Source: Candidatus Binatia bacterium (lineage in GTDB: Bacteria > Desulfobacterota > Binatia > Bin18). From it: DNA of 64,000 nucleotides. The notes under the pieces are model-generated. The model saw only the letters and a program-made list of their open reading frames with translations, did not search any database and was not told the DNA's origin. The DNA is taken from contig OY761159.2 in the NCBI GenBank assembly GCA_963664395.2, positions 3,904,001-3,968,000 on the forward strand. Direction: 5' to 3'. Of this stretch, positions 1 through 64,000 are shown piece by piece (position 1 is the stretch's first letter; every line of letters begins with the position of its first letter). A program made the position numbers and the translations under genes.

Positions 1-89
1 AGGCCACACTGGCCGCACTGGAAAGCTTGGAGGGTCCAGAGCAGGTTGCCGAGCGGAGGGGGAAACCCTCGCTGCTCATGAAAGGATAA
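1..89 (+). CDS. rpsE: 30S ribosomal protein S5, 3' end (truncated by window)
   Basis: Frame 3 reads ATLAALESLEGPEQVAERRGK...* (TAA 87-89), a typical S5 C-terminus; directly upstream of L30. Confidence 0.85.
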   Translation, partial: ATLAALESLEGPEQVAERRGKPSLLMKG

Positions 90-92
90 GGC

Positions 93-296
93 ATGGCAGA
101 CGCGGGAAAAGGGAAGGTTTTAGCCATCACCTTAAAGCGTAGTGAAATTGGAGGCACTCGGCGTCAGCGCGAGACGCTGCGCGGCCTTGGACTGAAACAT
201 GTTGGGAAGACTGTGCTGCGGAACGATTCGTCATCACTCCAAGGGATGGTGAATCGAGTGTCCCATCTTATCGAGGTGCGTGAGAATGGATCTTAG
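93..296 (+). CDS. rpmD: 50S ribosomal protein L30
   Basis: ITLKRSEIG..RQRETLRGLGL...GMVNRVSHLI; spc operon position. Confidence 0.95.
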   Translation: MADAGKGKVLAITLKRSEIGGTRRQRETLRGLGLKHVGKTVLRNDSSSLQGMVNRVSHLIEVRENGS

Positions 297-726
297 TCAC
301 TTAAAGCCCGCCCCTGGGGCGATGAAAAAACGGAAACGGGTCGGCCGCGGTCCTGGCTCTGGACTCGGAAAAACAGCAGGTCGAGGTCATAAAGGAAGCG
401 GCGCGCGCTCTGGTGGAAATATCCCGCCTGGTTATGAGGGTGGACAAATGCCGCTCTCCCGCAGGCTGCCCAAACGAGGATTTCACAATCCGTTTCGGCA
501 AGAGTACACCATCATTAACATTGGGAGTCTGGAACGCTTTGAGGCTGGTGCTGTAGTCGATCTTGATGTTTTCCGCCAGTCTGGTCTCGTGTGTGGCCGT
601 AAGTGTAAGGTAAAAATATTGGCAAAGGGAGAACTGACAAAGGCCCTGACTGTCAGAGCCCATGCCTTTAGCTCGCAAGCCCGTGAAAAGATCACTGCGC
701 TGGGAGGGATAGCTGAGGTCGGGTAA
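286..726 (+). CDS. rplO: 50S ribosomal protein L15
   Basis: RVGRGPGSGLGKTAGRGHKG and YEGGQMPL.RRLPKRGF motifs; ATG at 286 preferred over GTG at 280. Confidence 0.97.
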   Translation: MDLSHLKPAPGAMKKRKRVGRGPGSGLGKTAGRGHKGSGARSGGNIPPGYEGGQMPLSRRLPKRGFHNPFRQEYTIINIGSLERFEAGAVVDLDVFRQSGLVCGRKCKVKILAKGELTKALTVRAHAFSSQAREKITALGGIAEVG

Positions 727-728
727 CA

Positions 729-2039
729 ATGCTCGAAGGCTTACAAAACGCGGCAAAGATATCAGACCTGCGCCGGCGCCTCCTCTTCACATTCGCCTTG
801 CTCGCCGTTTATCGAATCGGAGTCGCGATACCAACTCCGGGCATTGACGGAGATGGTATCGCAGCGTTCTTCGAGCAAGCCGCGAGTACTGTTTTTGGTC
901 TGGTGAACCTCTTCTCAGGCGGCGCTCTTGAGCGTTTCTCTATCTTTGCGCTGGGCATTATGCCCTATATTAGTGCATCAATTATCTTTCAGCTCTTGAC
1001 TGTAGTGATCCCGACGCTTGAGCGTCTGTCAAAAGAAGGCGAACAAGGGCGACGTAAGATTACACAGTATACACGCTACAGCACTGTTGGTTTAGCCCTC
1101 CTCCAGGGCCTCTTTATCAGTATTGGACTCGAACAGATTCAGGCACCTGGAGGGAGCCCAGTTGTTTTCAATCCGGGCTGGGAGTTTCGTCTCATGACGA
1201 TGATTACCCTTGCCGCCGGTACTGCTTTCATCATGTGGTTAGGTGAACAGATTACCGAGCGTGGAGTTGGCAATGGTATCTCTCTCATCATTTTCGCTGG
1301 TATTGTCTCCAGTATTCCCTCAGCGGTGACCGCAACGACTGAGTTTGTTCGAGAGGGCGAATTGAGCATCCTTTTGCTGCTTCTCCTGCTAGCAGGCATG
1401 GTTGCAATCGTTGCTGCAGTAATCTTTATGGAACGTGGGCAGCGCCGTATTTCGGTTCAGTATGCAAAACGGGTTGTGGGCAGAAGAGTATATGGCGGGC
1501 AAAGTTCCCATCTTCCACTGAAAGTGAACACTGCTGGAGTTATCCCCCCGATTTTTGCCTCCTCAGTTCTTATTTTTCCGGCTACAATTGCCGGCTTTGC
1601 CGACCATCCGTGGGCACAAACCGTTGCCAATGTTCTGACACCGGGAAGTTGGATATATAATGTCAGTTATGTCGGGATGATTATCTTCTTCTGCTATTTC
1701 TATACTGCTGTTGTATTTAATCCTACTGATGTTGCCGACAATATGAAAAAAAATGGCGGGTTTATTCCTGGCATCCGTCCTGGGCAACGAACAGCAGACT
1801 ATATTGATCGTGTCTTAAGTCGTATCACACTGACTGGAGCAATTTATGTCTCCATCGTCTGTGTTTTGCCTAACCTCCTGGTCGGGTCCTTTAACGTGCC
1901 ATTTTTCTTTGGTGGGACAGCGCTGCTTATTGTCGTTGGCGTTGCTCTGGACACGGCAGCTCAGATTGAAACACAGCTCATCATGCGGAACTATGAAGGC
2001 TTTATGAAGCGCGGTCGCCTCAGAGGAAGACGAGGGTAG
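729..2039 (+). CDS. secY: Preprotein translocase subunit SecY
   Basis: SIFALGIMPYISASII, WLGEQITERGVGNGISLIIF, FIPGIRPG, FGGTALLIVV motifs. Confidence 0.98.
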   Translation: MLEGLQNAAKISDLRRRLLFTFALLAVYRIGVAIPTPGIDGDGIAAFFEQAASTVFGLVNLFSGGALERFSIFALGIMPYISASIIFQLLTVVIPTLERLSKEGEQGRRKITQYTRYSTVGLALLQGLFISIGLEQIQAPGGSPVVFNPGWEFRLMTMITLAAGTAFIMWLGEQITERGVGNGISLIIFAGIVSSIPSAVTATTEFVREGELSILLLLLLLAGMVAIVAAVIFMERGQRRISVQYAKRVVGRRVYGGQSSHLPLKVNTAGVIPPIFASSVLIFPATIAGFADHPWAQTVANVLTPGSWIYNVSYVGMIIFFCYFYTAVVFNPTDVADNMKKNGGFIPGIRPGQRTADYIDRVLSRITLTGAIYVSIVCVLPNLLVGSFNVPFFFGGTALLIVVGVALDTAAQIETQLIMRNYEGFMKRGRLRGRRG

Positions 2040-2089
2040 AAGGAAAGAGTCGAGGCAGCAGGTAGAGGTCCCAGTATGGTTTCTCATCG

Positions 2090-2857
2090 ATGATTTTTCT
2101 GAAATCCCTTGAAGAAATAGAGATAATGCGGACAGCGAACCGTATTGTTGCAGAGATTCTTAGTGAACTGCGACAGCGTGTTCAGCCGGGCATCTCAACC
2201 GGAGAGATTGATTGTGTAGCGGAAGAATTGATTGGGAAAAAGAAAGCAAAGACCGCGTTCAAAGGGTATACGATTCGGAATGGCTCCGTTCCGTTCCCCG
2301 CCCATATCTGTATTTCTTTGAATAATGAAGTAGTCCACGGTATCCCATCTCACCAGCGTATCATTAGAGATGGGGATGTCGTCAGCTTGGATTTTGGTGT
2401 AGTGTATAACAGATTTTATGGTGACGCGGCCGTGTCCTTTGCGGTTGGAGAGACTGACCACTCCATACTACAGCTTTTAGACACGACTGCTGCCGCTCTT
2501 GAAGCTGGAATATGCCACGCGTGTATTGGCAATCGTCTCGGCGACGTATCTGCCGCAGTTCAGGAGTATGTCGAGCGGGATGGTTTTTCTATTGTGCGAG
2601 AATTTGTTGGACATGGGGTTGGTCGTAAGCTACATGAAGACCCGCCTGTCCCCAATTATGGCGTGCGGAATCGGGGTGTCCGTTTGCGCGAAGGGATGGT
2701 CATCGCGATTGAGCCCATGGTGAATATGGGTGCTCCGGAAGTCGCTATGCTAGAGGATGGGTGGACTGCTGTGACAAAAGACGGCAGTCTCTCAGCGCAC
2801 TTTGAGCATTCGGTTGCGATTATGGCAGATGGACCGGTTGTGCTTAGTAGAATATAA
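2090..2857 (+). CDS. map: Type I methionine aminopeptidase
   Basis: [37 protein letters not shown] metal-site motifs. Confidence 0.97.
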
Positions 2858-2913
2858 GAGAAAAGTACAAATATACTCAACCTTTTTCATACAAGAATAG
2901 GAACGAGGTTCGT

Positions 2914-3027
2914 ATGAAAGTTCGTGCTTCTGTGAAGCCGATGTGTCGAAAGTGCAAGATTATTAAACGAAAAGGCGTTATCCGGGTCATCTGTGAAAAC
3001 CCACGACACAAGCAACGACAAGGCTAG
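2914..3027 (+). CDS. rpmJ: 50S ribosomal protein L36 (zinc-ribbon type); not in the ORF track
   Basis: Read by eye: [37 protein letters not shown]; GAGGT RBS upstream. Confidence 0.97.
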
Positions 3028-3069
3028 GCGTTTTCCTGACGTGAGTTAAAGCAAGAGCGGAGAAATCGT

Positions 3070-3453
3070 ATGGCACGTATTGCGGGTATCGAGTTACCCC
3101 GGAACAAGAAAATCGGTGTCGGTCTCACCTATATCTATGGGATTGGACGGGTCACTGCACTCAAAATTCTGGCCGCGGCGGGAGTTGATCCACGCGCGAA
3201 TTCTGATGCGTTGGCTGATGATGAGATTGTAAACATTCGGCGTATTATTGACCAAGATCATCGTGTCGAGGGAGACCTCAGGCGGGATGTTACGAGTCAT
3301 ATTAAACACTATATTGACATTGGGGCATACCGGGGCCTACGACATCGTCGGAACCTGCCGGTCCGCGGTCAAAAGACGAAAAATAATTCTCGGACGCGCA
3401 AGGGGCCGAGACGGACCGTCGCTGGAAGGAAGGTCGCGCCTACTCCTAGATAA
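3070..3453 (+). CDS. rpsM: 30S ribosomal protein S13
   Basis: [38 protein letters not shown]. Confidence 0.98.
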
Positions 3454-3480
3454 TGCGAGGCGCGAGAGGAGGAGCACAGT

Positions 3481-3879
3481 ATGGCGAAAGCTGGAGATCG
3501 GTCTACCTCACGGAAGAGGAAAATTCGGAAAAACATTCCAGAAGGTGTGGTGAATATCCATTCGACTTTCAACAACACTATCGTGACAATTGCAGACCCG
3601 CAGGGGAACACTGTGGCATGGGCGAGCGCGGGGAGTGTGGGACTGAAGGGATCGCGCAAGGGCACACCGTTTGCCGCCCAAATGGCAGCAGAGAGTGCTG
3701 CGCGTAAAGCAGCTGATGCTGGTATGCGCTCGGTTCAAGTGCATGTGAAGGGACCCGGTGCTGGGAGAGAATCCGCTCTGCGCGCGCTGCAGTCAGCTGG
3801 GTTTGCGGTGAGCCTTATCCGGGACGTCACGCCTATCCCTCACAATGGCTGTCGTCCGCCCAAGCGTCGAAGAGTCTAA
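3481..3879 (+). CDS. rpsK: 30S ribosomal protein S11
   Basis: [39 protein letters not shown]. Confidence 0.98.
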
Positions 3880-3926
3880 GGGGCTGGGTGTACGAGTAGG
3901 GAACTGATAGAGATCAGGAGGTTTTT

Positions 3927-4559
3927 GTGGCACGATATAGAGGCCCGTCTTGTCGTCTGTGCCGTCGAGAAGGGTTGAAACTCTTTCTCAAAGGCGAACG
4001 TTGTTACACGGATAAATGTGCTATCGAGAGAAGAAGCTACCCACCAGGGCAGCATGGCCAGGGGAGAGGAAGAAAGGCGACCGAGTACAGTGTTCAGCTG
4101 CGAGAGAAGCAAAAGTTGAAACGTATCTATGGGGCGCTTGAGGGACCGTTCCGTCGTCTTTTTGCACGGGCCGAGCGCCAACGTGGAATCACTGGTGAAA
4201 ATCTTTTGATTCTTCTCGAGAGCCGTCTCGATAACATGGTGTACCGGATGGGATTCGCGACCTCACGCTCAGAGGCTCGCCAGCTGATACGACATGGCCA
4301 TTTTCGCGTTAACGGTCGAAGAGTAACTATTCCATCATATTGTGTGAAAGCTGGAGACGAAGTGCAAGTGCGCGAGGCGAGCCGAAAGATTACCCGTATC
4401 CAAGAATCCGTCGAGCTTGCCCAGCGACGCGGGGTGCCAGAATGGCTTGAGGTTCAGATGGATTCTTTTGCTGGAAAAGTCCGTGCCCTACCGGCTCGGT
4501 CGGAGATTACATTGCCTATCAACGAACAATTGATTGTGGAGTTGTACTCGAAAGTCTAG
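3927..4559 (+). CDS. rpsD: 30S ribosomal protein S4
   Basis: [43 protein letters not shown]; GTG start after AGGAGG. Confidence 0.98.
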
Positions 4560-4620
4560 CGTAATGGATTGGCGTGTCGGGTCGTATTAGGCATGGACGC
4601 AGGACGAAAGAGGGAGCAAC

Positions 4621-5640
4621 ATGCAGGAGAGTGATCTCATCAAGCCCAAAGCGCTTGATGTTGAGGACAAAACCCTGACCCCCACGTACGGCCGCTTTAT
4701 CGGCGAGCCCTTTGAACGTGGATTTGGGACAACATTGGGCAATGCCCTGAGGCGAATTCTTCTCTCCTCATTACCTGGGGCTGCTATCACCAAGGTGCGG
4801 ATTCAAGATGTCGTGCATGAATTCTCGACTATTCCTGGTGTAACGGAAGATGTCACAGATATCCTTCTTAATCTCAAAGAAGTGAGATTTCATCTCCGCG
4901 ACAGCAATATGGAAACAGCCACACTGAACGTGCATAGCGCGAAGAGTATCTGCGCTGGGGACCTGATAGTGGGCCCTCAGGTTGACATTCTCAATCCAGA
5001 GACCCATGTGGCGAAGCTGGGCAAGGACGGAAAGCTCGAAGTCGAAGTCGAGATCTGCAGAGGGCGTGGATATGTGACGGCTGAACGGAATAAGTCCGAA
5101 GAGGACCCGGTTGGAACAATTCCCCTCGATGCGGTGTTTTCCCCTGTCCGAAAGGTCAATGTCACTGTGACCAACGCGCGTGTTGGTCAGCGGACGGACT
5201 ACGAAAGATTGGCACTTGAAGTCTGGACTGATGGCAGTATTGAGCCGAGAGAAGCGGTGGCTGAGGCCGCACGGATCGCTCAGGAGCAGCTATCTATCTT
5301 TTCTGGCCCCGCAGAAGAGATAGATAGTCAAGAAGAAGGCATGGGCCAGGAAGACCAGTCACCAACGAATGAGAATCTTTTCCGGCCCATTGAAGAATTG
5401 GCGCTCTCAGTCCGTTCTGCCAATTGCCTCCAAAGTGCAGATCTTCGATATGTAGGAGAGCTCGTCGTCAAGACCGAACCCGAACTTCTCAAAACGAAAA
5501 ATTTCGGGCGGAAGTCATTCAACGAGATTAAGGAATTGCTCCATGAGATGGGGTTAGAACTTGGCATGCATCTGGAAGCATTTCCCCCTCGGGAAGAGCT
5601 GGACCGGATGCGAGTATCCCGTGAGGGCAATCTGGCCTAG
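4621..5640 (+). CDS. rpoA: RNA polymerase alpha subunit
   Basis: [48 protein letters not shown]. Confidence 0.98.
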
Positions 5641-5674
5641 CCGGAGTCTCAGGGGGACAAGGGAAGCGAGAAAG

Positions 5675-6073
5675 ATGCGACATCTGAAAGCAGGGCGAAA
5701 ACTGAATCGTACAGCAGCGCATAGAAAAGCGCTGATGCGGAACTTGCTGAAAGCCTTGTTGCTACGTGAACAAATCCGAACGACCGACGCTAAGGCCAAA
5801 GAACTCCGTGGCTGGGCGGACCGCATGGTGACTCTTGGAAAAAAGAATTCGGTCCATGCGCGTCGTCTCGCTTTCTCGTATCTTGGTAGCCGAAAACTGG
5901 TACAGCGCCTGTTTGATGAAGTTGCCCCGCGCTTTCAGGGCCGGGCGGGCGGATATACACGAGTGCTGAAAATAGGTCCGCGCCGTGGGGATGCTGCCCC
6001 TGTCTCGCTTGTCGAATTCACTGAACGGGCAAGCACTCCTTCAACAGTAGGAGGAGGCGCTGACAGCGCATAG
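5675..6073 (+). CDS. rplQ: 50S ribosomal protein L17
   Basis: [34 protein letters not shown]...RRGDAA; start reassigned to ATG 5675. Confidence 0.97.
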
Positions 6074-6160
6074 AGACCATGTTGATGGTCAGTGTACCAG
6101 TGGGGATGACCGAGAATCTGAGAAGCTCTCCGAAGAGTACGCCTCGGAGGACGAATGGGT

Positions 6161-6184
6161 AAGGGGGCGCACGGTTCCCCCTTT
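6161..6184 (+). terminator. Possible intrinsic terminator of the alpha operon
   Basis: AAGGGGG-gap-CCCCCTT stem followed by a short T run; weak U-tract. Confidence 0.35.
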
Positions 6185-6240
6185 GTCGTCTCTCTGGACG
6201 AGACGGGGTGCATAGTGGGGAATAGGAGGAAGGACCCGCC

Positions 6241-6861
6241 ATGGCTGTTCGACAGTATGCCTTTCACTTCAATCTCTCCGAAGGGTGTATTGTATTATTA
6301 AGTACAGTGGTGAGTTTTCTTCTTGTCTTTGCTTTTGGAGTCTATATCGGAAAAGAAGTACAGGCGTACAAAACTGCCCAAGAAACGCGGCCCGTTCGTT
6401 TTCCTGTCGGCCATCCTGAAGATAAAGTGTCTGCGAGTCCTCCATCCTACGCCCTTCCGCCGACTCTGGAGAAGCGGGCTCAGAGAGACCAATCGCCGTC
6501 GCCTTCAGCCCCTCCCGTCGGGGTGAATGTTTCTACGACTTCGGCAAGCGTATCGCAAAACAAAAAACGAGTGGCCCCCGCTCCAATCGGAGTCAAATCA
6601 CAATACAAAAAAGAGCAGACTCGACTCCCCAGTGAGTGGAGCATTCAGATCCATGTCACAAAGAGTCGACGTACGGCGCGTCAACTTGCCGCGGAGCTCC
6701 GCACACAAGGCCATACCGCCTCCGTCAATACGCTTACAAAGAACGGAGAAGTATTGTACCGTTTGCGCGTTGGAACATTTACACAAGAAGAGGCCCAACG
6801 TGTGGCTGCGCGCTTTCGACGCGAAGGAAAATTCGCCCAAGCCTATCTGGTCTCAGATTAG
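6241..6861 (+). CDS. SPOR-domain cell division protein (FtsN/DedD-like)
   Basis: N-terminal TM helix, Pro/Ser-rich linker, C-terminal WSIQ...A..L..ELR..G...YRLRVG.F...A SPOR pattern. Confidence 0.85.
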   Translation: MAVRQYAFHFNLSEGCIVLLSTVVSFLLVFAFGVYIGKEVQAYKTAQETRPVRFPVGHPEDKVSASPPSYALPPTLEKRAQRDQSPSPSAPPVGVNVSTTSASVSQNKKRVAPAPIGVKSQYKKEQTRLPSEWSIQIHVTKSRRTARQLAAELRTQGHTASVNTLTKNGEVLYRLRVGTFTQEEAQRVAARFRREGKFAQAYLVSD

Positions 6862-6879
6862 CCCCTTAGTACTCCACCT

Positions 6880-7899
6880 ATGACTGTCAAAGATGCCATT
6901 GCCCACGTGGTTACCGGCGCAGATCTTACGGAAAAAGAGATGCGTACAGTCGTCACGGATCTGATGGACGGGCAAGCAACTCCGGCTCAGATTGGAGCCT
7001 TATTGACTGCGCTCCACATCAAGGGCGAGACCGTCGCTGAGATCTCTGGGGCAGCTGGGGCTATGCGAGCCATGGCAACGTCAGTTCGTCCGGGGCGAGC
7101 GGTCATTGATACGTGCGGAACGGGTGGAGACGGCTGTCATACGTTTAACATTTCGACCTGTGCCGCTTTTGTGGTCGCCGCCGCGGGTTTATGTGTGGCT
7201 AAACATGGAAATCGGGCAATGTCTGGAACGGTCGGCGGTGCCGATGTCTTAGAAACCCTCGGTGCCCGCATTGAGCTGTCTCCGCAGCATGTGGCCTATT
7301 GCATGCAGGAAGTCGGCTTCGGTTTCCTCCTTGCCCCAGCCTTCCACCGAGCTATGCGCCATGCCGTTGGCCCACGTCGGGAAGTTGGGATACGGACCAT
7401 CTTCAATATCCTGGGGCCCCTTACGAATCCGGCGGGAGCGCAATATCAACTCATTGGCGTCTTTGACCAGCGTTGGGTTCAGCCGCTGGCCGAAGCACTC
7501 GGACGATTGGGCTGTCAGCATGCCATGGTGGTGCATGGAGAGGATGGACTTGATGAAGTGTCTCTGAGCGGCCCGACGCAAGTTGCTGAGTGGGGGCCAC
7601 AGGGTGTCCAGACGTATACCATCAATCCGACTGATTACGGCTTTCCGTATCGTCCGTTAACAGCCCTGCAGGTCTCAAGTGCTCAGGAATCGGCAGACAT
7701 CATCCGGTCTGTCTTAGCCGGCACACCAGGACCACACCGAGACGTTGTGTTGCTCAATGCTGGGGCAGCCCTCTATGCCGGTAATGCGGTTGCTTCATTA
7801 GGAGACGGGATCGCGCTTGCCAGCGCAACAGTTGACAGTGGAGCCGCGACACGGACGCTGGAACGTTTTATCCCGCTGACGCACAGGGAAACGGTATGA
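6880..7899 (+). CDS. trpD: Anthranilate phosphoribosyltransferase
   Basis: DTCGTGGDG..TFNIST, KHGNRAMS, RTIFNILGPLTNP, GLDE. Confidence 0.97.
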   Translation: MTVKDAIAHVVTGADLTEKEMRTVVTDLMDGQATPAQIGALLTALHIKGETVAEISGAAGAMRAMATSVRPGRAVIDTCGTGGDGCHTFNISTCAAFVVAAAGLCVAKHGNRAMSGTVGGADVLETLGARIELSPQHVAYCMQEVGFGFLLAPAFHRAMRHAVGPRREVGIRTIFNILGPLTNPAGAQYQLIGVFDQRWVQPLAEALGRLGCQHAMVVHGEDGLDEVSLSGPTQVAEWGPQGVQTYTINPTDYGFPYRPLTALQVSSAQESADIIRSVLAGTPGPHRDVVLLNAGAALYAGNAVASLGDGIALASATVDSGAATRTLERFIPLTHRETV

Positions 7900-8678
7900 T
7901 TCTTGACGACATCGTGGCCTATAAACGAGAGGAACTTGCGCTCCAAAAACAGCGGGTATCGCTTGAGCAGCTCCAAGACATGCCGCTGTTCCACGCCCAT
8001 CCGCCTGGCTTTTTCCAGACGTTGTCTACCTGGAACGGGCGGACGGTTATTGCAGAGGTGAAAAAAGCGTCCCCCTCAAAGGGCGTTATTCGACAAGACT
8101 TTGACCCTCTTGCGCTCGCCCTTACATATGAGGCCTCGGGAGCGGCCGCTATCTCTGTTCTCACGGAAAAGAAGTTTTTTCAGGGAAGTCTCGACTATCT
8201 CAAACAGATCCGCCAGCAGGTAGCGCTGCCCCTCCTCAGAAAAGATTTTGTCTTTGACGACTACCAAGTATACGAAGCCCGCGCCTATGGCGCGAGTGCC
8301 ATTCTCTTAATTGTCGCGATTCTCGAAGATGCGCAGTTGCAAGACCTGAGTCATCTGGCTCAGACACAGGGGATCGACTGCCTGGTTGAAGTGCATGACG
8401 AAGCAGAATGCGAGCGTGCCCTGGCACAGGGAGTGTCTCTGCTTGGTATCAACAACCGGGACTTGCGTACCTTTCATACGACGATTGAGACCAGTGAACG
8501 TCTTGTTCAAGGCATGCCCTCCGATGTACTGGTAGTGTCTGAGAGTGGCCTGTCAACCCGGCACCAATTAGACCGACTCGAGGCTCAGGGGGTGCGGGCA
8601 TTCTTAATCGGTGAGACCTTTATGGCGGCTCCAGACCCCGGAGAGCCGCTCCGCTCGCTGTTAGGACATCCCACGTAG
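7896..8678 (+). CDS. trpC: Indole-3-glycerol phosphate synthase
   Basis: IAEVKKASPSKG, LRKDF, GINNRDL, VSESG. Confidence 0.97.
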   Translation: MILDDIVAYKREELALQKQRVSLEQLQDMPLFHAHPPGFFQTLSTWNGRTVIAEVKKASPSKGVIRQDFDPLALALTYEASGAAAISVLTEKKFFQGSLDYLKQIRQQVALPLLRKDFVFDDYQVYEARAYGASAILLIVAILEDAQLQDLSHLAQTQGIDCLVEVHDEAECERALAQGVSLLGINNRDLRTFHTTIETSERLVQGMPSDVLVVSESGLSTRHQLDRLEAQGVRAFLIGETFMAAPDPGEPLRSLLGHPT

Positions 8679-8685
8679 CTTGCTC

Positions 8686-9309
8686 ATGTCCGTCCACGTA
8701 AAAATCTGTGGTATTACGACTGTCGCTGATGCCCGGCTTGCCGTGCAGGCCGGCGCTGATCTGATTGGTCTGAACTTTTACCCGCCCAGCCCACGCTATA
8801 TTTCTGAGTCAACTGCCAAAATGATTCGGAGCATTCTTCCTCAGCACGTTCGCTGTGTCGGTATTTTCGTTAATGCGGAGCGTGCGCATATCGCCGCCTA
8901 TGTTCGGGCCCTCTCTCTTGACGTGATTCAGTTTCACGGTGATGAGGACGCCGCTGCCCTGACGGGCTGGCAAGTCGCGACTGTCAAGGCGGTCCGGGTC
9001 GACTCGGAGACATCGCTCCCTGAGCAGCTTGAAGGGATTACGGCGGACTACCTCCTCCTTGACACGTATAGTTCCCGCGGATACGGAGGGACGGGTGAGA
9101 CCTTTGCCTGGGAGCATGCTGCGGCCCTCCCTCGGATGTCCTTGGATCGGACGATTTTGGCTGGGGGGCTGAATTCAGAGAATGTGGCTGCTGCAGTTGC
9201 GACCATGCGGCCGTGGGCTGTCGATGTCGCCAGTGGTGTTGAGTCAGCTCCCGGACGGAAAGACGCAGAAAAACTACACGCGTTCATCAGCAATGCCAAG
9301 ACTGCCTGA
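8686..9309 (+). CDS. trpF: Phosphoribosylanthranilate isomerase
   Basis: [37 protein letters not shown]. Confidence 0.96.
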
Positions 9310-10483
9310 TAAACATGGACATTTCGGGATCTATGGCGGCCGCTATGTGGCGGAGACCCTGATGCCGGCTTTGCTTGAGCTTGAAGATGTCTATCGTCAA
9401 TGCCGCACAGACCCGACGTTTAAACGAGAACTCCGCGTGCTTCAGCGTGAATATGTCGGCCGACCGACACCGTTAACCTTCGCCGCTCGCTTGACTGAGC
9501 GGCTTGGGGGAGCAAAGGTTTATCTTAAGCGCGAAGATCTGTGTCATACTGGTGCCCATAAGATTAATAACACCATCGGCCAGGCCTTATTGGCAAAACG
9601 CATGGGCAAAGAACGGCTCATTGCTGAAACCGGGGCTGGCCAACATGGGGTTGCAACGGCGACCGTTGCGGCCCTCCTCGGGTTCTCGTGCGAAGTCTTT
9701 ATGGGCCGTGAAGATACCGTACGCCAAGCGCCCAATGTTTTCCGAATGCGATTCTTGGGAGCAACGCTGCGGGAGGTCGTTTCCGGCAGCCAGACCCTTA
9801 AAGACGCGATGAATGAAGCCTTGCGTGACTGGATTACGCATGTGGCGCACACCTTTTATGTCATTGGAACAGTCGCCGGCCCGCATCCATATCCCATGTT
9901 GGTCCGCGACTTTCAGTCTGTTATCGGACGCGAGACCAAAAAGCAGATTGTGCAGCACGAAGGTCGTTTGCCTGACTACCTCATTGCCTGTGTTGGGGGT
10001 GGGAGCAACGCGATGGGCCTGTTTGCTCCCTTTCTCCGCGAAACCGCAGTCCACATGGTTGCGGTCGAGGCCGGGGGGCTCGGCGCGGGTCGGAATGCCG
10101 CCTCAATGTCAAACGGGTACGCGGGCGTACTCCACGGCAGCAAGACCTATATCCTACAGGACGAGACCGGCCAGATTGCCGCAACGCACTCGCTCGCACC
10201 CGGGCTGGACTATCCAGGCGTTGGACCCGAATTGAGCTATTGGAAGGACCGGCAGCGCATTCACTGTGTCACCGTCCAGGACGCGCAAGCAGTCGAAGGA
10301 ATGCGGCTCTTGGCTGAGACCGAGGGGATTATCCCTGCCCTGGAGAGTGCGCATGCCGTCTCCTATGCTGTGACCCTCGTCCCCCAACTTCCAGCTACGG
10401 CCGTTGTGGTGATTAATGTTTCTGGCCGAGGAGATAAAGATCTCCAAAGCGTGGCCAGCTTTCTGGGTGAAAACGCTCTATGA
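9293..10483 (+). CDS. trpB: Tryptophan synthase beta chain
   Basis: [18 protein letters not shown] motif, [24 protein letters not shown]; start reassigned to ATG 9293. Confidence 0.98.
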
Positions 10484-11331
10484 CGCGCATTGCCGACACC
10501 TTTGCCCAGTTGCGGGCCCGCGGAGAGGTCGGTCTCATCCCCTTCATCACCGCCGGAGATCCTGATATCGAGACGACCTTCGCCTTAGTCCATGAAATGG
10601 CCCGACAAGGGGCCGACATCATCGAACTCGGCGTACCGTTTTCCGACCCGATGGCCGACGGGCCGACGCTGCAACGTGCCGCACAACGTGCCTTGCAGCA
10701 CGGCACGTCGTTGACGCACGTCTTCGAGTTGGTGCGCCGTTTGCGACAGTCGCTCACGATCCCCATCCTGCTCTTCGGATATTATAATCCGATCTGGCGT
10801 TACGGTGGGGAGCGCTTTGCCGCCGATGCTCGCCAGGCGGGTGTTGACGGCGTGCTGTGCGTTGATTTACCGCCCGAAGAAGCAGAGGAGTTGAAACGAG
10901 AGACGGACCGCTACGACTTGGATATGATCTTTCTCCTCGCCCCGACCAGTTCGCTCGACCGAGCTCAGAGGGTACTGACCCGCGCGCGCGGATTCATCTA
11001 TTATGTCGCGGTGACGGGCGTGACGGGCGTCCGGGCGGCACTCCCAGCGGACCTGAGTGCTATGGTTCGCCGCATTCGCGCGATTTCCCCGGTGCCGGTT
11101 GGTGTCGGGTTCGGTATCGCCTCAGCGGAACACGCGGTGCAGGTCGCGGGCGTGGCTGATGCCGCTATTGTCGGAAGTGCGATTTCACAGATCATTGAGC
11201 AATCGCTGGGACAGCCTGCTCTGGTGCCGCGAGTGGGAGCGTTTGTTGCTGAGCTTAAAACAGCCTTGCGCAGTATCGCACCCGCCGCACGAAACGATAG
11301 CGGGGCTGCCCTGGCCCCACCACGGCCCTGA
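10480..11331 (+). CDS. trpA: Tryptophan synthase alpha chain
   Basis: [36 protein letters not shown]. Confidence 0.97.
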
Positions 11332-11364
11332 CGACAGGCGAAGAGTACTGAAGGAAGAGCGGAT

Positions 11365-12231
11365 ATGGCGGAACAGGCAGTCGGCGTGAATCAAGAGGAG
11401 GGGGAGGCGATTTGGCTCAAATGTGCGACGTGTCAAGAAATTTTGTTTCGGAAGGAGGTTGAGCGGCGCCTTTTTATTTGCCCCAAATGTGGCGCTCATC
11501 TCCGCCTGACCGCCGAACAACGACTGTTCACTATCGTTGACCGCGGCTCGTTCATTGAGCATGCGCAGCACGTCCACTCTACCGACCCCCTGGCCTTCAC
11601 CGACCGGAAACCCTACGTACAGCGATTAGCTGGTGCGCGCAGTCGGTCGGGGCGTGCCGAAGCCGTTGTCTGCGGGGTGGCGACTATTGACGGTCGTCGG
11701 GTTGCTCTCGGCTGTTTCGATTTCTTCTTTCTCGGTGGGAGTATGGGGACCGCTGTGGGAGAGAAACTGACTCGCATTATCGAGTACGCCAGTGCAGAAC
11801 GGTTGCCTGTTATTTTCTTCTCGGCCTCCGGCGGTGCCAGGATGCAGGAAGGCGTGCTCTCGCTGATGCAGATGGCAAAGATCTCTATGGCGCTGGGTCG
11901 TTTGCGAGAAGCTGGGTTGCCTTATATATCGGTGTTGACCGATCCGACGACGGGTGGTGTTGCCGCCTCGTTGGGTATGCTGGGTGACATCAACATTGCT
12001 GAGCCGGGAGCCTTGATCGGCTTTGCCGGACAACGGGTTATTGAGCAGACCATCCGGGAAAAGCTTCCCCCCGGTTTTCAGCGCGCAGAATTTTTGCTGG
12101 AACATGGCATGGTAGACCTTGTGATTGAGCGTAAGGATTTACGCGGTGTGTTAAGCCAGTTACTAGACCTCTTATGCAAGCCTGCCCCTCCTGTTGACTC
12201 AACCCCAAAAGCGTCACCCACTTCCCCATAA
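11365..12231 (+). CDS. accD: Acetyl-CoA carboxylase carboxyltransferase beta subunit
   Basis: CxxC...CPKC zinc finger, GGSMG, SGGARMQEG, PTTGGV, FQRAEFLLEHG. Confidence 0.97.
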   Translation: MAEQAVGVNQEEGEAIWLKCATCQEILFRKEVERRLFICPKCGAHLRLTAEQRLFTIVDRGSFIEHAQHVHSTDPLAFTDRKPYVQRLAGARSRSGRAEAVVCGVATIDGRRVALGCFDFFFLGGSMGTAVGEKLTRIIEYASAERLPVIFFSASGGARMQEGVLSLMQMAKISMALGRLREAGLPYISVLTDPTTGGVAASLGMLGDINIAEPGALIGFAGQRVIEQTIREKLPPGFQRAEFLLEHGMVDLVIERKDLRGVLSQLLDLLCKPAPPVDSTPKASPTSP

Positions 12232-13568
12232 TGCGACATCCTGTAAGCTGCTACTCAGATACACTGGCGTGGCTGTATGGGCTCGAAGTCGAGCGTATGG
12301 ATCTCAAACTTGAGCGGACCGCCCTGGCGCTCCGTTTGGGTGATGATCCTCAGCGCCGATTCCCCAGCATTCATATAGCTGGCACGAATGGGAAAGGGTC
12401 TACTGCGGCCGTGTTGCATGCCATCCTCAGTGCTGCCGGGTATCGGGTGGGCTTGTTTACTTCTCCGCATCTGATTGACTTTTGTGAGCGGATTCGGGTT
12501 GGTACTCGGTGGGTCACTCCACAAGAGGTGGTGGATACTGTGGCGGTCATCAAGTCCTGTATCGAGCCGGCGGAGATTCGGCTGACTCCGTTCGAAATGA
12601 TGACGGTGTTGGCTTTTCACATCTTTGCCCAAGCTCGTGTGGATATTGCCATTGTGGAGGTCGGTTTAGGGGGAAGACTAGACGCCACAAATGTTCTAAC
12701 CCCATTGGTGTCTATCATTACCAGTATTGGACTTGACCACCAGCAGTATCTGGGGCCAACTCTGGCTGACATTGCGCGTGAAAAGGGCGGGATTATTAAG
12801 CCCGCCGTACCGGTCGTTCTCGGGAAGCTCGACCGGGGGAGCCACGACATTTTGTCTAGGATGGCCCAGGATCAAGGAAGCGCAACTCTGGCGTATGGCC
12901 AGGACTTTACCCTCGAGAAAAAAGTCTCCGGACAGTATTGCTACAGCGGAAAGCAGTATCAGTATGAGGACCTTCAGCTCTCTCTGAACGGAAAATTTCA
13001 GGCCCGCAATGCCGCGGGTGCCCTGGCGAGTCTGGAATATCTCCAGGACTCTTTCCCTGTCACGGCTGCCCACATTGATGCTGGGTTACAGCTGGTACAC
13101 TGGCCGGGTAGGTTGGACATTGTGTCGACGCAACCCCTTGTCATTCTTGACGGGGCTCATAATATCCAGGCCCTCCAAACGTTACTTGCCGAACTCCCGG
13201 ATCTTGTCTCGAACCAGCGTCCCATTTTTCTCTTTGGGGTCATGCGGGATAAAGAGTGGCGTCCCATGGTAGCCGCCTTAGAGCAGGTCGCTGCAGAGGT
13301 CGTTGTGACCGCGGTAGCGCAGCCGCGGGCCGAAGATCCGTATACTGTGCAAAAGGCTTTTTCTTCCAACCGTTCCGTGCGAGTTGTCGAGGGAGCAGCG
13401 GAAGCCTGTCGACAACTACTGCATCAAGCCGGGCCTCGAGATGCCATTGTGGTGTGTGGCTCGTTGTTCTTGGTTGGAGAAGTATTGCCGCTTTTTCCCG
13501 AAGCCCGGCGTCCCCCCCACGCCTTCCCAGTCCACGCTGCCGATGGTCTGAAAGAACGTAGATGGTGA
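12231..13568 (+). CDS. folC: Folylpolyglutamate synthase/dihydrofolate synthase
   Basis: HIAGTNGKGST, FTSPHL, EVGLGGRLDATN, WPGRL, LDGAHN, GSLFLVG. Confidence 0.97.
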   Translation: MRHPVSCYSDTLAWLYGLEVERMDLKLERTALALRLGDDPQRRFPSIHIAGTNGKGSTAAVLHAILSAAGYRVGLFTSPHLIDFCERIRVGTRWVTPQEVVDTVAVIKSCIEPAEIRLTPFEMMTVLAFHIFAQARVDIAIVEVGLGGRLDATNVLTPLVSIITSIGLDHQQYLGPTLADIAREKGGIIKPAVPVVLGKLDRGSHDILSRMAQDQGSATLAYGQDFTLEKKVSGQYCYSGKQYQYEDLQLSLNGKFQARNAAGALASLEYLQDSFPVTAAHIDAGLQLVHWPGRLDIVSTQPLVILDGAHNIQALQTLLAELPDLVSNQRPIFLFGVMRDKEWRPMVAALEQVAAEVVVTAVAQPRAEDPYTVQKAFSSNRSVRVVEGAAEACRQLLHQAGPRDAIVVCGSLFLVGEVLPLFPEARRPPHAFPVHAADGLKERRW

Positions 13569-15766
13569 TGCAAAGAATTTTCTGTTTTCCTCTCTTTCTC
13601 ACTCTTTTTTGGCTCATCCAGGGAGCAGTCGTCTCCGCGCAAGAACCCGTAGTGGTCAATGCTGACACCCTGAACTATGAAGAGGACGGAGAGACGGTGT
13701 CGGCGCAAGGAGACGTCGTTGTCACCAAGGGGAAAACGACGCTCACCGCAGATACGGTTACCGTGAGCCGGACCAAGAATGAACTCAAGGCCCGAGGAAA
13801 TGTCGTGCTGCAAGACCCCCAAGGGACTATTCAGGCTGAGGCGTTGCGACTGGAACTAACGGATGAAACCGGCGAAATTGAAAATGGTACGATTCGTATT
13901 CCCAGTCATCAATATACGATTACCGGCAGGAAACTCCAAAAATCATATGGTCAGACCTACCATATTGAAGACGGAACAGTAACAACATGTGAGTGTGAGA
14001 GCGGAGAAGCCGCGGATTGGAGTCTGGATGCCAACGAATTTGACGTCACGCTCGGTGGAACAGGAAAACTTCGTGGAGGGCTCTTTCGGGTCCGAGACAT
14101 CCCGCTCTTGTATGTCCCCTATGGCGTGATTCCTGTCCGCAAGGAACGACAAAGTGGTGCGCTCGCTCCCCGGTACAGCTTTTCGAGTAAACGCGGCTTC
14201 CAGTGGGAACAACCCTTTTACTGGGCAATGAGTAAGAGTCAGGATCTCACACTCACGGCGGATATTGAAACCTCCTCCCGGGTTGGGTTCTTGGGAGAAT
14301 ACCGCTATGCGCCGAGTGAGCGGGTAGAGGGCGAGTTCTCCGCTTCATATTTTAATGAACAGATTCGTGGGCCAGCTTCGACGACCTCACCTATTAATCG
14401 CTGGAGTGTCACGGGCGCGCATAGACAGCGTTTGCCCGCTGACATGGAGTTGTATAGTGATCTCTTTTTTGTGAGTGACGATTTCTTCTTGCGTGAACTC
14501 AACGTCTCCTTCCATCCAGGACTCGAAGACCGTCAGCTCCGCTCACGGCGATTTACAGACTCCCGAGTTGGCGGCGTGAAAACCTGGAAAAATGCTCAGG
14601 TTCGTTCCGAGGCGCGTTATTATCAAGATTTGCGGAACGATCAGGATGATGCCTTTCAGGTCCTTCCGCATATAAGTTTTCAGGGCCAACGCCGCTTTTG
14701 GAACGACCACATTGAAACCGGTGTGAGCATACAAGGAAGCCATTTCTTTCGGAATCGTGGCTACTACGGCCAACGCTTTGATCTTGCTCCCTGGGTATCA
14801 ATCCCATTCTCCTTAGGCCGATATGTCTATGGCTCAGTCAAGGCGACTGGGCGGGAAACAGTCTACCATATGAGTTCCCGCGCTCGTGGGCGACCGACCG
14901 TGCCTGGGTCTGGACACCTGAAGAGCACGCAAACCAGAGAGATGGTCCGGCTTCAGGCTGAGCTCGGAACACGCCTCTCTCGGGTGTTCGATGTCGGCTG
15001 GGGGCGCGTGAGCAAACTCCAGCACGTTATCGAGCCGCAGGTCTCGTTTTCCTATGTCCCCCAGGTTGGCCAGGATGACCTGCCACTCTATGATGCGCTC
15101 GACCGGATGAACCGACGCAGTCTCTTTGTGTATGGTGTTTCAAACAGGCTGCTTGGAAAATTTGACCCGCTCCCCGGCGCTTCCAATCGGCAAGCCCGCG
15201 TCCGTGAGCTGATTCGTTTATCGGTGACCCATGCCTATGATCCGAGCCGGCGTCTGCGAGAAGAGGGCGAGCGATTTGGCCTGAGTGAGACGGACCAGCA
15301 TTTTTCTGATATGGACATCAGGGCACATATCCGTCCCTTCTCACTCTTTACCATCGCAGCGGAGACGACGTATGATGTCGATCAAGGGGATATGATTGCC
15401 GCCCGCATTGGTGGGCATATACGCGATCCACGCCCGCTCCCCGAGACGAGCCCGTTGCTGCGCCATCTGCGTCGACGGACGAGTATCGGGGTTTCGTATC
15501 GGACAATTGCCGACCGGTTGCTGAAAGAGGTCAATTCCCGGGTTATCCTCCGATTGAACGAATATCTGACGGCAGCCTATTTCACGCGCTATGATCTGAA
15601 TGATAAATCGTTTATTGGGTCGCGCTATTTCTTTCGTGTCCTCTCTCCGCAGAAGTGTTGGACGTTTGATTTCGGGGTTGTTGAGAAGGTCAACCCTGAT
15701 GAGGTTGAGTTTCGTTTTTCCTTGTCGTTGGTTGGCATTACTTCAGCCGGAAAGGGCTCATTTTGA
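13562..15766 (+). CDS. lptD: LPS assembly protein LptD
   Basis: Signal peptide, OstA-like N-terminal domain (ADTL.Y...A.G.V), TTC..W, PLLYVP...RQSG.L.P, HVIEP; aromatic beta-barrel; follows folC. Confidence 0.9.
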   Translation: MVMQRIFCFPLFLTLFWLIQGAVVSAQEPVVVNADTLNYEEDGETVSAQGDVVVTKGKTTLTADTVTVSRTKNELKARGNVVLQDPQGTIQAEALRLELTDETGEIENGTIRIPSHQYTITGRKLQKSYGQTYHIEDGTVTTCECESGEAADWSLDANEFDVTLGGTGKLRGGLFRVRDIPLLYVPYGVIPVRKERQSGALAPRYSFSSKRGFQWEQPFYWAMSKSQDLTLTADIETSSRVGFLGEYRYAPSERVEGEFSASYFNEQIRGPASTTSPINRWSVTGAHRQRLPADMELYSDLFFVSDDFFLRELNVSFHPGLEDRQLRSRRFTDSRVGGVKTWKNAQVRSEARYYQDLRNDQDDAFQVLPHISFQGQRRFWNDHIETGVSIQGSHFFRNRGYYGQRFDLAPWVSIPFSLGRYVYGSVKATGRETVYHMSSRARGRPTVPGSGHLKSTQTREMVRLQAELGTRLSRVFDVGWGRVSKLQHVIEPQVSFSYVPQVGQDDLPLYDALDRMNRRSLFVYGVSNRLLGKFDPLPGASNRQARVRELIRLSVTHAYDPSRRLREEGERFGLSETDQHFSDMDIRAHIRPFSLFTIAAETTYDVDQGDMIAARIGGHIRDPRPLPETSPLLRHLRRRTSIGVSYRTIADRLLKEVNSRVILRLNEYLTAAYFTRYDLNDKSFIGSRYFFRVLSPQKCWTFDFGVVEKVNPDEVEFRFSLSLVGITSAGKGSF

Positions 15767-15826
15767 GAGAGGTGCGTGACCCTTCGCTCTGGGATAGCCT
15801 CATCGAGACAGCTGCATCGGATCGCT

Positions 15827-16306
15827 ATGCAAAAGATTTTTTCTGGAGAACAGCTGGCAGAGCAGCTCGCTCGACTGCGCCGTCAGGGTAAACGCCTCGT
15901 CTTTACTAACGGCTGTTTCGACCTGATGCATGTCGGTCATGTCCATACGCTGGCTCAGGCAAAGACGTTTGGCGACATCCTTGTGGTTGGTATTAATACC
16001 GATGCCTCCGTCAAACGACTGAAGGGAGACAAACGGCCGATTCTGGATCAAACAAGTCGTTTGATCCTGCTGGCCGCCCTTGAAGTCGTTGACTATGTGA
16101 CAACGTTCGAAGAAGACACGCCGCTCACACTGATTCGTACTCTTCAACCGCATATCCTGGTCAAAGGGGGAGATTGGAAGCCTGAGGCTGTAATAGGAAA
16201 AGAGGTCGTTGAACACACCGGTGGGCGGGTTGTTGCCGTACGTTATCAGGATGGCTTTTCAACCACAAATCTGATTGAACGTATTCTTGTAGCCTATCAG
16301 GAATAA
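15827..16306 (+). CDS. rfaE2: D-glycero-beta-D-manno-heptose 1-phosphate adenylyltransferase (HldE domain II)
   Basis: [40 protein letters not shown]; ATG 15827 preferred. Confidence 0.93.
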
Positions 16307-16376
16307 AGGCTCTGCTTTCCTGTGTTGCGCGGGTGTCACGCCTGTGGTACACACAGATGCTTTCAGGAGGAATGCT

Positions 16377-16568
16377 GTGGCCCGGAGATGTGAAATTTGT
16401 GGAAAAGGCCCCTCAGTGGGCAATAAGGTGAGTCACGCCAATAACAAGACGAAACGCCGCTGGTTACCCAACCTGCAACGGGTGAAGGCAAAAGTCGAAG
16501 GTTCGGTGAAGCGTCTGCGCGTCTGTACGCGTTGTATCCGTTCTGGGAAAATTGTAAAGACGGCGTAA
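16377..16568 (+). CDS. rpmB: 50S ribosomal protein L28
   Basis: ARRCEICGK...[20 protein letters not shown]...VCTRC; GTG start after AGGAGG. Confidence 0.96.
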
Positions 16569-16661
16569 AAGCTGGCTCACTTTTCCTCTCTAGCTCAGTA
16601 GCCCGCCGCCCATCTTTTTTCCACTGGTCTCCAAGGGGAAGAAACCCGGTGAAACGCCGCC

Positions 16662-18815
16662 TTAGGGCACCACGCGGGACACTTTGACCACACCTCTCAC
16701 CCGCTCCAAGTTGCGCATGACGCGCTGAAGATCGTCGGCGCTCGGGATGAGAACTTCAAATACGTTGAGGGCGCGTTTATCCGAAAGGGTCCTGACATTG
16801 GCACTGGCGATATTGAGGCCAACTGTGCTGATTGCTTTACTCATATTGGTCAGGAGGCCGGTCCGGTCTTCGGACAGGACTTCGATTTTGACGAGACGCG
16901 CATAATCCGTGGCGGGATCCCAACTGACGGTAATATGCCGTTGGGGGTCACTCTCCAGCAGGCGCTGACAGGAGATAATATGAACGGTGACTCCTCTGCC
17001 TCGCGTGATAACGCCCACAATGCGTTCTCCGGGAAGCGGGTTGCAACAGCGCCCAAACCGGATCAGGACATTCTCGATCCCACCGACCTGCACGCCACTT
17101 GAATCCTCCGATGGAGGTTTTTGGCGAATTTTTTCAAGCTCGATTGCGTCTGCCGTCTGACCGGGCATCTCGGGGGATTGGGGAAGGAGGTGGCCTAGCA
17201 CCTGCCCTGCTGTCACTTGTCCATAACCCATGGCCGCGAAAAGTGTTTCTTCATTGCTGAATCCGAGCACCGCTAGCGCTGGCTCGATCCTGTGCTGTTT
17301 GCGCACGGTGGTCAGCGAGGTGTGACTGCGGGCTAACTCCCGCTCAAGGAGTTCTTGCCCAAGGGTAATACTACGTTCTCGCTGCTCTTCTTTGAGCCAG
17401 TGTCGAATCCGCGCCTTGGCCTTCGGGGTTTTGACGATTTTCAGCCAGTCTTTACTGGGCGACTGCTGTTTGGTTGTCACGATTTCGATAGCGTCACCGT
17501 TTTGGACCTGATACCGCAGGGGGACTTGGCGTCCATTCACTTTGGCGCCGGTGCAATGATTACCGACTTCTGAGTGAATGCGGTAGGCAAAATCGATGAC
17601 TGAGGCGCCACGCGGGAAACTATTGAGGTCGCCTTGCGGGGTGAAGGCGTACACTTCTTCGGTAAAGAGGTCTTCTTTGATGGTATGGAGAAATTCTTGG
17701 GGGTCTTGGACGTGCTGTTGCAACTCAACAAGTTGGCGCAGCCAGGCGAAGCGCTGTGCTTCCTCCTGCCCTTGGCCATCTTTATAGGTCCAGTGGGCAG
17801 CTATCCCTTCCTCTGCTACCCGATGCATCTCGTGTGTCCGAATCTGAACTTCGATCCGTTCACTATATGGTCCAATGACTGTGGTATGGAGGGACTGGTA
17901 CATATTCGCTTTGGGCAGGGCGATATAATCCTTAAACCGGCCAGGAACTGGACGCCAGTGACTGTGGACTATCCCTAACGCTTGATAACATTCACGCACG
18001 GATTGCACGATAATACGGAAGCCTACCAGGTCATAAATCTGACTGAAGACCAGCTTTTGAGACTGCATTTTTTGATAAATTGAATAAAAATGCTTAGGTC
18101 GGCCGGAGACTTGTGCCTTAATGTTGGCCTCAGCTAATTTCTCTTTCAGGATACCAATGACGTCGGCAGTGTATTGCTTCCGCTCGCTCTTCTTCTTGAT
18201 AATATTCCGCTTCAGTTCCGAGTAAACCTTTGGATATATATAGCGCAGGGCATTATCCTCGAGTTCATTCTTCATCCAATAGATGCCCAAACGGTGGGCG
18301 AGGGGAGCATAAATTTCTAGCGTCTCCGACGAAATCTCACGTTGTTTGTCCTCGCTGAGATAAGAGAGTGTCCGCATATTATGCGTGCGGTCGGCGAGCT
18401 TCACCAGAATCACTCGGATATCTTGGGCCATCGCAAAAATCATTTTCCGAAAATTTTCGGCCTGGCGTTCTTCACGAGTTGTAAAGTGAATCTTGCTGAT
18501 CTTTGTCACCCCATCGACCAGGGCCGCGACCTCATTGCCGAAATGCTGTTCGATCTGATCGAGCGTGGTTAAGGTATCCTCCACCGTGTCGTGCAGCAGG
18601 CTGGTCACCACGCTCGGCACATCGAGCTTCATATCCGTAATAATTTCAGCCACTCCAACCGGATGGATAAAGTAGGGCTCGCCAGAGTGACGTTTCTGAC
18701 CTTGATGCATACGTTCTGAAAATGTGTACGCATCTGTGATAAGGCTGACTCTCGCCTCAGGATGATAGGACTGGACCTTCGTAACAATCTTATCCAAGTC
18801 TGGGTGTTGGCTCAT
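16662..18815 (-). CDS. rel: Bifunctional (p)ppGpp synthetase/hydrolase (long RSH, Rel/SpoT)
   Basis: Intact HD motif (LHDTVEDT), RFKDYI synthetase motif, YQSLHT, TGS (DFAY.IH..VG), CC.PLPG, C-terminal ACT; start reassigned to MSQHPD. Confidence 0.95.
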   Translation of the reverse strand: MSQHPDLDKIVTKVQSYHPEARVSLITDAYTFSERMHQGQKRHSGEPYFIHPVGVAEIITDMKLDVPSVVTSLLHDTVEDTLTTLDQIEQHFGNEVAALVDGVTKISKIHFTTREERQAENFRKMIFAMAQDIRVILVKLADRTHNMRTLSYLSEDKQREISSETLEIYAPLAHRLGIYWMKNELEDNALRYIYPKVYSELKRNIIKKKSERKQYTADVIGILKEKLAEANIKAQVSGRPKHFYSIYQKMQSQKLVFSQIYDLVGFRIIVQSVRECYQALGIVHSHWRPVPGRFKDYIALPKANMYQSLHTTVIGPYSERIEVQIRTHEMHRVAEEGIAAHWTYKDGQGQEEAQRFAWLRQLVELQQHVQDPQEFLHTIKEDLFTEEVYAFTPQGDLNSFPRGASVIDFAYRIHSEVGNHCTGAKVNGRQVPLRYQVQNGDAIEIVTTKQQSPSKDWLKIVKTPKAKARIRHWLKEEQRERSITLGQELLERELARSHTSLTTVRKQHRIEPALAVLGFSNEETLFAAMGYGQVTAGQVLGHLLPQSPEMPGQTADAIELEKIRQKPPSEDSSGVQVGGIENVLIRFGRCCNPLPGERIVGVITRGRGVTVHIISCQRLLESDPQRHITVSWDPATDYARLVKIEVLSEDRTGLLTNMSKAISTVGLNIASANVRTLSDKRALNVFEVLIPSADDLQRVMRNLERVRGVVKVSRVVP

Positions 18816-19486
18816 TCGGTCCCTATGTGCGGCGCGTAGCGCGTTGAATGCGCGGAATCGGTACGCATGGGAGCGATGTCCAGGCGTGATACGCGGATTC
18901 TTTCGGCAGAGAGAATGGCGTGCAACGCCGCCACACCATTCTCGACCCGATCGTTGATGACGCAATAGTCGTATCGGGCTAATGCCAGAGCCTCCTCCGG
19001 CGCGCGTCGAATGCGTCGCATAATGGCTTCTTCCTCGTCAGTCCCACGCTCTCGCAGGCGGTCTTCCAGTTTCTGCCACGAAGGCGGCAGAATAAAAACA
19101 AGCACGGCCTCTGGATAGCACAGCTTGAGCTGTTCAGCCCCCTGGACATCAATGTCCAGCAGGAGGTCTTGACCAGTATTGAGCGTGGTATCAATAGTCG
19201 TGCGCATCGTACCGTAGTAGGCCCTGTGGACCTGAGCCCATTCTGCAAAGGCACCCTGGTCCCGAAGCGAAAGAAAAGTCTCCTCACTCACAAAGTGATA
19301 ATCTTTGCCATCTACTTCCCCTGCTCGACTGGGGCGGGTGGTATACGAAATTGACCAAGCGAGGTTGGCCGTTCTCGCCATCAGTTCACGCGCCAGGGTG
19401 GTTTTGCCCGCACCAGAGGGGGCTGACAGGATCAGAAGAATCCCACGTCGGGAGAAGTTCAAACGTTGATCAGCATCGTCCAGCAT
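18812..19486 (-). CDS. gmk: Guanylate kinase
   Basis: SAPSGAGKTT P-loop, SYTTR..R.GEVDGKDYHF, YYGT, DIDVQG. Confidence 0.97.
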   Translation of the reverse strand: MLDDADQRLNFSRRGILLILSAPSGAGKTTLARELMARTANLAWSISYTTRPSRAGEVDGKDYHFVSEETFLSLRDQGAFAEWAQVHRAYYGTMRTTIDTTLNTGQDLLLDIDVQGAEQLKLCYPEAVLVFILPPSWQKLEDRLRERGTDEEEAIMRRIRRAPEEALALARYDYCVINDRVENGVAALHAILSAERIRVSRLDIAPMRTDSAHSTRYAPHIGTE

Positions 19487-19489
19487 ACA

Positions 19490-20365
19490 TTATTCTATAT
19501 TCTGCACCTGTTCGCGAATTTTTTCCACCTCTCCCTTAGCTTGCACAACGAGATGGCGGATAGACGCATCATCTGCCTTGGCGCCGATCGTGTTCACCTC
19601 ACGTTGCATCTCCTGGAGGAGAAAGTCCATACGCTTCCCAACGGACTCCTCCAGCCGGAAGAGATCAGAAAACGCACCGAGATGGCTTTGGAGCCGGACG
19701 CATTCCTCGGTGATATCGCTCTTTTGGGCCAGGCTCGCCACATCTTGCAGGACGCGACGCCGCTCAGCGTCGAGATGGGGCAAGAGCGCGGTGACCTTGT
19801 CTGCCAATTTCTGGCGTGTGGCCTGTTGGGTGTGTGCACTGCGCCGCTCGACACTCCGACGTATTTTTTCAAGAGTCGCAATCCGCCCCCGGAGATCGCG
19901 TTGCAGAAATTTCCCTTCACGCCGGCGTTGGCGTCCCAGCGCGGTGAGTGCACGCTGTAGCGCTTTCTTTGACGCGTCAATTTCGGCACTGGAGAGTTGG
20001 TGCGCTTCGGCGACCTGAAATACTTCTGGCCGGGACATAAAAAACTGGATAGTAAGATCTCCACCGAGGTCGAGCGCACCCTTGAGTTTCTTCGCCGCCT
20101 GTAGATACGCTCGCGCGAGCTCGGTATTGGGAACAACCGAATACGAGCGCACTGTCTGCCCTGAGAGCGTGAGGAAGACTTCAATCCGCCCACGCTTCAC
20201 CTGCGTGGCAACCATCGCCCGCAATTCGTCCTCGACTGCGAGAAAGCCGCGGGGCAGGTGTAGTTTAACTTCGAGAAAACGGTGATTGACTGCACGGGCG
20301 TCGACCGTCGCACGTCCGCCCGAAAAGGCGCAGCTCCCGCTACCAAACCCGGTCATGCTTTTCAT
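19490..20365 (-). CDS. yicC: YicC/YloC family endoribonuclease
   Basis: MKSMTGFG, VNHRFLE, RGRIE, DITEE..RL.SH, G.RMDFL.QEM.RE.NT, EKIREQVQNIE; start reassigned to 20365. Confidence 0.95.
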   Translation of the reverse strand: MKSMTGFGSGSCAFSGGRATVDARAVNHRFLEVKLHLPRGFLAVEDELRAMVATQVKRGRIEVFLTLSGQTVRSYSVVPNTELARAYLQAAKKLKGALDLGGDLTIQFFMSRPEVFQVAEAHQLSSAEIDASKKALQRALTALGRQRRREGKFLQRDLRGRIATLEKIRRSVERRSAHTQQATRQKLADKVTALLPHLDAERRRVLQDVASLAQKSDITEECVRLQSHLGAFSDLFRLEESVGKRMDFLLQEMQREVNTIGAKADDASIRHLVVQAKGEVEKIREQVQNIE

Positions 20366-21375
20366 TGGTGGGGTGTCCTTAATACTGTTTTCAATTCCTT
20401 CAGATTGACGGTTGCCGTACCGACTTTGCCGACCACGATGCCAGCCGCGTGATTGGCGAGAATAGTGGCGACTTCGAGCCCGGCGCCCGCCCCCAGGGCG
20501 AGTGCGCAAACGGCAATGACCGTATCGCCTGCCCCTGTGACGTCAAAGACCTCATGGGCGGTGGTTGGGAAATGCGCCACCCGGCGATCTGGTTGAAATA
20601 AGCTCATGCCTTCTTCACCACGAGACACAAGAACAGCCTCCGTGTCCCACAGGTCAAGGAGTTGGATTCCGGCCTGTTGCAAGGCAACGTCGCTCACAAT
20701 GTCGATCTGGGTGGCTTGTCCTGCTTCCTCTTTATTGGGCTTGATGAGACTCGCCCCTCGATAGTGAACGAAATTCTGGCGTTTCGGATCTATCACGTAC
20801 ACAAAGCCGAGTTGCGTCCGTAGGGTGGCTAACAGGTCGAGGAGCTCGGCCTCAATCAGCCCTTTGCCATAGTCCGACACCACACAGACATCAAAGTCGT
20901 GTATGTGTCGCTGGATAAAGGCGCGCAGGCGCGCCCGTACGCGTGCGCTGAGGATATCGGTAGGCTCGCGATCCAGTCGGACTACTTGCTGGCTGTGGGC
21001 AATGATACGGGTTTTGCTAATCGTCTCATACGGACTACTTGTCACGATCCCTTCGACTCCTGCACCGTGTCTGCGTAACTCTCTTCGGAGGAGCTGGCCC
21101 GCCTGATCCTTGCCTACGACGCCACAGACCGTCACACTGCCGCCCAGGGCGCGGATGTTGGTCACCACATTCCCGGCTCCTCCGGCGTGTAGGCTCTCTC
21201 GCGTGACCCGTACAACAGGAACCGGTGCTTCGGGTGAGATGCGGTTGACCTGACCCCAAATATACCGATCCAGCATCAGGTCGCCAATGACCAGTACCCG
21301 AACGCCTGAGAAGCGGGGGAGTATGGAGGCGAGTTTGCCGAACGACTGACGTCGATGAGAAAACGGGGACTTCAT
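20362..21375 (-). CDS. rfaE1: D-glycero-beta-D-manno-heptose-7-phosphate kinase (HldE domain I)
   Basis: GDLMLDRY..G.V.RISPEAPVPV, GGAGNV, SDYGKG, DVTGAGDTV (PfkB fold). Confidence 0.95.
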   Translation of the reverse strand: MKSPFSHRRQSFGKLASILPRFSGVRVLVIGDLMLDRYIWGQVNRISPEAPVPVVRVTRESLHAGGAGNVVTNIRALGGSVTVCGVVGKDQAGQLLRRELRRHGAGVEGIVTSSPYETISKTRIIAHSQQVVRLDREPTDILSARVRARLRAFIQRHIHDFDVCVVSDYGKGLIEAELLDLLATLRTQLGFVYVIDPKRQNFVHYRGASLIKPNKEEAGQATQIDIVSDVALQQAGIQLLDLWDTEAVLVSRGEEGMSLFQPDRRVAHFPTTAHEVFDVTGAGDTVIAVCALALGAGAGLEVATILANHAAGIVVGKVGTATVNLKELKTVLRTPHQ

Positions 21376-21393
21376 AGCGATCCTTTCAGTCTC

Positions 21394-22536
21394 TCACGAT
21401 GCTGGAGCCAGGAGTTCGTAATAGAGGGCTTCATTGGCGCGCGCCGTTGTCTCGATATCAAAATACGTCCGGACTCTGGTTTGTCCCTGGGTGCCTAAAG
21501 TCTTCGCCCAGTCAGGACGGTGCACGCACTGGAGGAGAGCTTTCCGTAAGGCTGAGGGATCCTGGGCCGGTATCAGGAGACCAGTTTCTCCATCGGTTAT
21601 GAGCTCAGGAATACCACCAACCCGGCTTGCCACCACAGGGAGACCCGCCGCCAGCGCTTCAATAACGGCGACGCCCAGGCCTTCCCAGACAGGAGTGTGG
21701 ACGAAAATATCTGCGGCAGCTAGATACGCGGGCACGTCTCGACAAAATCCAGCAAAGTGAAACACGGAAGCCAAGCCAAGCGCTCGCACTCGGGCTTCTA
21801 ATTCCTGCCGGAGTGGTCCATCCCCGCAGATGAGGTAATGGAGGGATCGCGCTTGGCCGGTCTGCTCAGCGGACTGACCCTGTTGACGGTAGGAGTGGAG
21901 CTGGGCGGCTGCTTCGATCAGTGTGTGAGGCGATTTGCGCTGCGTCAGCGCACCGGCCATGAGAATAACCGTAGTATCCTCGCCGAGTCCGTATTGGCGT
22001 CGCATAGCCCTGCGTTGGGCGGCAGTTGGCCGAAACTGCGTGGTGTCAATCCCGCTCGGGATGATACGGATGGGCCTGTCGGAAACAGGCGCGGTTCCCA
22101 GTGCCGCCGCTACGCCCGAGGAGATCGCGATGATCATGTCAACTTGGTTGCCATACAGAAGCCGACTCCACCACCCCGTCTTGATCGGATAATCCATCCG
22201 ACGCGTGACCAGGCGGCGAACTGGCAGGGCGTGGAGCCACGGGCTGAGGGCATGGGCTCTGGCCGTATGAAAATGCACCAGATCGTAATATTCCCTACGG
22301 ACTAGACGGCGTAGCCGCCAGCCCGCCAGGCCATCAAGATGATTACGGACCGAGAGAGGCTGAACGGTGAGGTGGTCGTGTTGGAGGCGCTGAGCCAAGA
22401 CGCCGTGCAGCGGAGTTGCCACGTGGGAGACATGGCCAGCTCGGTGGAGATAGCGGGTCAGGCCCAACACTTGGGCCTCGCCGCCTCCCCAATTCCGCTC
22501 TGGGTCAACGTGCAGAATCCGTAACCGGCGTGTCAT
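21394..22536 (-). CDS. Glycosyltransferase family 4 (LPS core)
   Basis: WGGGE.Q, GIDT, EGLGVAVIEALAAGLPVVASRVGGIPE; start MTRRLRILH preferred. Confidence 0.9.
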   Translation of the reverse strand: MTRRLRILHVDPERNWGGGEAQVLGLTRYLHRAGHVSHVATPLHGVLAQRLQHDHLTVQPLSVRNHLDGLAGWRLRRLVRREYYDLVHFHTARAHALSPWLHALPVRRLVTRRMDYPIKTGWWSRLLYGNQVDMIIAISSGVAAALGTAPVSDRPIRIIPSGIDTTQFRPTAAQRRAMRRQYGLGEDTTVILMAGALTQRKSPHTLIEAAAQLHSYRQQGQSAEQTGQARSLHYLICGDGPLRQELEARVRALGLASVFHFAGFCRDVPAYLAAADIFVHTPVWEGLGVAVIEALAAGLPVVASRVGGIPELITDGETGLLIPAQDPSALRKALLQCVHRPDWAKTLGTQGQTRVRTYFDIETTARANEALYYELLAPAS

Positions 22537-24163
22537 GAGAAGTGTTCCGAGGCGAGCGCAGCGTAGAATCTGAGGCCTGCTCCCACAGCTTGGCATATTT
22601 AAGGAAAACGTAGAATGCAGAGGTCACAGCAACAAAAAGGCCGGGAAGCCCGTCTCTGATACAGCCTCGGAGAAAATAAAAACTCAGGAAGCGCCACAAT
22701 GGGCGCAACACCACATCGCTCAGATGCCTCTGGTGCTTCCGCAGACTCAGCTCGCGGGACGAGATATCTGTCAGGCTGTTTACGGTGCGGAGATGGTCGC
22801 TGATATCGGTATAGGTGTAGTGATGAAGGTTGCCGCTCAGGCGCTCGGAGCGGCCATGCAGGAGCACTTTCTCATGGGGATCGACACCCCCCCACCGGAC
22901 CTTGTGTTTCCGAAAGAGTCGGAGCCGATAGCTCGGGTACCAGCCGTGCCACCACCAGCGGCCTAAATAGTGGACGAGACGCGGTATGTAGAAGCCATCG
23001 ACTGCGGGGTCATCCCGTTGCAACACCGCCTGAATCTCATTCTGAAGGAGCGGGCTGACTTCTTCATCCGCGTCAATGTTGAGTATCCACTCATGGCTTG
23101 CCTGAGAGAGGGCAAACCGTTTTTGCTCAACATAGCCCGGCCACGCACGCTGAATGATACGAGTCGAATAGTCTTGACAGATCTCTAGGGTCGTATCGGT
23201 GGAAAATGAGTCAACCACAATGATCTCGTCGCACCACTTGACGCTTTCAAGACAGCGTTGAATAACCTGCTCCTCATTAAAGCAGACAATACAGCATGAG
23301 ACGGGGCGCCGGGGAGCGCCGAGTGTCTGTTCGCTGGCTATAGACGCCGTGCGACGCCGTTTTCGTTTGGCGTATTCGCGGTCTTTGCGGCGACGCACAG
23401 ACTGCAACTTTTCGAGCCAGAAGCGGCGCTGCCTGGCTGATGGCAGCGAAGGACCGAGATAGGCATACAAAAAGAACAGCCGCTCGGTCTTCCGGGCTCG
23501 ACGGCCTACAGTCCGATCGAGCTGCACCAGATTTTTGACGCGTCGCTGTAGCCCCAGGCTCGGATCGTATTTGATGCGATCAAGATCAACCAGGCAAAAT
23601 CGCCACCTCGGACCCTGCTGTTCGTCGCATTCTTCCACGAGGAGGTTGGCGTCTCTCAGATCTCCGCTATACAGGCCGGCCGCGTGAAAAGACCGCACGA
23701 AGAGGGCCAGTTCGCGGAGAAAGAGACGCCGCTGCGCCACAGACCAGTGTGGCGCGGATTCCCGCCAATAGTCCGAAAGTGGGGGATGCGGTAGCGCCTG
23801 GCTGATATACACACTTTCCTGCACCAAGCCGGCTTTTCGCTTCTCCACAACGGCCAAGGGTTGAGGAACGGGAAAGCCATGCGTCTGTAATAGTCGTGCT
23901 CCACGCCACGACCGGCGGGCCGGGGAGCCATGGATCAAGGCATCCGCCCGGCGACGCCAGTGCGTCAGTCGGTGGCGTTTGACAACGACTGACTGGATTG
24001 AGTCGGACATGAGCGTCACGGTCGTGCCCGCGTCCTGTTTGAGAATACGGGTGCACTGCCAATGGATTGGCTGTGAAGAAACGAGGTCGGTGACTCGCGC
24101 GGCATCCAGGTGTGAATGGATAATGGCGGGCAAAGTCGTTCTTGCAGAACTCGTAACGCTCAC
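22505..24163 (-). CDS. Fusion of Kdo/WaaP-type LPS kinase and GT2 (WaaE/KdtX-like) glycosyltransferase
   Basis: N-half: VVKR, GDLRDANLLV, LVDLD; C-half: CFNEE..I..CL.S, VVDSFSTD.T, IDADE, YP....RLF, VHE-like PHE. Confidence 0.85.
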   Translation of the reverse strand: MSVTSSARTTLPAIIHSHLDAARVTDLVSSQPIHWQCTRILKQDAGTTVTLMSDSIQSVVVKRHRLTHWRRRADALIHGSPARRSWRGARLLQTHGFPVPQPLAVVEKRKAGLVQESVYISQALPHPPLSDYWRESAPHWSVAQRRLFLRELALFVRSFHAAGLYSGDLRDANLLVEECDEQQGPRWRFCLVDLDRIKYDPSLGLQRRVKNLVQLDRTVGRRARKTERLFFLYAYLGPSLPSARQRRFWLEKLQSVRRRKDREYAKRKRRRTASIASEQTLGAPRRPVSCCIVCFNEEQVIQRCLESVKWCDEIIVVDSFSTDTTLEICQDYSTRIIQRAWPGYVEQKRFALSQASHEWILNIDADEEVSPLLQNEIQAVLQRDDPAVDGFYIPRLVHYLGRWWWHGWYPSYRLRLFRKHKVRWGGVDPHEKVLLHGRSERLSGNLHHYTYTDISDHLRTVNSLTDISSRELSLRKHQRHLSDVVLRPLWRFLSFYFLRGCIRDGLPGLFVAVTSAFYVFLKYAKLWEQASDSTLRSPRNTSHDTPVTDSAR

Positions 24164-24177
24164 AACGACGGGCTTCC

Positions 24178-25422
24178 CTACATATAGCCGAGATCGGTCA
24201 GACGCTTTTCCAGGTCGGCCTTTTCGGTTTCTGACATAACAAACTCCGGCGTTGCGGTAAGCGGGCCGCGTCGGATGTCCTCAATCCGGTGCTGAAGCAG
24301 CCCGGCCATATCTTGGCGTTGGTTGACCAAGTTGTACCGCTCCGCAGGATCGTTCGGGAGGTTATACAGCTCTGCCGGAATCTGCGGATTGTTGGGAGCG
24401 TGGATGTATTTCCACTCGGGTGTACGCCAACCGACCCGCTGATCGCGCGGATCTGAACGAACGCGCAAAAATGCTTCGATATAGGCCTCCAGGCCGAGCG
24501 GGGCATCATCCAGTAGCGCCGGTTTGATACTCGTGCCATGAATCCCACTTGGAACCGGGGCGCCAACGAGGTCCAGCAAGGTTGGCACTGCGTCGATCTG
24601 GCGGACGAGTTGAGGGACGAGTTTGCCTGTCGGCAAGCGGCAGGAGTCTGCCCCGGCTCCCAGCATAGAAAAGACCAGCGGCACCCGCACGAGATCCTCA
24701 GAAACGTCCATCTCATGCCCTTCGCGCTTGATCGTTTTACGTCCGGATAAGTCACGCACGAGGCGATACCAACGGTATTGGAGGTCGGTCTTGACGACAT
24801 GTTCGCCATGGTCGCCATGCACCACGACCAGGGTATTTTCAGGCAGCCCGGCCAGCAGTCTGTCCAATTCGACATCCAGACACGAGAGCGCACGCTCGTA
24901 ACGATTCCGGCCGTAGGCCCGGCCTCGGAAAGCCGGCAGGATATGACGGTGATGATGCAGTTCCCATAAGTGGAGAAATCCGAACCAGGGTTGCCGGACC
25001 GTCAGGCTTTGCAGGCGCTGCCGAAAATCCGTGCCCCAAGATGTGGACAGGTAGGCTGATCCCTCTCGAAAGTGATAGACATCAAAGCCGCGATCCAGAT
25101 CGGTCTCCGGAAAGAGTGGGCCACTCACTTCCGCCCAGGTGTGGTAGCCCTGCGCCCGGAAGGCGTCGGCCAAAGACGGGGCTGCCGGATTCAGTTTCAG
25201 ACCGAAAATTGAACGAATGCCGTGCACGAAAGAGTGGCTGCCAGTCAGCAGGCTGGCCACGCAGGGCGTTGTCGACGAAGCCGAGGCAATGGCCTGCGTA
25301 CAGGCCACACCGGAGCGAACAAGGCGATCCAGAGCCGGCGTACGCGCGCCTCGGTCCTCGCCGACAACGGCGTCTGCGCGCAAACAGTCGATTAAGAGAA
25401 AGAGGATATTAGGACGATTCAT
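24178..25422 (-). CDS. Sulfatase-like / alkaline phosphatase superfamily hydrolase or transferase (Thr nucleophile)
   Basis: PNILFLLIDCLRAD, STTPCVASLLTG, GDHGE, RVPL, ELYNL..DP.E..NL, C-terminal LGY. Confidence 0.85.
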   Translation of the reverse strand: MNRPNILFLLIDCLRADAVVGEDRGARTPALDRLVRSGVACTQAIASASSTTPCVASLLTGSHSFVHGIRSIFGLKLNPAAPSLADAFRAQGYHTWAEVSGPLFPETDLDRGFDVYHFREGSAYLSTSWGTDFRQRLQSLTVRQPWFGFLHLWELHHHRHILPAFRGRAYGRNRYERALSCLDVELDRLLAGLPENTLVVVHGDHGEHVVKTDLQYRWYRLVRDLSGRKTIKREGHEMDVSEDLVRVPLVFSMLGAGADSCRLPTGKLVPQLVRQIDAVPTLLDLVGAPVPSGIHGTSIKPALLDDAPLGLEAYIEAFLRVRSDPRDQRVGWRTPEWKYIHAPNNPQIPAELYNLPNDPAERYNLVNQRQDMAGLLQHRIEDIRRGPLTATPEFVMSETEKADLEKRLTDLGYM

Positions 25423-25459
25423 ATAGATATGCCGGCTGACGCTGATTCCTGGGCCGCGC

Positions 25460-26500
25460 TTATGTCAGCTGGCCACGATCAAGGATGTTACGCGCCTTCT
25501 CAAGTACGTGCTCGGGGGTAATGCGCTGCATACACGCCCGCTGAATTCTACAGTCTCGCGTATAACACGGACTACACGATGCCGGTCCGCGCAGAACAAA
25601 ATCTTCCGAACCCCATGGGGCCGAGCGGATAGGGCTGGTGGCGCCCCACAAGGAAATCACAGGCGTTCCAACTGCTGCTGCAATATGCATGGGGCCTGAA
25701 TCCGGTCCAATGCCGAGCCGGGCACGCGAAAAAATACCGATCAGATCACGCACACTCGTTTTCCCACTCAAATCCGTGGCTTTGGTTTCTCCCAGCGCGG
25801 CGCTGACTTGGCTCGCAAACACTACCTCTCCCGGCCCTCCAATCAACACAGTGCCCATATCATACTCCTGCTGAAGGGTCCGTGCCACCTGAGCGGTTGC
25901 CGTTGGAAACCAAAACCGACTTGGCCAGCGCGAGCCAAGAAAAAAGGTGACATACGGACGTGGGGTATCGGCGAGTAAGGCGTCGATATGCCGCTCTTCT
26001 TCTTCCCGCAGCCGGAGGTCAAAGGCTACCCCGTCGTCGGGAAGACCCAGCGCGTCCGCAAAGCGTAGATATTGCCAAAGTTTGAGCGAAAAGTCCGGAA
26101 CGGGATCAATCGTGTGGGTATTACAGAGCCAATTGCCTTCTTTTGTATTCTGACGATGAAACCCCAGCCGAACCGGCGCCCGCGACCAGAGACTGACCAG
26201 GCCACTCTTGGCATGGCGTTGCAGGTCCAGGACCAGATCAAACTGTTTAGCTCGAATCGTTTGGAGAAAAGGCCAAAACTGTCGAGGTCCTTGAGAGCGG
26301 TTGTAGAGCAAGACCTCATTGATGGCGGGGTGCGCTTCAAGCAAGGGCGCTGCCGTCGGTTCCACCGCCCAGGCGATATGCGCCTGTGGATAGCCCCGCC
26401 GGACGCGGGTGAGCAAGGGCAGCGCGCGAGTGACATCCCCAATTGCTCCGAAGAGAAGCACGAGAATACGGCCGGGTTGGGTAGAAAAAAGAGGCGTCAT
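25460..26500 (-). CDS. Glycosyltransferase family 9 (heptosyltransferase, WaaC-like)
   Basis: GAIGDV, VLDLQ..KS, DSGPMHIAAAVGTP.I.LWG.T. Confidence 0.9.
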   Translation of the reverse strand: MTPLFSTQPGRILVLLFGAIGDVTRALPLLTRVRRGYPQAHIAWAVEPTAAPLLEAHPAINEVLLYNRSQGPRQFWPFLQTIRAKQFDLVLDLQRHAKSGLVSLWSRAPVRLGFHRQNTKEGNWLCNTHTIDPVPDFSLKLWQYLRFADALGLPDDGVAFDLRLREEEERHIDALLADTPRPYVTFFLGSRWPSRFWFPTATAQVARTLQQEYDMGTVLIGGPGEVVFASQVSAALGETKATDLSGKTSVRDLIGIFSRARLGIGPDSGPMHIAAAVGTPVISLWGATSPIRSAPWGSEDFVLRGPASCSPCYTRDCRIQRACMQRITPEHVLEKARNILDRGQLT

Positions 26501-26709
26501 AAGTCTTCCGGCTTGAGTCCCGTATGCTTTGCAATGCGACTGAGCATTCGCGGACCGATTTCCTCCCGGTCGTGAAACGCAAAAACGAAATTCTGATAGC
26601 CTTCATGAGATAACGTCCGGTGAGACCCGGAGGTGCGTTTGACTGTCCAACCAATACGCTGCAATGCAGCGAGGACACGTCTTGCACGGGTACTGCGCCA
26701 CCGATTCAT
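26497..26709 (-). CDS. hicA: HicA family toxin (mRNA interferase)
   Basis: 70 aa basic protein; L.RIGW...R.SGSH...H...EIGP.ML..I.K..GL pattern with catalytic GSH. Confidence 0.9.
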   Translation of the reverse strand: MNRWRSTRARRVLAALQRIGWTVKRTSGSHRTLSHEGYQNFVFAFHDREEIGPRMLSRIAKHTGLKPEDL

Positions 26710-26912
26710 GCAGCGGTAAACGTGACTTGAATTGGTTCCACTGGATGTTCACCCGCCTCGATCCGCTCGGCGAGAACCCGGAGCGCCAATGCCTCTGCCT
26801 GAGCAATTGCTGAGTCTCGGGTAGACCCATATTTCATGACTCCGGAGAGTTCGAGGACCTCCGCTATCCAGCGCCCGTCTTCTTCCTGCTCTGTTTCAAT
26901 TGTAAATCGCAT
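26706..26912 (-). CDS. hicB: HicB family antitoxin (short, no DNA-binding domain)
   Basis: 68 aa acidic protein; EQEEDGRWIAEV.EL.GV..YG.T...A...A partial RNase H fold pattern. Confidence 0.88.
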   Translation of the reverse strand: MRFTIETEQEEDGRWIAEVLELSGVMKYGSTRDSAIAQAEALALRVLAERIEAGEHPVEPIQVTFTAA

Positions 26913-27074
26913 ATGACCTCCCGAGTGGTTTCAGACGCCCAATACGTAACACGCTGCTTACTGCAAATGAACAAATCTCGACGTATGGAACTATTCCAAT
27001 ACTGGTTCGAGCATAGCAAAACCCCCCCTGATTGATAATGCTGAATCCAGTCGCCAAAAATTCCTATCCGCGTC

Positions 27075-27851
27075 TCAGGCATTGAGAAAAGCCCTTTGTT
27101 CCACGAGCGGAAGCAACTGCCCCTCAGGATCAAGTTTTGCGATTGAACGTTGAAGGCGGGCAAGGTTTCGTTTGCGATGTGAAGAGGGGAGAGCGGTCAA
27201 AGAGAGGCGCGCACGGTCGAAGTCGATAATGCGCACCTCGTGCCGATCAGAGTCAATACGAACGAGAATATTCGTGAGGTTGAGGTCGGCATGATATATT
27301 CCAGCAGCGTGCATGGTGTTGATCGTCTGTAAGATTTTTTCAGTAACAATCTGCCGTTCCTCTGCTGGCGGTTTGGTTTGGAGCCACTCCCGCCAGTTGA
27401 TAAACCCTTGGGCTTCGCGCGTGATGAGGGTTCCTCGATAGAGTCCAAAAGACGTCCACTCAACCCCAGCGCCAAGGACCTCAACCGTCGGAACGCCTCG
27501 TTTGTGGGCCGTTACTGTGCTGCCTAATTCTACAAAGGGACGAGGTGGATGGTCCCAATACAGATCGTGAATAAAATGACGAACAAAGCCACCACGTCGA
27601 TAGCGACGGACGATAGCAGGACTCTGCCTGTCGAACGGAACGCGATGGATTGTGCCTCGCCCGCCTTGGAGACGGTCTGCCGTGCCGGCGTTGATTCCTT
27701 CTAGGGCTTTGAGCAGTGCGTCCTCTTGCCCGTCTTTGAGCCACCAGCTGTAGGTGGTGGTGGTATGTTCGGTAAATCCATATGGGGATGTGAGAGAACG
27801 GAAGAAGGCGAATCCCGGTCGGGGGGCGGCATTGCTGGCAAGGCGTTTCAT
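27075..27851 (-). CDS. kdkA: Kdo kinase-like lipopolysaccharide kinase (KdkA-like)
   Basis: GGRG, VRRYRRGG, RPF.E, HAAGIYHADLNLTNIL, IIDFD, NLARLQRS..KL as in KdkA; TTG at 27875 is an alternative start. Confidence 0.8.
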   Translation of the reverse strand: MKRLASNAAPRPGFAFFRSLTSPYGFTEHTTTTYSWWLKDGQEDALLKALEGINAGTADRLQGGRGTIHRVPFDRQSPAIVRRYRRGGFVRHFIHDLYWDHPPRPFVELGSTVTAHKRGVPTVEVLGAGVEWTSFGLYRGTLITREAQGFINWREWLQTKPPAEERQIVTEKILQTINTMHAAGIYHADLNLTNILVRIDSDRHEVRIIDFDRARLSLTALPSSHRKRNLARLQRSIAKLDPEGQLLPLVEQRAFLNA

Positions 27852-27875
27852 CTTCCGTTTGCCACTCACTGACAA

Positions 27876-28193
27876 TTATGCCGCATCCGAATGTGAATGA
27901 CCTGAAGGGGTGGATGAACTCCCCCGAGGTTCAGGCGACCCGGCTGTCAGTCCGTTTTGCATTTCCCACAGCTTGGCATAGGCGACAAACACAGCGTAGG
28001 AATCGAACAGCGCTGTCGTCAAGCCAGTCATTCCGCGTCGCCACTCGCCCTTGCCAAGATAGGAAGAAAAGAACGTGCCAAGCGGGGGAAAGATAAAATG
28101 CCGGGCTTTGGCCGGCTTGTTTTGTTTGGCCCATTCTTCGGCGTTTGCCGACGTTGTGGCATTGAGTGCGGCAAAGCGTTCTTGGAGTGTCAT
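27876..28193 (-). CDS. Small protein resembling the C-terminal module of WaaE-like GT2 enzymes
   Basis: PLGTFFSSYL.KG..R.G..GL......YAVFVAYAKLWE matches the tail of the 22505-24163 protein. Confidence 0.7.
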   Translation of the reverse strand: MTLQERFAALNATTSANAEEWAKQNKPAKARHFIFPPLGTFFSSYLGKGEWRRGMTGLTTALFDSYAVFVAYAKLWEMQNGLTAGSPEPRGSSSTPSGHSHSDAA

Positions 28194-28200
28194 GCTCACT

Positions 28201-29268
28201 CTACTGGCTGTGGCTTATCGGCGCAGTCCGAAGCGCAGGTCGTTTGAGAAGCTTATCAACCCCGGCTAACACGTCGTGGGCCGTTACCAGGTGCATACAC
28301 TCTTCAGTGCCACGTGGGCAGGAAGGACCGCCGTGCCGGCGGCAGGGACGACAAAACAAATCCTTTTTTTCAACGACCACCGCATTGTCGCTATACGGAC
28401 CGTAACCTAAGTTTGGCGTCGTCGCACAGAAAATCGCAACAACCGGAACCTGACGCGCAACGGCAAGGTGCATAGGCGCACTGTCATTGCTAATGACCAT
28501 CCGGGCTCGATCAATGAGGGCCATAAACGTTTGCAGGTCGGCCCGACCGGCAAGGTTGAGAAGGCCCGCCACCTGAGCCTGCTCTTCGATCTCCTGCGCT
28601 AGGGGTACGTCATCAGGTCCGCCGCATAACACCACGCGTCCGTAGTGATGGGCAAGAGAACGAACAAGGGCACTATAGCCTGCCGTTGTCCAGCGCTTGG
28701 TATACCAGACCGAGCCCGGACACACCACGAATACAGAGTCGGAGGCGGCAATCCCGGCCTCGTCAAGGAATCGCTGGGCCTTGGTCTGGGTGGCGGGGTG
28801 ATAGGCGACATAGGGTGTGCGGTCGCAGGCTTCGGGCTCAAGACCAAAAGTACGCATGATGCACAAAATACGCTCAACTTCGTGGCGATCGGTGTCTCGC
28901 TGAGCGGTCTGATGATAGAAAAACCAACCGGGACTTTGGCGAAATCCAACCCGGTGTGGAATGCCCGCCAGGGCCAGCAGCAGCGCAGTCCGAAAGGATT
29001 TATGCGGTGCGACCGTCAGCGTAAACCGCTGGCGTCGGAGCCGGCGGGCGGTCCGCAGCATACCGGGAAATCCTCGGTCGTCCCCACGCTTGCTATCCAC
29101 GAGAACGCTGTCCACTGCGGGGTGATCCTGGACCAGCGGTCGCGCCTGGGGGGTCGTGAGGACGGTCAGCGATTCAAGGTCGAGTGCGCGCCGCAGGGTA
29201 CTGAGGAGCGGAGTGGTCAGAATCACGTCCCCAAGAAAACCGGTCTGGGCAACGAGGAGACGCTCCAT
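28201..29268 (-). CDS. waaF: Lipopolysaccharide heptosyltransferase II (GT9)
   Basis: FLGDVILTTP, PGS.W.TKRW, LNLAG, SNDSAPMHLA, C.PC..HG...CP.G...CM. Confidence 0.85.
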   Translation of the reverse strand: MERLLVAQTGFLGDVILTTPLLSTLRRALDLESLTVLTTPQARPLVQDHPAVDSVLVDSKRGDDRGFPGMLRTARRLRRQRFTLTVAPHKSFRTALLLALAGIPHRVGFRQSPGWFFYHQTAQRDTDRHEVERILCIMRTFGLEPEACDRTPYVAYHPATQTKAQRFLDEAGIAASDSVFVVCPGSVWYTKRWTTAGYSALVRSLAHHYGRVVLCGGPDDVPLAQEIEEQAQVAGLLNLAGRADLQTFMALIDRARMVISNDSAPMHLAVARQVPVVAIFCATTPNLGYGPYSDNAVVVEKKDLFCRPCRRHGGPSCPRGTEECMHLVTAHDVLAGVDKLLKRPALRTAPISHSQ

Positions 29269-30005
29269 CAGGCGGTCTCACCTTTCCGGAGTCGCAGCAC
29301 TAAATTATCTTCCAGCAGGAGACGGGGGTGACACAGCCAGCGCAGCAGCTTCCTGTTCTCCTGTCGCTGGTTCGGATTTTTCTCGCGTATCCACAGCGTA
29401 TACCAGGTGTAGGCAATCACGGGTAAGCCCAGTGTCGCCAGCAAGAAACGCGAGTAGAACTTGACTTTGCTGTGCCCCAGACGTTCCAGATTGAGCCCGT
29501 TTTGCTTGCACAGGTAGTATAAGATCGGGAGCTCAATCGGATAGTTGTGAAACCGATGGGCGTGGTTGAGGGGAGTCTCAAATGGAATAAAGCGTCGTTT
29601 GGTCTTGTGGTATCCGCTGAGCATAAAATGCACCCGCGAGTTGAGGCGCATAACATTGGGCGTAGTCAAAATTAACGCTCCGCCGGGTTTGAGAATGCGC
29701 GCTAACTCGCCCAGTGCGGCTTGATGATCTGACAGGTGCTCAATGACCTCAATCAGCAAAACCACATCAAAACTGGCATCGTCGTAGGGCAGCCGGTGAC
29801 GCAGGTCTACGCCGTAATCAATGGGGATGCCGTTCTTGTCCGGCCCGCTGGCTTCAAAGTTGGTCCCTCTGAGGGTGAAACGTCGATGTTGTAACGACGC
29901 TAAAACATCCCCTTCTTTACAGCTGATATCGAGGAGGGTTTTCCCCTCGTCAGGAATATCGGCCAGCAGGGCGGAAACGGCCTGAATAAGAAACGGAGCT
30001 GCCAT
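29268..30005 (-). CDS. Class I SAM-dependent methyltransferase-like protein (degenerate motif I)
   Basis: LPYDDASFDVV...EVIEHL, RILKPGG.LILTTPN; motif I reads LDISCKEG. Confidence 0.8.
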   Translation of the reverse strand: MAAPFLIQAVSALLADIPDEGKTLLDISCKEGDVLASLQHRRFTLRGTNFEASGPDKNGIPIDYGVDLRHRLPYDDASFDVVLLIEVIEHLSDHQAALGELARILKPGGALILTTPNVMRLNSRVHFMLSGYHKTKRRFIPFETPLNHAHRFHNYPIELPILYYLCKQNGLNLERLGHSKVKFYSRFLLATLGLPVIAYTWYTLWIREKNPNQRQENRKLLRWLCHPRLLLEDNLVLRLRKGETA

Positions 30006-30012
30006 GGCGATC

Positions 30013-31119
30013 TTACTTTCCGTTTTCTTGCTCTACGGTTCCTTTGAGCCGGTGCTCAATACACGTTAATAACCGCTCGGCGTCGGTGACCTCCATAGAG
30101 ATGCGGAGAGCAACGAGCTTATCCGTGGGAAACGGAAATTTTTCCAGCTTCACCAAATCTTTTTCTGTAGTCACCACGAAATCACACGCTCGGCTGGCCG
30201 ACGTAATCGTTTGCCAGTCCCTTTGTGTATAAACGTGATGGTCCGGAAATGCCATCACTTCTACGATTTCTGCTTCCGCCTCCTCGACAAAACGGTGGAA
30301 CAGGGATGGAGCTGCAACACCGCTCACGGCCATAACCCTCTTATGCGCCAACAAGAATAAGGGCAACTCCTGCCACTCTCCACGTGAGGAGTGAATAAGG
30401 GCAGCTGGGCGTGGGTTCGCAAAAAAGTGGAGCTTACCGTGTGTCGGAAGAGATGCTGGGGGGTCCTTGTGATCCTGAGACGTTCCCCCTTTCGTCACAA
30501 TGACAATGTCTGCCCGGCGCATGGAGGTAGACGGTTCGCGGAAGGGGCCGGCAGGGAGCAGCCAACCCGTGTGGCTACTGTGCTGGGCATCAATCAGCAA
30601 GAGGTCCAGGCTGCGGCCTAAGCGCCGATGCTGAAAGCCGTCATCCAGAACCAACACCTCAACACCATATGTCTTTTGCGCGAGCCGCGCCGCCTGGACG
30701 CGATCACGTCCGGCCAGAACGACGCCGGAAAAGGTTCTGGCCAGCATGACTGCTTCGTCTCCAACCTCTTCCGGCGTTGCCTGGACCTGACCGTCCGTGC
30801 CGACTGTTGTGACGCCTGTATTCTGTCCTTTATACCCTCTCGACAGGATGCCGACTCTGTGATGCCGGGCTTGCAGCACCCGGGCGAGCCAGAGGACGAA
30901 GGGCGTCTTGCCCGTCCCGCCGACGGTGAGATTGCCCACGCTAATGATATGGAGGGGCGGCTGCTCGCTGCGAAGGACACCGCTATCATATAAAAAATTG
31001 CGTACTCGAACGACGGATGAGAACAGCAGCGAGAGCGGAATGACCGCCAGCCAGCCTACTGAGCCGAGGAGGCCCTGACGAGTCCATATTTTCCGGATGA
31101 TACTCTGGAAGGAAGCCAT
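30013..31119 (-). CDS. lpxK: Tetraacyldisaccharide 4'-kinase
   Basis: SVGNLTVGGTGKTP, LSRGY, GDEA, LDDGFQH, LPAGPFRE, FPDHH, TTEKD.VK. Confidence 0.96.
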   Translation of the reverse strand: MASFQSIIRKIWTRQGLLGSVGWLAVIPLSLLFSSVVRVRNFLYDSGVLRSEQPPLHIISVGNLTVGGTGKTPFVLWLARVLQARHHRVGILSRGYKGQNTGVTTVGTDGQVQATPEEVGDEAVMLARTFSGVVLAGRDRVQAARLAQKTYGVEVLVLDDGFQHRRLGRSLDLLLIDAQHSSHTGWLLPAGPFREPSTSMRRADIVIVTKGGTSQDHKDPPASLPTHGKLHFFANPRPAALIHSSRGEWQELPLFLLAHKRVMAVSGVAAPSLFHRFVEEAEAEIVEVMAFPDHHVYTQRDWQTITSASRACDFVVTTEKDLVKLEKFPFPTDKLVALRISMEVTDAERLLTCIEHRLKGTVEQENGK

Positions 31120-31126
31120 ACGAGTG

Positions 31127-32428
31127 CTAGGGGCAGGAAGGTGGGGCTGGGCAGTGCTGAAGGACGACACTTAAGGTACGCTCAACCGCCCCTTGTGTTT
31201 GCTCAATGGTCTTACGTGCGCGCGCTCCAGTCTGCTGGCGTAGGTGGGTATCGGTAAGCAGTGGAAGAGCAGCATCATGCAAACTGCGCGCGTCGTAAAT
31301 TTCAATTCCTGCTTGGGCTTTTTTCAGGCTTGCAACAACCGCCGAAAAATTTCGTGTATGCGGACCAAAACAGACCGGAACCCCTGCTAATGCCGGTTCA
31401 ATCACGCTATGCCCGCCCGGGCCCGGGATCAGACTGCCACCAACAAAGACGAGAGCAGCCGCGGCATAAAAACTGGCCAGTTCTCCGAGTGTATCCAAAA
31501 GAAACACCTCAGTGTCAGGCGGTGCAGGCGCGCAGCAAGTGCTGCGTTTGATAGAGCGATAGCCCCTCTGGTGCAACAAAGCGTCTACTTGAGAAAAACG
31601 TTCCGGATGACGTGGAGCAAGGAGTAAAAGAAGTTGGGGAATACGGCTGCGTAGCCTCCGAACGGCTTGGAGTAATATTTCCTCTTCGGAGTCGTGGGTG
31701 CTTGCGCCAATAAGCAACGGTCGGTCGGCAAAACCGGCCTGGGCTAAAATTGCTCTGCCTGCATCTCCGCCTGTGCCGACGCCGTCAACCTTGAAATTTC
31801 CTGTAACCCGGACGCGTCGAACGTCCGCGCCAGCCGCAATGAGGCGCTGAGCATCTTCCTGCGTCTGCATGCAACACGCGCTAATGCTCTGAAAGACTGG
31901 ACGAAAGAAGGAAGCGAGCAGGCCATAGCGCTGTTGTGCCCGTACAGAGAAACGGCCGCTCACCAGGAGGGTAGGGATGTGCCGACGTGCAAGACTCGAT
32001 AACATATTCGGCCACATCTCTGTTTCAGTGAAAAAGAATACCTGCGGCTCGATACGCCTGAGGACGTGACGATTCACCAGTGGATAGTCCAGCGGGAAAT
32101 AGAACACCCCATCTGCTTCGGGACACCGTTCGGTCGCGGCCTGGTACGCCGTCGCCGTGTGCACTGAAACCAGAAGCGGCGTGTTTGGAAAGCGTTCCTT
32201 CAGCGCCCCTAAGAATGGCCGGGTTGCGAGGAGTTCGCCAACGGAAGGGGCGTGGAGCCAGAATGGCGAGGCGTGCCGTGTCAGTTGGATGACGGCTTGG
32301 GGCAGCCGCCCGAGTCGTTGCCCCAAGCCGATGCGATAGCGTGACCTCAGCATGAGCGCAAGGAAGGCAAAGGGAAAAGCGATGACGATGAGCGCGGTCA
32401 AAAGAACGTTGTAGACAATAAGGCTCAT
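31127..32428 (-). CDS. waaA: 3-deoxy-D-manno-octulosonic acid transferase
   Basis: WLHAPSVGE, PLD, ETEMWPN, GNFK.D, ASTH..EE, APRHPER, DTLGEL, GGSL...GGH..IEPA. Confidence 0.96.
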   Translation of the reverse strand: MSLIVYNVLLTALIVIAFPFAFLALMLRSRYRIGLGQRLGRLPQAVIQLTRHASPFWLHAPSVGELLATRPFLGALKERFPNTPLLVSVHTATAYQAATERCPEADGVFYFPLDYPLVNRHVLRRIEPQVFFFTETEMWPNMLSSLARRHIPTLLVSGRFSVRAQQRYGLLASFFRPVFQSISACCMQTQEDAQRLIAAGADVRRVRVTGNFKVDGVGTGGDAGRAILAQAGFADRPLLIGASTHDSEEEILLQAVRRLRSRIPQLLLLLAPRHPERFSQVDALLHQRGYRSIKRSTCCAPAPPDTEVFLLDTLGELASFYAAAALVFVGGSLIPGPGGHSVIEPALAGVPVCFGPHTRNFSAVVASLKKAQAGIEIYDARSLHDAALPLLTDTHLRQQTGARARKTIEQTQGAVERTLSVVLQHCPAPPSCP

Positions 32429-32452
32429 GATGGGCTCAGGGTTGGCTCAGGA

Positions 32453-33190
32453 TTACGAGAAATACGCGTCAGCCTGTTCTGTGATGGTACATAAACGCTC
32501 TTCCAGTTCTTGCCGTTTCTGTTCCATTTGTTCGGGGGTAGCATCTGCTGGAACGGAAATGGGTGCCCCCACCACGTAGACGACTCGACTAAAAGGAAAG
32601 GGGAGAATGAGACGATCCCAGCTCTTGATGCTGGTATGCCACGCAGCACTATACGTGGTCGGATACACCGGGGCGCCTGTGGCTCGGGCAAGCTGGAGCA
32701 CGCCGGACTTGGCTTGCTGACAAGGCCCGCGGGGCCCATCCGGAACAACGATGAGATCGTAGCCGAGTCGATATGCCTCGACCATGCCTTTGAGACCGCC
32801 GACCCAACCGCGAGAAGACGAGCCGCGGATCGCTGCAATACCGAAGCGCTTGAGAACACGGGTCGTAATTTCTCCGTCGCGGTGGATACTATTCATGACG
32901 CAGGCCTTGGGGCCGTGATAGCCAAAGCGCATGAGTATAATGCGGCTATGCCAAAACGCCATGATGACCTGCTCACCACGGTTCCAGCGAGCAATCAAAT
33001 CATCCGCTCCGATTTCATGTTTTCTTGTCGTCACCTTGAGAAACCAGAGGAGGGCGGAAGCGAGGCCGGCCCACAAACGAATTTTTATCTCTGCCCCTAA
33101 TGGGAAGAGCGGCTGCTTGCCGAACGGGTGTGGCCGCTGCGAAGAGTCAGCGGCGGCAGGGACGGCAGGGCGCCGAGTTGAATTCAGCAT
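32453..33190 (-). CDS. DUF374 lipid A secondary acyltransferase (LpxJ-like)
   Basis: AFWH, S.HRDGE, RGSS.RG, PDGPRGP, SWDR...P.PF; lies between msbA and waaA; true start may be downstream. Confidence 0.8.
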   Translation of the reverse strand: MLNSTRRPAVPAAADSSQRPHPFGKQPLFPLGAEIKIRLWAGLASALLWFLKVTTRKHEIGADDLIARWNRGEQVIMAFWHSRIILMRFGYHGPKACVMNSIHRDGEITTRVLKRFGIAAIRGSSSRGWVGGLKGMVEAYRLGYDLIVVPDGPRGPCQQAKSGVLQLARATGAPVYPTTYSAAWHTSIKSWDRLILPFPFSRVVYVVGAPISVPADATPEQMEQKRQELEERLCTITEQADAYFS

Positions 33191-33196
33191 AACGCA

Positions 33197-34936
33197 TTAG
33201 GCAGCCGAACGTGGCACGGCGCGGAATTGGAGCTCATACAGGCGTCGGTAGTGGGTATTCTGTGCCAAGAGTTCTTCGTGCGGTCCTTCTTCCATGATGT
33301 GTCCGTTGTCCAAGACGACAATCCGATTGGCCTTCTGAATCGTTGATAAACGGTGGGCAATCACCAGCACGGTCCGCCCAACCATCAGCTGTTCGATGGC
33401 GTCTTGGACCAAGCGTTCCGATTCGTTATCGAGTGAAGAGGTTGCCTCATCAAGGATTAACACCGGCGCGTTTTTCAAGAGCGCACGCGCAATGGCGAGT
33501 CGTTGGCGCTGGCCTCCGGACAGAATAAGCCCCAGCTCGCCAATCTGGGTCGCATACCCCTCCGGTAGCGCCATGATGAATTCGTGGGCATGGGCGGCCT
33601 TGGCCGCGGCAATGATCTCCTCCTCAGGCCGTTCAGGCATGCCGTAGGCAATATTGTTGCGCACCGTGTCGTTAAACAAAAAGATAGTTTGGGTGACAAC
33701 GGCAATCTGAGAGCGCAGTGAGGCCAGCGTCAGGTCGCGGATGTCTGTTCCGTCAATGGTAATCTGTCCTGCACTGACATCGTAGAAGCGTGGAATCAAA
33801 TCGGCCAGCGTACTCTTTCCGCCACCACTGGGGCCGACTAAGGCCACGACCTGACCGGCGGCTATTGTGAGGTTGACATGCTGTAAGACCCACTCCTCTT
33901 GATAGCGAAAGGAGACGGCGTGGAACTGGATACGTCGCCGAAAGCGAGACAGGCCGTACGCCTGCGGCCGTTCTTGGACATCGCTGCGCTCGTCCAACAC
34001 CTCGAACAATCTTTCTGCCCCAGCCAATCCGCTTTGAACCGCGGTATTCGTTCGGGTGAGATGTTTGAAGGGTTGATAAATGAGCAACATGGCAGTCAGA
34101 AAGGCCACAAACCCGCCTTGGGTACGCTCTCCCTCAATGACGCTCATACCGCCATACCACACAACTCCGGCAATGCCGCAGGCGGCGAGGAGTTCAACCA
34201 TGGAGGGCACGAATGCCTTGAGGCGTCCAGCCCGGATGGCGTGTGTGTACAGCCGATGATTTTCGGCGGCAAAGCGTTCTCGTTCATAGCCTTCCATGCC
34301 AAAGGCTTTGACCACGCGCGTACCCTGGATCGTCTCTTGTAATAATGCCGATAAATAGCCCAGTGAGCCTTGGCCTTTTCGACTCAAACGACGGACCTTC
34401 TGATAGATCCGCATGAGCGGCAGTATGGTTGCGGGAAAGGCAATGAACGCGATACTGGCGAGAACCCAATCCTTTACAAACGCAACCGTCACCAAGACAA
34501 TAAGCGTAGTCGCGTCACGCATCATTGACGCCGTGGCTTGGGTGATCGCTTGGCGAACGAGCAGCGTGTCATTCGTCACCCGAGATATGAGGGTGCCGGT
34601 TGGGTGGCGCTGAAAAAAGGACAACGATAAGGATTGGAGATGGGCGTTCAGGGTATTGCGTAAATCTTCAACGATCCGTTGGCCGACGTATTCCATCAGA
34701 TAGATATGGCCAAAATTACACGCGCTCCGAAAGCTGAAGGTGATGATAATAATGAGGGGGAGGGTCTTGAGGGCAGCCAGATTCTTCTCGGCAAAAATAT
34801 CATCAAAAACATGTTCAACCAGAAAGGGCAGCACGCCGTTTGTGGCGCTGAATAAGATCATACACCCGACTGCGGGAAGAAACGCGCGGTAGAAGTACGG
34901 GCGCAAATACAACAGCAGGCGCCGATAAATATCCAT
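33197..34936 (-). CDS. msbA: Lipid A export ABC transporter (permease/ATPase)
   Basis: N-terminal TM domain, GPSGGGKST, LSGGQRQR, LILDEATS, IAHRLST; lipid A gene context. Confidence 0.93.
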   Translation of the reverse strand: MDIYRRLLLYLRPYFYRAFLPAVGCMILFSATNGVLPFLVEHVFDDIFAEKNLAALKTLPLIIIITFSFRSACNFGHIYLMEYVGQRIVEDLRNTLNAHLQSLSLSFFQRHPTGTLISRVTNDTLLVRQAITQATASMMRDATTLIVLVTVAFVKDWVLASIAFIAFPATILPLMRIYQKVRRLSRKGQGSLGYLSALLQETIQGTRVVKAFGMEGYERERFAAENHRLYTHAIRAGRLKAFVPSMVELLAACGIAGVVWYGGMSVIEGERTQGGFVAFLTAMLLIYQPFKHLTRTNTAVQSGLAGAERLFEVLDERSDVQERPQAYGLSRFRRRIQFHAVSFRYQEEWVLQHVNLTIAAGQVVALVGPSGGGKSTLADLIPRFYDVSAGQITIDGTDIRDLTLASLRSQIAVVTQTIFLFNDTVRNNIAYGMPERPEEEIIAAAKAAHAHEFIMALPEGYATQIGELGLILSGGQRQRLAIARALLKNAPVLILDEATSSLDNESERLVQDAIEQLMVGRTVLVIAHRLSTIQKANRIVVLDNGHIMEEGPHEELLAQNTHYRRLYELQFRAVPRSAA

Positions 34937-34953
34937 AACTCCGCAAGACTGAA

Positions 34954-36078
34954 CTAGCGCTGTGCTAACAAATTGAAAATCAAGCCGGCCGCACGTTTGG
35001 CGGCCCCAGGTTCTCCGAGCTTGGTCCGGACCTCTCGTAATCCTTCTTGCGCAACGCTATATGCCCGTGCATCTGTTAGCAACTGCCGCGCTTCAGCGGC
35101 AATCCGCTCGGGGGTGACTGCGCTTTGCATCAACTCGGGCACAACCTGTCGCTCGGCAATGAGATTGGGCATGCCAATGAACGGGACGCGGACAAACAAA
35201 CGGGCCAACGCATAGGTCACTGGAGCCAGACGATACACAATCACCATGGGCCGTTCGAGCAAAGCCATCTCCAGTGTGGCCGTGCCCGAGGCGACGACAG
35301 CGAGGTCAGCGGCATGCGCAACGTTATAGGTATCTCCTTGAACAACCTGAATTGAGGCTGAGTACGCGCGGACTGTGGCTTCGATTTGGCCGGGGTCAAG
35401 CGTTGAGGCGACGGCGAGAATAAACTGATAGCTGTCTCCCAGAACGGCTGTTGCTTGCAGCAGCGGCGGGAGTAAATAGCGGACCTCTTGGGTCCGACTG
35501 CCCGGCAGCAGGACAATCGTCTTTCGACCGGGATTGAGGTGATACTGTCGGAGTGTATCGTCCCGGGAACGGGTTGGCCGTACGCGATCAACCAGCGGAT
35601 GCCCAACAAACTCAACTGAGCAGCCATGCGCAGCATAAAAGTCCAGCTCAAACGGAAACACTGCGGCAAGCAGGTCCACCCGCTTTGCAATAGTATAGAC
35701 ACGCTTCCTCCGCCAGGCCCATACCTGCGGGCTGATATAGTAAAAGACGGGGACGTTGACGTGCTGTGCGACTTTTGCCAGCCTCAAATTAAACTCCGGA
35801 AAATCAATCAGCACTAGCAAATCCGGGGGATGCGTACGCAGGATATGGGTCAGTGCACGATAGGTCCGCACGATAGCAGTGATCTTATCGGCTGCCTCGA
35901 ATAAGCCCATGCCGGCGATGGTTGCAGAATCAACCAGAATCCGCGTGCCTACCGCCCGCAGGGCCGGTCCCCCCACCCCAAAGATGTCAAGCTGCGGTTG
36001 CCGTGTCTTCAGGGCTAAGACAAGATCGGCTCCGTGCACGTCACCCGAAGCTTCCCCGGCAACGAGCAGAATCCGCAC
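34954..36078 (-). CDS. lpxB: Lipid-A-disaccharide synthase
   Basis: AGEASGD.HG, IDFPEFN, YISPQVWAWR, VGHPL, LLPGSR..E, SGTATLE, PNLIA. Confidence 0.97.
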   Translation of the reverse strand: MRILLVAGEASGDVHGADLVLALKTRQPQLDIFGVGGPALRAVGTRILVDSATIAGMGLFEAADKITAIVRTYRALTHILRTHPPDLLVLIDFPEFNLRLAKVAQHVNVPVFYYISPQVWAWRRKRVYTIAKRVDLLAAVFPFELDFYAAHGCSVEFVGHPLVDRVRPTRSRDDTLRQYHLNPGRKTIVLLPGSRTQEVRYLLPPLLQATAVLGDSYQFILAVASTLDPGQIEATVRAYSASIQVVQGDTYNVAHAADLAVVASGTATLEMALLERPMVIVYRLAPVTYALARLFVRVPFIGMPNLIAERQVVPELMQSAVTPERIAAEARQLLTDARAYSVAQEGLREVRTKLGEPGAAKRAAGLIFNLLAQR

Positions 36079-37061
36079 TAGGAAATCTCCAGGCTCTCGA
36101 TAATGCGTTCGGCCTCTTCCAGGGCTTGGAGGCCGTCCAGGCCACTGACGAGCGGTGTGCTGCGGTCGTGCACGGAACGGACAAACGCTCTGATTTCTTC
36201 TTCCAGCGCATCTTCACCACCTACTGTGCGCTCTTCAAAAGAGAGGTTGGGCAGGGCTGCATCGCTTTCTGCCGGCTCCCGGCGACAAATGCGAATGGTA
36301 TGCGCGCCATAATCTACAACAAGATAGGTGTCAGGCTGGAAAACGCGCATCTTCCGTTCTCGCTTGAGTGCCACCCGGCTGGCAGTAATATTCGCAATAC
36401 AGCCTGAAGCAAAGCGCAGGCGGACGTTAGCGATATCTGGCTCGTCCGTCAGGACTGGTACGCCGAACGCCTCGCGTGACACAACGGGCGAGCGGACCAG
36501 GCTGAGAATAACGTCCAAGTCGTGAATCATTAAATCCCGCACGACGTCAACGTCTGTCCCCCGCTCAATAAATGGCGCGACTCGATGACATTCAATAAAG
36601 CGTGGTGCAGTCAGTATGCCAGTCAACGAACGGAGCGCTGGGTTAAAGCGTTCCAAATGTCCGACCTGTAGTATGCGGCCGTGCTTATGTGCGAGGTCAA
36701 CGAGTTGACGGCCTTCAGCGCCGGTTGCTGCGAGGGGCTTTTCAACCAGGACGTCAATGCCCTGCGCGAGGAAATCTCGGGCCACTGCACAGTGTAATTG
36801 GGTGGGCACGGCTATGCTCACACAGTCTACGTTTCCAAACAGCGCGCGATAATCGGTCTGGGCTGAGGTCTGGCACTCCTGTGCGACTTCTTCGGCCCGG
36901 GCGGCATCGGTATCGACAACGCCCACTAAATCGACGCTCTCTAAATTGGCATACTTTTGGGCATGAAAGCGTCCAAGATAGCCAACCCCAACAATGCCTG
37001 CCCGAAGCGAAACGCTCTGCGTAGATGCTGCGTGTGACGACGGAATCAGCGGGCTGGCCAT
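36078..37061 (-). CDS. Gfo/Idh/MocA oxidoreductase, GnnA-like (UDP-GlcNAc 3-dehydrogenase candidate)
   Basis: GVGYLG.FH, VEKP, QVGHLERFNP, DVV.DLMIHDLD; 1-nt overlap with the lpxB start. Confidence 0.8.
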   Translation of the reverse strand: MASPLIPSSHAASTQSVSLRAGIVGVGYLGRFHAQKYANLESVDLVGVVDTDAARAEEVAQECQTSAQTDYRALFGNVDCVSIAVPTQLHCAVARDFLAQGIDVLVEKPLAATGAEGRQLVDLAHKHGRILQVGHLERFNPALRSLTGILTAPRFIECHRVAPFIERGTDVDVVRDLMIHDLDVILSLVRSPVVSREAFGVPVLTDEPDIANVRLRFASGCIANITASRVALKRERKMRVFQPDTYLVVDYGAHTIRICRREPAESDAALPNLSFEERTVGGEDALEEEIRAFVRSVHDRSTPLVSGLDGLQALEEAERIIESLEIS

Positions 37062-37204
37062 CAGCTAGTTCTCCCAGTGGTGTGACATGCCATGAGGCAG
37101 AGCGCATGTCATCCGCAAACGGTATCCATATCAACACAAAGTGGGGAACAATGCCTGTGACACAGGACAAGAATGATTTGTCTGATGAGCATCAATTCCC
37201 GCAA

Positions 37205-37786
37205 TTAAGACGTAACCTTTTCAGTCAGGGCTTGTGACGATTGCTCCTGTGATGTCTCTCCTGCTTGCGTACCGGGTAGACTCAGCGAGCTTGTCGGGGG
37301 ACCTTTCATCAGGTTGAAGTAGAGCTGAGGAAAGGCATCGGGTTTATCTGTCGAGATTGGCTTCCAGTCGCCGCCGCGGACATAGGTCGCTCCGCCAGCG
37401 TACTCCCACCTGTTTGCTTTCCACTCATAGGTTGCCCGACACGGGATGAGGCGTGGAATCATATTTTTGATGAGAGCCTGTTCAGCTTCCTCCTTAGTCT
37501 CAAAGAAGTCGCTCTGCGTTACTTTGCACGTAAAGGTGACGATACCAAGGGTCTTTTCTGGGTCACGGGTGTCCACAATATAAGTCATATGCCGTATACC
37601 AAAGGTGAGCTTTGCCCACCGAAGCAAGATGTCATCTCGAAAAACGGGTTCCGTCTGTTCTATGACCTTTTGGATATCTGCAATAAATTCCTCCAGGTTT
37701 TTTTTTAAGGGTTCCTTGGCAAAGGCGAAGGATAGGGGCTGAATAAAGAGAAGCAGGTTGACGAGGATAACAATTGTACGCTTCAT
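37205..37786 (-). CDS. Hypothetical exported protein
   Basis: 193 aa ORF with signal peptide MKRTIVILVNLLLFIQPLSFAFA; fills the gap, divergent from lexA. Confidence 0.7.
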   Translation of the reverse strand: MKRTIVILVNLLLFIQPLSFAFAKEPLKKNLEEFIADIQKVIEQTEPVFRDDILLRWAKLTFGIRHMTYIVDTRDPEKTLGIVTFTCKVTQSDFFETKEEAEQALIKNMIPRLIPCRATYEWKANRWEYAGGATYVRGGDWKPISTDKPDAFPQLYFNLMKGPPTSSLSLPGTQAGETSQEQSSQALTEKVTS

Positions 37787-37907
37787 TATAACTTACTCAT
37801 TTCGCTCAGTATCCCGTGCAGCCCCTATTACTAAAACGCTTCTTTGACAATGTAAACAAGCCGAGAGTGGAGACGGTGTTCTGTTGGCTGGCTTGCGGCT
37901 GGCTTGA

Positions 37908-37923
37908 TTCGCCTTTTGTTCGC
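37908..37923 (+). promoter_or_regulatory. Candidate LexA operator, direct repeat TTCGC-N6-TTCGC (ATTC-N7-GTTC)
   Basis: gATTCGCcttttGTTCGC ends 26 nt before the lexA ATG and overlaps a TTGATT -35-like hexamer; resembles the GTTC-N7-GTTC box type. Confidence 0.6.
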
Positions 37924-37949
37924 TGGCATAAAGTTGACAGGAGGTCATT

Positions 37950-38561
37950 ATGACACTGACCCGACGGCAAAAGGAAATCTGGGATTATCTGGCAGCCTAT
38001 GCTGAAGAATATGGCTATTCCCCGACACTTGAGGAAATTGGTGCCCACTTTGGCCTCTCCTCTCTGGCGACAGTCCACAAGCATTTGAGTAATCTCGAAC
38101 GCAAAGGTCTGATTGCCAGAAAGTGGAACCTCAGCCGTGCCATTGAGCTCACGCCGCCTGAGCATCCAGTCGAAGCCGTTGAACTGCCGCTGCTTGGAGA
38201 AGTTGCGGCCGGTGCGCCTATTGAGGCCATAGAAACCGAGGCGAGACTCGCTGTTCCTGTTGATTTCGTCCGCCGCCCACACGACGCGTTTACACTCCGT
38301 GTACGGGGCGAATCGATGGTCGGCGAGGGGATTCTCGATGGTGATTTTATTGTGGTCGAGCCGCGTCCCACTGCGGATAACGGAGAAACCGTTGTTGCTC
38401 TTGTCGATGGCGATGCAACGGTCAAGAAGTTCCACCGAGAAGCGGATGGCATGATTCGTCTCCAACCCGCCAACCCGAGCATGGAGCCGATTCTTGCGCA
38501 GGAAGAGGCTGTAGAGGTGCGCGGCATTGTGGTCGCCGTACTGAGAAAATATGGGAAGTAG
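37950..38561 (+). CDS. lexA: SOS repressor LexA
   Basis: LT.RQ.EI winged HTH (SP.LEEI...FGL.S.ATVH.HL), VAAG cleavage site, GESM Ser, TVKK Lys; AGGAGG RBS. Confidence 0.96.
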   Translation: MTLTRRQKEIWDYLAAYAEEYGYSPTLEEIGAHFGLSSLATVHKHLSNLERKGLIARKWNLSRAIELTPPEHPVEAVELPLLGEVAAGAPIEAIETEARLAVPVDFVRRPHDAFTLRVRGESMVGEGILDGDFIVVEPRPTADNGETVVALVDGDATVKKFHREADGMIRLQPANPSMEPILAQEEAVEVRGIVVAVLRKYGK

Positions 38562-38569
38562 GCTGAGTC

Positions 38570-39715
38570 GTGCTCTTTTCCCTCTACGTTCATATTCCCT
38601 ATTGTCTCAGCAAATGCCCCTACTGTGACTTTAACGCCTACGCCGCCCAAAGCTGGCCTGAGGCGCGTTATATCGACGCCCTGTGCAAAGAGTTTGCCTC
38701 CTATATGCAGGCTCCGCCCTGGCAGGGCGAAACGCTTGAAACGATCTATTTCGGCGGCGGAACACCGTCGCTCTTTCAGCCCGAATCGCTGGAGCGTTTT
38801 CTCACTTGCGTCTCCGATCACTGTCCGCTGTCTCCTGACGTAGAGATGTCTCTTGAAGCCGACCCGGCTACTGGTTCGCTCGAAACACTCTCCGGATATC
38901 GGGCGCTCGGGATAAGCCGGCTGAGTCTCGGCATCCAATCATTTGAGCCGTCTGTGCTACGGACGCTGGGCCGACTCCACACGGGAGAGGAAGCGCTACG
39001 GGCAATCGAACTGGCGAGGGCAGCCGAGTTTTTCAACCTGAATATCGACCTCATATTCGGTGTACCAAATCAGACGACGGACCTGCTTGCGCGCGACCTC
39101 AACCAGGTATTCGGCTGTGAACCGGAACATATTTCGCTGTATGGTTTGACCTATGAAGAGAACACTCCATTTTATGCAATGAGGCAAAAGGGGGTATTGC
39201 AACCGGTGGATGAAGAGACCGAGATCGCCATGTATGCTCAGGTCCAGGCGGCATGTGCCGCCCACGGCTATGAGCGATATGAGATCTCCAATTTTGCCCG
39301 CCCTGGGTACGCGTCTCAGCACAATCTGCGCTATTGGCAGGGCGGGGCCTACCTCGGGCTGGGAGCCGGAGCGCATTCGTTCTCGTGTACGCCAGGCTGG
39401 GGGACGCGCTGGAGCAATATACGGAATCCAAAAACCTATATGGACAGGGCGCTCTCTACGGGCCGGACAGACCACTATGTCGAGCAATTGACCAAAGAGC
39501 AGGCGCGTGGCGAGTTTCTCTTTCTCAATCTTCGCCAGAGGGATGGCATGTCCCTGAGTGGATTTGCTCGGCGGTTCGGGCGGCCATTCTTTGAGCAGTT
39601 TCCGCACGCGGCTGACATGATAAACGAAGGGCTCATGACCCAGAGCTCGGGAAAGATCAGACTCACCCCCAAGGGCTTGCTGGTGGCTGACAGTGTTTTT
39701 GCGAGCTTTTTTTAG
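38570..39715 (+). CDS. hemW: Radical SAM heme chaperone HemW
   Basis: LYVHIPYCLSKCPYCDF, IYFGGGTPS, DLIFG.P, YEISNF, HN..YW, YLGLG.GAHS. Confidence 0.92.
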   Translation: MLFSLYVHIPYCLSKCPYCDFNAYAAQSWPEARYIDALCKEFASYMQAPPWQGETLETIYFGGGTPSLFQPESLERFLTCVSDHCPLSPDVEMSLEADPATGSLETLSGYRALGISRLSLGIQSFEPSVLRTLGRLHTGEEALRAIELARAAEFFNLNIDLIFGVPNQTTDLLARDLNQVFGCEPEHISLYGLTYEENTPFYAMRQKGVLQPVDEETEIAMYAQVQAACAAHGYERYEISNFARPGYASQHNLRYWQGGAYLGLGAGAHSFSCTPGWGTRWSNIRNPKTYMDRALSTGRTDHYVEQLTKEQARGEFLFLNLRQRDGMSLSGFARRFGRPFFEQFPHAADMINEGLMTQSSGKIRLTPKGLLVADSVFASFF

Positions 39716-40239
39716 CTTTCGGGGTCCGTCTCCTGGCTAAAATGCCGATACAACACGTTCATATACGGGCCGCAGGGACGACGCGCCTTAAAAAAGTCGC
39801 GTGCTTCTTCGAGTGACAGGGCGTGATGGACATGCAGATAGGCAATCGCAACCGTAGGGGCACGATTGCAGCCAGCATTACAGTGGAGGAACACCCGCCT
39901 GCCAGTCTGGAGGCTGGCCTGGAGCAGCTCAAGAGCCTGGGGCAGAGCCTCGGCTAAGCTGTCACAATCATAATCAGCCACGGGCGTTCGTAAGAATGCC
40001 ATCTGATTGTCGCGGTAGGCAGTGTGTAGCGCCTTTATATCCAGCCCCTTAAGGTTGAGATCCTCAGCATCCTGGAGGTTTAAAACGGCAGAAATTCCAA
40101 AGGTTTGTCTGAGCCAGGGGACATCTTCAACTCGAGGATATTCTCCAACAAAGAGGTTGGGGAGAATTTCACTGACTTCAGGACGGCGGGCGCGAATAGC
40201 GCCCGCCGTTGGAGCAAACGGATGATAAAAATCAACCAT
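39712..40239 (-). CDS. Dual-specificity phosphatase, laforin/SEX4-like
   Basis: HCNAGCNRA (CX5R), EILPNLFVG..P, AVLNLQ, D-loop PVADYD, AYL...RP. Confidence 0.85.
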   Translation of the reverse strand: MVDFYHPFAPTAGAIRARRPEVSEILPNLFVGEYPRVEDVPWLRQTFGISAVLNLQDAEDLNLKGLDIKALHTAYRDNQMAFLRTPVADYDCDSLAEALPQALELLQASLQTGRRVFLHCNAGCNRAPTVAIAYLHVHHALSLEEARDFFKARRPCGPYMNVLYRHFSQETDPES

Positions 40240-40407
40240 CCGTGCAAGGTAAAGAAGGGTGACACCGGCGTCAACACAACCTGAAAGACAGAATGAGATA
40301 GAGGCTTGCTATTCATGGCCTATTTCCGATAGGAATAACGGGGCGGCTGGGGTCCCAGCGTCCAACCAAGGTCGAACAAGAGTGCAAGACTGAAGGAGGG
40401 TCGAGTG

Positions 40408-40779
40408 ATGAGCGCAGAGAACGAAAAATTGGTCACGGATTTTTGTAACGCCTGGTCCAACCTCAACGTGGACGAACTGTTGGGCTACCTGAGCGCAGAG
40501 TGCTTCTATCACAATATCCCTATGGAGCCGTGTGTCGGCCATGCGGCAATCCGTGCCTTTGCCGAGCCGTTCTTAAAGAATGCGCAGAGCGCGCAATTTG
40601 AGATCAAGCACACCACCTCGTCTGGGAACGTGGTGATGAACGAGCGGGTTGATACCTTTGTCATGGGGGCAAAGACGATTTCCTTACCGGTGGCAGGCAT
40701 ATTTGAAGTGACTGAGGGCAAAATCTCTGCCTGGCGTGATTACTTTGACCTCGCATCATTTAATAAACAAATGGGTTAA
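40408..40779 (+). CDS. Limonene-1,2-epoxide hydrolase family protein (NTF2/SnoaL fold)
   Basis: YHNIP, VMNERVD, LPV.G.FEV..GKI..WRDYFD motifs. Confidence 0.88.
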   Translation: MSAENEKLVTDFCNAWSNLNVDELLGYLSAECFYHNIPMEPCVGHAAIRAFAEPFLKNAQSAQFEIKHTTSSGNVVMNERVDTFVMGAKTISLPVAGIFEVTEGKISAWRDYFDLASFNKQMG

Positions 40780-40850
40780 GAGCGCAGATGGGCTAAGAGC
40801 GTGTCCTGGCGTGAGTGTGGAAGATTCGTGAACGCGTAGAAAGGCTGATT

Positions 40851-41984
40851 ATGGAGAAACTGGTACCCGGACTTGAAGGGGTGCCCATTATGGAGTCGGA
40901 AATCGGCTTCATTAATGGTCTGGAGGGCGTCCTGGAATACCGCGGCATCTCAATCGAGGAGCTGGCCGAGAAGAGCACCTATGAAGAGGTGGCGTATCTG
41001 CTCCTGTTTGGGAAACTGCCCACTCATAACGAACTCAAGAAATTTGACCAAGATCTGCGCACCCACCGGCGGGTCAAGTATCGCATTCTCGACATGATGA
41101 AATGTATGCCGGAAAATGGTCACCCCATGGACATGCTTCAGGCCGCGGTGGCCGCCATGGGTATGTTTTATCCGGCCCGGGATATCCGAGATGAAGCGCA
41201 GCGCTATTGGTCAACCATCCGCTTAATTGCCAAAATGCCGACCATTGTGGCGGCATTTGAGCGTATGCGCTACGGTGACGAACCAGTTCGACCGCGAGAC
41301 GATCTGTCTCATGCGGCTAATTTTCTGTGGATGTTGAACGAGGAAGAGCCCGACCCGCTTGATGCGCGCATTATGGACGTGTGTCTGATTTTACACGCTG
41401 AGCACACGATGAATGCTTCGACGTTCAGTGGCTTGGTCGTCGGGTCCACCGAGGCTGATCCGTACACCATGGTATCGTCGGCTATTGGCGCTCTGACCGG
41501 CCCGCTCCACGGTGGAGCCAACGAGCAAGCCCTCAAGATGTTTCAAGAGATCGGGACGGTGGACAACGCCAAACCTTTTATCGAGTCGCGCCTGGCGGCC
41601 AAACAAAAAATCATGGGTATGGGCCACCGGGTATACAAGGTCAAAGACCCACGGGCGAACGCCCTGCAAGGTCTTGCCCTCAAGCTGTTTGAAGCCAAAG
41701 GCGAGCATCCGCTGTACAAGGTCGCCCAAGAGGTTGAGAAGGTGATTAGCGAGCGGGTCGGGGCAAAGGGGATTGCCTCGAACGTCGATTTTTACTCCGG
41801 CGTAGTCTATGACAAGCTGGGTATTCCCATTGACCAGTTCACCCCGATTTTTGCCATTGCCCGGGTTGCCGGCTGGTTGGCCCACTGGCACGAGCAGCTC
41901 AAGAACAATCGTATCTTTCGACCGACGCAAGTGTACACTGGAAGTCACGGATCTCCGTATGTCCCAGCAGAGCAGCGGTCGTAG
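40851..41984 (+). CDS. gltA: Citrate synthase
   Basis: PGLEGV, LHAEH..NAST, GPLHGGAN, MGMGHRVYK..DPR, NVDFYSG, FA.AR..GW. Confidence 0.95.
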   Translation: MEKLVPGLEGVPIMESEIGFINGLEGVLEYRGISIEELAEKSTYEEVAYLLLFGKLPTHNELKKFDQDLRTHRRVKYRILDMMKCMPENGHPMDMLQAAVAAMGMFYPARDIRDEAQRYWSTIRLIAKMPTIVAAFERMRYGDEPVRPRDDLSHAANFLWMLNEEEPDPLDARIMDVCLILHAEHTMNASTFSGLVVGSTEADPYTMVSSAIGALTGPLHGGANEQALKMFQEIGTVDNAKPFIESRLAAKQKIMGMGHRVYKVKDPRANALQGLALKLFEAKGEHPLYKVAQEVEKVISERVGAKGIASNVDFYSGVVYDKLGIPIDQFTPIFAIARVAGWLAHWHEQLKNNRIFRPTQVYTGSHGSPYVPAEQRS

Positions 41985-42009
41985 GCCGATTATTCAGTGA
42001 CCTGATACG

Positions 42010-42042
42010 AGGCGGAGAGTATAAAACTCTTCGCCTTTTTTA
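42010..42042 (+). terminator. Intrinsic terminator after gltA
   Basis: AGGCGGAGAGT-ATAAA-ACTCTTCGCCT stem-loop followed by a T run, between convergent genes. Confidence 0.8.
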
Positions 42043-42080
42043 TTTCCAGGCTCAGAAACGCGAAGCCTATGAAGCGACTT

Positions 42081-43046
42081 TTACCCCTGCGGCTTCACCT
42101 CTGCGTTCACGCAGTTCAGGGGCATGTCACCTCTGCGCAGCCGGTTCACATTCTCAGCCACGCGCTTGGCAATGCCTTGGAGGCTGACGTCGGTTGCGCC
42201 ACCAATGTGGGGGGTGGCCAGGACGTTGTGCTGGAAAATTTCGTCGTTCGGATCAAAGGGTTCGGACCAGAACACGTCAAGGCCGGCGCCCGCAATACGG
42301 CCTTCCCTCAGGGCGGTAAGAAGTGCAGCGTAATCTAACACCGGTCCACGGGCGACGTTGATCACAAAGGCTTCCGGCTTCATGCAGGCGAATTCAGCCT
42401 GGCCCATGAGGCCGCGCGTTTCGTCATTGAGGGGCGGGGCGGTAATCACAAAATCGGCCGCTCGCAGTACCGCGTGCAGCTCGTCTTGGGCAACATGGGT
42501 GATGAGCAGACCGTCGTCCGGCTTGTCTGGCGTCGGCCCTCGGCGGGAAACGGCGAGAATGTCCATTTCAAAGCCGGACAAGCGCCGGGCAAGCGCCCGC
42601 CCAATTCCACCATAGCCGATAATGGCTGCTGTTTTGCCCTTGAGCGCCTGTCCCATTGGCGAACCCAGGACTTTGTTTTGGATACTCGCTTGAGCCTGCC
42701 GATATTTTCTGGCTAAGCCGAGCATGAAAAGCAGGGCGAGTTCAGCAACGGATTCGGCATTGCCGGTTCCCGCCGCCGGCACATTGGCAACATAGATCCC
42801 TGCGGCAGTGGCGGCTGGAATATCTACCGAGTCCAAACCCGCGCCATACTGCTGGACGAGCTTCAACCGGGGCGAGCGCATCGCTTCTCTCCCGATTGGC
42901 GAGACCGTTGGGATCAATATATCCGCATGCTGTGCTACTTCCGGAACGGTATCGGGTGGACAATCACGAATTTCGTCCTCAGGAAGTTCCTGCTGAAGAA
43001 TCCGGCACACATAGGTCAAGCCCTCTCGGCAAAAGTAAATCCGCAT
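42081..43046 (-). CDS. D-isomer-specific 2-hydroxyacid dehydrogenase
   Basis: GAGLD, NA.SVAE, IIGYGGIG, INVARG, AGLDVF..EP, TPHIGG. Confidence 0.92.
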   Translation of the reverse strand: MRIYFCREGLTYVCRILQQELPEDEIRDCPPDTVPEVAQHADILIPTVSPIGREAMRSPRLKLVQQYGAGLDSVDIPAATAAGIYVANVPAAGTGNAESVAELALLFMLGLARKYRQAQASIQNKVLGSPMGQALKGKTAAIIGYGGIGRALARRLSGFEMDILAVSRRGPTPDKPDDGLLITHVAQDELHAVLRAADFVITAPPLNDETRGLMGQAEFACMKPEAFVINVARGPVLDYAALLTALREGRIAGAGLDVFWSEPFDPNDEIFQHNVLATPHIGGATDVSLQGIAKRVAENVNRLRRGDMPLNCVNAEVKPQG

Positions 43047-43148
43047 AACGCCTTCCCATACTCACTTGATCGTTTGTGCTGCCTGGCCGATAATAGGCCG
43101 CCCCGATGATAGGCTGCCTGGGCCAAGAAGAAAAGAAGGGAGATCCTA

Positions 43149-43937
43149 ATGGACTATAGCCGCTATGAATGTCTCAGCGCAGAGCGTGAAGGGAAGGTGC
43201 TGACTGTCTCATTCAATCGTCCGCAAGCACTGAATGCCATTAACGCTCAGTTGCATACCGAACTGTCTCGGATTTTCGCCGATATCGCCCAGGATACAGA
43301 GACGGAGGCTGTGGTGTTGACCGGCAAAGGCCGCGCGTTCTGCGCGGGTGGCGATATCAAGTGGTTTCAGGATATGACGTCCGCGCAGTTGGATGCGTTG
43401 TTCGCCGAGGCGCGCAAAATTATTATCGACATGCTGGAAGTGGAACAGCCGATTATCGCTGCGGTCAACGGTCCGGCGACCGGTTTGGGCGCGACCCTGG
43501 CGCTCTTCTCTGATGTCATTTATGCGGCGGATAACGCAAAAATTGGTGACCCGCATGTCCGCGTCGGTGTGGTCGCCGGAGACGGGGGAGCCATTATCTG
43601 GCCCTGGCTGATTGGGACGGCCAAAGCCAAAGAGTTTCTCATGACCGGCGACTTAGTGAAGGCAGAAGAGGCCGAGCGCATTGGTCTAGTCAACCATGTT
43701 GTTCCTGCGGATCAGTTAATGGAAGCAGCCATGGCCTTTGCTACCCGAATGGCCAATGGCCCGCGTATGGCGATTCGTGGGACCAAGGTCTCGGTGAATA
43801 AAATCCTCCGCGATACGGTAAACCTGGTGCTCGATACTTCGCTGTCGATAGAAAAACATTGCTTTCATACGCAAGACCATAAAGAAGCGATTCAGTCTTT
43901 TGTGGAGAAACGGGCGCCCCGATTTACAGGGAAATAA
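43149..43937 (+). CDS. Enoyl-CoA hydratase/isomerase (crotonase) family
   Basis: [33 protein letters not shown]. Confidence 0.92.
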
Positions 43938-43969
43938 ACACCGCCACCCCTTGGGACCCTTCGTGCTTC

Positions 43970-44407
43970 ATGGCCGCTGTCACGCAAACTCAGCCCCGCT
44001 ATCCGTCTCGCCCGACACGTCCGATTATGGTGACCGTTGCCGCGTGTCTGGTGGCTGCCTATGCGGCCGTGTTTATTGTCTGGGATATTATTGCTCCGTT
44101 TGAGCGGCCCTATGCTGAAGGCCCTGTCAGTGTCATTTTGGGCTTTCGCGTGTTCGGCCTGTCTGCCCAACTCATGCACGCCTTGCAACTCATGGTCGCG
44201 GGCAGCCTGGCGTATCGTCTCTGGAAGATGCAGCGCTTTGGTTGGCATTTGGTCGTGTTTAGTGTTGGTTATATGCTGGTCTCATACATGATATGGGCAC
44301 AGGTCTATAACGAGTCTGAGCACATCGTTGGCTTTGGTCTGTTCTATGCTGTGATACTCCTTATTCTGCTGGCTCTTACCTTTCCGCACCGAAGAAAGTT
44401 TATGTGA
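43970..44407 (+). CDS. Hypothetical membrane protein (about 4 TM helices)
   Basis: Four hydrophobic segments; co-oriented and closely spaced with neighbours. Confidence 0.7.
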   Translation: MAAVTQTQPRYPSRPTRPIMVTVAACLVAAYAAVFIVWDIIAPFERPYAEGPVSVILGFRVFGLSAQLMHALQLMVAGSLAYRLWKMQRFGWHLVVFSVGYMLVSYMIWAQVYNESEHIVGFGLFYAVILLILLALTFPHRRKFM

Positions 44408-44450
44408 CGTGTCCCAGGGCGTGAGGATCGCATGGGGTTAAACTGGAGGG

Positions 44451-45275
44451 ATGATGGCTGATCGTACTGAAAATGTGGGGAGCTTCCTTGATTTCTCCGG
44501 GAAAACCGCACTGGTGGCGGGTGTGCTGGACGAAAATTCCATAGGCTGGCCCATTGCGAAGATGCTTAACGACGGTGGCGCTCGGATTGCGCTCTCCATT
44601 CAGCGTAAGGCCGTCCGGCGTATGATGGGAGACATCCCGGACCAACTCAATAATCCCCTGATTACTGAGTGCGATGTGAGCAAGGACGAGCAGGTTGAAC
44701 GGCTTTTCTCACAGGTGGAGCAGGAGTTTGGGCACCTGGATTATCTTATTCACTCTATTGCGTATGCCCCGCCAACGTCTTTTGGGCAGCGTTTCATTAA
44801 CATCGCGCGCGCGGATTTCGCCCTGGCCATGGACGTCAGCGCGTATTCGCTTATCACGTTGGCCCATGGTGCTTTCCCGCTCATGAAGGACCGTGGCGGG
44901 TGCATTTTGGCCATGACCTATTACGCCGGCGAAAAGGTCATCCCTGGCTATCAGTTGATGAGTATTACCAAAGCGGCGCTCGACAATATCATCAGGAATC
45001 TTGCCTTTGACCTGGCTCCGCATCGCATCCGAGTGAATGGTCTTTCCCCTGGTCCGACTGCAACCAAGGCCGGAACCAGTATCCCTGGTTTCGAGCTCAT
45101 GCAGAATCATATGCGCGAATATGCGCCGTTGCGGGAGGAAATTCGGAACACCGACGCCGGCAAAGCCGCCCTTTTCTTATGCAGTCCAATGGCTGAAAAA
45201 ATTACCGGCGAGATCGTGCATATTGACGGTGGCTATAACATCATGGGGATGACGCTGAAGCCGCCTGAGGCATAG
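44451..45275 (+). CDS. fabI: Enoyl-ACP reductase FabI-like
   Basis: GV....SI.W.IA, CDV, HSIAYAP, VSAYSL, MTYY, Y..M...KAAL, ITGE..HIDGG. Confidence 0.88.
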   Translation: MMADRTENVGSFLDFSGKTALVAGVLDENSIGWPIAKMLNDGGARIALSIQRKAVRRMMGDIPDQLNNPLITECDVSKDEQVERLFSQVEQEFGHLDYLIHSIAYAPPTSFGQRFINIARADFALAMDVSAYSLITLAHGAFPLMKDRGGCILAMTYYAGEKVIPGYQLMSITKAALDNIIRNLAFDLAPHRIRVNGLSPGPTATKAGTSIPGFELMQNHMREYAPLREEIRNTDAGKAALFLCSPMAEKITGEIVHIDGGYNIMGMTLKPPEA

Positions 45276-45320
45276 CGGGGGCGTACCGGAAGTCCCCCTG
45301 TCACCCATTAAAACAGAAGA

Positions 45321-46490
45321 TTGAGCATGCAAACAGTTGAACCCCAAGCAGTTGGTATGGACCCGGCCCGTGTCGAGCGTTTCTTTTCAGTGGTGGAACG
45401 TAAAATCGAGGCAGGCTGGTTGTTTGGCGGCGCGTTTCTCCTAGCCCGGCGCGGAAAGATTGCTGCCGCGCGAGCGCTTGGCCACGCCCAACCGCGGGAG
45501 GGTCGGACGGCTAAAACAGATGACATCTTCTGCCTCTTTTCAACCACCAAGCCCATTACGGCTACGATGTTACTCATGAAGGTTGACCAGGGTGAGGTCC
45601 AACTGTTTGATAAGGTCGCGGATTATATCCCGGAGTTTGCTGCTGCCGGCAAGCGGAGTGTTACCGTCTCTCAAGTGATGACTCACACGGCCGGATTCCC
45701 AACAATGGCACTGGACTGGCCTATGTCAAAGTGGGGAGATTGGGAGGCGACGATCGCGCGCATCTGTGCGCAGCCACTGGAGTTTGAACCGGGAACAGCC
45801 GTCCACTACCACGCGCTTACGGGATCGTGGATTTTAGCTGAGATCGCCCGTCGGGTAGATGGCGGCAAGCGAAGCTTTGCCCAAATGTGTGAAGCAGACC
45901 TGTATGGCCCTTTAGGTATGAACGACTCCTACATGGGAGTCCGGCCCGACATGCAAGAACGCCGTGTTCCAGTCCAGGCGTTGGATGCGGGTGGTGTGCC
46001 GTTTCCCATGTCATTTCTGGAAGCGTTTAACGCTCCTGAAGTGCAGGCCGCTGCTATTCCAGGTGGTGGCTCGTATTCCACTATTCATGATCTGGCCCGC
46101 TTCTACCAAATGTGGCTCAACGGAGGCGAGCTTGACGGTGTCCGTTTACTCAGCCCAGCCCTGGTTGATGTGGCGACCACGATTCATACCGGCGCTATGG
46201 AAGACCGACTGCTCGAACCCATTCGGGTGGCAAAACAGTGGCCGTTTGCCCCGGCGAATCGAGGCCTGGGGTATTGGGTCCGCGGCAGCGGTATCTTCCC
46301 CACATATTTTGGCTCGCTCGCCTCGCCACGGACGTATGGACATGCCGGAGCAAGTAGCATCATGGCCTGGGCTGACCCGGTTCGGGCACTGACTTTCGTG
46401 GGTCTGACAAGCGGTCTTATTGAGGAGCCGCGGAGCATTGAGCGCTGGGCGTTGTTTTCCGATTTGGCTCAGGCGTGTGTTGTTGACTAA
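45321..46490 (+). CDS. Serine hydrolase, beta-lactamase-related (EstB-like esterase)
   Basis: FSTTK (SxxK), MTHTAG, FEPG....YH, YGHAG; no signal peptide. Confidence 0.88.
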   Translation: MSMQTVEPQAVGMDPARVERFFSVVERKIEAGWLFGGAFLLARRGKIAAARALGHAQPREGRTAKTDDIFCLFSTTKPITATMLLMKVDQGEVQLFDKVADYIPEFAAAGKRSVTVSQVMTHTAGFPTMALDWPMSKWGDWEATIARICAQPLEFEPGTAVHYHALTGSWILAEIARRVDGGKRSFAQMCEADLYGPLGMNDSYMGVRPDMQERRVPVQALDAGGVPFPMSFLEAFNAPEVQAAAIPGGGSYSTIHDLARFYQMWLNGGELDGVRLLSPALVDVATTIHTGAMEDRLLEPIRVAKQWPFAPANRGLGYWVRGSGIFPTYFGSLASPRTYGHAGASSIMAWADPVRALTFVGLTSGLIEEPRSIERWALFSDLAQACVVD

Positions 46491-46523
46491 CTGGAGTATT
46501 GGCTTGCCGGAGTACGGAGCCCT

Positions 46524-47219
46524 ATGAAACCAAAGCTGACCTCAGCCGCTATTCTGACAATTATCCTGCTTATCGGTGTCCTAGCGGCTGGGAATTACGC
46601 CGTCTTGCACAACGGACCCCTTGGCCAAGTCATTGTGAGCTGGCTTAAGAGTATGGTTGGAGCAGGCTGCTCTGCTTCGCTGGTGTACTTTATTGGAGCG
46701 CCCGTCATTGTTGGACTGCTACTCCTGCTTATTGTTCCGCGCTGTGTGGCACTTGAAGAGGACGCGCAAGAGCCGGCTGAAGAGCGGCCGCTGGCACCAA
46801 AGCAGCCGTACAAACCACCCGTACCGACAAAGCCCTCTGCGGATGCCGCTGTCCAGCTTTTGGCGCTCCTGCAGCGCGAAGGGCGGCTGGTTGATTTCCT
46901 GCGTGAAGATATCGGGGCGTATGACGATACGCAGGTTGGCGCTGCAGTACGGACCATTCATGAGGCGTGTCGAAAAGTTTTGACTGAGCACCTCAACATT
47001 GAGCCGGTCTTAGACGGAAGCGAAGGGGATACGGTCACCGTTCCTGAAGACTTTGATCCCTCTGCTGTTCGCCTGACCGGACATGTCAGTAGCGAAGCAC
47101 CCTTTCGAGGGGAGCTGCGCCATGCCGGATGGAAGGCCACCTCTGTGACACTGCCCGAACAGCCAAAGGGCCAGGATCCCCAGGTCATTGTGCCAGCAGA
47201 AGTGGAAATCCCAGAGTAG
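46524..47219 (+). CDS. DUF2760 family membrane-anchored protein, GrpE-like C-terminal domain
   Basis: Two N-terminal TM helices, Pro-rich linker, A.QLL.LLQREGRLVDFL.EDI..YDD.QVGAAVR.IH...FDP...L.G...PF.G.LRH.GW...PAEVE. Confidence 0.8.
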   Translation: MKPKLTSAAILTIILLIGVLAAGNYAVLHNGPLGQVIVSWLKSMVGAGCSASLVYFIGAPVIVGLLLLLIVPRCVALEEDAQEPAEERPLAPKQPYKPPVPTKPSADAAVQLLALLQREGRLVDFLREDIGAYDDTQVGAAVRTIHEACRKVLTEHLNIEPVLDGSEGDTVTVPEDFDPSAVRLTGHVSSEAPFRGELRHAGWKATSVTLPEQPKGQDPQVIVPAEVEIPE

Positions 47220-47265
47220 GCATTCAGCCTTTCGGGGTACTATCAGCAAGGTCGGAGAGCCAAAT

Positions 47266-47293
47266 GTCGGGGCGGTTCGCGAGCCGTCCTGAC
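47266..47293. repeat. REP-like palindromic element
   Basis: GTCGGGGCGGTT-CGCG-AGCCGTCCTGAC forms a 12-bp hairpin with G-U pairs; single copy in the window. Confidence 0.45.
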
Positions 47294-47325
47294 GAACAAT
47301 TGTGTCATTGTTATAGGCGAGTATT

Positions 47326-49140
47326 ATGACAACACCCTCACGTTACATCGTTGGTATTGACCTGGGTACGACAAATAGTGTGGTGGCCTATGTCGATACG
47401 CAGGACGAAGAACTACCCATACGGATTCTGCGCATTCCTCAGCTTACGACCCCCGGCAATGTTGAGGAACGGACGACGCTTCCCTCCTTTCTCTACATTC
47501 CGACGAAACAGGAATTCCCCGAGGGAAGCTTGGCTTTGCCGTGGACGGATGAGTTGAGCTTTGCTGTCGGGACGCTTGCTCGAACGCGTGGAGCTGAAGT
47601 CCCGGGACGCCTCATTTCGTCTGCCAAGTCGTGGCTGTGCCATACCGGCATGGATCGCACTACCCCCATCTTGCCCTGGGATGGCGGCGATGAAGTCCAA
47701 AAAATGTCGCCGCTCGAGGTTGCCGCCCAGTACCTTGCCCACATCCGCCAGGCATGGAATGCACAGATGGTACGCGCTGACTCGGAAAACAGTCTGGAAC
47801 AGCAGGATGTTTTCCTGACGGTCCCAGCCTCTTTTGATGCGGTTGCACGCGAGCTGACGGTTCAGGCTGCTGAGCACGCTGGCTTCGTGAATGTGACTTT
47901 ACTCGAAGAACCCCAAGCTGCCTGTTACTCCTGGATTGACCAATCCGGCGACGCCTGGAGAAGGCAGGTGCGCGTAGGCGACATCATACTGGCCTGCGAC
48001 ATTGGCGGGGGGACCACGGATTTCAGCCTTATTGCAGTAGCTGAACAGGACGGAGAGCTGGAACTCGAGCGTGTTGCTGTCGGAGATCATATTCTGCTGG
48101 GCGGCGATAACATGGACCTGGCCCTTGCGTATGCCGTCCAGCAACGCCTGGCGCAAAAAGGGACCAGACTTGATGCGTGGCAGCTGCGTGGGCTGTCGCA
48201 GAACTGTCGAGCGGCCAAAGAGAGTTTGCTCCAGCTCGATCACGAGCAGAACTATCCCCTGACGATTCTTGGACGAGGAAAAAGTGTGATTGGGGGGGCG
48301 CTACGGACCGAACTTTCGTACGACGAGGTTGAGAAGGTATTGGTCGATGGGTTCTTTCCTTACTGCACTGCGGACGAACGCCCCCAGACGAGCCGTCGCG
48401 TTGGATTTCAGGAAATAGGGCTCCCCTATGCGGCTGATGCTGGTGTGACGAGACATCTTGCGAAATTTCTGGCTCAGCACGTATCAATCGACGCGGAAAC
48501 GGGAACCTTTCTGCACCCTACGGCCTTGCTGCTTAACGGAGGGACGCTGAAAGCTGCATTGCTACAGGACCGCTTGGTGAGAGTGGTCAATACCTGGCTT
48601 GAAAAGGACGGTGGAGAACCGCTCCGGGTCCTTGAAGGGATTGACCTTGACCATGCCGTTGCACGTGGAGCGGCTGCGTATGGGCGCGCCCGACGTGGGC
48701 ACGGTGTGCGTATCCGCGGGGGAACCGCTCGTTCCTATTACATTGGTATCGAGAGTTCCATGCCGGCTGTTCCTGGCATGCCGGCTCCACTCAAAGCCTT
48801 GTGTACGGTCCCGTTTGGTATGGAGGAAGGAACTGAGTGTGATATCTCCGGCCAAGAGTTCGGGCTGATTGTCGGCGAGCCGGCCGAATTTCGATTTTTT
48901 GGCTCAACGACGCGACGAGAAGACCGCCTCGGTGACCTGATTGAAGCGCCGGATGAGGAGGTCGAAGCTCTTTCTCCTTTGGAAACGACACTGTCATGGG
49001 CGGGGCGAGAAGGGACCCTGGTCCCAGTTCGGTTGCGCGCACATGTAACCGCAGTTGGGACGATAGAGCTCTGGGCTGTAGCGACAGACGAAAATCAGCG
49101 TTGGAAGTTGGAGTTCAACGTACGAACAACGGAAGGGTAG
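47326..49140 (+). CDS. Atypical Hsp70-family protein (604 aa)
   Basis: GIDLGTTNS, TVPASFD, LLEEPQAA, DIGGGTTD, LGGDNMD, LNGG, AVARGAA; non-canonical C-terminus. Confidence 0.92.
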   Translation: MTTPSRYIVGIDLGTTNSVVAYVDTQDEELPIRILRIPQLTTPGNVEERTTLPSFLYIPTKQEFPEGSLALPWTDELSFAVGTLARTRGAEVPGRLISSAKSWLCHTGMDRTTPILPWDGGDEVQKMSPLEVAAQYLAHIRQAWNAQMVRADSENSLEQQDVFLTVPASFDAVARELTVQAAEHAGFVNVTLLEEPQAACYSWIDQSGDAWRRQVRVGDIILACDIGGGTTDFSLIAVAEQDGELELERVAVGDHILLGGDNMDLALAYAVQQRLAQKGTRLDAWQLRGLSQNCRAAKESLLQLDHEQNYPLTILGRGKSVIGGALRTELSYDEVEKVLVDGFFPYCTADERPQTSRRVGFQEIGLPYAADAGVTRHLAKFLAQHVSIDAETGTFLHPTALLLNGGTLKAALLQDRLVRVVNTWLEKDGGEPLRVLEGIDLDHAVARGAAAYGRARRGHGVRIRGGTARSYYIGIESSMPAVPGMPAPLKALCTVPFGMEEGTECDISGQEFGLIVGEPAEFRFFGSTTRREDRLGDLIEAPDEEVEALSPLETTLSWAGREGTLVPVRLRAHVTAVGTIELWAVATDENQRWKLEFNVRTTEG

Positions 49141-49199
49141 CGGGCCGCCCGCCGGCTGGCCTGTGCCCTCAATTCTCTGTTTCACGAGATACTAGAATA

Positions 49200-52085
49200 A
49201 TGACGACTGCTGAGGCGGCGCAGCCGCGCTACATTGTTGGCATTGACCTGGGCACGACAAACTGTGCGGTCGCGTATATTGATACCGCCCGCTCGGCCGA
49301 GATCCTGCCCTTTTCCCTTCTGCAATTAATCAACGAAGCAACGGTTGCTGCTCAACCAACGCTTCCGTCGTTTCTGTATTTACCCGGCCCGCGCGATCTG
49401 CCGGAGGGCAGTCTGAGCGTACCGTGGGACCGTGAGCCGACGTTTGTTGTGGGGCAGTTTGCCCGGGTCCAAGGCGCGCGCATACCCGGCCGTCTCGTCT
49501 CTTCAGCCAAGTCGTGGATGTGCCATGCCGGTGTGGACAGACAGGCCGCTATTTTACCCTGGGATGGACTGTCTGAAGTAAAAAAAATATCACCGGTTGA
49601 GGCGGCCGCTCGCTATCTGCTGCATCTTCGTCAAGCGTGGCGGCACGCAATGGGCAAAGCCTATCCGCTGGAAGAACAACAGATCATCCTGACCGTTCCC
49701 GCCTCCTTTGATGAAGTCGCCCGCGAACTGAGCGTAGAAGCGGCCGGGCGCGCCGGGCTCTCTCAACTGACGCTCTTAGAAGAGCCCCAAGCGGCCTTAT
49801 ACGCCTGGGTAGGCGCGCATACGGACTCATGGCAGACGCAACTCAAGGCAGGTGACGTTATTTTGGTGTGTGACGTTGGTGGGGGGACGACTGATCTCAG
49901 TCTGATGACGGTCACACAAGGCAAGAATCAGCTCGGCTTGGAACGGATCGCTGTCGGCGAGCATCTGTTGCTTGGGGGCGATAATATGGACGTGGCGCTG
50001 GCACGTCTGATCGAAGGTCGTCTCAACGCGGGCAAACGGCTGGACTCCCAACGCTGGCATCTATTGTGTCAGTTGTGTCGGACGGCCAAAGAAGATCTGT
50101 TTGCAGATGCGTTGGAAGAAACGGTGCGGCTGACCTTGCCCGGTCGAGGCAGCTCGGTTGTGGGCGGTACGCTGAGTGACGGCCTGACCCGAGCAGACAT
50201 TGAACAGATCGTCCTTGGCGGGTTTTTCCCCAGCGTCGAAGCTGAGGCGACACCCCGGCGAGGCGGACGGGCCGGACTCCAGGAGTTCGGGCTTCCATAT
50301 GAAACAGAACCGGAGATATTACGCCACATCGCATTTTTTCTGAGACAGCATGCCGACGAGGTGGCACAGACGTCCCTGGGGTTAGCACGTCCTGATGCCA
50401 TCTTGTTTAACGGTGGAGCGCTGACTCCGCTGGCCATACGCGAGCGGATTGCACAGACGGTTGCGGCCTGGTTCCAAAGCGAAGAATCTCACGGCCAAGA
50501 CGATTGGCAGCTCTCCGTCCTTTCCCATTCCAATCTCGATTTAGCCGTCGCCCATGGAGCGGCCTATTACGGCTTGGTGCGGCGCGGCCACGGGGTCCGA
50601 ATTGGCGGAGGGAGTGCCCGTTCGTACTATGTTGGCGTTGGCGGAACGCCCCGGAATTGGCAGGCCAAACAGGCTGACGCTTCAGTATCTGCTGTCTGCC
50701 TCGTACGCAGAGGCATGGAGGAAGGCGAGGAGATTCATCTGACGGAACAGGAGTTCGAGGTCCTGGCCAATCAGCCGGTGAGTTTCCCCCTGTATGCCTC
50801 CAGTACTCGAAGCGGTGACCAACCAGGAGAACTGCTCAGGCTGGACTCGGACGAGCTTGCGTTCTTACCTCCAATCAAAACAGTCCTGCGATTTGGCAAA
50901 AAAACCGGGGTCACCAAAATTCCAGTACAAGTCTCCGCTCGTTTTACTGAAGTCGGGACGCTCGAACTGTGGTGCGAAGCGCGTCAGACTGGCCACCGTT
51001 GGCGCTTGCAGTTTCAGTTGCGCGGAGAAGGGCAGAGTGTAGCGCCGGCGTCCCAAGCGATAGTGAGTGAAGAACAGGTCCTTGATGAAACTCGTTTGAC
51101 GAATGCAACGACTCTTTTGCGGCGTGTGTTTGTGACAGGAAAAACAGAGGGAGAGGACAGTGGCCCCCAGACCCTTCCCCGGCAGCTTGAAGAAATTCTT
51201 GGAACAACGAGAGACAGTTGGCCGCTGAGTGCTATTCGCGCCTTGTGGGATGTCTTGTGGGACGTTCAAAAAGGACGGGCGAAGGGGCCTGAGTATGAAG
51301 CCCGGTGGCTGAATCTTATTGGCTTTCTGTTGCGTCCGGGTTTTGGCCATCCAACGGATGAATGGCGCATGCAACAAGTCTGGAAACTCTACGGTTGGGG
51401 AATCACGCATGCCAAGGCTACGCAATGTCGGGCTGAATGGTGGAATATGTGGAAGCGAGTAGTGGGTGGCTTGAGCCGACAGCAGCAGACGGTACTCCAG
51501 CACGAGATTGCACCTCGCATTCTGCCTATTTCGTCTAAGGCAAAAAATCAGAAGCAATCCGGTAGCCGGAAAGCCGGTCCGCAGGAAGTACGCGAGATGT
51601 GGCAGGTGGCGGCAAGCTGTGAGAGGCTTGATGCCGAAGCTAAAAATAGTATGGGTGAGGCTCTGGTCCGACTTATCGAAAAAGGGAAGGCGTCAGAGCA
51701 GGAAATCTGGGCGCTGTCTCGTCTCGGAGCGCGGTCGCTCATGTACGGCCCGGCCAACTGTGTGGTCCGTAAAGAAAAAGCGGCCCGGTGGGTCCAGCGT
51801 CTGCTTGAAAAAACCTGGCGTCAGCCCGAGGCGACCGCGTTCGCGCTGACGCAAATCGCCCGCTGTACGGGCGACCGCACGCGCGATCTTGATGACGCAT
51901 TGCGTGAACGAGTTGCCGAGCGACTCGCATCCTTTTCGTTCGGCCAGCGGTGGGCTAAGCAGGTCCGAGAGGTCGTTCGGCTTGAGGCCAGGGAGCAGGC
52001 GCGTATTTTGGACGAGACGCTGCCGGCCGGCTTGCAGATCAAGAACATTGAAGACGAGGAGGGCGATACGCGCAGGCTGTCTTGA
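49200..52085 (+). CDS. Atypical Hsp70-family protein with C-terminal helical extension (DUF3731-like)
   Basis: Same Hsp70 motifs (GIDLGTTNC, DVGGGTTD, LGGDNMD) plus a ~350 aa Trp-rich tail (WLNLIGFLLRPGFG..DEWR, WW..W.R..GGL); start reassigned to ATG 49200. Confidence 0.9.
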   Translation: MTTAEAAQPRYIVGIDLGTTNCAVAYIDTARSAEILPFSLLQLINEATVAAQPTLPSFLYLPGPRDLPEGSLSVPWDREPTFVVGQFARVQGARIPGRLVSSAKSWMCHAGVDRQAAILPWDGLSEVKKISPVEAAARYLLHLRQAWRHAMGKAYPLEEQQIILTVPASFDEVARELSVEAAGRAGLSQLTLLEEPQAALYAWVGAHTDSWQTQLKAGDVILVCDVGGGTTDLSLMTVTQGKNQLGLERIAVGEHLLLGGDNMDVALARLIEGRLNAGKRLDSQRWHLLCQLCRTAKEDLFADALEETVRLTLPGRGSSVVGGTLSDGLTRADIEQIVLGGFFPSVEAEATPRRGGRAGLQEFGLPYETEPEILRHIAFFLRQHADEVAQTSLGLARPDAILFNGGALTPLAIRERIAQTVAAWFQSEESHGQDDWQLSVLSHSNLDLAVAHGAAYYGLVRRGHGVRIGGGSARSYYVGVGGTPRNWQAKQADASVSAVCLVRRGMEEGEEIHLTEQEFEVLANQPVSFPLYASSTRSGDQPGELLRLDSDELAFLPPIKTVLRFGKKTGVTKIPVQVSARFTEVGTLELWCEARQTGHRWRLQFQLRGEGQSVAPASQAIVSEEQVLDETRLTNATTLLRRVFVTGKTEGEDSGPQTLPRQLEEILGTTRDSWPLSAIRALWDVLWDVQKGRAKGPEYEARWLNLIGFLLRPGFGHPTDEWRMQQVWKLYGWGITHAKATQCRAEWWNMWKRVVGGLSRQQQTVLQHEIAPRILPISSKAKNQKQSGSRKAGPQEVREMWQVAASCERLDAEAKNSMGEALVRLIEKGKASEQEIWALSRLGARSLMYGPANCVVRKEKAARWVQRLLEKTWRQPEATAFALTQIARCTGDRTRDLDDALRERVAERLASFSFGQRWAKQVREVVRLEAREQARILDETLPAGLQIKNIEDEEGDTRRLS

Positions 52086-52142
52086 GTAAAAGAGCTTGAT
52101 ATTCAGCCGGAATTTCTACCGGTCGAGTCCTGGGAGCCGCGC

Positions 52143-54488
52143 TTACTCTGCCTGTTTCACCGCTCCTGCTTGCATCAACTGATCAATCCGGTCCGGATCG
52201 TATCCAACAACTTCTCGGAGGACTTCTCGTGTATGCTGGCCCAACATCGGCGCAACGCGAGGAATACTCGTAGGGGTCCGGGAGAATTTGGCAAAGAGAC
52301 CTGTTTGTCGCACTTCTCCCCACTCCGGATGGGTATGGGTCGCGATCAAGTCGTTTGCTGCGATGTGTTCATCCTCAAAGAGTTCTGCGATTGATAACAC
52401 CGGGGCGCAGGGGACCCCGGCTCGGTCGAGTTGAGCGATCCAGTCCGCGGTTGGCTGTTTTGCAAAGATGGTGGCGAGAGATTGCGCCAGTGGCCCTTCG
52501 ACCTCGCCTGCGCGTGCTGTGTTGAACGAAAAATCTCGGAATAGGGACGGGTAGCCTACTGCCTGACCAAGTTTCTGCCAGTGGGCAGCTTCCATCACGG
52601 CCAGGAAGAACGAGGAATCAGCGCTCGGATAAATGCGATACAAGGGGCTCTTCCCCCATAGATCAGCTCCACCGTTTTCACAGTCCGGTCGGTTGGGATA
52701 GAAAATAAAATCACCGGATTGGACGGCCATGGCGGCATTGGCCAAAGAGGTCTCAACATGTTGTCCCTTGCCCGTTCGAGTCCGCGCGTACAGCGCCGCA
52801 CTCACACCATAGGCGGTTAAGGTCGCCGCGGCGTAATCGCATATCCCACAGGTCAAATAGAATGGTGGCTGGCCATGGCCGCCTTGCGCACGCATCACGC
52901 CGGAGCGTGACTGGAGGAGGGGGTCAAATCCCGGCTGATTGTAATCCGGGCCGTCCGCTCCAAAGCCGGTGACAGAGGCCTGAATAATGCTCGGATTGAT
53001 GCTGCTCAAGGTCTCGTAATCAAGGCCATAGCGCTTTGTTGCGCCGGGCCGCAAATTCTCGACCACAACGTCAGCGTTGCGTACCAGGTCATAGACGACC
53101 TCTTGTCCTGCGGGCGTATTCAGATTGACTGCTATCCCGCGCTTCCCTTGGTTCCAACCCAAAAAGCCAAAACCAAAAGTACGGAACGCATCACCAGAGA
53201 AAGTCTCAACCTTAATGACATCCGCGCCAAGCTGGGCCAGGACCATCGGTCCTAAGGTTCCGGCGATATAGCTGGAGAAGTCAAGCACGCGAACACCGGC
53301 AAGCGGTGGGGAAGAGAAGGTTGTTTTCCTGGATGCTGAGACAGCTCTGGGAACATGCCGGGGCTCTGATTGCCACAAGCCGGCTTGCAGTTCGTCCGTA
53401 TGTTGCCCTAACACCGGCGCGGGACGAGTGATGGAACCTGGCGTATCAGACATCCGTATAGGCACACCCATTTGGATGGTCGGTCCGAGTTCCGGGTCTT
53501 CCACTTCCACTCGCATGCCGTTGTGAATGACTTGTGGGTGCGCAATGAATTCTTGACGACTCATGACCGGTGCTGAAGGAACATCATGCTCACGCAGAAT
53601 GCCCACCCACTCTTCGCGTGACTTGGTCTCCATAATGGCGGAGATGGTATCTGCAAGTTCTTGGCAGTCTTCTGGCCGGATGCCCCAGGGTGCTTTTTCA
53701 TAGCGCGGGTCTGCGGTCCATTCCGGATGTTCCAGCGCCAGGCAGAATTTATTCCAAAAGGTGGCATTCCCACAGGCGACAAACAGCCAGTCGTCAGAGG
53801 CTTTATACAGGCGGTAGACAGGAATAGGCCCGAGCGGGTCTTGACGACTGCTAAACAAGCGCAACATATCAGGGTGGTAGAGTGTCGCCCCAGTTTGCAT
53901 CGCAAACACGCCGGCTAACCACGAGACTTCGAGGTGCTGGCCTTGCTGGCTCTTCTGGCGCTCAAGCAACGCGGCGCAGATAGCGCTCGAAGCGATAAAC
54001 GCCGCTCCATAACTGGCAATGGGTACTACGAGATACACGCCGCCAGCACGATGCGACCACTGACTGCCGTGGAGTCCGCCGCATGCTGCAACCAGGGCAT
54101 CGTCCGCATACCGCTCGGCATGTGGCCCCGTAGTCCCAAAGGCCGGCATGTGGCAGTAGATGAGACCTGGATTTTCCTCGCGGAGTGCAGCATACGCAAG
54201 ACCGCGGGCTGTTTCTGTCCCAGGCTTGTGATCGGTAATGAGGATGTCAGATTCTGCGACAAGCTGCCGAAGCGACTGCCGGCCGGATTGAGAAGAAAGA
54301 TCGGCCACAATGCTCCGTTTACTCCGATTCCAAATATGAAATCCGGGCGTGCCGCGCATGGAGTCGCCCTGTGGGTGTTCGACCTTGATGGCCTCAGCCC
54401 CTTGCTCGGCAAGGAGCATGCCCGTGTACGGGGCTGCTATGCCTTGGGCACATTCAAGGATGCGTATGCCTGCGAGTGCTCCTGCCAT
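52143..54488 (-). CDS. Class III CoA-transferase (CaiB/BaiF), two tandem domains
   Basis: L.G.R.L...GA..IKVE...GD...WN..KR...AP.LGQHT occurs twice. Confidence 0.92.
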   Translation of the reverse strand: MAGALAGIRILECAQGIAAPYTGMLLAEQGAEAIKVEHPQGDSMRGTPGFHIWNRSKRSIVADLSSQSGRQSLRQLVAESDILITDHKPGTETARGLAYAALREENPGLIYCHMPAFGTTGPHAERYADDALVAACGGLHGSQWSHRAGGVYLVVPIASYGAAFIASSAICAALLERQKSQQGQHLEVSWLAGVFAMQTGATLYHPDMLRLFSSRQDPLGPIPVYRLYKASDDWLFVACGNATFWNKFCLALEHPEWTADPRYEKAPWGIRPEDCQELADTISAIMETKSREEWVGILREHDVPSAPVMSRQEFIAHPQVIHNGMRVEVEDPELGPTIQMGVPIRMSDTPGSITRPAPVLGQHTDELQAGLWQSEPRHVPRAVSASRKTTFSSPPLAGVRVLDFSSYIAGTLGPMVLAQLGADVIKVETFSGDAFRTFGFGFLGWNQGKRGIAVNLNTPAGQEVVYDLVRNADVVVENLRPGATKRYGLDYETLSSINPSIIQASVTGFGADGPDYNQPGFDPLLQSRSGVMRAQGGHGQPPFYLTCGICDYAAATLTAYGVSAALYARTRTGKGQHVETSLANAAMAVQSGDFIFYPNRPDCENGGADLWGKSPLYRIYPSADSSFFLAVMEAAHWQKLGQAVGYPSLFRDFSFNTARAGEVEGPLAQSLATIFAKQPTADWIAQLDRAGVPCAPVLSIAELFEDEHIAANDLIATHTHPEWGEVRQTGLFAKFSRTPTSIPRVAPMLGQHTREVLREVVGYDPDRIDQLMQAGAVKQAE

Positions 54489-54526
54489 GGCCGATTTTCC
54501 TCCTACCAGATTCCCGCTTCTGTATA

Positions 54527-55609
54527 TCAGGCGTCTCTCCCGACCGCGTCTCGCAGATGGGAGAATCCTTCTCTCTCCATAATCTGTATCAGCCCACGAA
54601 CAATCCGCTGGGCGAGAAAAGGGCCTTCATAAATCATCCCAGTATAAATCTGCACTAATGATGCCCCGGCACGGATTCGCTCGTACGCATCTTCTGCTGA
54701 GAATATTCCGCCCACACCAATAATCGGCAGCTTGCCTTCAACTGCGCGATACATGCTGCGTAGCACTTCGCGTGCTCGCCCAGCGAGTGGTCGGCCACTC
54801 AGTCCCCCTGTTTCATGTGATGCCGGGCGGAGTCCGGGGCGCGCAACGGTTGTATTTGTTGTAATCAAGCCAGAGACGCCAACCGAGAGGGCAAGCCGGG
54901 CGATTTCTCCAATTTCAGCCTCGCTGAGATCTGGCGCGATTTTGACTAAGAGTGGTTTTTGAGAGGTGTGCTCTGTCTCGGCTCCCTGTCGAATGTGGGC
55001 AAGGAGTGCCTCGAGTATTTTACCCAAGCGTTCCGTCTCTTGCAGTTTGCGGAGCTCCGGCGTGTTGGGGGAGCTGACATTCACGACGAGATAGTCCGCA
55101 AACGGGAGGAGTTTTTCGCAACTTTCGAGGTAGTCCCCCACGGCATCTTCAAGCCGGGTGACTTTTGATTTGCCGATATTGAACCCCAGAGGAACAGGCC
55201 GAGGACGCTGCGGAGACAGCAAGGCTGGCAAGCGCTGGGCGATGGCGCAAGCGCCATCGTTGTTAAAACCCAAACGGTTAATGAGCGCGCTGTCTTGAGC
55301 AAGACGAAAAATACGCGGTTTTGGATTGCCCGGCTGAGCTTTGGCTGTGACTGTTCCTAATTCAGCAAACCCGAATCCCAACGTAGACCAGACCAAGGGA
55401 ACCGCCGCGTTTTTGTCGTAGCCAGCCGCCAGACCGACAGGGTTGGGGAAGCGCAGGCCCCAGAGGTCTTGTGCAAGAAGTTGATGGCTGCATGCCGGTG
55501 TTGGTCGCCGCTGAGATGCCTGGAGCAGTTTAAGGGCATGGATTGACAGCTGGTGGGCGTGTTCAGGGTCGAGAGTAAAAAAGAACGGGCGCAGGAAGGA
55601 GTAGAACAT
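54527..55609 (-). CDS. pyrD: Quinone-dependent dihydroorotate dehydrogenase
   Basis: LAAGYDKN, GNPKPRIFR, INRLGFNN, NVSSPNTP, VKIAPD, GGLSG, LVQIYT. Confidence 0.96.
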   Translation of the reverse strand: MFYSFLRPFFFTLDPEHAHQLSIHALKLLQASQRRPTPACSHQLLAQDLWGLRFPNPVGLAAGYDKNAAVPLVWSTLGFGFAELGTVTAKAQPGNPKPRIFRLAQDSALINRLGFNNDGACAIAQRLPALLSPQRPRPVPLGFNIGKSKVTRLEDAVGDYLESCEKLLPFADYLVVNVSSPNTPELRKLQETERLGKILEALLAHIRQGAETEHTSQKPLLVKIAPDLSEAEIGEIARLALSVGVSGLITTNTTVARPGLRPASHETGGLSGRPLAGRAREVLRSMYRAVEGKLPIIGVGGIFSAEDAYERIRAGASLVQIYTGMIYEGPFLAQRIVRGLIQIMEREGFSHLRDAVGRDA

Positions 55610-55617
55610 ACACCGAC

Positions 55618-56331
55618 TTATGCGTCTTTAAGAGACGCGAGATTTGTATGCTTGAGCAATTCGAGGGTCTGAGACGCTGCTGCCTGATGAGCGCGTTTTT
55701 TACTGCGCCCCTCGCCACTGCCGTATATTCTTCCAGCGATGAAAACTTGGCTGACAAAACGTTTTTCGTGGTCTGGTCCGTTCACTTCAACAACTTGATA
55801 AGAGGGCGTTTCCTTAAATATTTTCTGGGTAATCTCCTGCAAACGCGTCTTGTCATCAAATGTGGCAATCCGCTCTGTCTCCAGTAGGTCTTCGGCAAAA
55901 TGCGCGGCAATGAGTTGGGTTGCCGGCAGAAAGCCGCCATCAAGGTAGATCGCACCCAGCATGGCCTCGTACGCAGCGGCCAGAATGGACGATTTCTCTC
56001 GACCCCCACTGCGCTCTTCGCCCCGCCCCATACGCAGCCAATCGCCTAGAGAGAGGGTATGGGCCTTGACTGCGAGTACTTCCGCATTGACCAGCGAGGC
56101 GCGCATTTTTGATAAATCTCCCTCGCGGTATCGAGGAAACTTGCGGAAGAGCAGGTCACTCATCACAAGTCCTAAAACGGCGTCGCCTAAGAATTCCAGC
56201 TTTTCGTTTTGATCTTCGCCCTCCTCACGTTGGACAGAACGGTGCGTTAAAGCGAGTTGGAGGAGGTCCGGGTTGGTAAACGTATAGCCAAGTATGGACT
56301 GAAGCGCACTGATGTCGGTCGGATCAGGCAT
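55618..56331 (-). CDS. rnc: Ribonuclease III
   Basis: ALTHRS, NEKLEFLGDAVL, EA..GAIYLD.G, dsRBD K..LQE...GPDH...G.G.SKK. Confidence 0.96.
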   Translation of the reverse strand: MPDPTDISALQSILGYTFTNPDLLQLALTHRSVQREEGEDQNEKLEFLGDAVLGLVMSDLLFRKFPRYREGDLSKMRASLVNAEVLAVKAHTLSLGDWLRMGRGEERSGGREKSSILAAAYEAMLGAIYLDGGFLPATQLIAAHFAEDLLETERIATFDDKTRLQEITQKIFKETPSYQVVEVNGPDHEKRFVSQVFIAGRIYGSGEGRSKKRAHQAAASQTLELLKHTNLASLKDA

Positions 56332-56336
56332 ACGTT

Positions 56337-57731
56337 TTAAGGAGCGGGAACGGTTCCTGCTGAGGTATCCTGAAGAATAGTACCGGACAGGAGCCCGTCG
56401 GAGGCCCGAGTAATTTTTACTGGAATTTCTCGGTTCATGTACTCATCGCCGCCGTCGGCATAGACTCTGACATAGTTGCGGCTATAGCCTTTGAGCCGGC
56501 CGCTGGCCTTGTCACGCGCGTGCTCAAAGAGGACAGGCAAAGTCTCATCCTCAAATTGGCGGATAAATGCCGCTTTCTTGCGTCCGCCGAGTTCGCGGAC
56601 TTGCCTCGCTCTCTCCTGGATAATAGCTGGAGGGACTTTGTCTGTGAACTTGGCCGCGGTGGTCCCGCTACGGACTGAGTAGGGGAATACGTGAAAATAC
56701 GTGAACGGACTTTCTTCCAAAAAGTTCATCCCCTGGGCAAATTCCGCTTCGCCCTCACCGGGAAAGCCGACAATGAGGTCCGTTCCCAACGCGGCGTAGG
56801 GTAAATGTACGCGCAGTTCGGTTAAAACGTCCTTGGCCAGGGCAGTGTCATATCGCCTCCGCATCCGAGCCAGGATTGAGTCTTCTCCCCACTGTAAGGG
56901 GATGTGCAGATGTGGGCACAGAATCTCAGACTGGGTGAGGAGTTGCACCAAAGATGGGTTGATTTCATGGGGATCAAGTGAACTCAGGCGAACGCGCGGA
57001 ACAGGTTTTCGCTCTTCTATGGCTGTGAGCAGCCAGGTGAGATCGATCTGAGGATCGAGGTCTTCCCCATAGCCGCCAAGATGAATGCCGGTCAGGACGA
57101 CCTCTTGAAAGCCCTGGTCGGCCAAACGGTCGAGCTGGTCCAGGATTGTCCGTGGCGCAACACTGCGACTTTTTCCGCGTGACATCGGAACAATGCAAAA
57201 CGTACAGAACAGATCACAGCCTTCTTGGATTTTAAGAAACGCCCGAGTCTGGCCCTGAAAGGTGACAGCACCAAATGTATTGATACCTGGTGGGGCTTCG
57301 TGTTTGGAGGTCCGCAGGTTACTGACAAAAATCTTCTGGTGTGGAGGCTGATCGGTTGGATGCCCCTGAGAGACCAAGCTGATCAGATCATCCAGTCGAT
57401 TGAGACCGACAACATAATCTACTTCGGGCATTTGAGACACGGCGTCAGGACTCACCTGAGCATAACAGCCGGTCATAATGACGTACGCATCCGGATTGCG
57501 CCGCTTTGCCCGGCGCGCCAACTGGCGACTCTCGACGTCAGCTTGATTTGTTACTGTGCAACTATTGACGATGTACACATCAGCCGGATCGCTAAAAGGA
57601 ACACATTGATGGCCCGCAGCAGATAAGCGTTCTTGCAGTGAGGCTGAGTCGTATTGGTTTACTTTACAGCCCAGCGTGGTGATCGCAACGCGCCGCGAGG
57701 TTTGAGGAGAGGGGGGAGAGTCAAGTGGCAT
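56337..57731 (-). CDS. mtaB: tRNA t6A37 methylthiotransferase
   Basis: TLGCKVNQYD, NSCTVT, RAFLKIQEGCDLFCTFC, VLTGIHLG.YG, HVFPYS.R.GT.A. Confidence 0.92.
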   Translation of the reverse strand: MPLDSPPSPQTSRRVAITTLGCKVNQYDSASLQERLSAAGHQCVPFSDPADVYIVNSCTVTNQADVESRQLARRAKRRNPDAYVIMTGCYAQVSPDAVSQMPEVDYVVGLNRLDDLISLVSQGHPTDQPPHQKIFVSNLRTSKHEAPPGINTFGAVTFQGQTRAFLKIQEGCDLFCTFCIVPMSRGKSRSVAPRTILDQLDRLADQGFQEVVLTGIHLGGYGEDLDPQIDLTWLLTAIEERKPVPRVRLSSLDPHEINPSLVQLLTQSEILCPHLHIPLQWGEDSILARMRRRYDTALAKDVLTELRVHLPYAALGTDLIVGFPGEGEAEFAQGMNFLEESPFTYFHVFPYSVRSGTTAAKFTDKVPPAIIQERARQVRELGGRKKAAFIRQFEDETLPVLFEHARDKASGRLKGYSRNYVRVYADGGDEYMNREIPVKITRASDGLLSGTILQDTSAGTVPAP

Positions 57732-57743
57732 GAATGCGTGTCC

Positions 57744-58856
57744 TTACTGTAGCGGCCCTTCAATCCAGCCGCCGCCTAGTACGAGATCGCCATCATAAAA
57801 CACGACCGCCTGCCCTGGTGTGATAGCTGGATACGCTTCTTGAAACCACACCTCGGCTGTCTGGTCGGCTTTGGAGATGACCGTTGCGGCAATTGGGGTA
57901 TGACGATAGCGGATTTTGGCCGTGACTTGGATTTCAGCAGGCTGATCACCGGATACCCAATTGATATCTTTGGCATGGAGGCCGTGCATCTTGAGCTGTT
58001 CCTTGGTTCCAACCGACACACGGCCCGTTGCCGCGTCAATATGCGTGACATAGTGCGGCTGGGTATAGCCACCGAGTCCTAACCCGCGCCGCTGACCGAC
58101 CGTGAAGCGATGGATGCCGTCATGCGAACCTAAGACTTGTCCAGTCTGATCAATAATCTCACCTGGGATGACGTGTTCAGGGTCTACGCGCTGTTCAATG
58201 AAGCGCGCATAATTCCCATCCGGGACAAAACAAATATCCTGGCTTTCCGGCTTCTCTGCCACGCGCAGGTCTCGTTCGCGGGCCATGGCTCGGACTTGCT
58301 CTTTGGTCAAATGACCAACCGGAAAGAGCGTTCGCTTGAGTTGGGCCTGATTAAGCGTAAACAGAAAGTAGGACTGATCTTTATACAGATCTGCCCCGCG
58401 TAAGAGCTGGGCGGTGCGGGTCGCTTCATCCCAGCCAATCCGGGCGTAATGGCCGGTGGCAATATACGCGGCATCGAGTTCGCGCGCGCGCTGCCACAAC
58501 AGGTCAAACTTGAGATCACGATTGCACAGCAGACAGGGATTGGGCGTACGGCCGCGCTGGTATTCTTGTGTGAAAACGTCAATGACGCGCGTTTGAAAGG
58601 CCTCTTTGAGGTTGAGGACGTAATACGGAATGCCGAGATGTTCGGCCACGCGGCGTGCGTCCTGAAAATCGTCAATGGAGCAACAACCGCCGGCATGACC
58701 CTCGGCTGAGCCGGCGAGCAACATGGAAATAGCAATCACCTCGTAGCCCGCTTCGACAAGCAGGGCCGTTGCGACCGCGCTATCCACCCCGCCACTCAGC
58801 GCCGCGAGGACGCGTTTACCCTGGTTCTCTTGATTGGTGTGGATAGGATTTGTCAT
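57744..58856 (-). CDS. mnmA: tRNA 2-thiouridylase
   Basis: SGGVDS, G.TPNPC..CN, ATGHY, KDQSYFL, ESQDICF, TVGQRRG, TPGQ, GGG.I. Confidence 0.97.
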   Translation of the reverse strand: MTNPIHTNQENQGKRVLAALSGGVDSAVATALLVEAGYEVIAISMLLAGSAEGHAGGCCSIDDFQDARRVAEHLGIPYYVLNLKEAFQTRVIDVFTQEYQRGRTPNPCLLCNRDLKFDLLWQRARELDAAYIATGHYARIGWDEATRTAQLLRGADLYKDQSYFLFTLNQAQLKRTLFPVGHLTKEQVRAMARERDLRVAEKPESQDICFVPDGNYARFIEQRVDPEHVIPGEIIDQTGQVLGSHDGIHRFTVGQRRGLGLGGYTQPHYVTHIDAATGRVSVGTKEQLKMHGLHAKDINWVSGDQPAEIQVTAKIRYRHTPIAATVISKADQTAEVWFQEAYPAITPGQAVVFYDGDLVLGGGWIEGPLQ

Positions 58857-58876
58857 AGCAAATTCAGCGGCTGTTT

Positions 58877-60040
58877 CTATCGCCCGGACCGACCCGCCTT
58901 CCGGACTCGTTCTACGATACGGGGAAGCCTCTGTATAACCGATTCAATGCCTTCTTCCGTCGTATCTTTCCCGGCGCTAAACCGAATTGCACTCTTGGCG
59001 TCGGCTTCGTCGCAGCCCACGGCCAAAAGAACGTGAGACGGTTCAACCGACCCTGCCGCACACGCGGAGCCGGTGGAGACCGCAATACCTGCGAGATCAA
59101 GACCCATCATTAAGCCTTCACCCGAGGCTCCGGCAAAACCGACATTTAAGGTGTTCGGCAAACAGGCGTGCGTCGGCGTGTAACGGACCACATCCGAAAT
59201 ATGCCTCTGTATGCCGTCCCACAGGCGAGCTATGAGATGTATCAGACGCAGGCTGGTTGTTTCAATGTCTTGGGCGCAGAGCTGAGCCGCGAATCCAAAG
59301 CCGACGGCAGCAGCCACATTCTCCGTGCCCGGCCGTTTTTCACGTTCTTGTGGGCCGCCATGAAAAACAGGATACAACGCGGTCCCTTTGCGCACATACA
59401 ATGCGCCGATCCCTTTTGGACCATAAATTTTATGCGCGGACAGTGATAATACATCGACCCCGAGCTGGTTCACATCAACGGGGATTTTCCCCGCTGCCTG
59501 GACCGCATCCACATGGAACGGAATAGCTCGTTCACGGATCGTGTGGCTCAACTCTCGAACAGGCTGGAGGGTGCCAATCTCGTGGTTGGCAAGTCCGATA
59601 CTCACTAAGGCGGTGTTTGGGGTAAGGGCTGCTTCAAGATCTCTCGGACTGACTCGTCCTTGGCCATTAACCGCGAGTGTCACTATTTCAACAGGCGCGC
59701 CAGCAGTGCCGAGGGCTTTGACTGTTTCCAGGACAGACGAGTGTTCGATGGCAGTGGTCACGATGCGGGAAGAGGCTTCTCCCCTGGGCTTCAGTAGCCC
59801 GTGCAAGGCGAGATTATTACTTTCCGTACCCCCACTGGTAAAAAGTATTTCTGAGGACATGGCTCCAATCAGGGCTGCAACCTGATCGCGGGCCGTTTCC
59901 AGAGCTTGTTTGGCTTGCCGCCCAGCCCAGTGCAGGCTTGACGGATTGCCGAAATTCCCTACTAAGCAGGGCAGCATGGCCTCTACGACTTCCGACCGTA
60001 TGGGCGTCGTTGCATTATGGTCAAGATAGATCTGCTGCAT
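58877..60040 (-). CDS. iscS: Cysteine desulfurase (IscS/NifS family)
   Basis: YLDHNATTP, GNPSS, FTSGGTESN, HVDAVQ, SAHKIYGPKG, STGSAC; start reassigned to MQQIYL. Confidence 0.93.
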   Translation of the reverse strand: MQQIYLDHNATTPIRSEVVEAMLPCLVGNFGNPSSLHWAGRQAKQALETARDQVAALIGAMSSEILFTSGGTESNNLALHGLLKPRGEASSRIVTTAIEHSSVLETVKALGTAGAPVEIVTLAVNGQGRVSPRDLEAALTPNTALVSIGLANHEIGTLQPVRELSHTIRERAIPFHVDAVQAAGKIPVDVNQLGVDVLSLSAHKIYGPKGIGALYVRKGTALYPVFHGGPQEREKRPGTENVAAAVGFGFAAQLCAQDIETTSLRLIHLIARLWDGIQRHISDVVRYTPTHACLPNTLNVGFAGASGEGLMMGLDLAGIAVSTGSACAAGSVEPSHVLLAVGCDEADAKSAIRFSAGKDTTEEGIESVIQRLPRIVERVRKAGRSGR

Positions 60041-60050
60041 AGGTTGCCCC

Positions 60051-60803
60051 TTAGCGCCAAGGCAGCCGGACGTCTTGGATGGCTTCGAGTGCACGATGGT
60101 GGGTGAGGTCCGCGCGTAAGGGAGTGACCGATATATAGCCGTCCTGGACGGCGACGCAGTCTGAGCCCTCTATGGGATCGAAGCCCAGAGCGTCGCCCCC
60201 GATCCAGTAGTATTTTCTGCCTCTCGGATCCGTGCGTACGTCAATATTCTCGCCGTAGTGTCGCTTGCCCTGGCGCGTAAAACAATAGCCTCTGATCTGG
60301 TCACGCGGCAGGTTGGGCACGTTGACGTTCAACAGGCTATCCGCTGGAAACTGAGGGGTCTGAATTTCCGCCGCCAGCATAGCTGAGAACTCGGCAGCCG
60401 CTTGGAAATGGTAGGGAGCCGTAAATGTCACCAGCGAGACGGCAATAGCTGGAATGCCTAAGAGGGCTCCTTCGAGCGCAGCGGCAACCGTACCCGAATA
60501 TGTAATATCGTCTCCCATATTCGGTCCTTTGTTGATGCCTGAAACAACCAGGTCGGGACGAACGGGTAAAAACCCTTTGACTGCAATATTGATACAATCG
60601 GTTGGCGTCCCGTTGACTGCAAAGCGTCGTGGTGCAATCTCTTCGATCCGCAGGGGCCGATGTAATGTCAGAGAATGACTGACCGCACTTTGCTCTTTGT
60701 CGGGAGCAACGGTATAGACCTCACCAACGCTCGCGAGTGCTTCTTCGAGGCAACGAATGCCTTCTGACTGGATACCGTCATCGTTCGACACCAGAATCAC
60801 CAT
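60051..60803 (-). CDS. surE: 5'/3'-nucleotidase SurE
   Basis: ILVSNDDG, VAP..EQS, GTPTDC, VVSGIN.G.N, YSGTVAAA, SVTPL. Confidence 0.97.
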   Translation of the reverse strand: MVILVSNDDGIQSEGIRCLEEALASVGEVYTVAPDKEQSAVSHSLTLHRPLRIEEIAPRRFAVNGTPTDCINIAVKGFLPVRPDLVVSGINKGPNMGDDITYSGTVAAALEGALLGIPAIAVSLVTFTAPYHFQAAAEFSAMLAAEIQTPQFPADSLLNVNVPNLPRDQIRGYCFTRQGKRHYGENIDVRTDPRGRKYYWIGGDALGFDPIEGSDCVAVQDGYISVTPLRADLTHHRALEAIQDVRLPWR

Positions 60804-60825
60804 AGTGATATTTCACCAGAAAGCT

Positions 60826-60861
60826 GAAAAGAAGAGAAGGCGATCACCTGCGTGATCGCCT
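60826..60861 (-). terminator. Stem-loop downstream of tRNA-Pro (probable terminator or processing signal)
   Basis: AGGCGATCAC-loop-GTGATCGCCT perfect 10-bp stem, followed on the minus strand by TCTCTTCTTTT. Confidence 0.65.
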
Positions 60862-60879
60862 CCCCTAACGTAACCAACA

Positions 60880-60956
60880 TGGTCGGGGTGAGCCGATTTG
60901 AACGGCCGACCACTCGCACCCCAAGCGAGTACGCTACCAGACTGCGCCACACCCCG
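60880..60956 (-). tRNA. tRNA-Pro (GGG)
   Basis: Minus strand CGGGGTG...CTCGC-TTGGGGT-GCGAG...GGCCG-TTCAAAT-CGGCT-CACCCCG-ACCA; 77-nt cloverleaf with encoded CCA. Confidence 0.96.
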
Positions 60957-61090
60957 CTCTGCTCCCTCATATCGCTTGGGGGCTGAAAGGGTCAAGGGCC
61001 TGGTGGCTTCTCTGATTCGTTGTTTCTTGTTATGCGGAAGAGAAATACTGAGTCCTCCGAGTAGAATTCCGAGGATGATGAGAGGCGAAT

Positions 61091-61465
61091 ATGTCAACGT
61101 ACACAGGTGGTTGTCATTGCGGGCGAGTCCGGTTTGAGGTCTCTGGTCAGATCGAGCGGGTGTTGAATTGTAATTGCTCAATCTGTCGCAAGAAGGGTTT
61201 TCTGCACTGGATCGTCGAACCTGAGCGCTTTCACTTACTGTCTTCTTCAGACGCCCTCAGCCTGTACGAATTTCATACCAAGACGGCCAAGCATTACTTT
61301 TGTTCTACGTGTGGTATCTCCTCGTACTATATTCCACGTTCACACCCCAATATGATCGATGTGAATGTGCGCTGTCTGGATAAGGTAAATCTGGAAGAGC
61401 TGGAAATCGAACGTTTCAACGGTCAGGACTGGGAGCAGGCCCGGGCGAATCTTGATGACACGTAA
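61091..61465 (+). CDS. GFA/CENP-V family zinc protein
   Basis: GGCHCG.V, CNCSIC, H.FC..CG, VNVRCL. Confidence 0.92.
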   Translation: MSTYTGGCHCGRVRFEVSGQIERVLNCNCSICRKKGFLHWIVEPERFHLLSSSDALSLYEFHTKTAKHYFCSTCGISSYYIPRSHPNMIDVNVRCLDKVNLEELEIERFNGQDWEQARANLDDT

Positions 61466-61477
61466 ACCGGGTGCCGG

Positions 61478-61738
61478 TTAATCCACAAAGTGTCCGATGT
61501 CGAGCGTAATAAACCGATAGCCCAGGGCCTTGCCATGTTTAATCAACGGCTCACGGATTGTATCTTCGAGTAAACGCGGACAATCCGCTGCTGGGGCCAT
61601 AATGCAGACCATGTCGTCATCTACCCGAACAGGATAGGCTGGAAAGCCAAGCTCCTGAAATATCTCGACCCAGGCTGCGGACGGATCATTTTGATCGGCG
61701 TGCAGGGACTGGGAACGGTCTGGATTCTGATCCTTCAT
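61478..61738 (-). CDS. Small protein resembling the LarE C-terminal domain
   Basis: ELGF....VRV......I.........L....R..L....K.LGYRFITLDI pattern; ATG at 61738. Confidence 0.55.
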   Translation of the reverse strand: MKDQNPDRSQSLHADQNDPSAAWVEIFQELGFPAYPVRVDDDMVCIMAPAADCPRLLEDTIREPLIKHGKALGYRFITLDIGHFVD

Positions 61739-61802
61739 GGCTAGCGAGTGTACTACAAAACAGGCAACGACTGAATCGTGTGTTTGAGAAAGCGAGTGAG
61801 GG

Positions 61803-62450
61803 ATGGCAGACGCTGGCGTCATCTTTGATCTTGATGGGGTCCTCATTGACTCTGAGGGGTTGTACTACCGCGCGTATACCGAAGTGCTCAAGCCGTATGG
61901 CGTCACAGTGACGCAGCGAGAATATGAAGAGTACTGGATCGCCCAAGGAATCGGACCGGAATACATTGTAGAAAAGAATAATTTGCCGGTCGCGCCTGAT
62001 ACCTTGCGCAAGCTTCGCTCGCCTATTTTTCTTAAATTGTTGGAAACGGAAGTCACGCTCATGCCCTATGTGGAGGAAACCCTGACGCATTTGTCCGAGC
62101 ATTTTGGACTCACCGTCGCAACCAACAGTAACCGTGAACATTTGGACTTTGTGCTGAAGCGTTTCGGCATCGACCGTTTTTTCGATCGAACTATCGCACG
62201 TCAGGATTATGAAAAAGCTAAACCTGAGCCGGATGCCTTCTTAGCTGCGGCAAAAAAACTCGGCCTGGCCCGAGAGCGGTGCGTGGTCGTGGAAGACACG
62301 TATCGTGGTGTCACGGCGGCTGCCCAAGCCGGCATTGCCTGCATCGCCGTACCGAACGCATACACCCAAAACAACGACTTTAGTCAGGCTACACTCGTCT
62401 TGTCCAACCTTGGAGAATTAACGCCCGAGGTGGTGCGGTTACTGCTCTAA
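61803..62450 (+). CDS. HAD family phosphatase (beta-PGM/CbbY-like)
   Basis: IFDLDGVLIDSE, ATNS, KPEPD.F, VVED...G..AA..AG. Confidence 0.93.
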   Translation: MADAGVIFDLDGVLIDSEGLYYRAYTEVLKPYGVTVTQREYEEYWIAQGIGPEYIVEKNNLPVAPDTLRKLRSPIFLKLLETEVTLMPYVEETLTHLSEHFGLTVATNSNREHLDFVLKRFGIDRFFDRTIARQDYEKAKPEPDAFLAAAKKLGLARERCVVVEDTYRGVTAAAQAGIACIAVPNAYTQNNDFSQATLVLSNLGELTPEVVRLLL

Positions 62451-62528
62451 TCCCTTTCCAATATGCAGGTTTTCCTTTATTGTAGCCCCTCGATAGTGCC
62501 GGGGAAGCACTCCAAAGGAGGAGGATGC

Positions 62529-63404
62529 ATGACGGTCCAAGAAGTAAACCTAGACGCGAAACAGTTCACGGATAACTATGTTCAGGCCAACGGACTGACG
62601 TTTCACTATCTCGACTGGGGCAGCCCGGAAAAGCCCTCATTAGTACTACTCCATGGAGTAGGGCAGACCTGCCATACCTGGGATTTGTTTGCGGCGGCCA
62701 TGTCTGAACATTTTCACGTCATGGCTTTTGATCAGCGCGGACATGGGGATACGGACTGGGCTGCGGATAAAGACTATTCACGCGCAACCATGGTCGAGGA
62801 CGCCGATGCCTTCACCGCTGCGCTCGGTCTGGATCACTTTTTTTTGACAGGCATGTCGATGGGGGGAGCAAACTCGCTCGCATTCACTGCAAAGTATCCT
62901 CACAAAGTCGAAGCCCTGGTCGTTGTTGATGTCGGCCCGCGTGTGGAGCCCAAAGGCGTGAAGCATATTCGTGATTTTATGAAAAACTACCGTGAATTTG
63001 ACTCCCTGGATCAAGCTGCGGAAGTGATTCACACGTTTAATCCAAGGCGGCCACTCGAAGTCATACGCACCTACACAGTGGTGTATAACCTCAAAGAGAC
63101 TCCAGCGGGCAAGTGGACCTGGAAATACGATACATATTTCAGCGACGGCCACCGTAAGGTTGATGTCAAACAGATGCAGGAAGAGCTGTCTGTGGCAGTC
63201 AAGAAAATCCAGTGTCCGACTTTAGTGGTCAAGGGCGGCGAGAGCGATGTCTTTTCACTGGATGGCGCACGAGGCTTACAGGAACTGATTCCCGGTGCGG
63301 AGTTTGCCGTAGTGCCCAAGGCCGGCCACTCTGTCATGGGAGACAATCCGCAAGGTTTTGAGTCAGCGGTTCGTGGGTTTTATGAGAAAAAGGGCTATCT
63401 GTAG
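62529..63404 (+). CDS. Alpha/beta hydrolase
   Basis: LLHG, DQRGHG, GMSMG nucleophile elbow, G.ESD, AGH; start ATG 62529 after GGAGGAGG. Confidence 0.9.
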   Translation: MTVQEVNLDAKQFTDNYVQANGLTFHYLDWGSPEKPSLVLLHGVGQTCHTWDLFAAAMSEHFHVMAFDQRGHGDTDWAADKDYSRATMVEDADAFTAALGLDHFFLTGMSMGGANSLAFTAKYPHKVEALVVVDVGPRVEPKGVKHIRDFMKNYREFDSLDQAAEVIHTFNPRRPLEVIRTYTVVYNLKETPAGKWTWKYDTYFSDGHRKVDVKQMQEELSVAVKKIQCPTLVVKGGESDVFSLDGARGLQELIPGAEFAVVPKAGHSVMGDNPQGFESAVRGFYEKKGYL

Positions 63405-63447
63405 GCCCCACGAAAGACCCAGTGAAAACGAATGGGGAGATACACAT

Positions 63448-64000
63448 ATGGATCTCGGTCTCAAAGATAAAGTTGTCATTGTCGGCGGTGCAAGTAAGGG
63501 CATTGGTCAGGCGACTGCGTTGGCGTTTGCCAAAGAGGGCGCAAAAGTCGTGGTCTGCGCCCGTAACCCGGAACTATTGGAAAAGTCTGCGAGCGAGATT
63601 CAAAGCGAAACAGGAGCCGAGGTGCTGGCCGTGGCCGGAGACCTCTCGCAAGCCGAAGCAACCGAAAAGCTGGTCGATGAAACTATTGCAACATTCGGCA
63701 CCGTTCACGTCCTCGTGCCTAATACTGGCGGCCCTCCATTAGGTGGCTTTGGAGACATGGATGACGCCGCCTGGGAAAGTGCTTTTGCGCTCAACTTCCT
63801 CAGCACTGTTCGGCTGATCCGCAAGGCTCTGCCATATATGCAAAAGCAGCACTGGGGCCGTATTGTCAGCGTCATGTCTATGTCAGTCAAAGAACCGATT
63901 GACGGTCTCATCTTATCTAATGGCGTGCGCCCGGCCGTGATCGGTATGGCCAAGACGCTGTCACGCGAGGTTGGGAAGTATAATATTACGGTCAACACGG
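63448..64000 (+). CDS. Short-chain dehydrogenase/reductase (truncated by window end); not in the ORF track
   Basis: Read by eye: MDLGLKDKVVIVGGASKGIG...NTGGPP.G.F...WGRIV...SN..R. Confidence 0.9.
   Translation, partial: MDLGLKDKVVIVGGASKGIGQATALAFAKEGAKVVVCARNPELLEKSASEIQSETGAEVLAVAGDLSQAEATEKLVDETIATFGTVHVLVPNTGGPPLGGFGDMDDAAWESAFALNFLSTVRLIRKALPYMQKQHWGRIVSVMSMSVKEPIDGLILSNGVRPAVIGMAKTLSREVGKYNITVNT

Follow-up and report, generated by a model that had tools for sequence, protein, structure and literature searches.

Organization of the locus

The window analysed here, a stretch of 64,000 nucleotides from Candidatus Binatia bacterium, holds a cassette of three genes, which encode a DUF2760 protein and two Hsp70-like proteins, HspA and HspB. 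As the first-pass annotation had described, the genes are co-oriented, and the open reading frame list places all of them on the + strand. The features discussed below are as follows.

46524..47219, + strand: DUF2760 gene (231 aa; Pfam PF10816)
46542..46748, + strand: predicted membrane hairpin of the DUF2760 protein (residues 7-75), from AlphaFold2 model helices
46839..47216, + strand: DUF2760 domain proper (residues 106-231), with near-invariant columns in alignment A2
47326..49140, + strand: hspA, encoding a 604-aa Hsp70-like protein (PF00012, 67 bits)
49200..52085, + strand: hspB, encoding a 961-aa Hsp70-like ATPase with a DUF3731 tail (PF00012 and PF12531)
50592..51017, + strand: HspB linker-replacing segment GVRIGGGSARSYY and predicted SBD-beta-like sandwich (residues 465-606), from the model and Foldseek
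51087..52040, + strand: predicted DUF3731 tail solenoid, armadillo/HEAT-like and alpha-helical (HspB residues ~630-947)

The open frame of the third gene spans 48996-52085 (+) and, read from 48996, would run 145 nt into hspA; homologue alignments back a start at the ATG at 49200, which gives 961 aa. The eight flanking ORFs scanned (42081-46490 and 52143-56331) gave no match to a J-domain, GrpE or HrcA family, in line with the earlier remark that dnaJ, grpE and hrcA are not adjacent. These flanks are metabolic genes, together with one 145-aa ORF without a family. Scans of the locus for promoters and terminators gave 4 and 11 sites, respectively, the shuffle-based expectations being 4.1 and 10.1. 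RNA-library contigs from a strain 95-99% identical span the DUF2760/hspA junction in 3 runs and the hspA/hspB junction in 1 run, all from a single study; such contigs do not reveal strand, level or whether the genes share one transcript, and DNA may be present in such libraries. Parts of hspB lacked contig cover in some runs, which is not informative on expression.

The DUF2760 protein is a putative membrane-anchored partner

The small protein belongs to the PF10816 family, matching profile positions 2-124 of 124 (E 1.8e-50, 170.4 bits, gathering threshold 25). Its AlphaFold2 model (mean pLDDT 84; >90 over roughly residues 110-231) comprises a two-helix membrane hairpin at residues 7-75 (helices 7-30, 32-45 and 51-75), a Pro-rich low-confidence linker at residues 76-105, and a small alpha/beta domain at residues 106-231. 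This domain contains the near-invariant stretch LLQREGRLVDFLxEDI...GAAVRxIH and ends in the C-terminal tail PAEVEI (alignment A2, 45 sequences).

Membrane anchoring, proposed at first pass, is supported by the model hairpin, by N-terminal alignments, and by a rough Kyte-Doolittle scan of frames read from stop to stop, in which one or more hydrophobic segments preceded the DUF2760 domain in 74 of the 81 family ORFs (80 related loci plus the window). The remaining 7 had no such segment, so the anchor is not universal. In alignment A1, Lys/Arg precede the first helix and Arg follows the second. Under the positive-inside rule, this charge distribution, the only basis for the assignment, suggests that both ends, and hence the DUF2760 domain, face the cytoplasm.

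The first-pass annotation went further and read this protein as GrpE-like, that is, as a membrane-tethered nucleotide-exchange factor dedicated to both Hsp70s. The idea has some appeal, given that the DUF2760 protein is the sole conserved non-Hsp70 partner, that grpE is absent next to the cassette, and that the domain, with helices followed by short strands, superficially resembles the C-terminal half of GrpE. The comparisons made with GrpE itself did not bear it out: hhalign gave a probability of 0.3% both with the GrpE of this genome and with a 37-sequence GrpE alignment (A4), and Pfam GrpE (PF01025) gave no match at E <= 0.01. A PDB sequence search returned no match at E <= 10, and Foldseek comparison of the model with the PDB returned none at E <= 0.001. 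Fold searches gave noise-level helix matches only; in the wide VIA search of the model, matches to the membrane hairpin took up the listing, so that the domain itself was barely probed, and no GrpE chain was among the 50 matches listed. In addition, an ESM Atlas search with the DUF2760 domain returned DUF2760 clusters alone. Because the likeness to GrpE is unsupported, a nucleotide-exchange role would have to be argued by analogy alone, and we regard a GrpE-like exchange factor as quite improbable.

HspA and HspB are lidless Hsp70 paralogues

HspA and HspB are 48% identical across 606 residues and match PF00012 (HSP70) with 67 and 66.5 bits, respectively (cut-off 20.6), over only part of the nucleotide-binding domain (residues 128-338 in HspB). 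The ATPase motifs reported at first pass are present in both proteins (GIDLGTTN, EEPQAA, CD(I/V)GGGTTD and GGDNMD), and the catalytic residues matching D8, K70, E171 and D193-D200 of DnaK were invariant, as judged from alignment with the genome's own DnaK, HspA included, and from an HspB alignment of 40 sequences (A6). We likewise recovered the two departures from DnaK that had been pointed out before: GVRI(R/G)GG(T/S)ARSYY replaces the DVLLLDV-type linker in both proteins, and neither has the helical lid. In HspB, the conserved Gly/Arg-rich segment GVRIGGGSARSYY stands where DnaK has its linker and is followed by an SBD-beta-like sandwich. In the HspB model (m312cb15972b7; pLDDT 84.8, pTM 0.79), Foldseek matched this sandwich to the substrate-binding domains of DnaK, BiP and Kar2 with E values of 3e-4 to 4e-3 (for example, 3h0x over 142 columns, rmsd 4.5, TM 0.51). 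In both ATPases the SBD-beta-like domain is diverged and no lid follows it.

C-terminal to its PF00012 match, HspB is a member of PF12531 (DUF3731) at residues 697-947 (E 1.8e-83, 280.7 bits, cut-off 25). The model shows this region as an armadillo/HEAT-like solenoid, preceded by a disordered linker at residues ~611-622 and occupying the position of the canonical Hsp70 helical lid.

The cassette shares with the DnaK-DnaJ-GrpE system an Hsp70 nucleotide-binding domain in which every catalytic residue is kept and, after it, an SBD-beta-like beta-sandwich, but lacks the DnaK-type linker, the helical lid, a J-protein and GrpE, and has instead a dedicated, predicted membrane-anchored partner. It also differs from DnaK at the positions equivalent to N170 and T173, which we take to be J-domain contact positions and which are Glu and Gln, respectively, throughout the family.

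DUF2760 and HspB are inherited as a pair

A survey of 80 related loci, 7 of which end within 1 kb of DUF2760 and 73 of which were informative, placed a family Hsp70 after DUF2760 on the same strand in 72 of the 73; one informative locus had no Hsp70. The order DUF2760, A, B was found at 43 loci, with B split into two frames in 3 and A in pieces in 1, and 6 more loci were cut by a contig end inside the second Hsp70. B stood alone at 11 loci and A alone at another 11 (4 of them too short to judge), and at one locus the gene after A encodes a B-clade protein that lacks DUF3731. The genes lying between hspA and hspB in one genome family, DUF169 and a CoA ligase, are inserts unrelated to the cassette. 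Besides the three families, no conserved neighbours were found among the 80 loci outside Binatia relatives, about 15 of which share the metabolic flanks of the window.

In a sample of 201 genomes of the window's phylum, DUF2760 was found in 21 and DUF3731 in 20, both being present in 20; the sole discordant genome, with DUF2760 but without DUF3731, is 62% complete. In 14 of these 20 genomes, the two domains share a contig and are no more than 10 kb apart. Where the locus had no linked B, a DUF3731 gene was found elsewhere in all 5 of 5 genomes, whereas B-only genomes lacked a second family member in 5 of 5. Hence, DUF2760 and the DUF3731-bearing HspB form the obligate pair across genomes, and HspA is dispensable.

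In a FastTree phylogeny with SH-like supports only, A formed one clade (support 99; 44 of 44 rows, the window's HspA included), and the A and B subtrees mirrored one another. The window's HspB grouped with HspB of the closest Binatia relatives; one B sequence (L026_B) joined the outgroup and was flagged as a long-branch risk. HspA is a paralogue of ancient origin with losses in some lineages, and the window's cassette retains it where the nearest Binatia relatives do not. Since these relatives lost the gene, decay of hspA in the window was suspected and then dismissed: its product departs from 140 near-invariant family positions at 4, all conservatively, within the range of 0-8 seen in other members.

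The distribution of the cassette is wider than the scattered Proteobacteria suggested at first pass. Record titles of related loci name Binatia, Thermodesulfobacteriota, Nitrospirota, Chloroflexota, Planctomycetota, Rhodothermota/Bacteroidota, Calditrichota, Myxococcota, Eiseniibacteriota, Lentisphaerota and Pseudomonadota, and a library of 1.84 billion proteins contained 2144 DUF2760 cluster representatives at E <= 0.001. Public records annotate the genes as a 'DUF2760 domain-containing protein' and two 'Hsp70 family protein' genes, and the window is identical to this PF10816/PF12531 cassette in architecture and gene order, with no structural difference. The window cassette is a real copy belonging to this catalogued, widespread family, in gene order as well as in domains.

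Is the cassette a conflict system?

The cassette is patchy, with 21 of 201 genomes carrying it and a 100%-complete genome of the same genus (G115) lacking it, and 11 records place it on plasmids or secondary replicons. Both properties would also suit an accessory or a conflict system. In an anti-phage reading, the Hsp70-plus-HEAT protein would act as sensor and the membrane protein as effector or anchor. On a Thiodictyon plasmid the cassette is flanked by annotated anti-phage genes, VapC, Uma2 and a TIR protein, and at another locus (L011) Uma2 follows hspA; HspA and HspB also gave weak PADLOC matches to the candidate PDC-M61B (E 2.3e-5 and 1.3e-4, respectively). These Hsp70 matches cover only ~100 residues, however, DUF2760 had no match in PADLOC-DB 2.0, and the components did not match the models of any one system there. 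The window's flanks, conserved in Binatia relatives, are metabolic, and of the three plasmid contexts with annotation two are metabolic or groES/groEL. Near the cassette, the 80 loci share no conserved nuclease, McrB/McrC or other effector.

An architectural parallel in this direction is CnuD of the predicted Type III CoCoNuT systems, in which, according to the passages available from its description, an Hsp70-like NBD/SBD is fused to HEAT-like repeats (PMC11090510). Judged by that description and not by sequences, HspB has the same three-part architecture. In the same passages, however, the genes that accompany CnuD are those of an McrB-like GTPase and of McrC/DUF2357, and its ATPase motifs are degenerate (PMC11090510), whereas the catalytic motifs of HspA and HspB are intact. 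Neither the McrB-like GTPase nor McrC/DUF2357 was found in the window's flanks or recurrently in the 80 loci; the gene association of Type III CoCoNuT is absent here. Altogether, we consider an anti-phage or conflict function very unlikely.

Relation to housekeeping Hsp70s

The first reading had set the module apart from housekeeping DnaK, and the genomic evidence agrees. The genome's grpE-dnaK-dnaJ genes sit elsewhere (G000:C1:192.8-196.7 kb), and a second full-length Hsp70 adjoins a J-domain gene; dnaK, dnaJ or grpE lay beside the cassette at none of the 80 loci. In the tree, a branch with support 100 divides A plus B from the DnaK and the HscA-like protein of this genome. Scores against the DnaK models TIGR02350 and NF001413 were 56.9 and 61.2 bits for HspA and 67.4 and 63.3 bits for HspB, far below the cut-offs of 822.55 and 648. 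The HscA models TIGR01991 and NF003520 gave 82-93 bits (cut-offs 708.55 and 620), and the 'molecular chaperone' model NF008673/PRK11678, presumably the YegD model, gave 28.9 and 33.8 bits (cut-off 331).

In the parts of a review accessible to us, a role in support of DnaK is proposed generally for NBD-containing DnaK paralogues, termed 'derivates' (PMC13580251), and the lidless paralogues could accordingly be Hsp110-like exchange factors or disaggregation boosters for the canonical DnaK present in this genome, with no independent machine. Like Hsp110, HspA and HspB have no DnaK-type linker. A DnaK co-chaperone would, however, leave unexplained the strict co-inheritance with a membrane-anchored partner and the solenoid tail; the full conservation of the catalytic motifs and the lack of dnaK, dnaJ or grpE neighbours also argue against it. 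We regard this explanation as unlikely.

As far as the same review covers them, the eukaryotic Hsp70-Hsp110 and Ssb-Ssz1 pairs also consist of two paralogous Hsp70s that act or are encoded as a pair and of which one has a changed linker and C-terminal region (PMC13580251). In the cassette, however, both paralogues are lidless, while Hsp110 retains SBD-alpha, a heterodimer is only putative, and HspB occurs without HspA at 11 of 80 loci.

A possible mechanism at the membrane

Taken as a whole, the data are best explained if the three genes represent one copy of an Hsp70-class module that is self-contained and co-inherited and works apart from DnaK-DnaJ-GrpE, a reading that we favor with moderate confidence. 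In such a module, the DUF2760 domain, facing the cytoplasm, might recruit or regulate the ATPases at the inner membrane face, and the DUF3731 solenoid might provide the platform on which a client, or else the acidic DUF2760 C-terminal tail, docks. HspA and HspB could pair via their nucleotide-binding domains in the style of Hsp110-Hsp70. ATP-driven remodelling of a membrane-proximal client would then proceed without J-proteins; the N170/T173 equivalents are Glu/Gln throughout the family. Precedents for single elements exist: HspBP1, Fes1 and Sil1 are armadillo-repeat exchange factors binding Hsp70 nucleotide-binding domains, and Tim44 is a membrane-associated protein tethering an Hsp70 at the membrane. 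None of these appeared among the 50 best matches of either fold search, and the likeness holds only at the level of idea.

It is tempting to speculate, albeit tentatively, that DUF2760 represents a class of Hsp70 cofactor not described before, one that both anchors to the membrane and governs the nucleotide cycle, within a J-protein- and GrpE-independent machine that combines a solenoid-for-lid Hsp70 with, often, an Hsp110-like second paralogue and remodels a specific client at the cytoplasmic membrane face in many phyla. In the usual view, Hsp70s need J-proteins and exchange factors, yet the cassette has neither and is co-inherited in many phyla; if the proposal is true, it would point to an alternative mode of the Hsp70 cycle and of membrane tethering. 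What the window adds is the obligate pairing of DUF2760 with a DUF3731-bearing Hsp70, the dispensability of the short paralogue, and a GrpE analogy that the sequence comparisons and the fold searches made left unsupported.

The family is catalogued but functionally uncharacterised. Consistent with the first-pass statement that no functional description was known, the literature searched names neither DUF2760, DUF3731 nor their Pfam numbers. The VC1373-VC1375 operon of Vibrio cholerae is, we assume, the same cassette. In the accessible portions of three papers, these genes ('DnaK-related protein') figure only in expression or screen tables and through a HapR-activated promoter (PMC9201469, PMC5816637, PMC10328515). 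A possible DUF3731-family candidate is Myxococcus xanthus MXAN_5323 (925 aa, 'cd10170'), whose knockout, according to the available part of that report, cut sporulation and oxidative resistance (PMC8265645).

Architecture of the cassette

The DUF2760 gene, hspA and hspB are best interpreted as a cassette encoding a self-contained, membrane-tethered Hsp70-class machine without J-proteins or GrpE. The DUF2760 protein would provide the anchor and probably act as a regulator. The role of core ATPase would fall to HspB, whose solenoid, in the lid's place, would serve as docking platform. HspA, its paralogue, would be an optional partner. For this machine we infer binding, orientation, nucleotide cycle and client. 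The cassette belongs to a catalogued, uncharacterised family, an interesting open problem for chaperone biology; DUF2760, DUF3731, PF10816 and PF12531 are named in no paper in the literature searched. Putative relatives occur in published studies: V. cholerae VC1373-VC1375 in screen and expression tables and with a HapR-activated promoter (PMC9201469, PMC5816637, PMC10328515), and M. xanthus MXAN_5323, knockout of which lowered sporulation and oxidative resistance (PMC8265645).

Genes of the cassette
46524-47219, + strand, DUF2760 gene, 231 aa
47326-49140, + strand, hspA, 604 aa
49200-52085, + strand, hspB, 961 aa

The hspB open frame opens at 48996, and homologue alignments start at the Met of 49200. 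Pfam assigned the first gene product to DUF2760 (PF10816, E 1.8e-50), both paralogues to HSP70, with the nucleotide-binding domain covered in part only, and HspB residues 697-947 to DUF3731 (PF12531, E 1.8e-83). HspA and HspB share 48% identity across 606 residues, and all Hsp70 motifs listed in the first-pass annotation were found in them. Its statement that dnaJ, grpE and hrcA are not adjacent also holds: a family search detected no J-domain, GrpE or HrcA family among the flanking genes, which are metabolic (5', 2-hydroxyacid dehydrogenase, enoyl-CoA hydratase, SDR and a beta-lactamase-fold protein; 3', CoA-transferase III, dihydroorotate dehydrogenase and RNase III). The 145-aa ORF at 43970-44407 (+ strand), flanked by the genes for enoyl-CoA hydratase and SDR, matched no Pfam family.

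Two Hsp70-type ATPases without a lid

Aligned with the genome's own DnaK, HspA and HspB retain the residues matching D8, K70, E171, D193-G197 and D200, which are invariant in a 40-sequence HspB alignment. The linker replacement and the missing canonical helical lid, both described at first pass, were borne out. A conserved Gly/Arg-rich segment, GVR(I/V)GxGSARSYY, stands in for the DnaK linker, and neither paralogue has a lid. An AlphaFold2 model of HspB residues 465-961, built from the 40-sequence alignment (pLDDT 84.8, pTM 0.79), contains a disordered linker and a beta-sandwich (residues 475-606) for which Foldseek found similarity to substrate-binding domains in DnaK, BiP and Kar2 (E 3e-4 to 4e-3), for example 3h0x (142 columns, rmsd 4.5, TM 0.51).

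Elsewhere in the genome, at about 192.8-196.7 kb of G000:C1, lies a regular grpE-dnaK-dnaJ locus, and there is a second full-length Hsp70 adjoining a small J-domain gene. DnaK N170 and T173, which we take to be J-domain contact positions, are replaced by Glu and Gln throughout the HspA/HspB family, and both proteins score far under the cut-offs of the NCBIfam DnaK, HscA and PRK11678 models. A 2026 review describes bacterial DnaK 'derivates' as untested and itself proposes Hsp110-like co-chaperone roles for them (PMC13580251). For HspA and HspB, a role as DnaK co-chaperones has low to moderate plausibility.

A membrane-anchored DUF2760 protein without supported homology to GrpE

The DUF2760 protein was modelled from a 45-sequence alignment (pLDDT 84).

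Predicted features of the DUF2760 protein
Residues 7-75, membrane hairpin of two helices
Residues 76-105, Pro-rich linker, low confidence
Residues 106-231, small domain of three helices and four short strands, pLDDT above 90
C-terminus, extended tail

The first-pass annotation had called this a membrane-anchored GrpE-like protein. The anchor was upheld by the modelled hairpin and by a crude hydropathy scan, in which 74 of 81 family ORFs showed one or more hydrophobic segments before the domain and 7 showed none. Lys/Arg residues ahead of the first helix and Arg past the second, seen in the alignment, suggest by the positive-inside rule that both termini are cytoplasmic. The GrpE likeness gained no support. 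Pfam gave no GrpE match, and hhalign returned a probability of 0.3% both against the genome's own GrpE and against a 37-sequence GrpE alignment, to which the window's phylum contributed 31 sequences (the genome's own among them) and four further genomes with the cassette 6. A PDB sequence search gave no match, Foldseek 0 matches at E <= 0.001, and a wide VIA fold search was swamped by the membrane hairpin. Homology to GrpE is therefore not supported. By functional analogy the protein could possibly still be an exchange factor, and we rate a GrpE-like role of this kind as having low to moderate likelihood.

The domain is highly conserved. Two parts of it are invariant or nearly invariant across phyla, the LLQREGRLVDFLxEDI...GAAVRxIH stretch and the PAEVEI tail (47190-47216), and the DUF2760 match ends within about 7 residues of the protein end in the representatives checked. 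The tail resembles a docking peptide that would bind the solenoid or the SBD-beta-like cleft. Nearly invariant H146 and C149, with invariant H200 (45 sequences), might form a metal or redox site.

Conservation and co-inheritance

In a set of 1.84 billion proteins, the DUF2760 family has 2144 cluster representatives (E <= 0.001); the 150 representatives listed are all 168-316 aa long with the domain at the C-terminal end. When one genome per species was scanned, DUF2760 was encoded in at least 534 places. From these, 80 loci were retained with flanks of up to 10 kb on either side, the closest being from Candidatus Binatia. Seven of the 80 stop less than 1 kb from DUF2760. In this synteny survey, a check proposed at first pass, an HspA/B-family Hsp70 came next on the same strand in 72 of the remaining 73.

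Gene order in the 73 DUF2760 loci
DUF2760, A, B: 43 loci (B split into two frames in 3, A in pieces in 1)
DUF2760, A, second Hsp70 broken off at contig end: 6 loci
DUF2760, B only: 11 loci
DUF2760, A only: 11 loci (4 too short to tell)
DUF2760, A, B-clade protein without DUF3731: 1 locus
DUF2760 without Hsp70: 1 locus (L066)

In the locus L051, hspA is followed by a 624-aa B-clade Hsp70 without the DUF3731 tail (5927-7801), which is either an HspB that has been truncated or a variant naturally lacking the tail. A stand-alone HEAT_2-repeat protein of 288-294 aa lies directly 3' of hspA in L070 (12556-13422, + strand) and L134 (2523-3407, - strand), with hspB elsewhere in the genome; this protein gives some lineages a separate second solenoid partner. 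Clustering of all flanking ORFs revealed no additional conserved neighbour family, apart from the synteny shared locally by about 15 Binatia relatives.

Across 201 genomes sampled from the window's phylum, DUF2760 occurred in 21, DUF3731 in 20 and both in 20, on one contig within 10 kb in 14 of these; the sole discordant genome, with DUF2760 and without DUF3731, is 62% complete. The architecture of the cassette and its co-inheritance are shown. All five B-only genomes tested have a single HspA/B family member, and all five tested genomes whose locus is without a linked B carry a DUF3731 gene elsewhere. Therefore, DUF2760 and HspB are the obligate pair, and HspA is dispensable.

Phylogeny and fate of hspA

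The Hsp70 phylogeny likewise proposed at first pass (FastTree, 87 rows, SH-like supports) set A and B jointly well apart from the DnaK and HscA-like protein of the genome (support 100), and united all 44 HspA rows in a single clade (support 99). Subtrees A and B are mirror images of each other, a pattern consistent with an old duplication whose products were then inherited as a unit. HspB of the window clusters with the B-only relatives L014, L002 and L008, and its HspA takes a basal position in the Binatia A clade. This lineage has retained an hspA lost in its nearest relatives, the one local peculiarity of an otherwise not unusual cassette. Decay of this hspA was considered and set aside, since HspA departs from 4 of 140 near-invariant positions, all conservatively.

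Four metatranscriptome runs from one study contained contigs from a strain sharing 95-99% identity with the window. They span the DUF2760/hspA junction in three runs and the hspA/hspB junction in one, and a single contig extends from the upstream SDR gene into hspA. They give only a weak hint of transcription, because strand, level and the existence of a single transcript cannot be read from such contigs, which may also stem from carried-over DNA. In hspA, contigs of this strain from run X1 (depth 8) lack 22 nt at window position 47803, and those from runs X2 and X3 lack 11 nt at 48944 at a depth of about 4, with no repeat visible at either site. Either deletion would shift the frame; hspA may be decaying in this strain, as in B-only relatives, or these may be low-depth assembly errors.

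Distribution and genomic context

The cassette is patchy. It is accessory even inside the genus, because the 100%-complete genome of a congener (G115) has neither DUF2760 nor DUF3731. Of the four other genomes sampled from the class, three lack it as well.

A conflict system is a further reading of low to moderate plausibility. The architecture of HspB matches, by description, that of CnuD of the predicted Type III CoCoNuT systems, which PMC11090510 presents as an Hsp70-like NBD/SBD with HEAT-like repeats. CnuD, however, is accompanied by McrB/McrC genes, and its ATPase motifs are degenerate (PMC11090510), neither of which is true of the window's cassette. PADLOC gave weak partial matches only, to the candidate PDC-M61B.

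In a plasmid collection the cassette occurred in 11 records, several of them megabase-sized replicons, and three annotated contexts are mutually different. It lies among metabolic genes on a Comamonadaceae plasmid and near groES/groEL on a Bradyrhizobium plasmid. On the Thiodictyon plasmid pTs485 (L136, locus 1-15073), DUF2760 and hspA, without an hspB annotated next to them, sit amid annotated anti-phage genes (DUF3780, DUF1156, PLD-like), with VapC, a Uma2 endonuclease and a TIR-domain protein also nearby.
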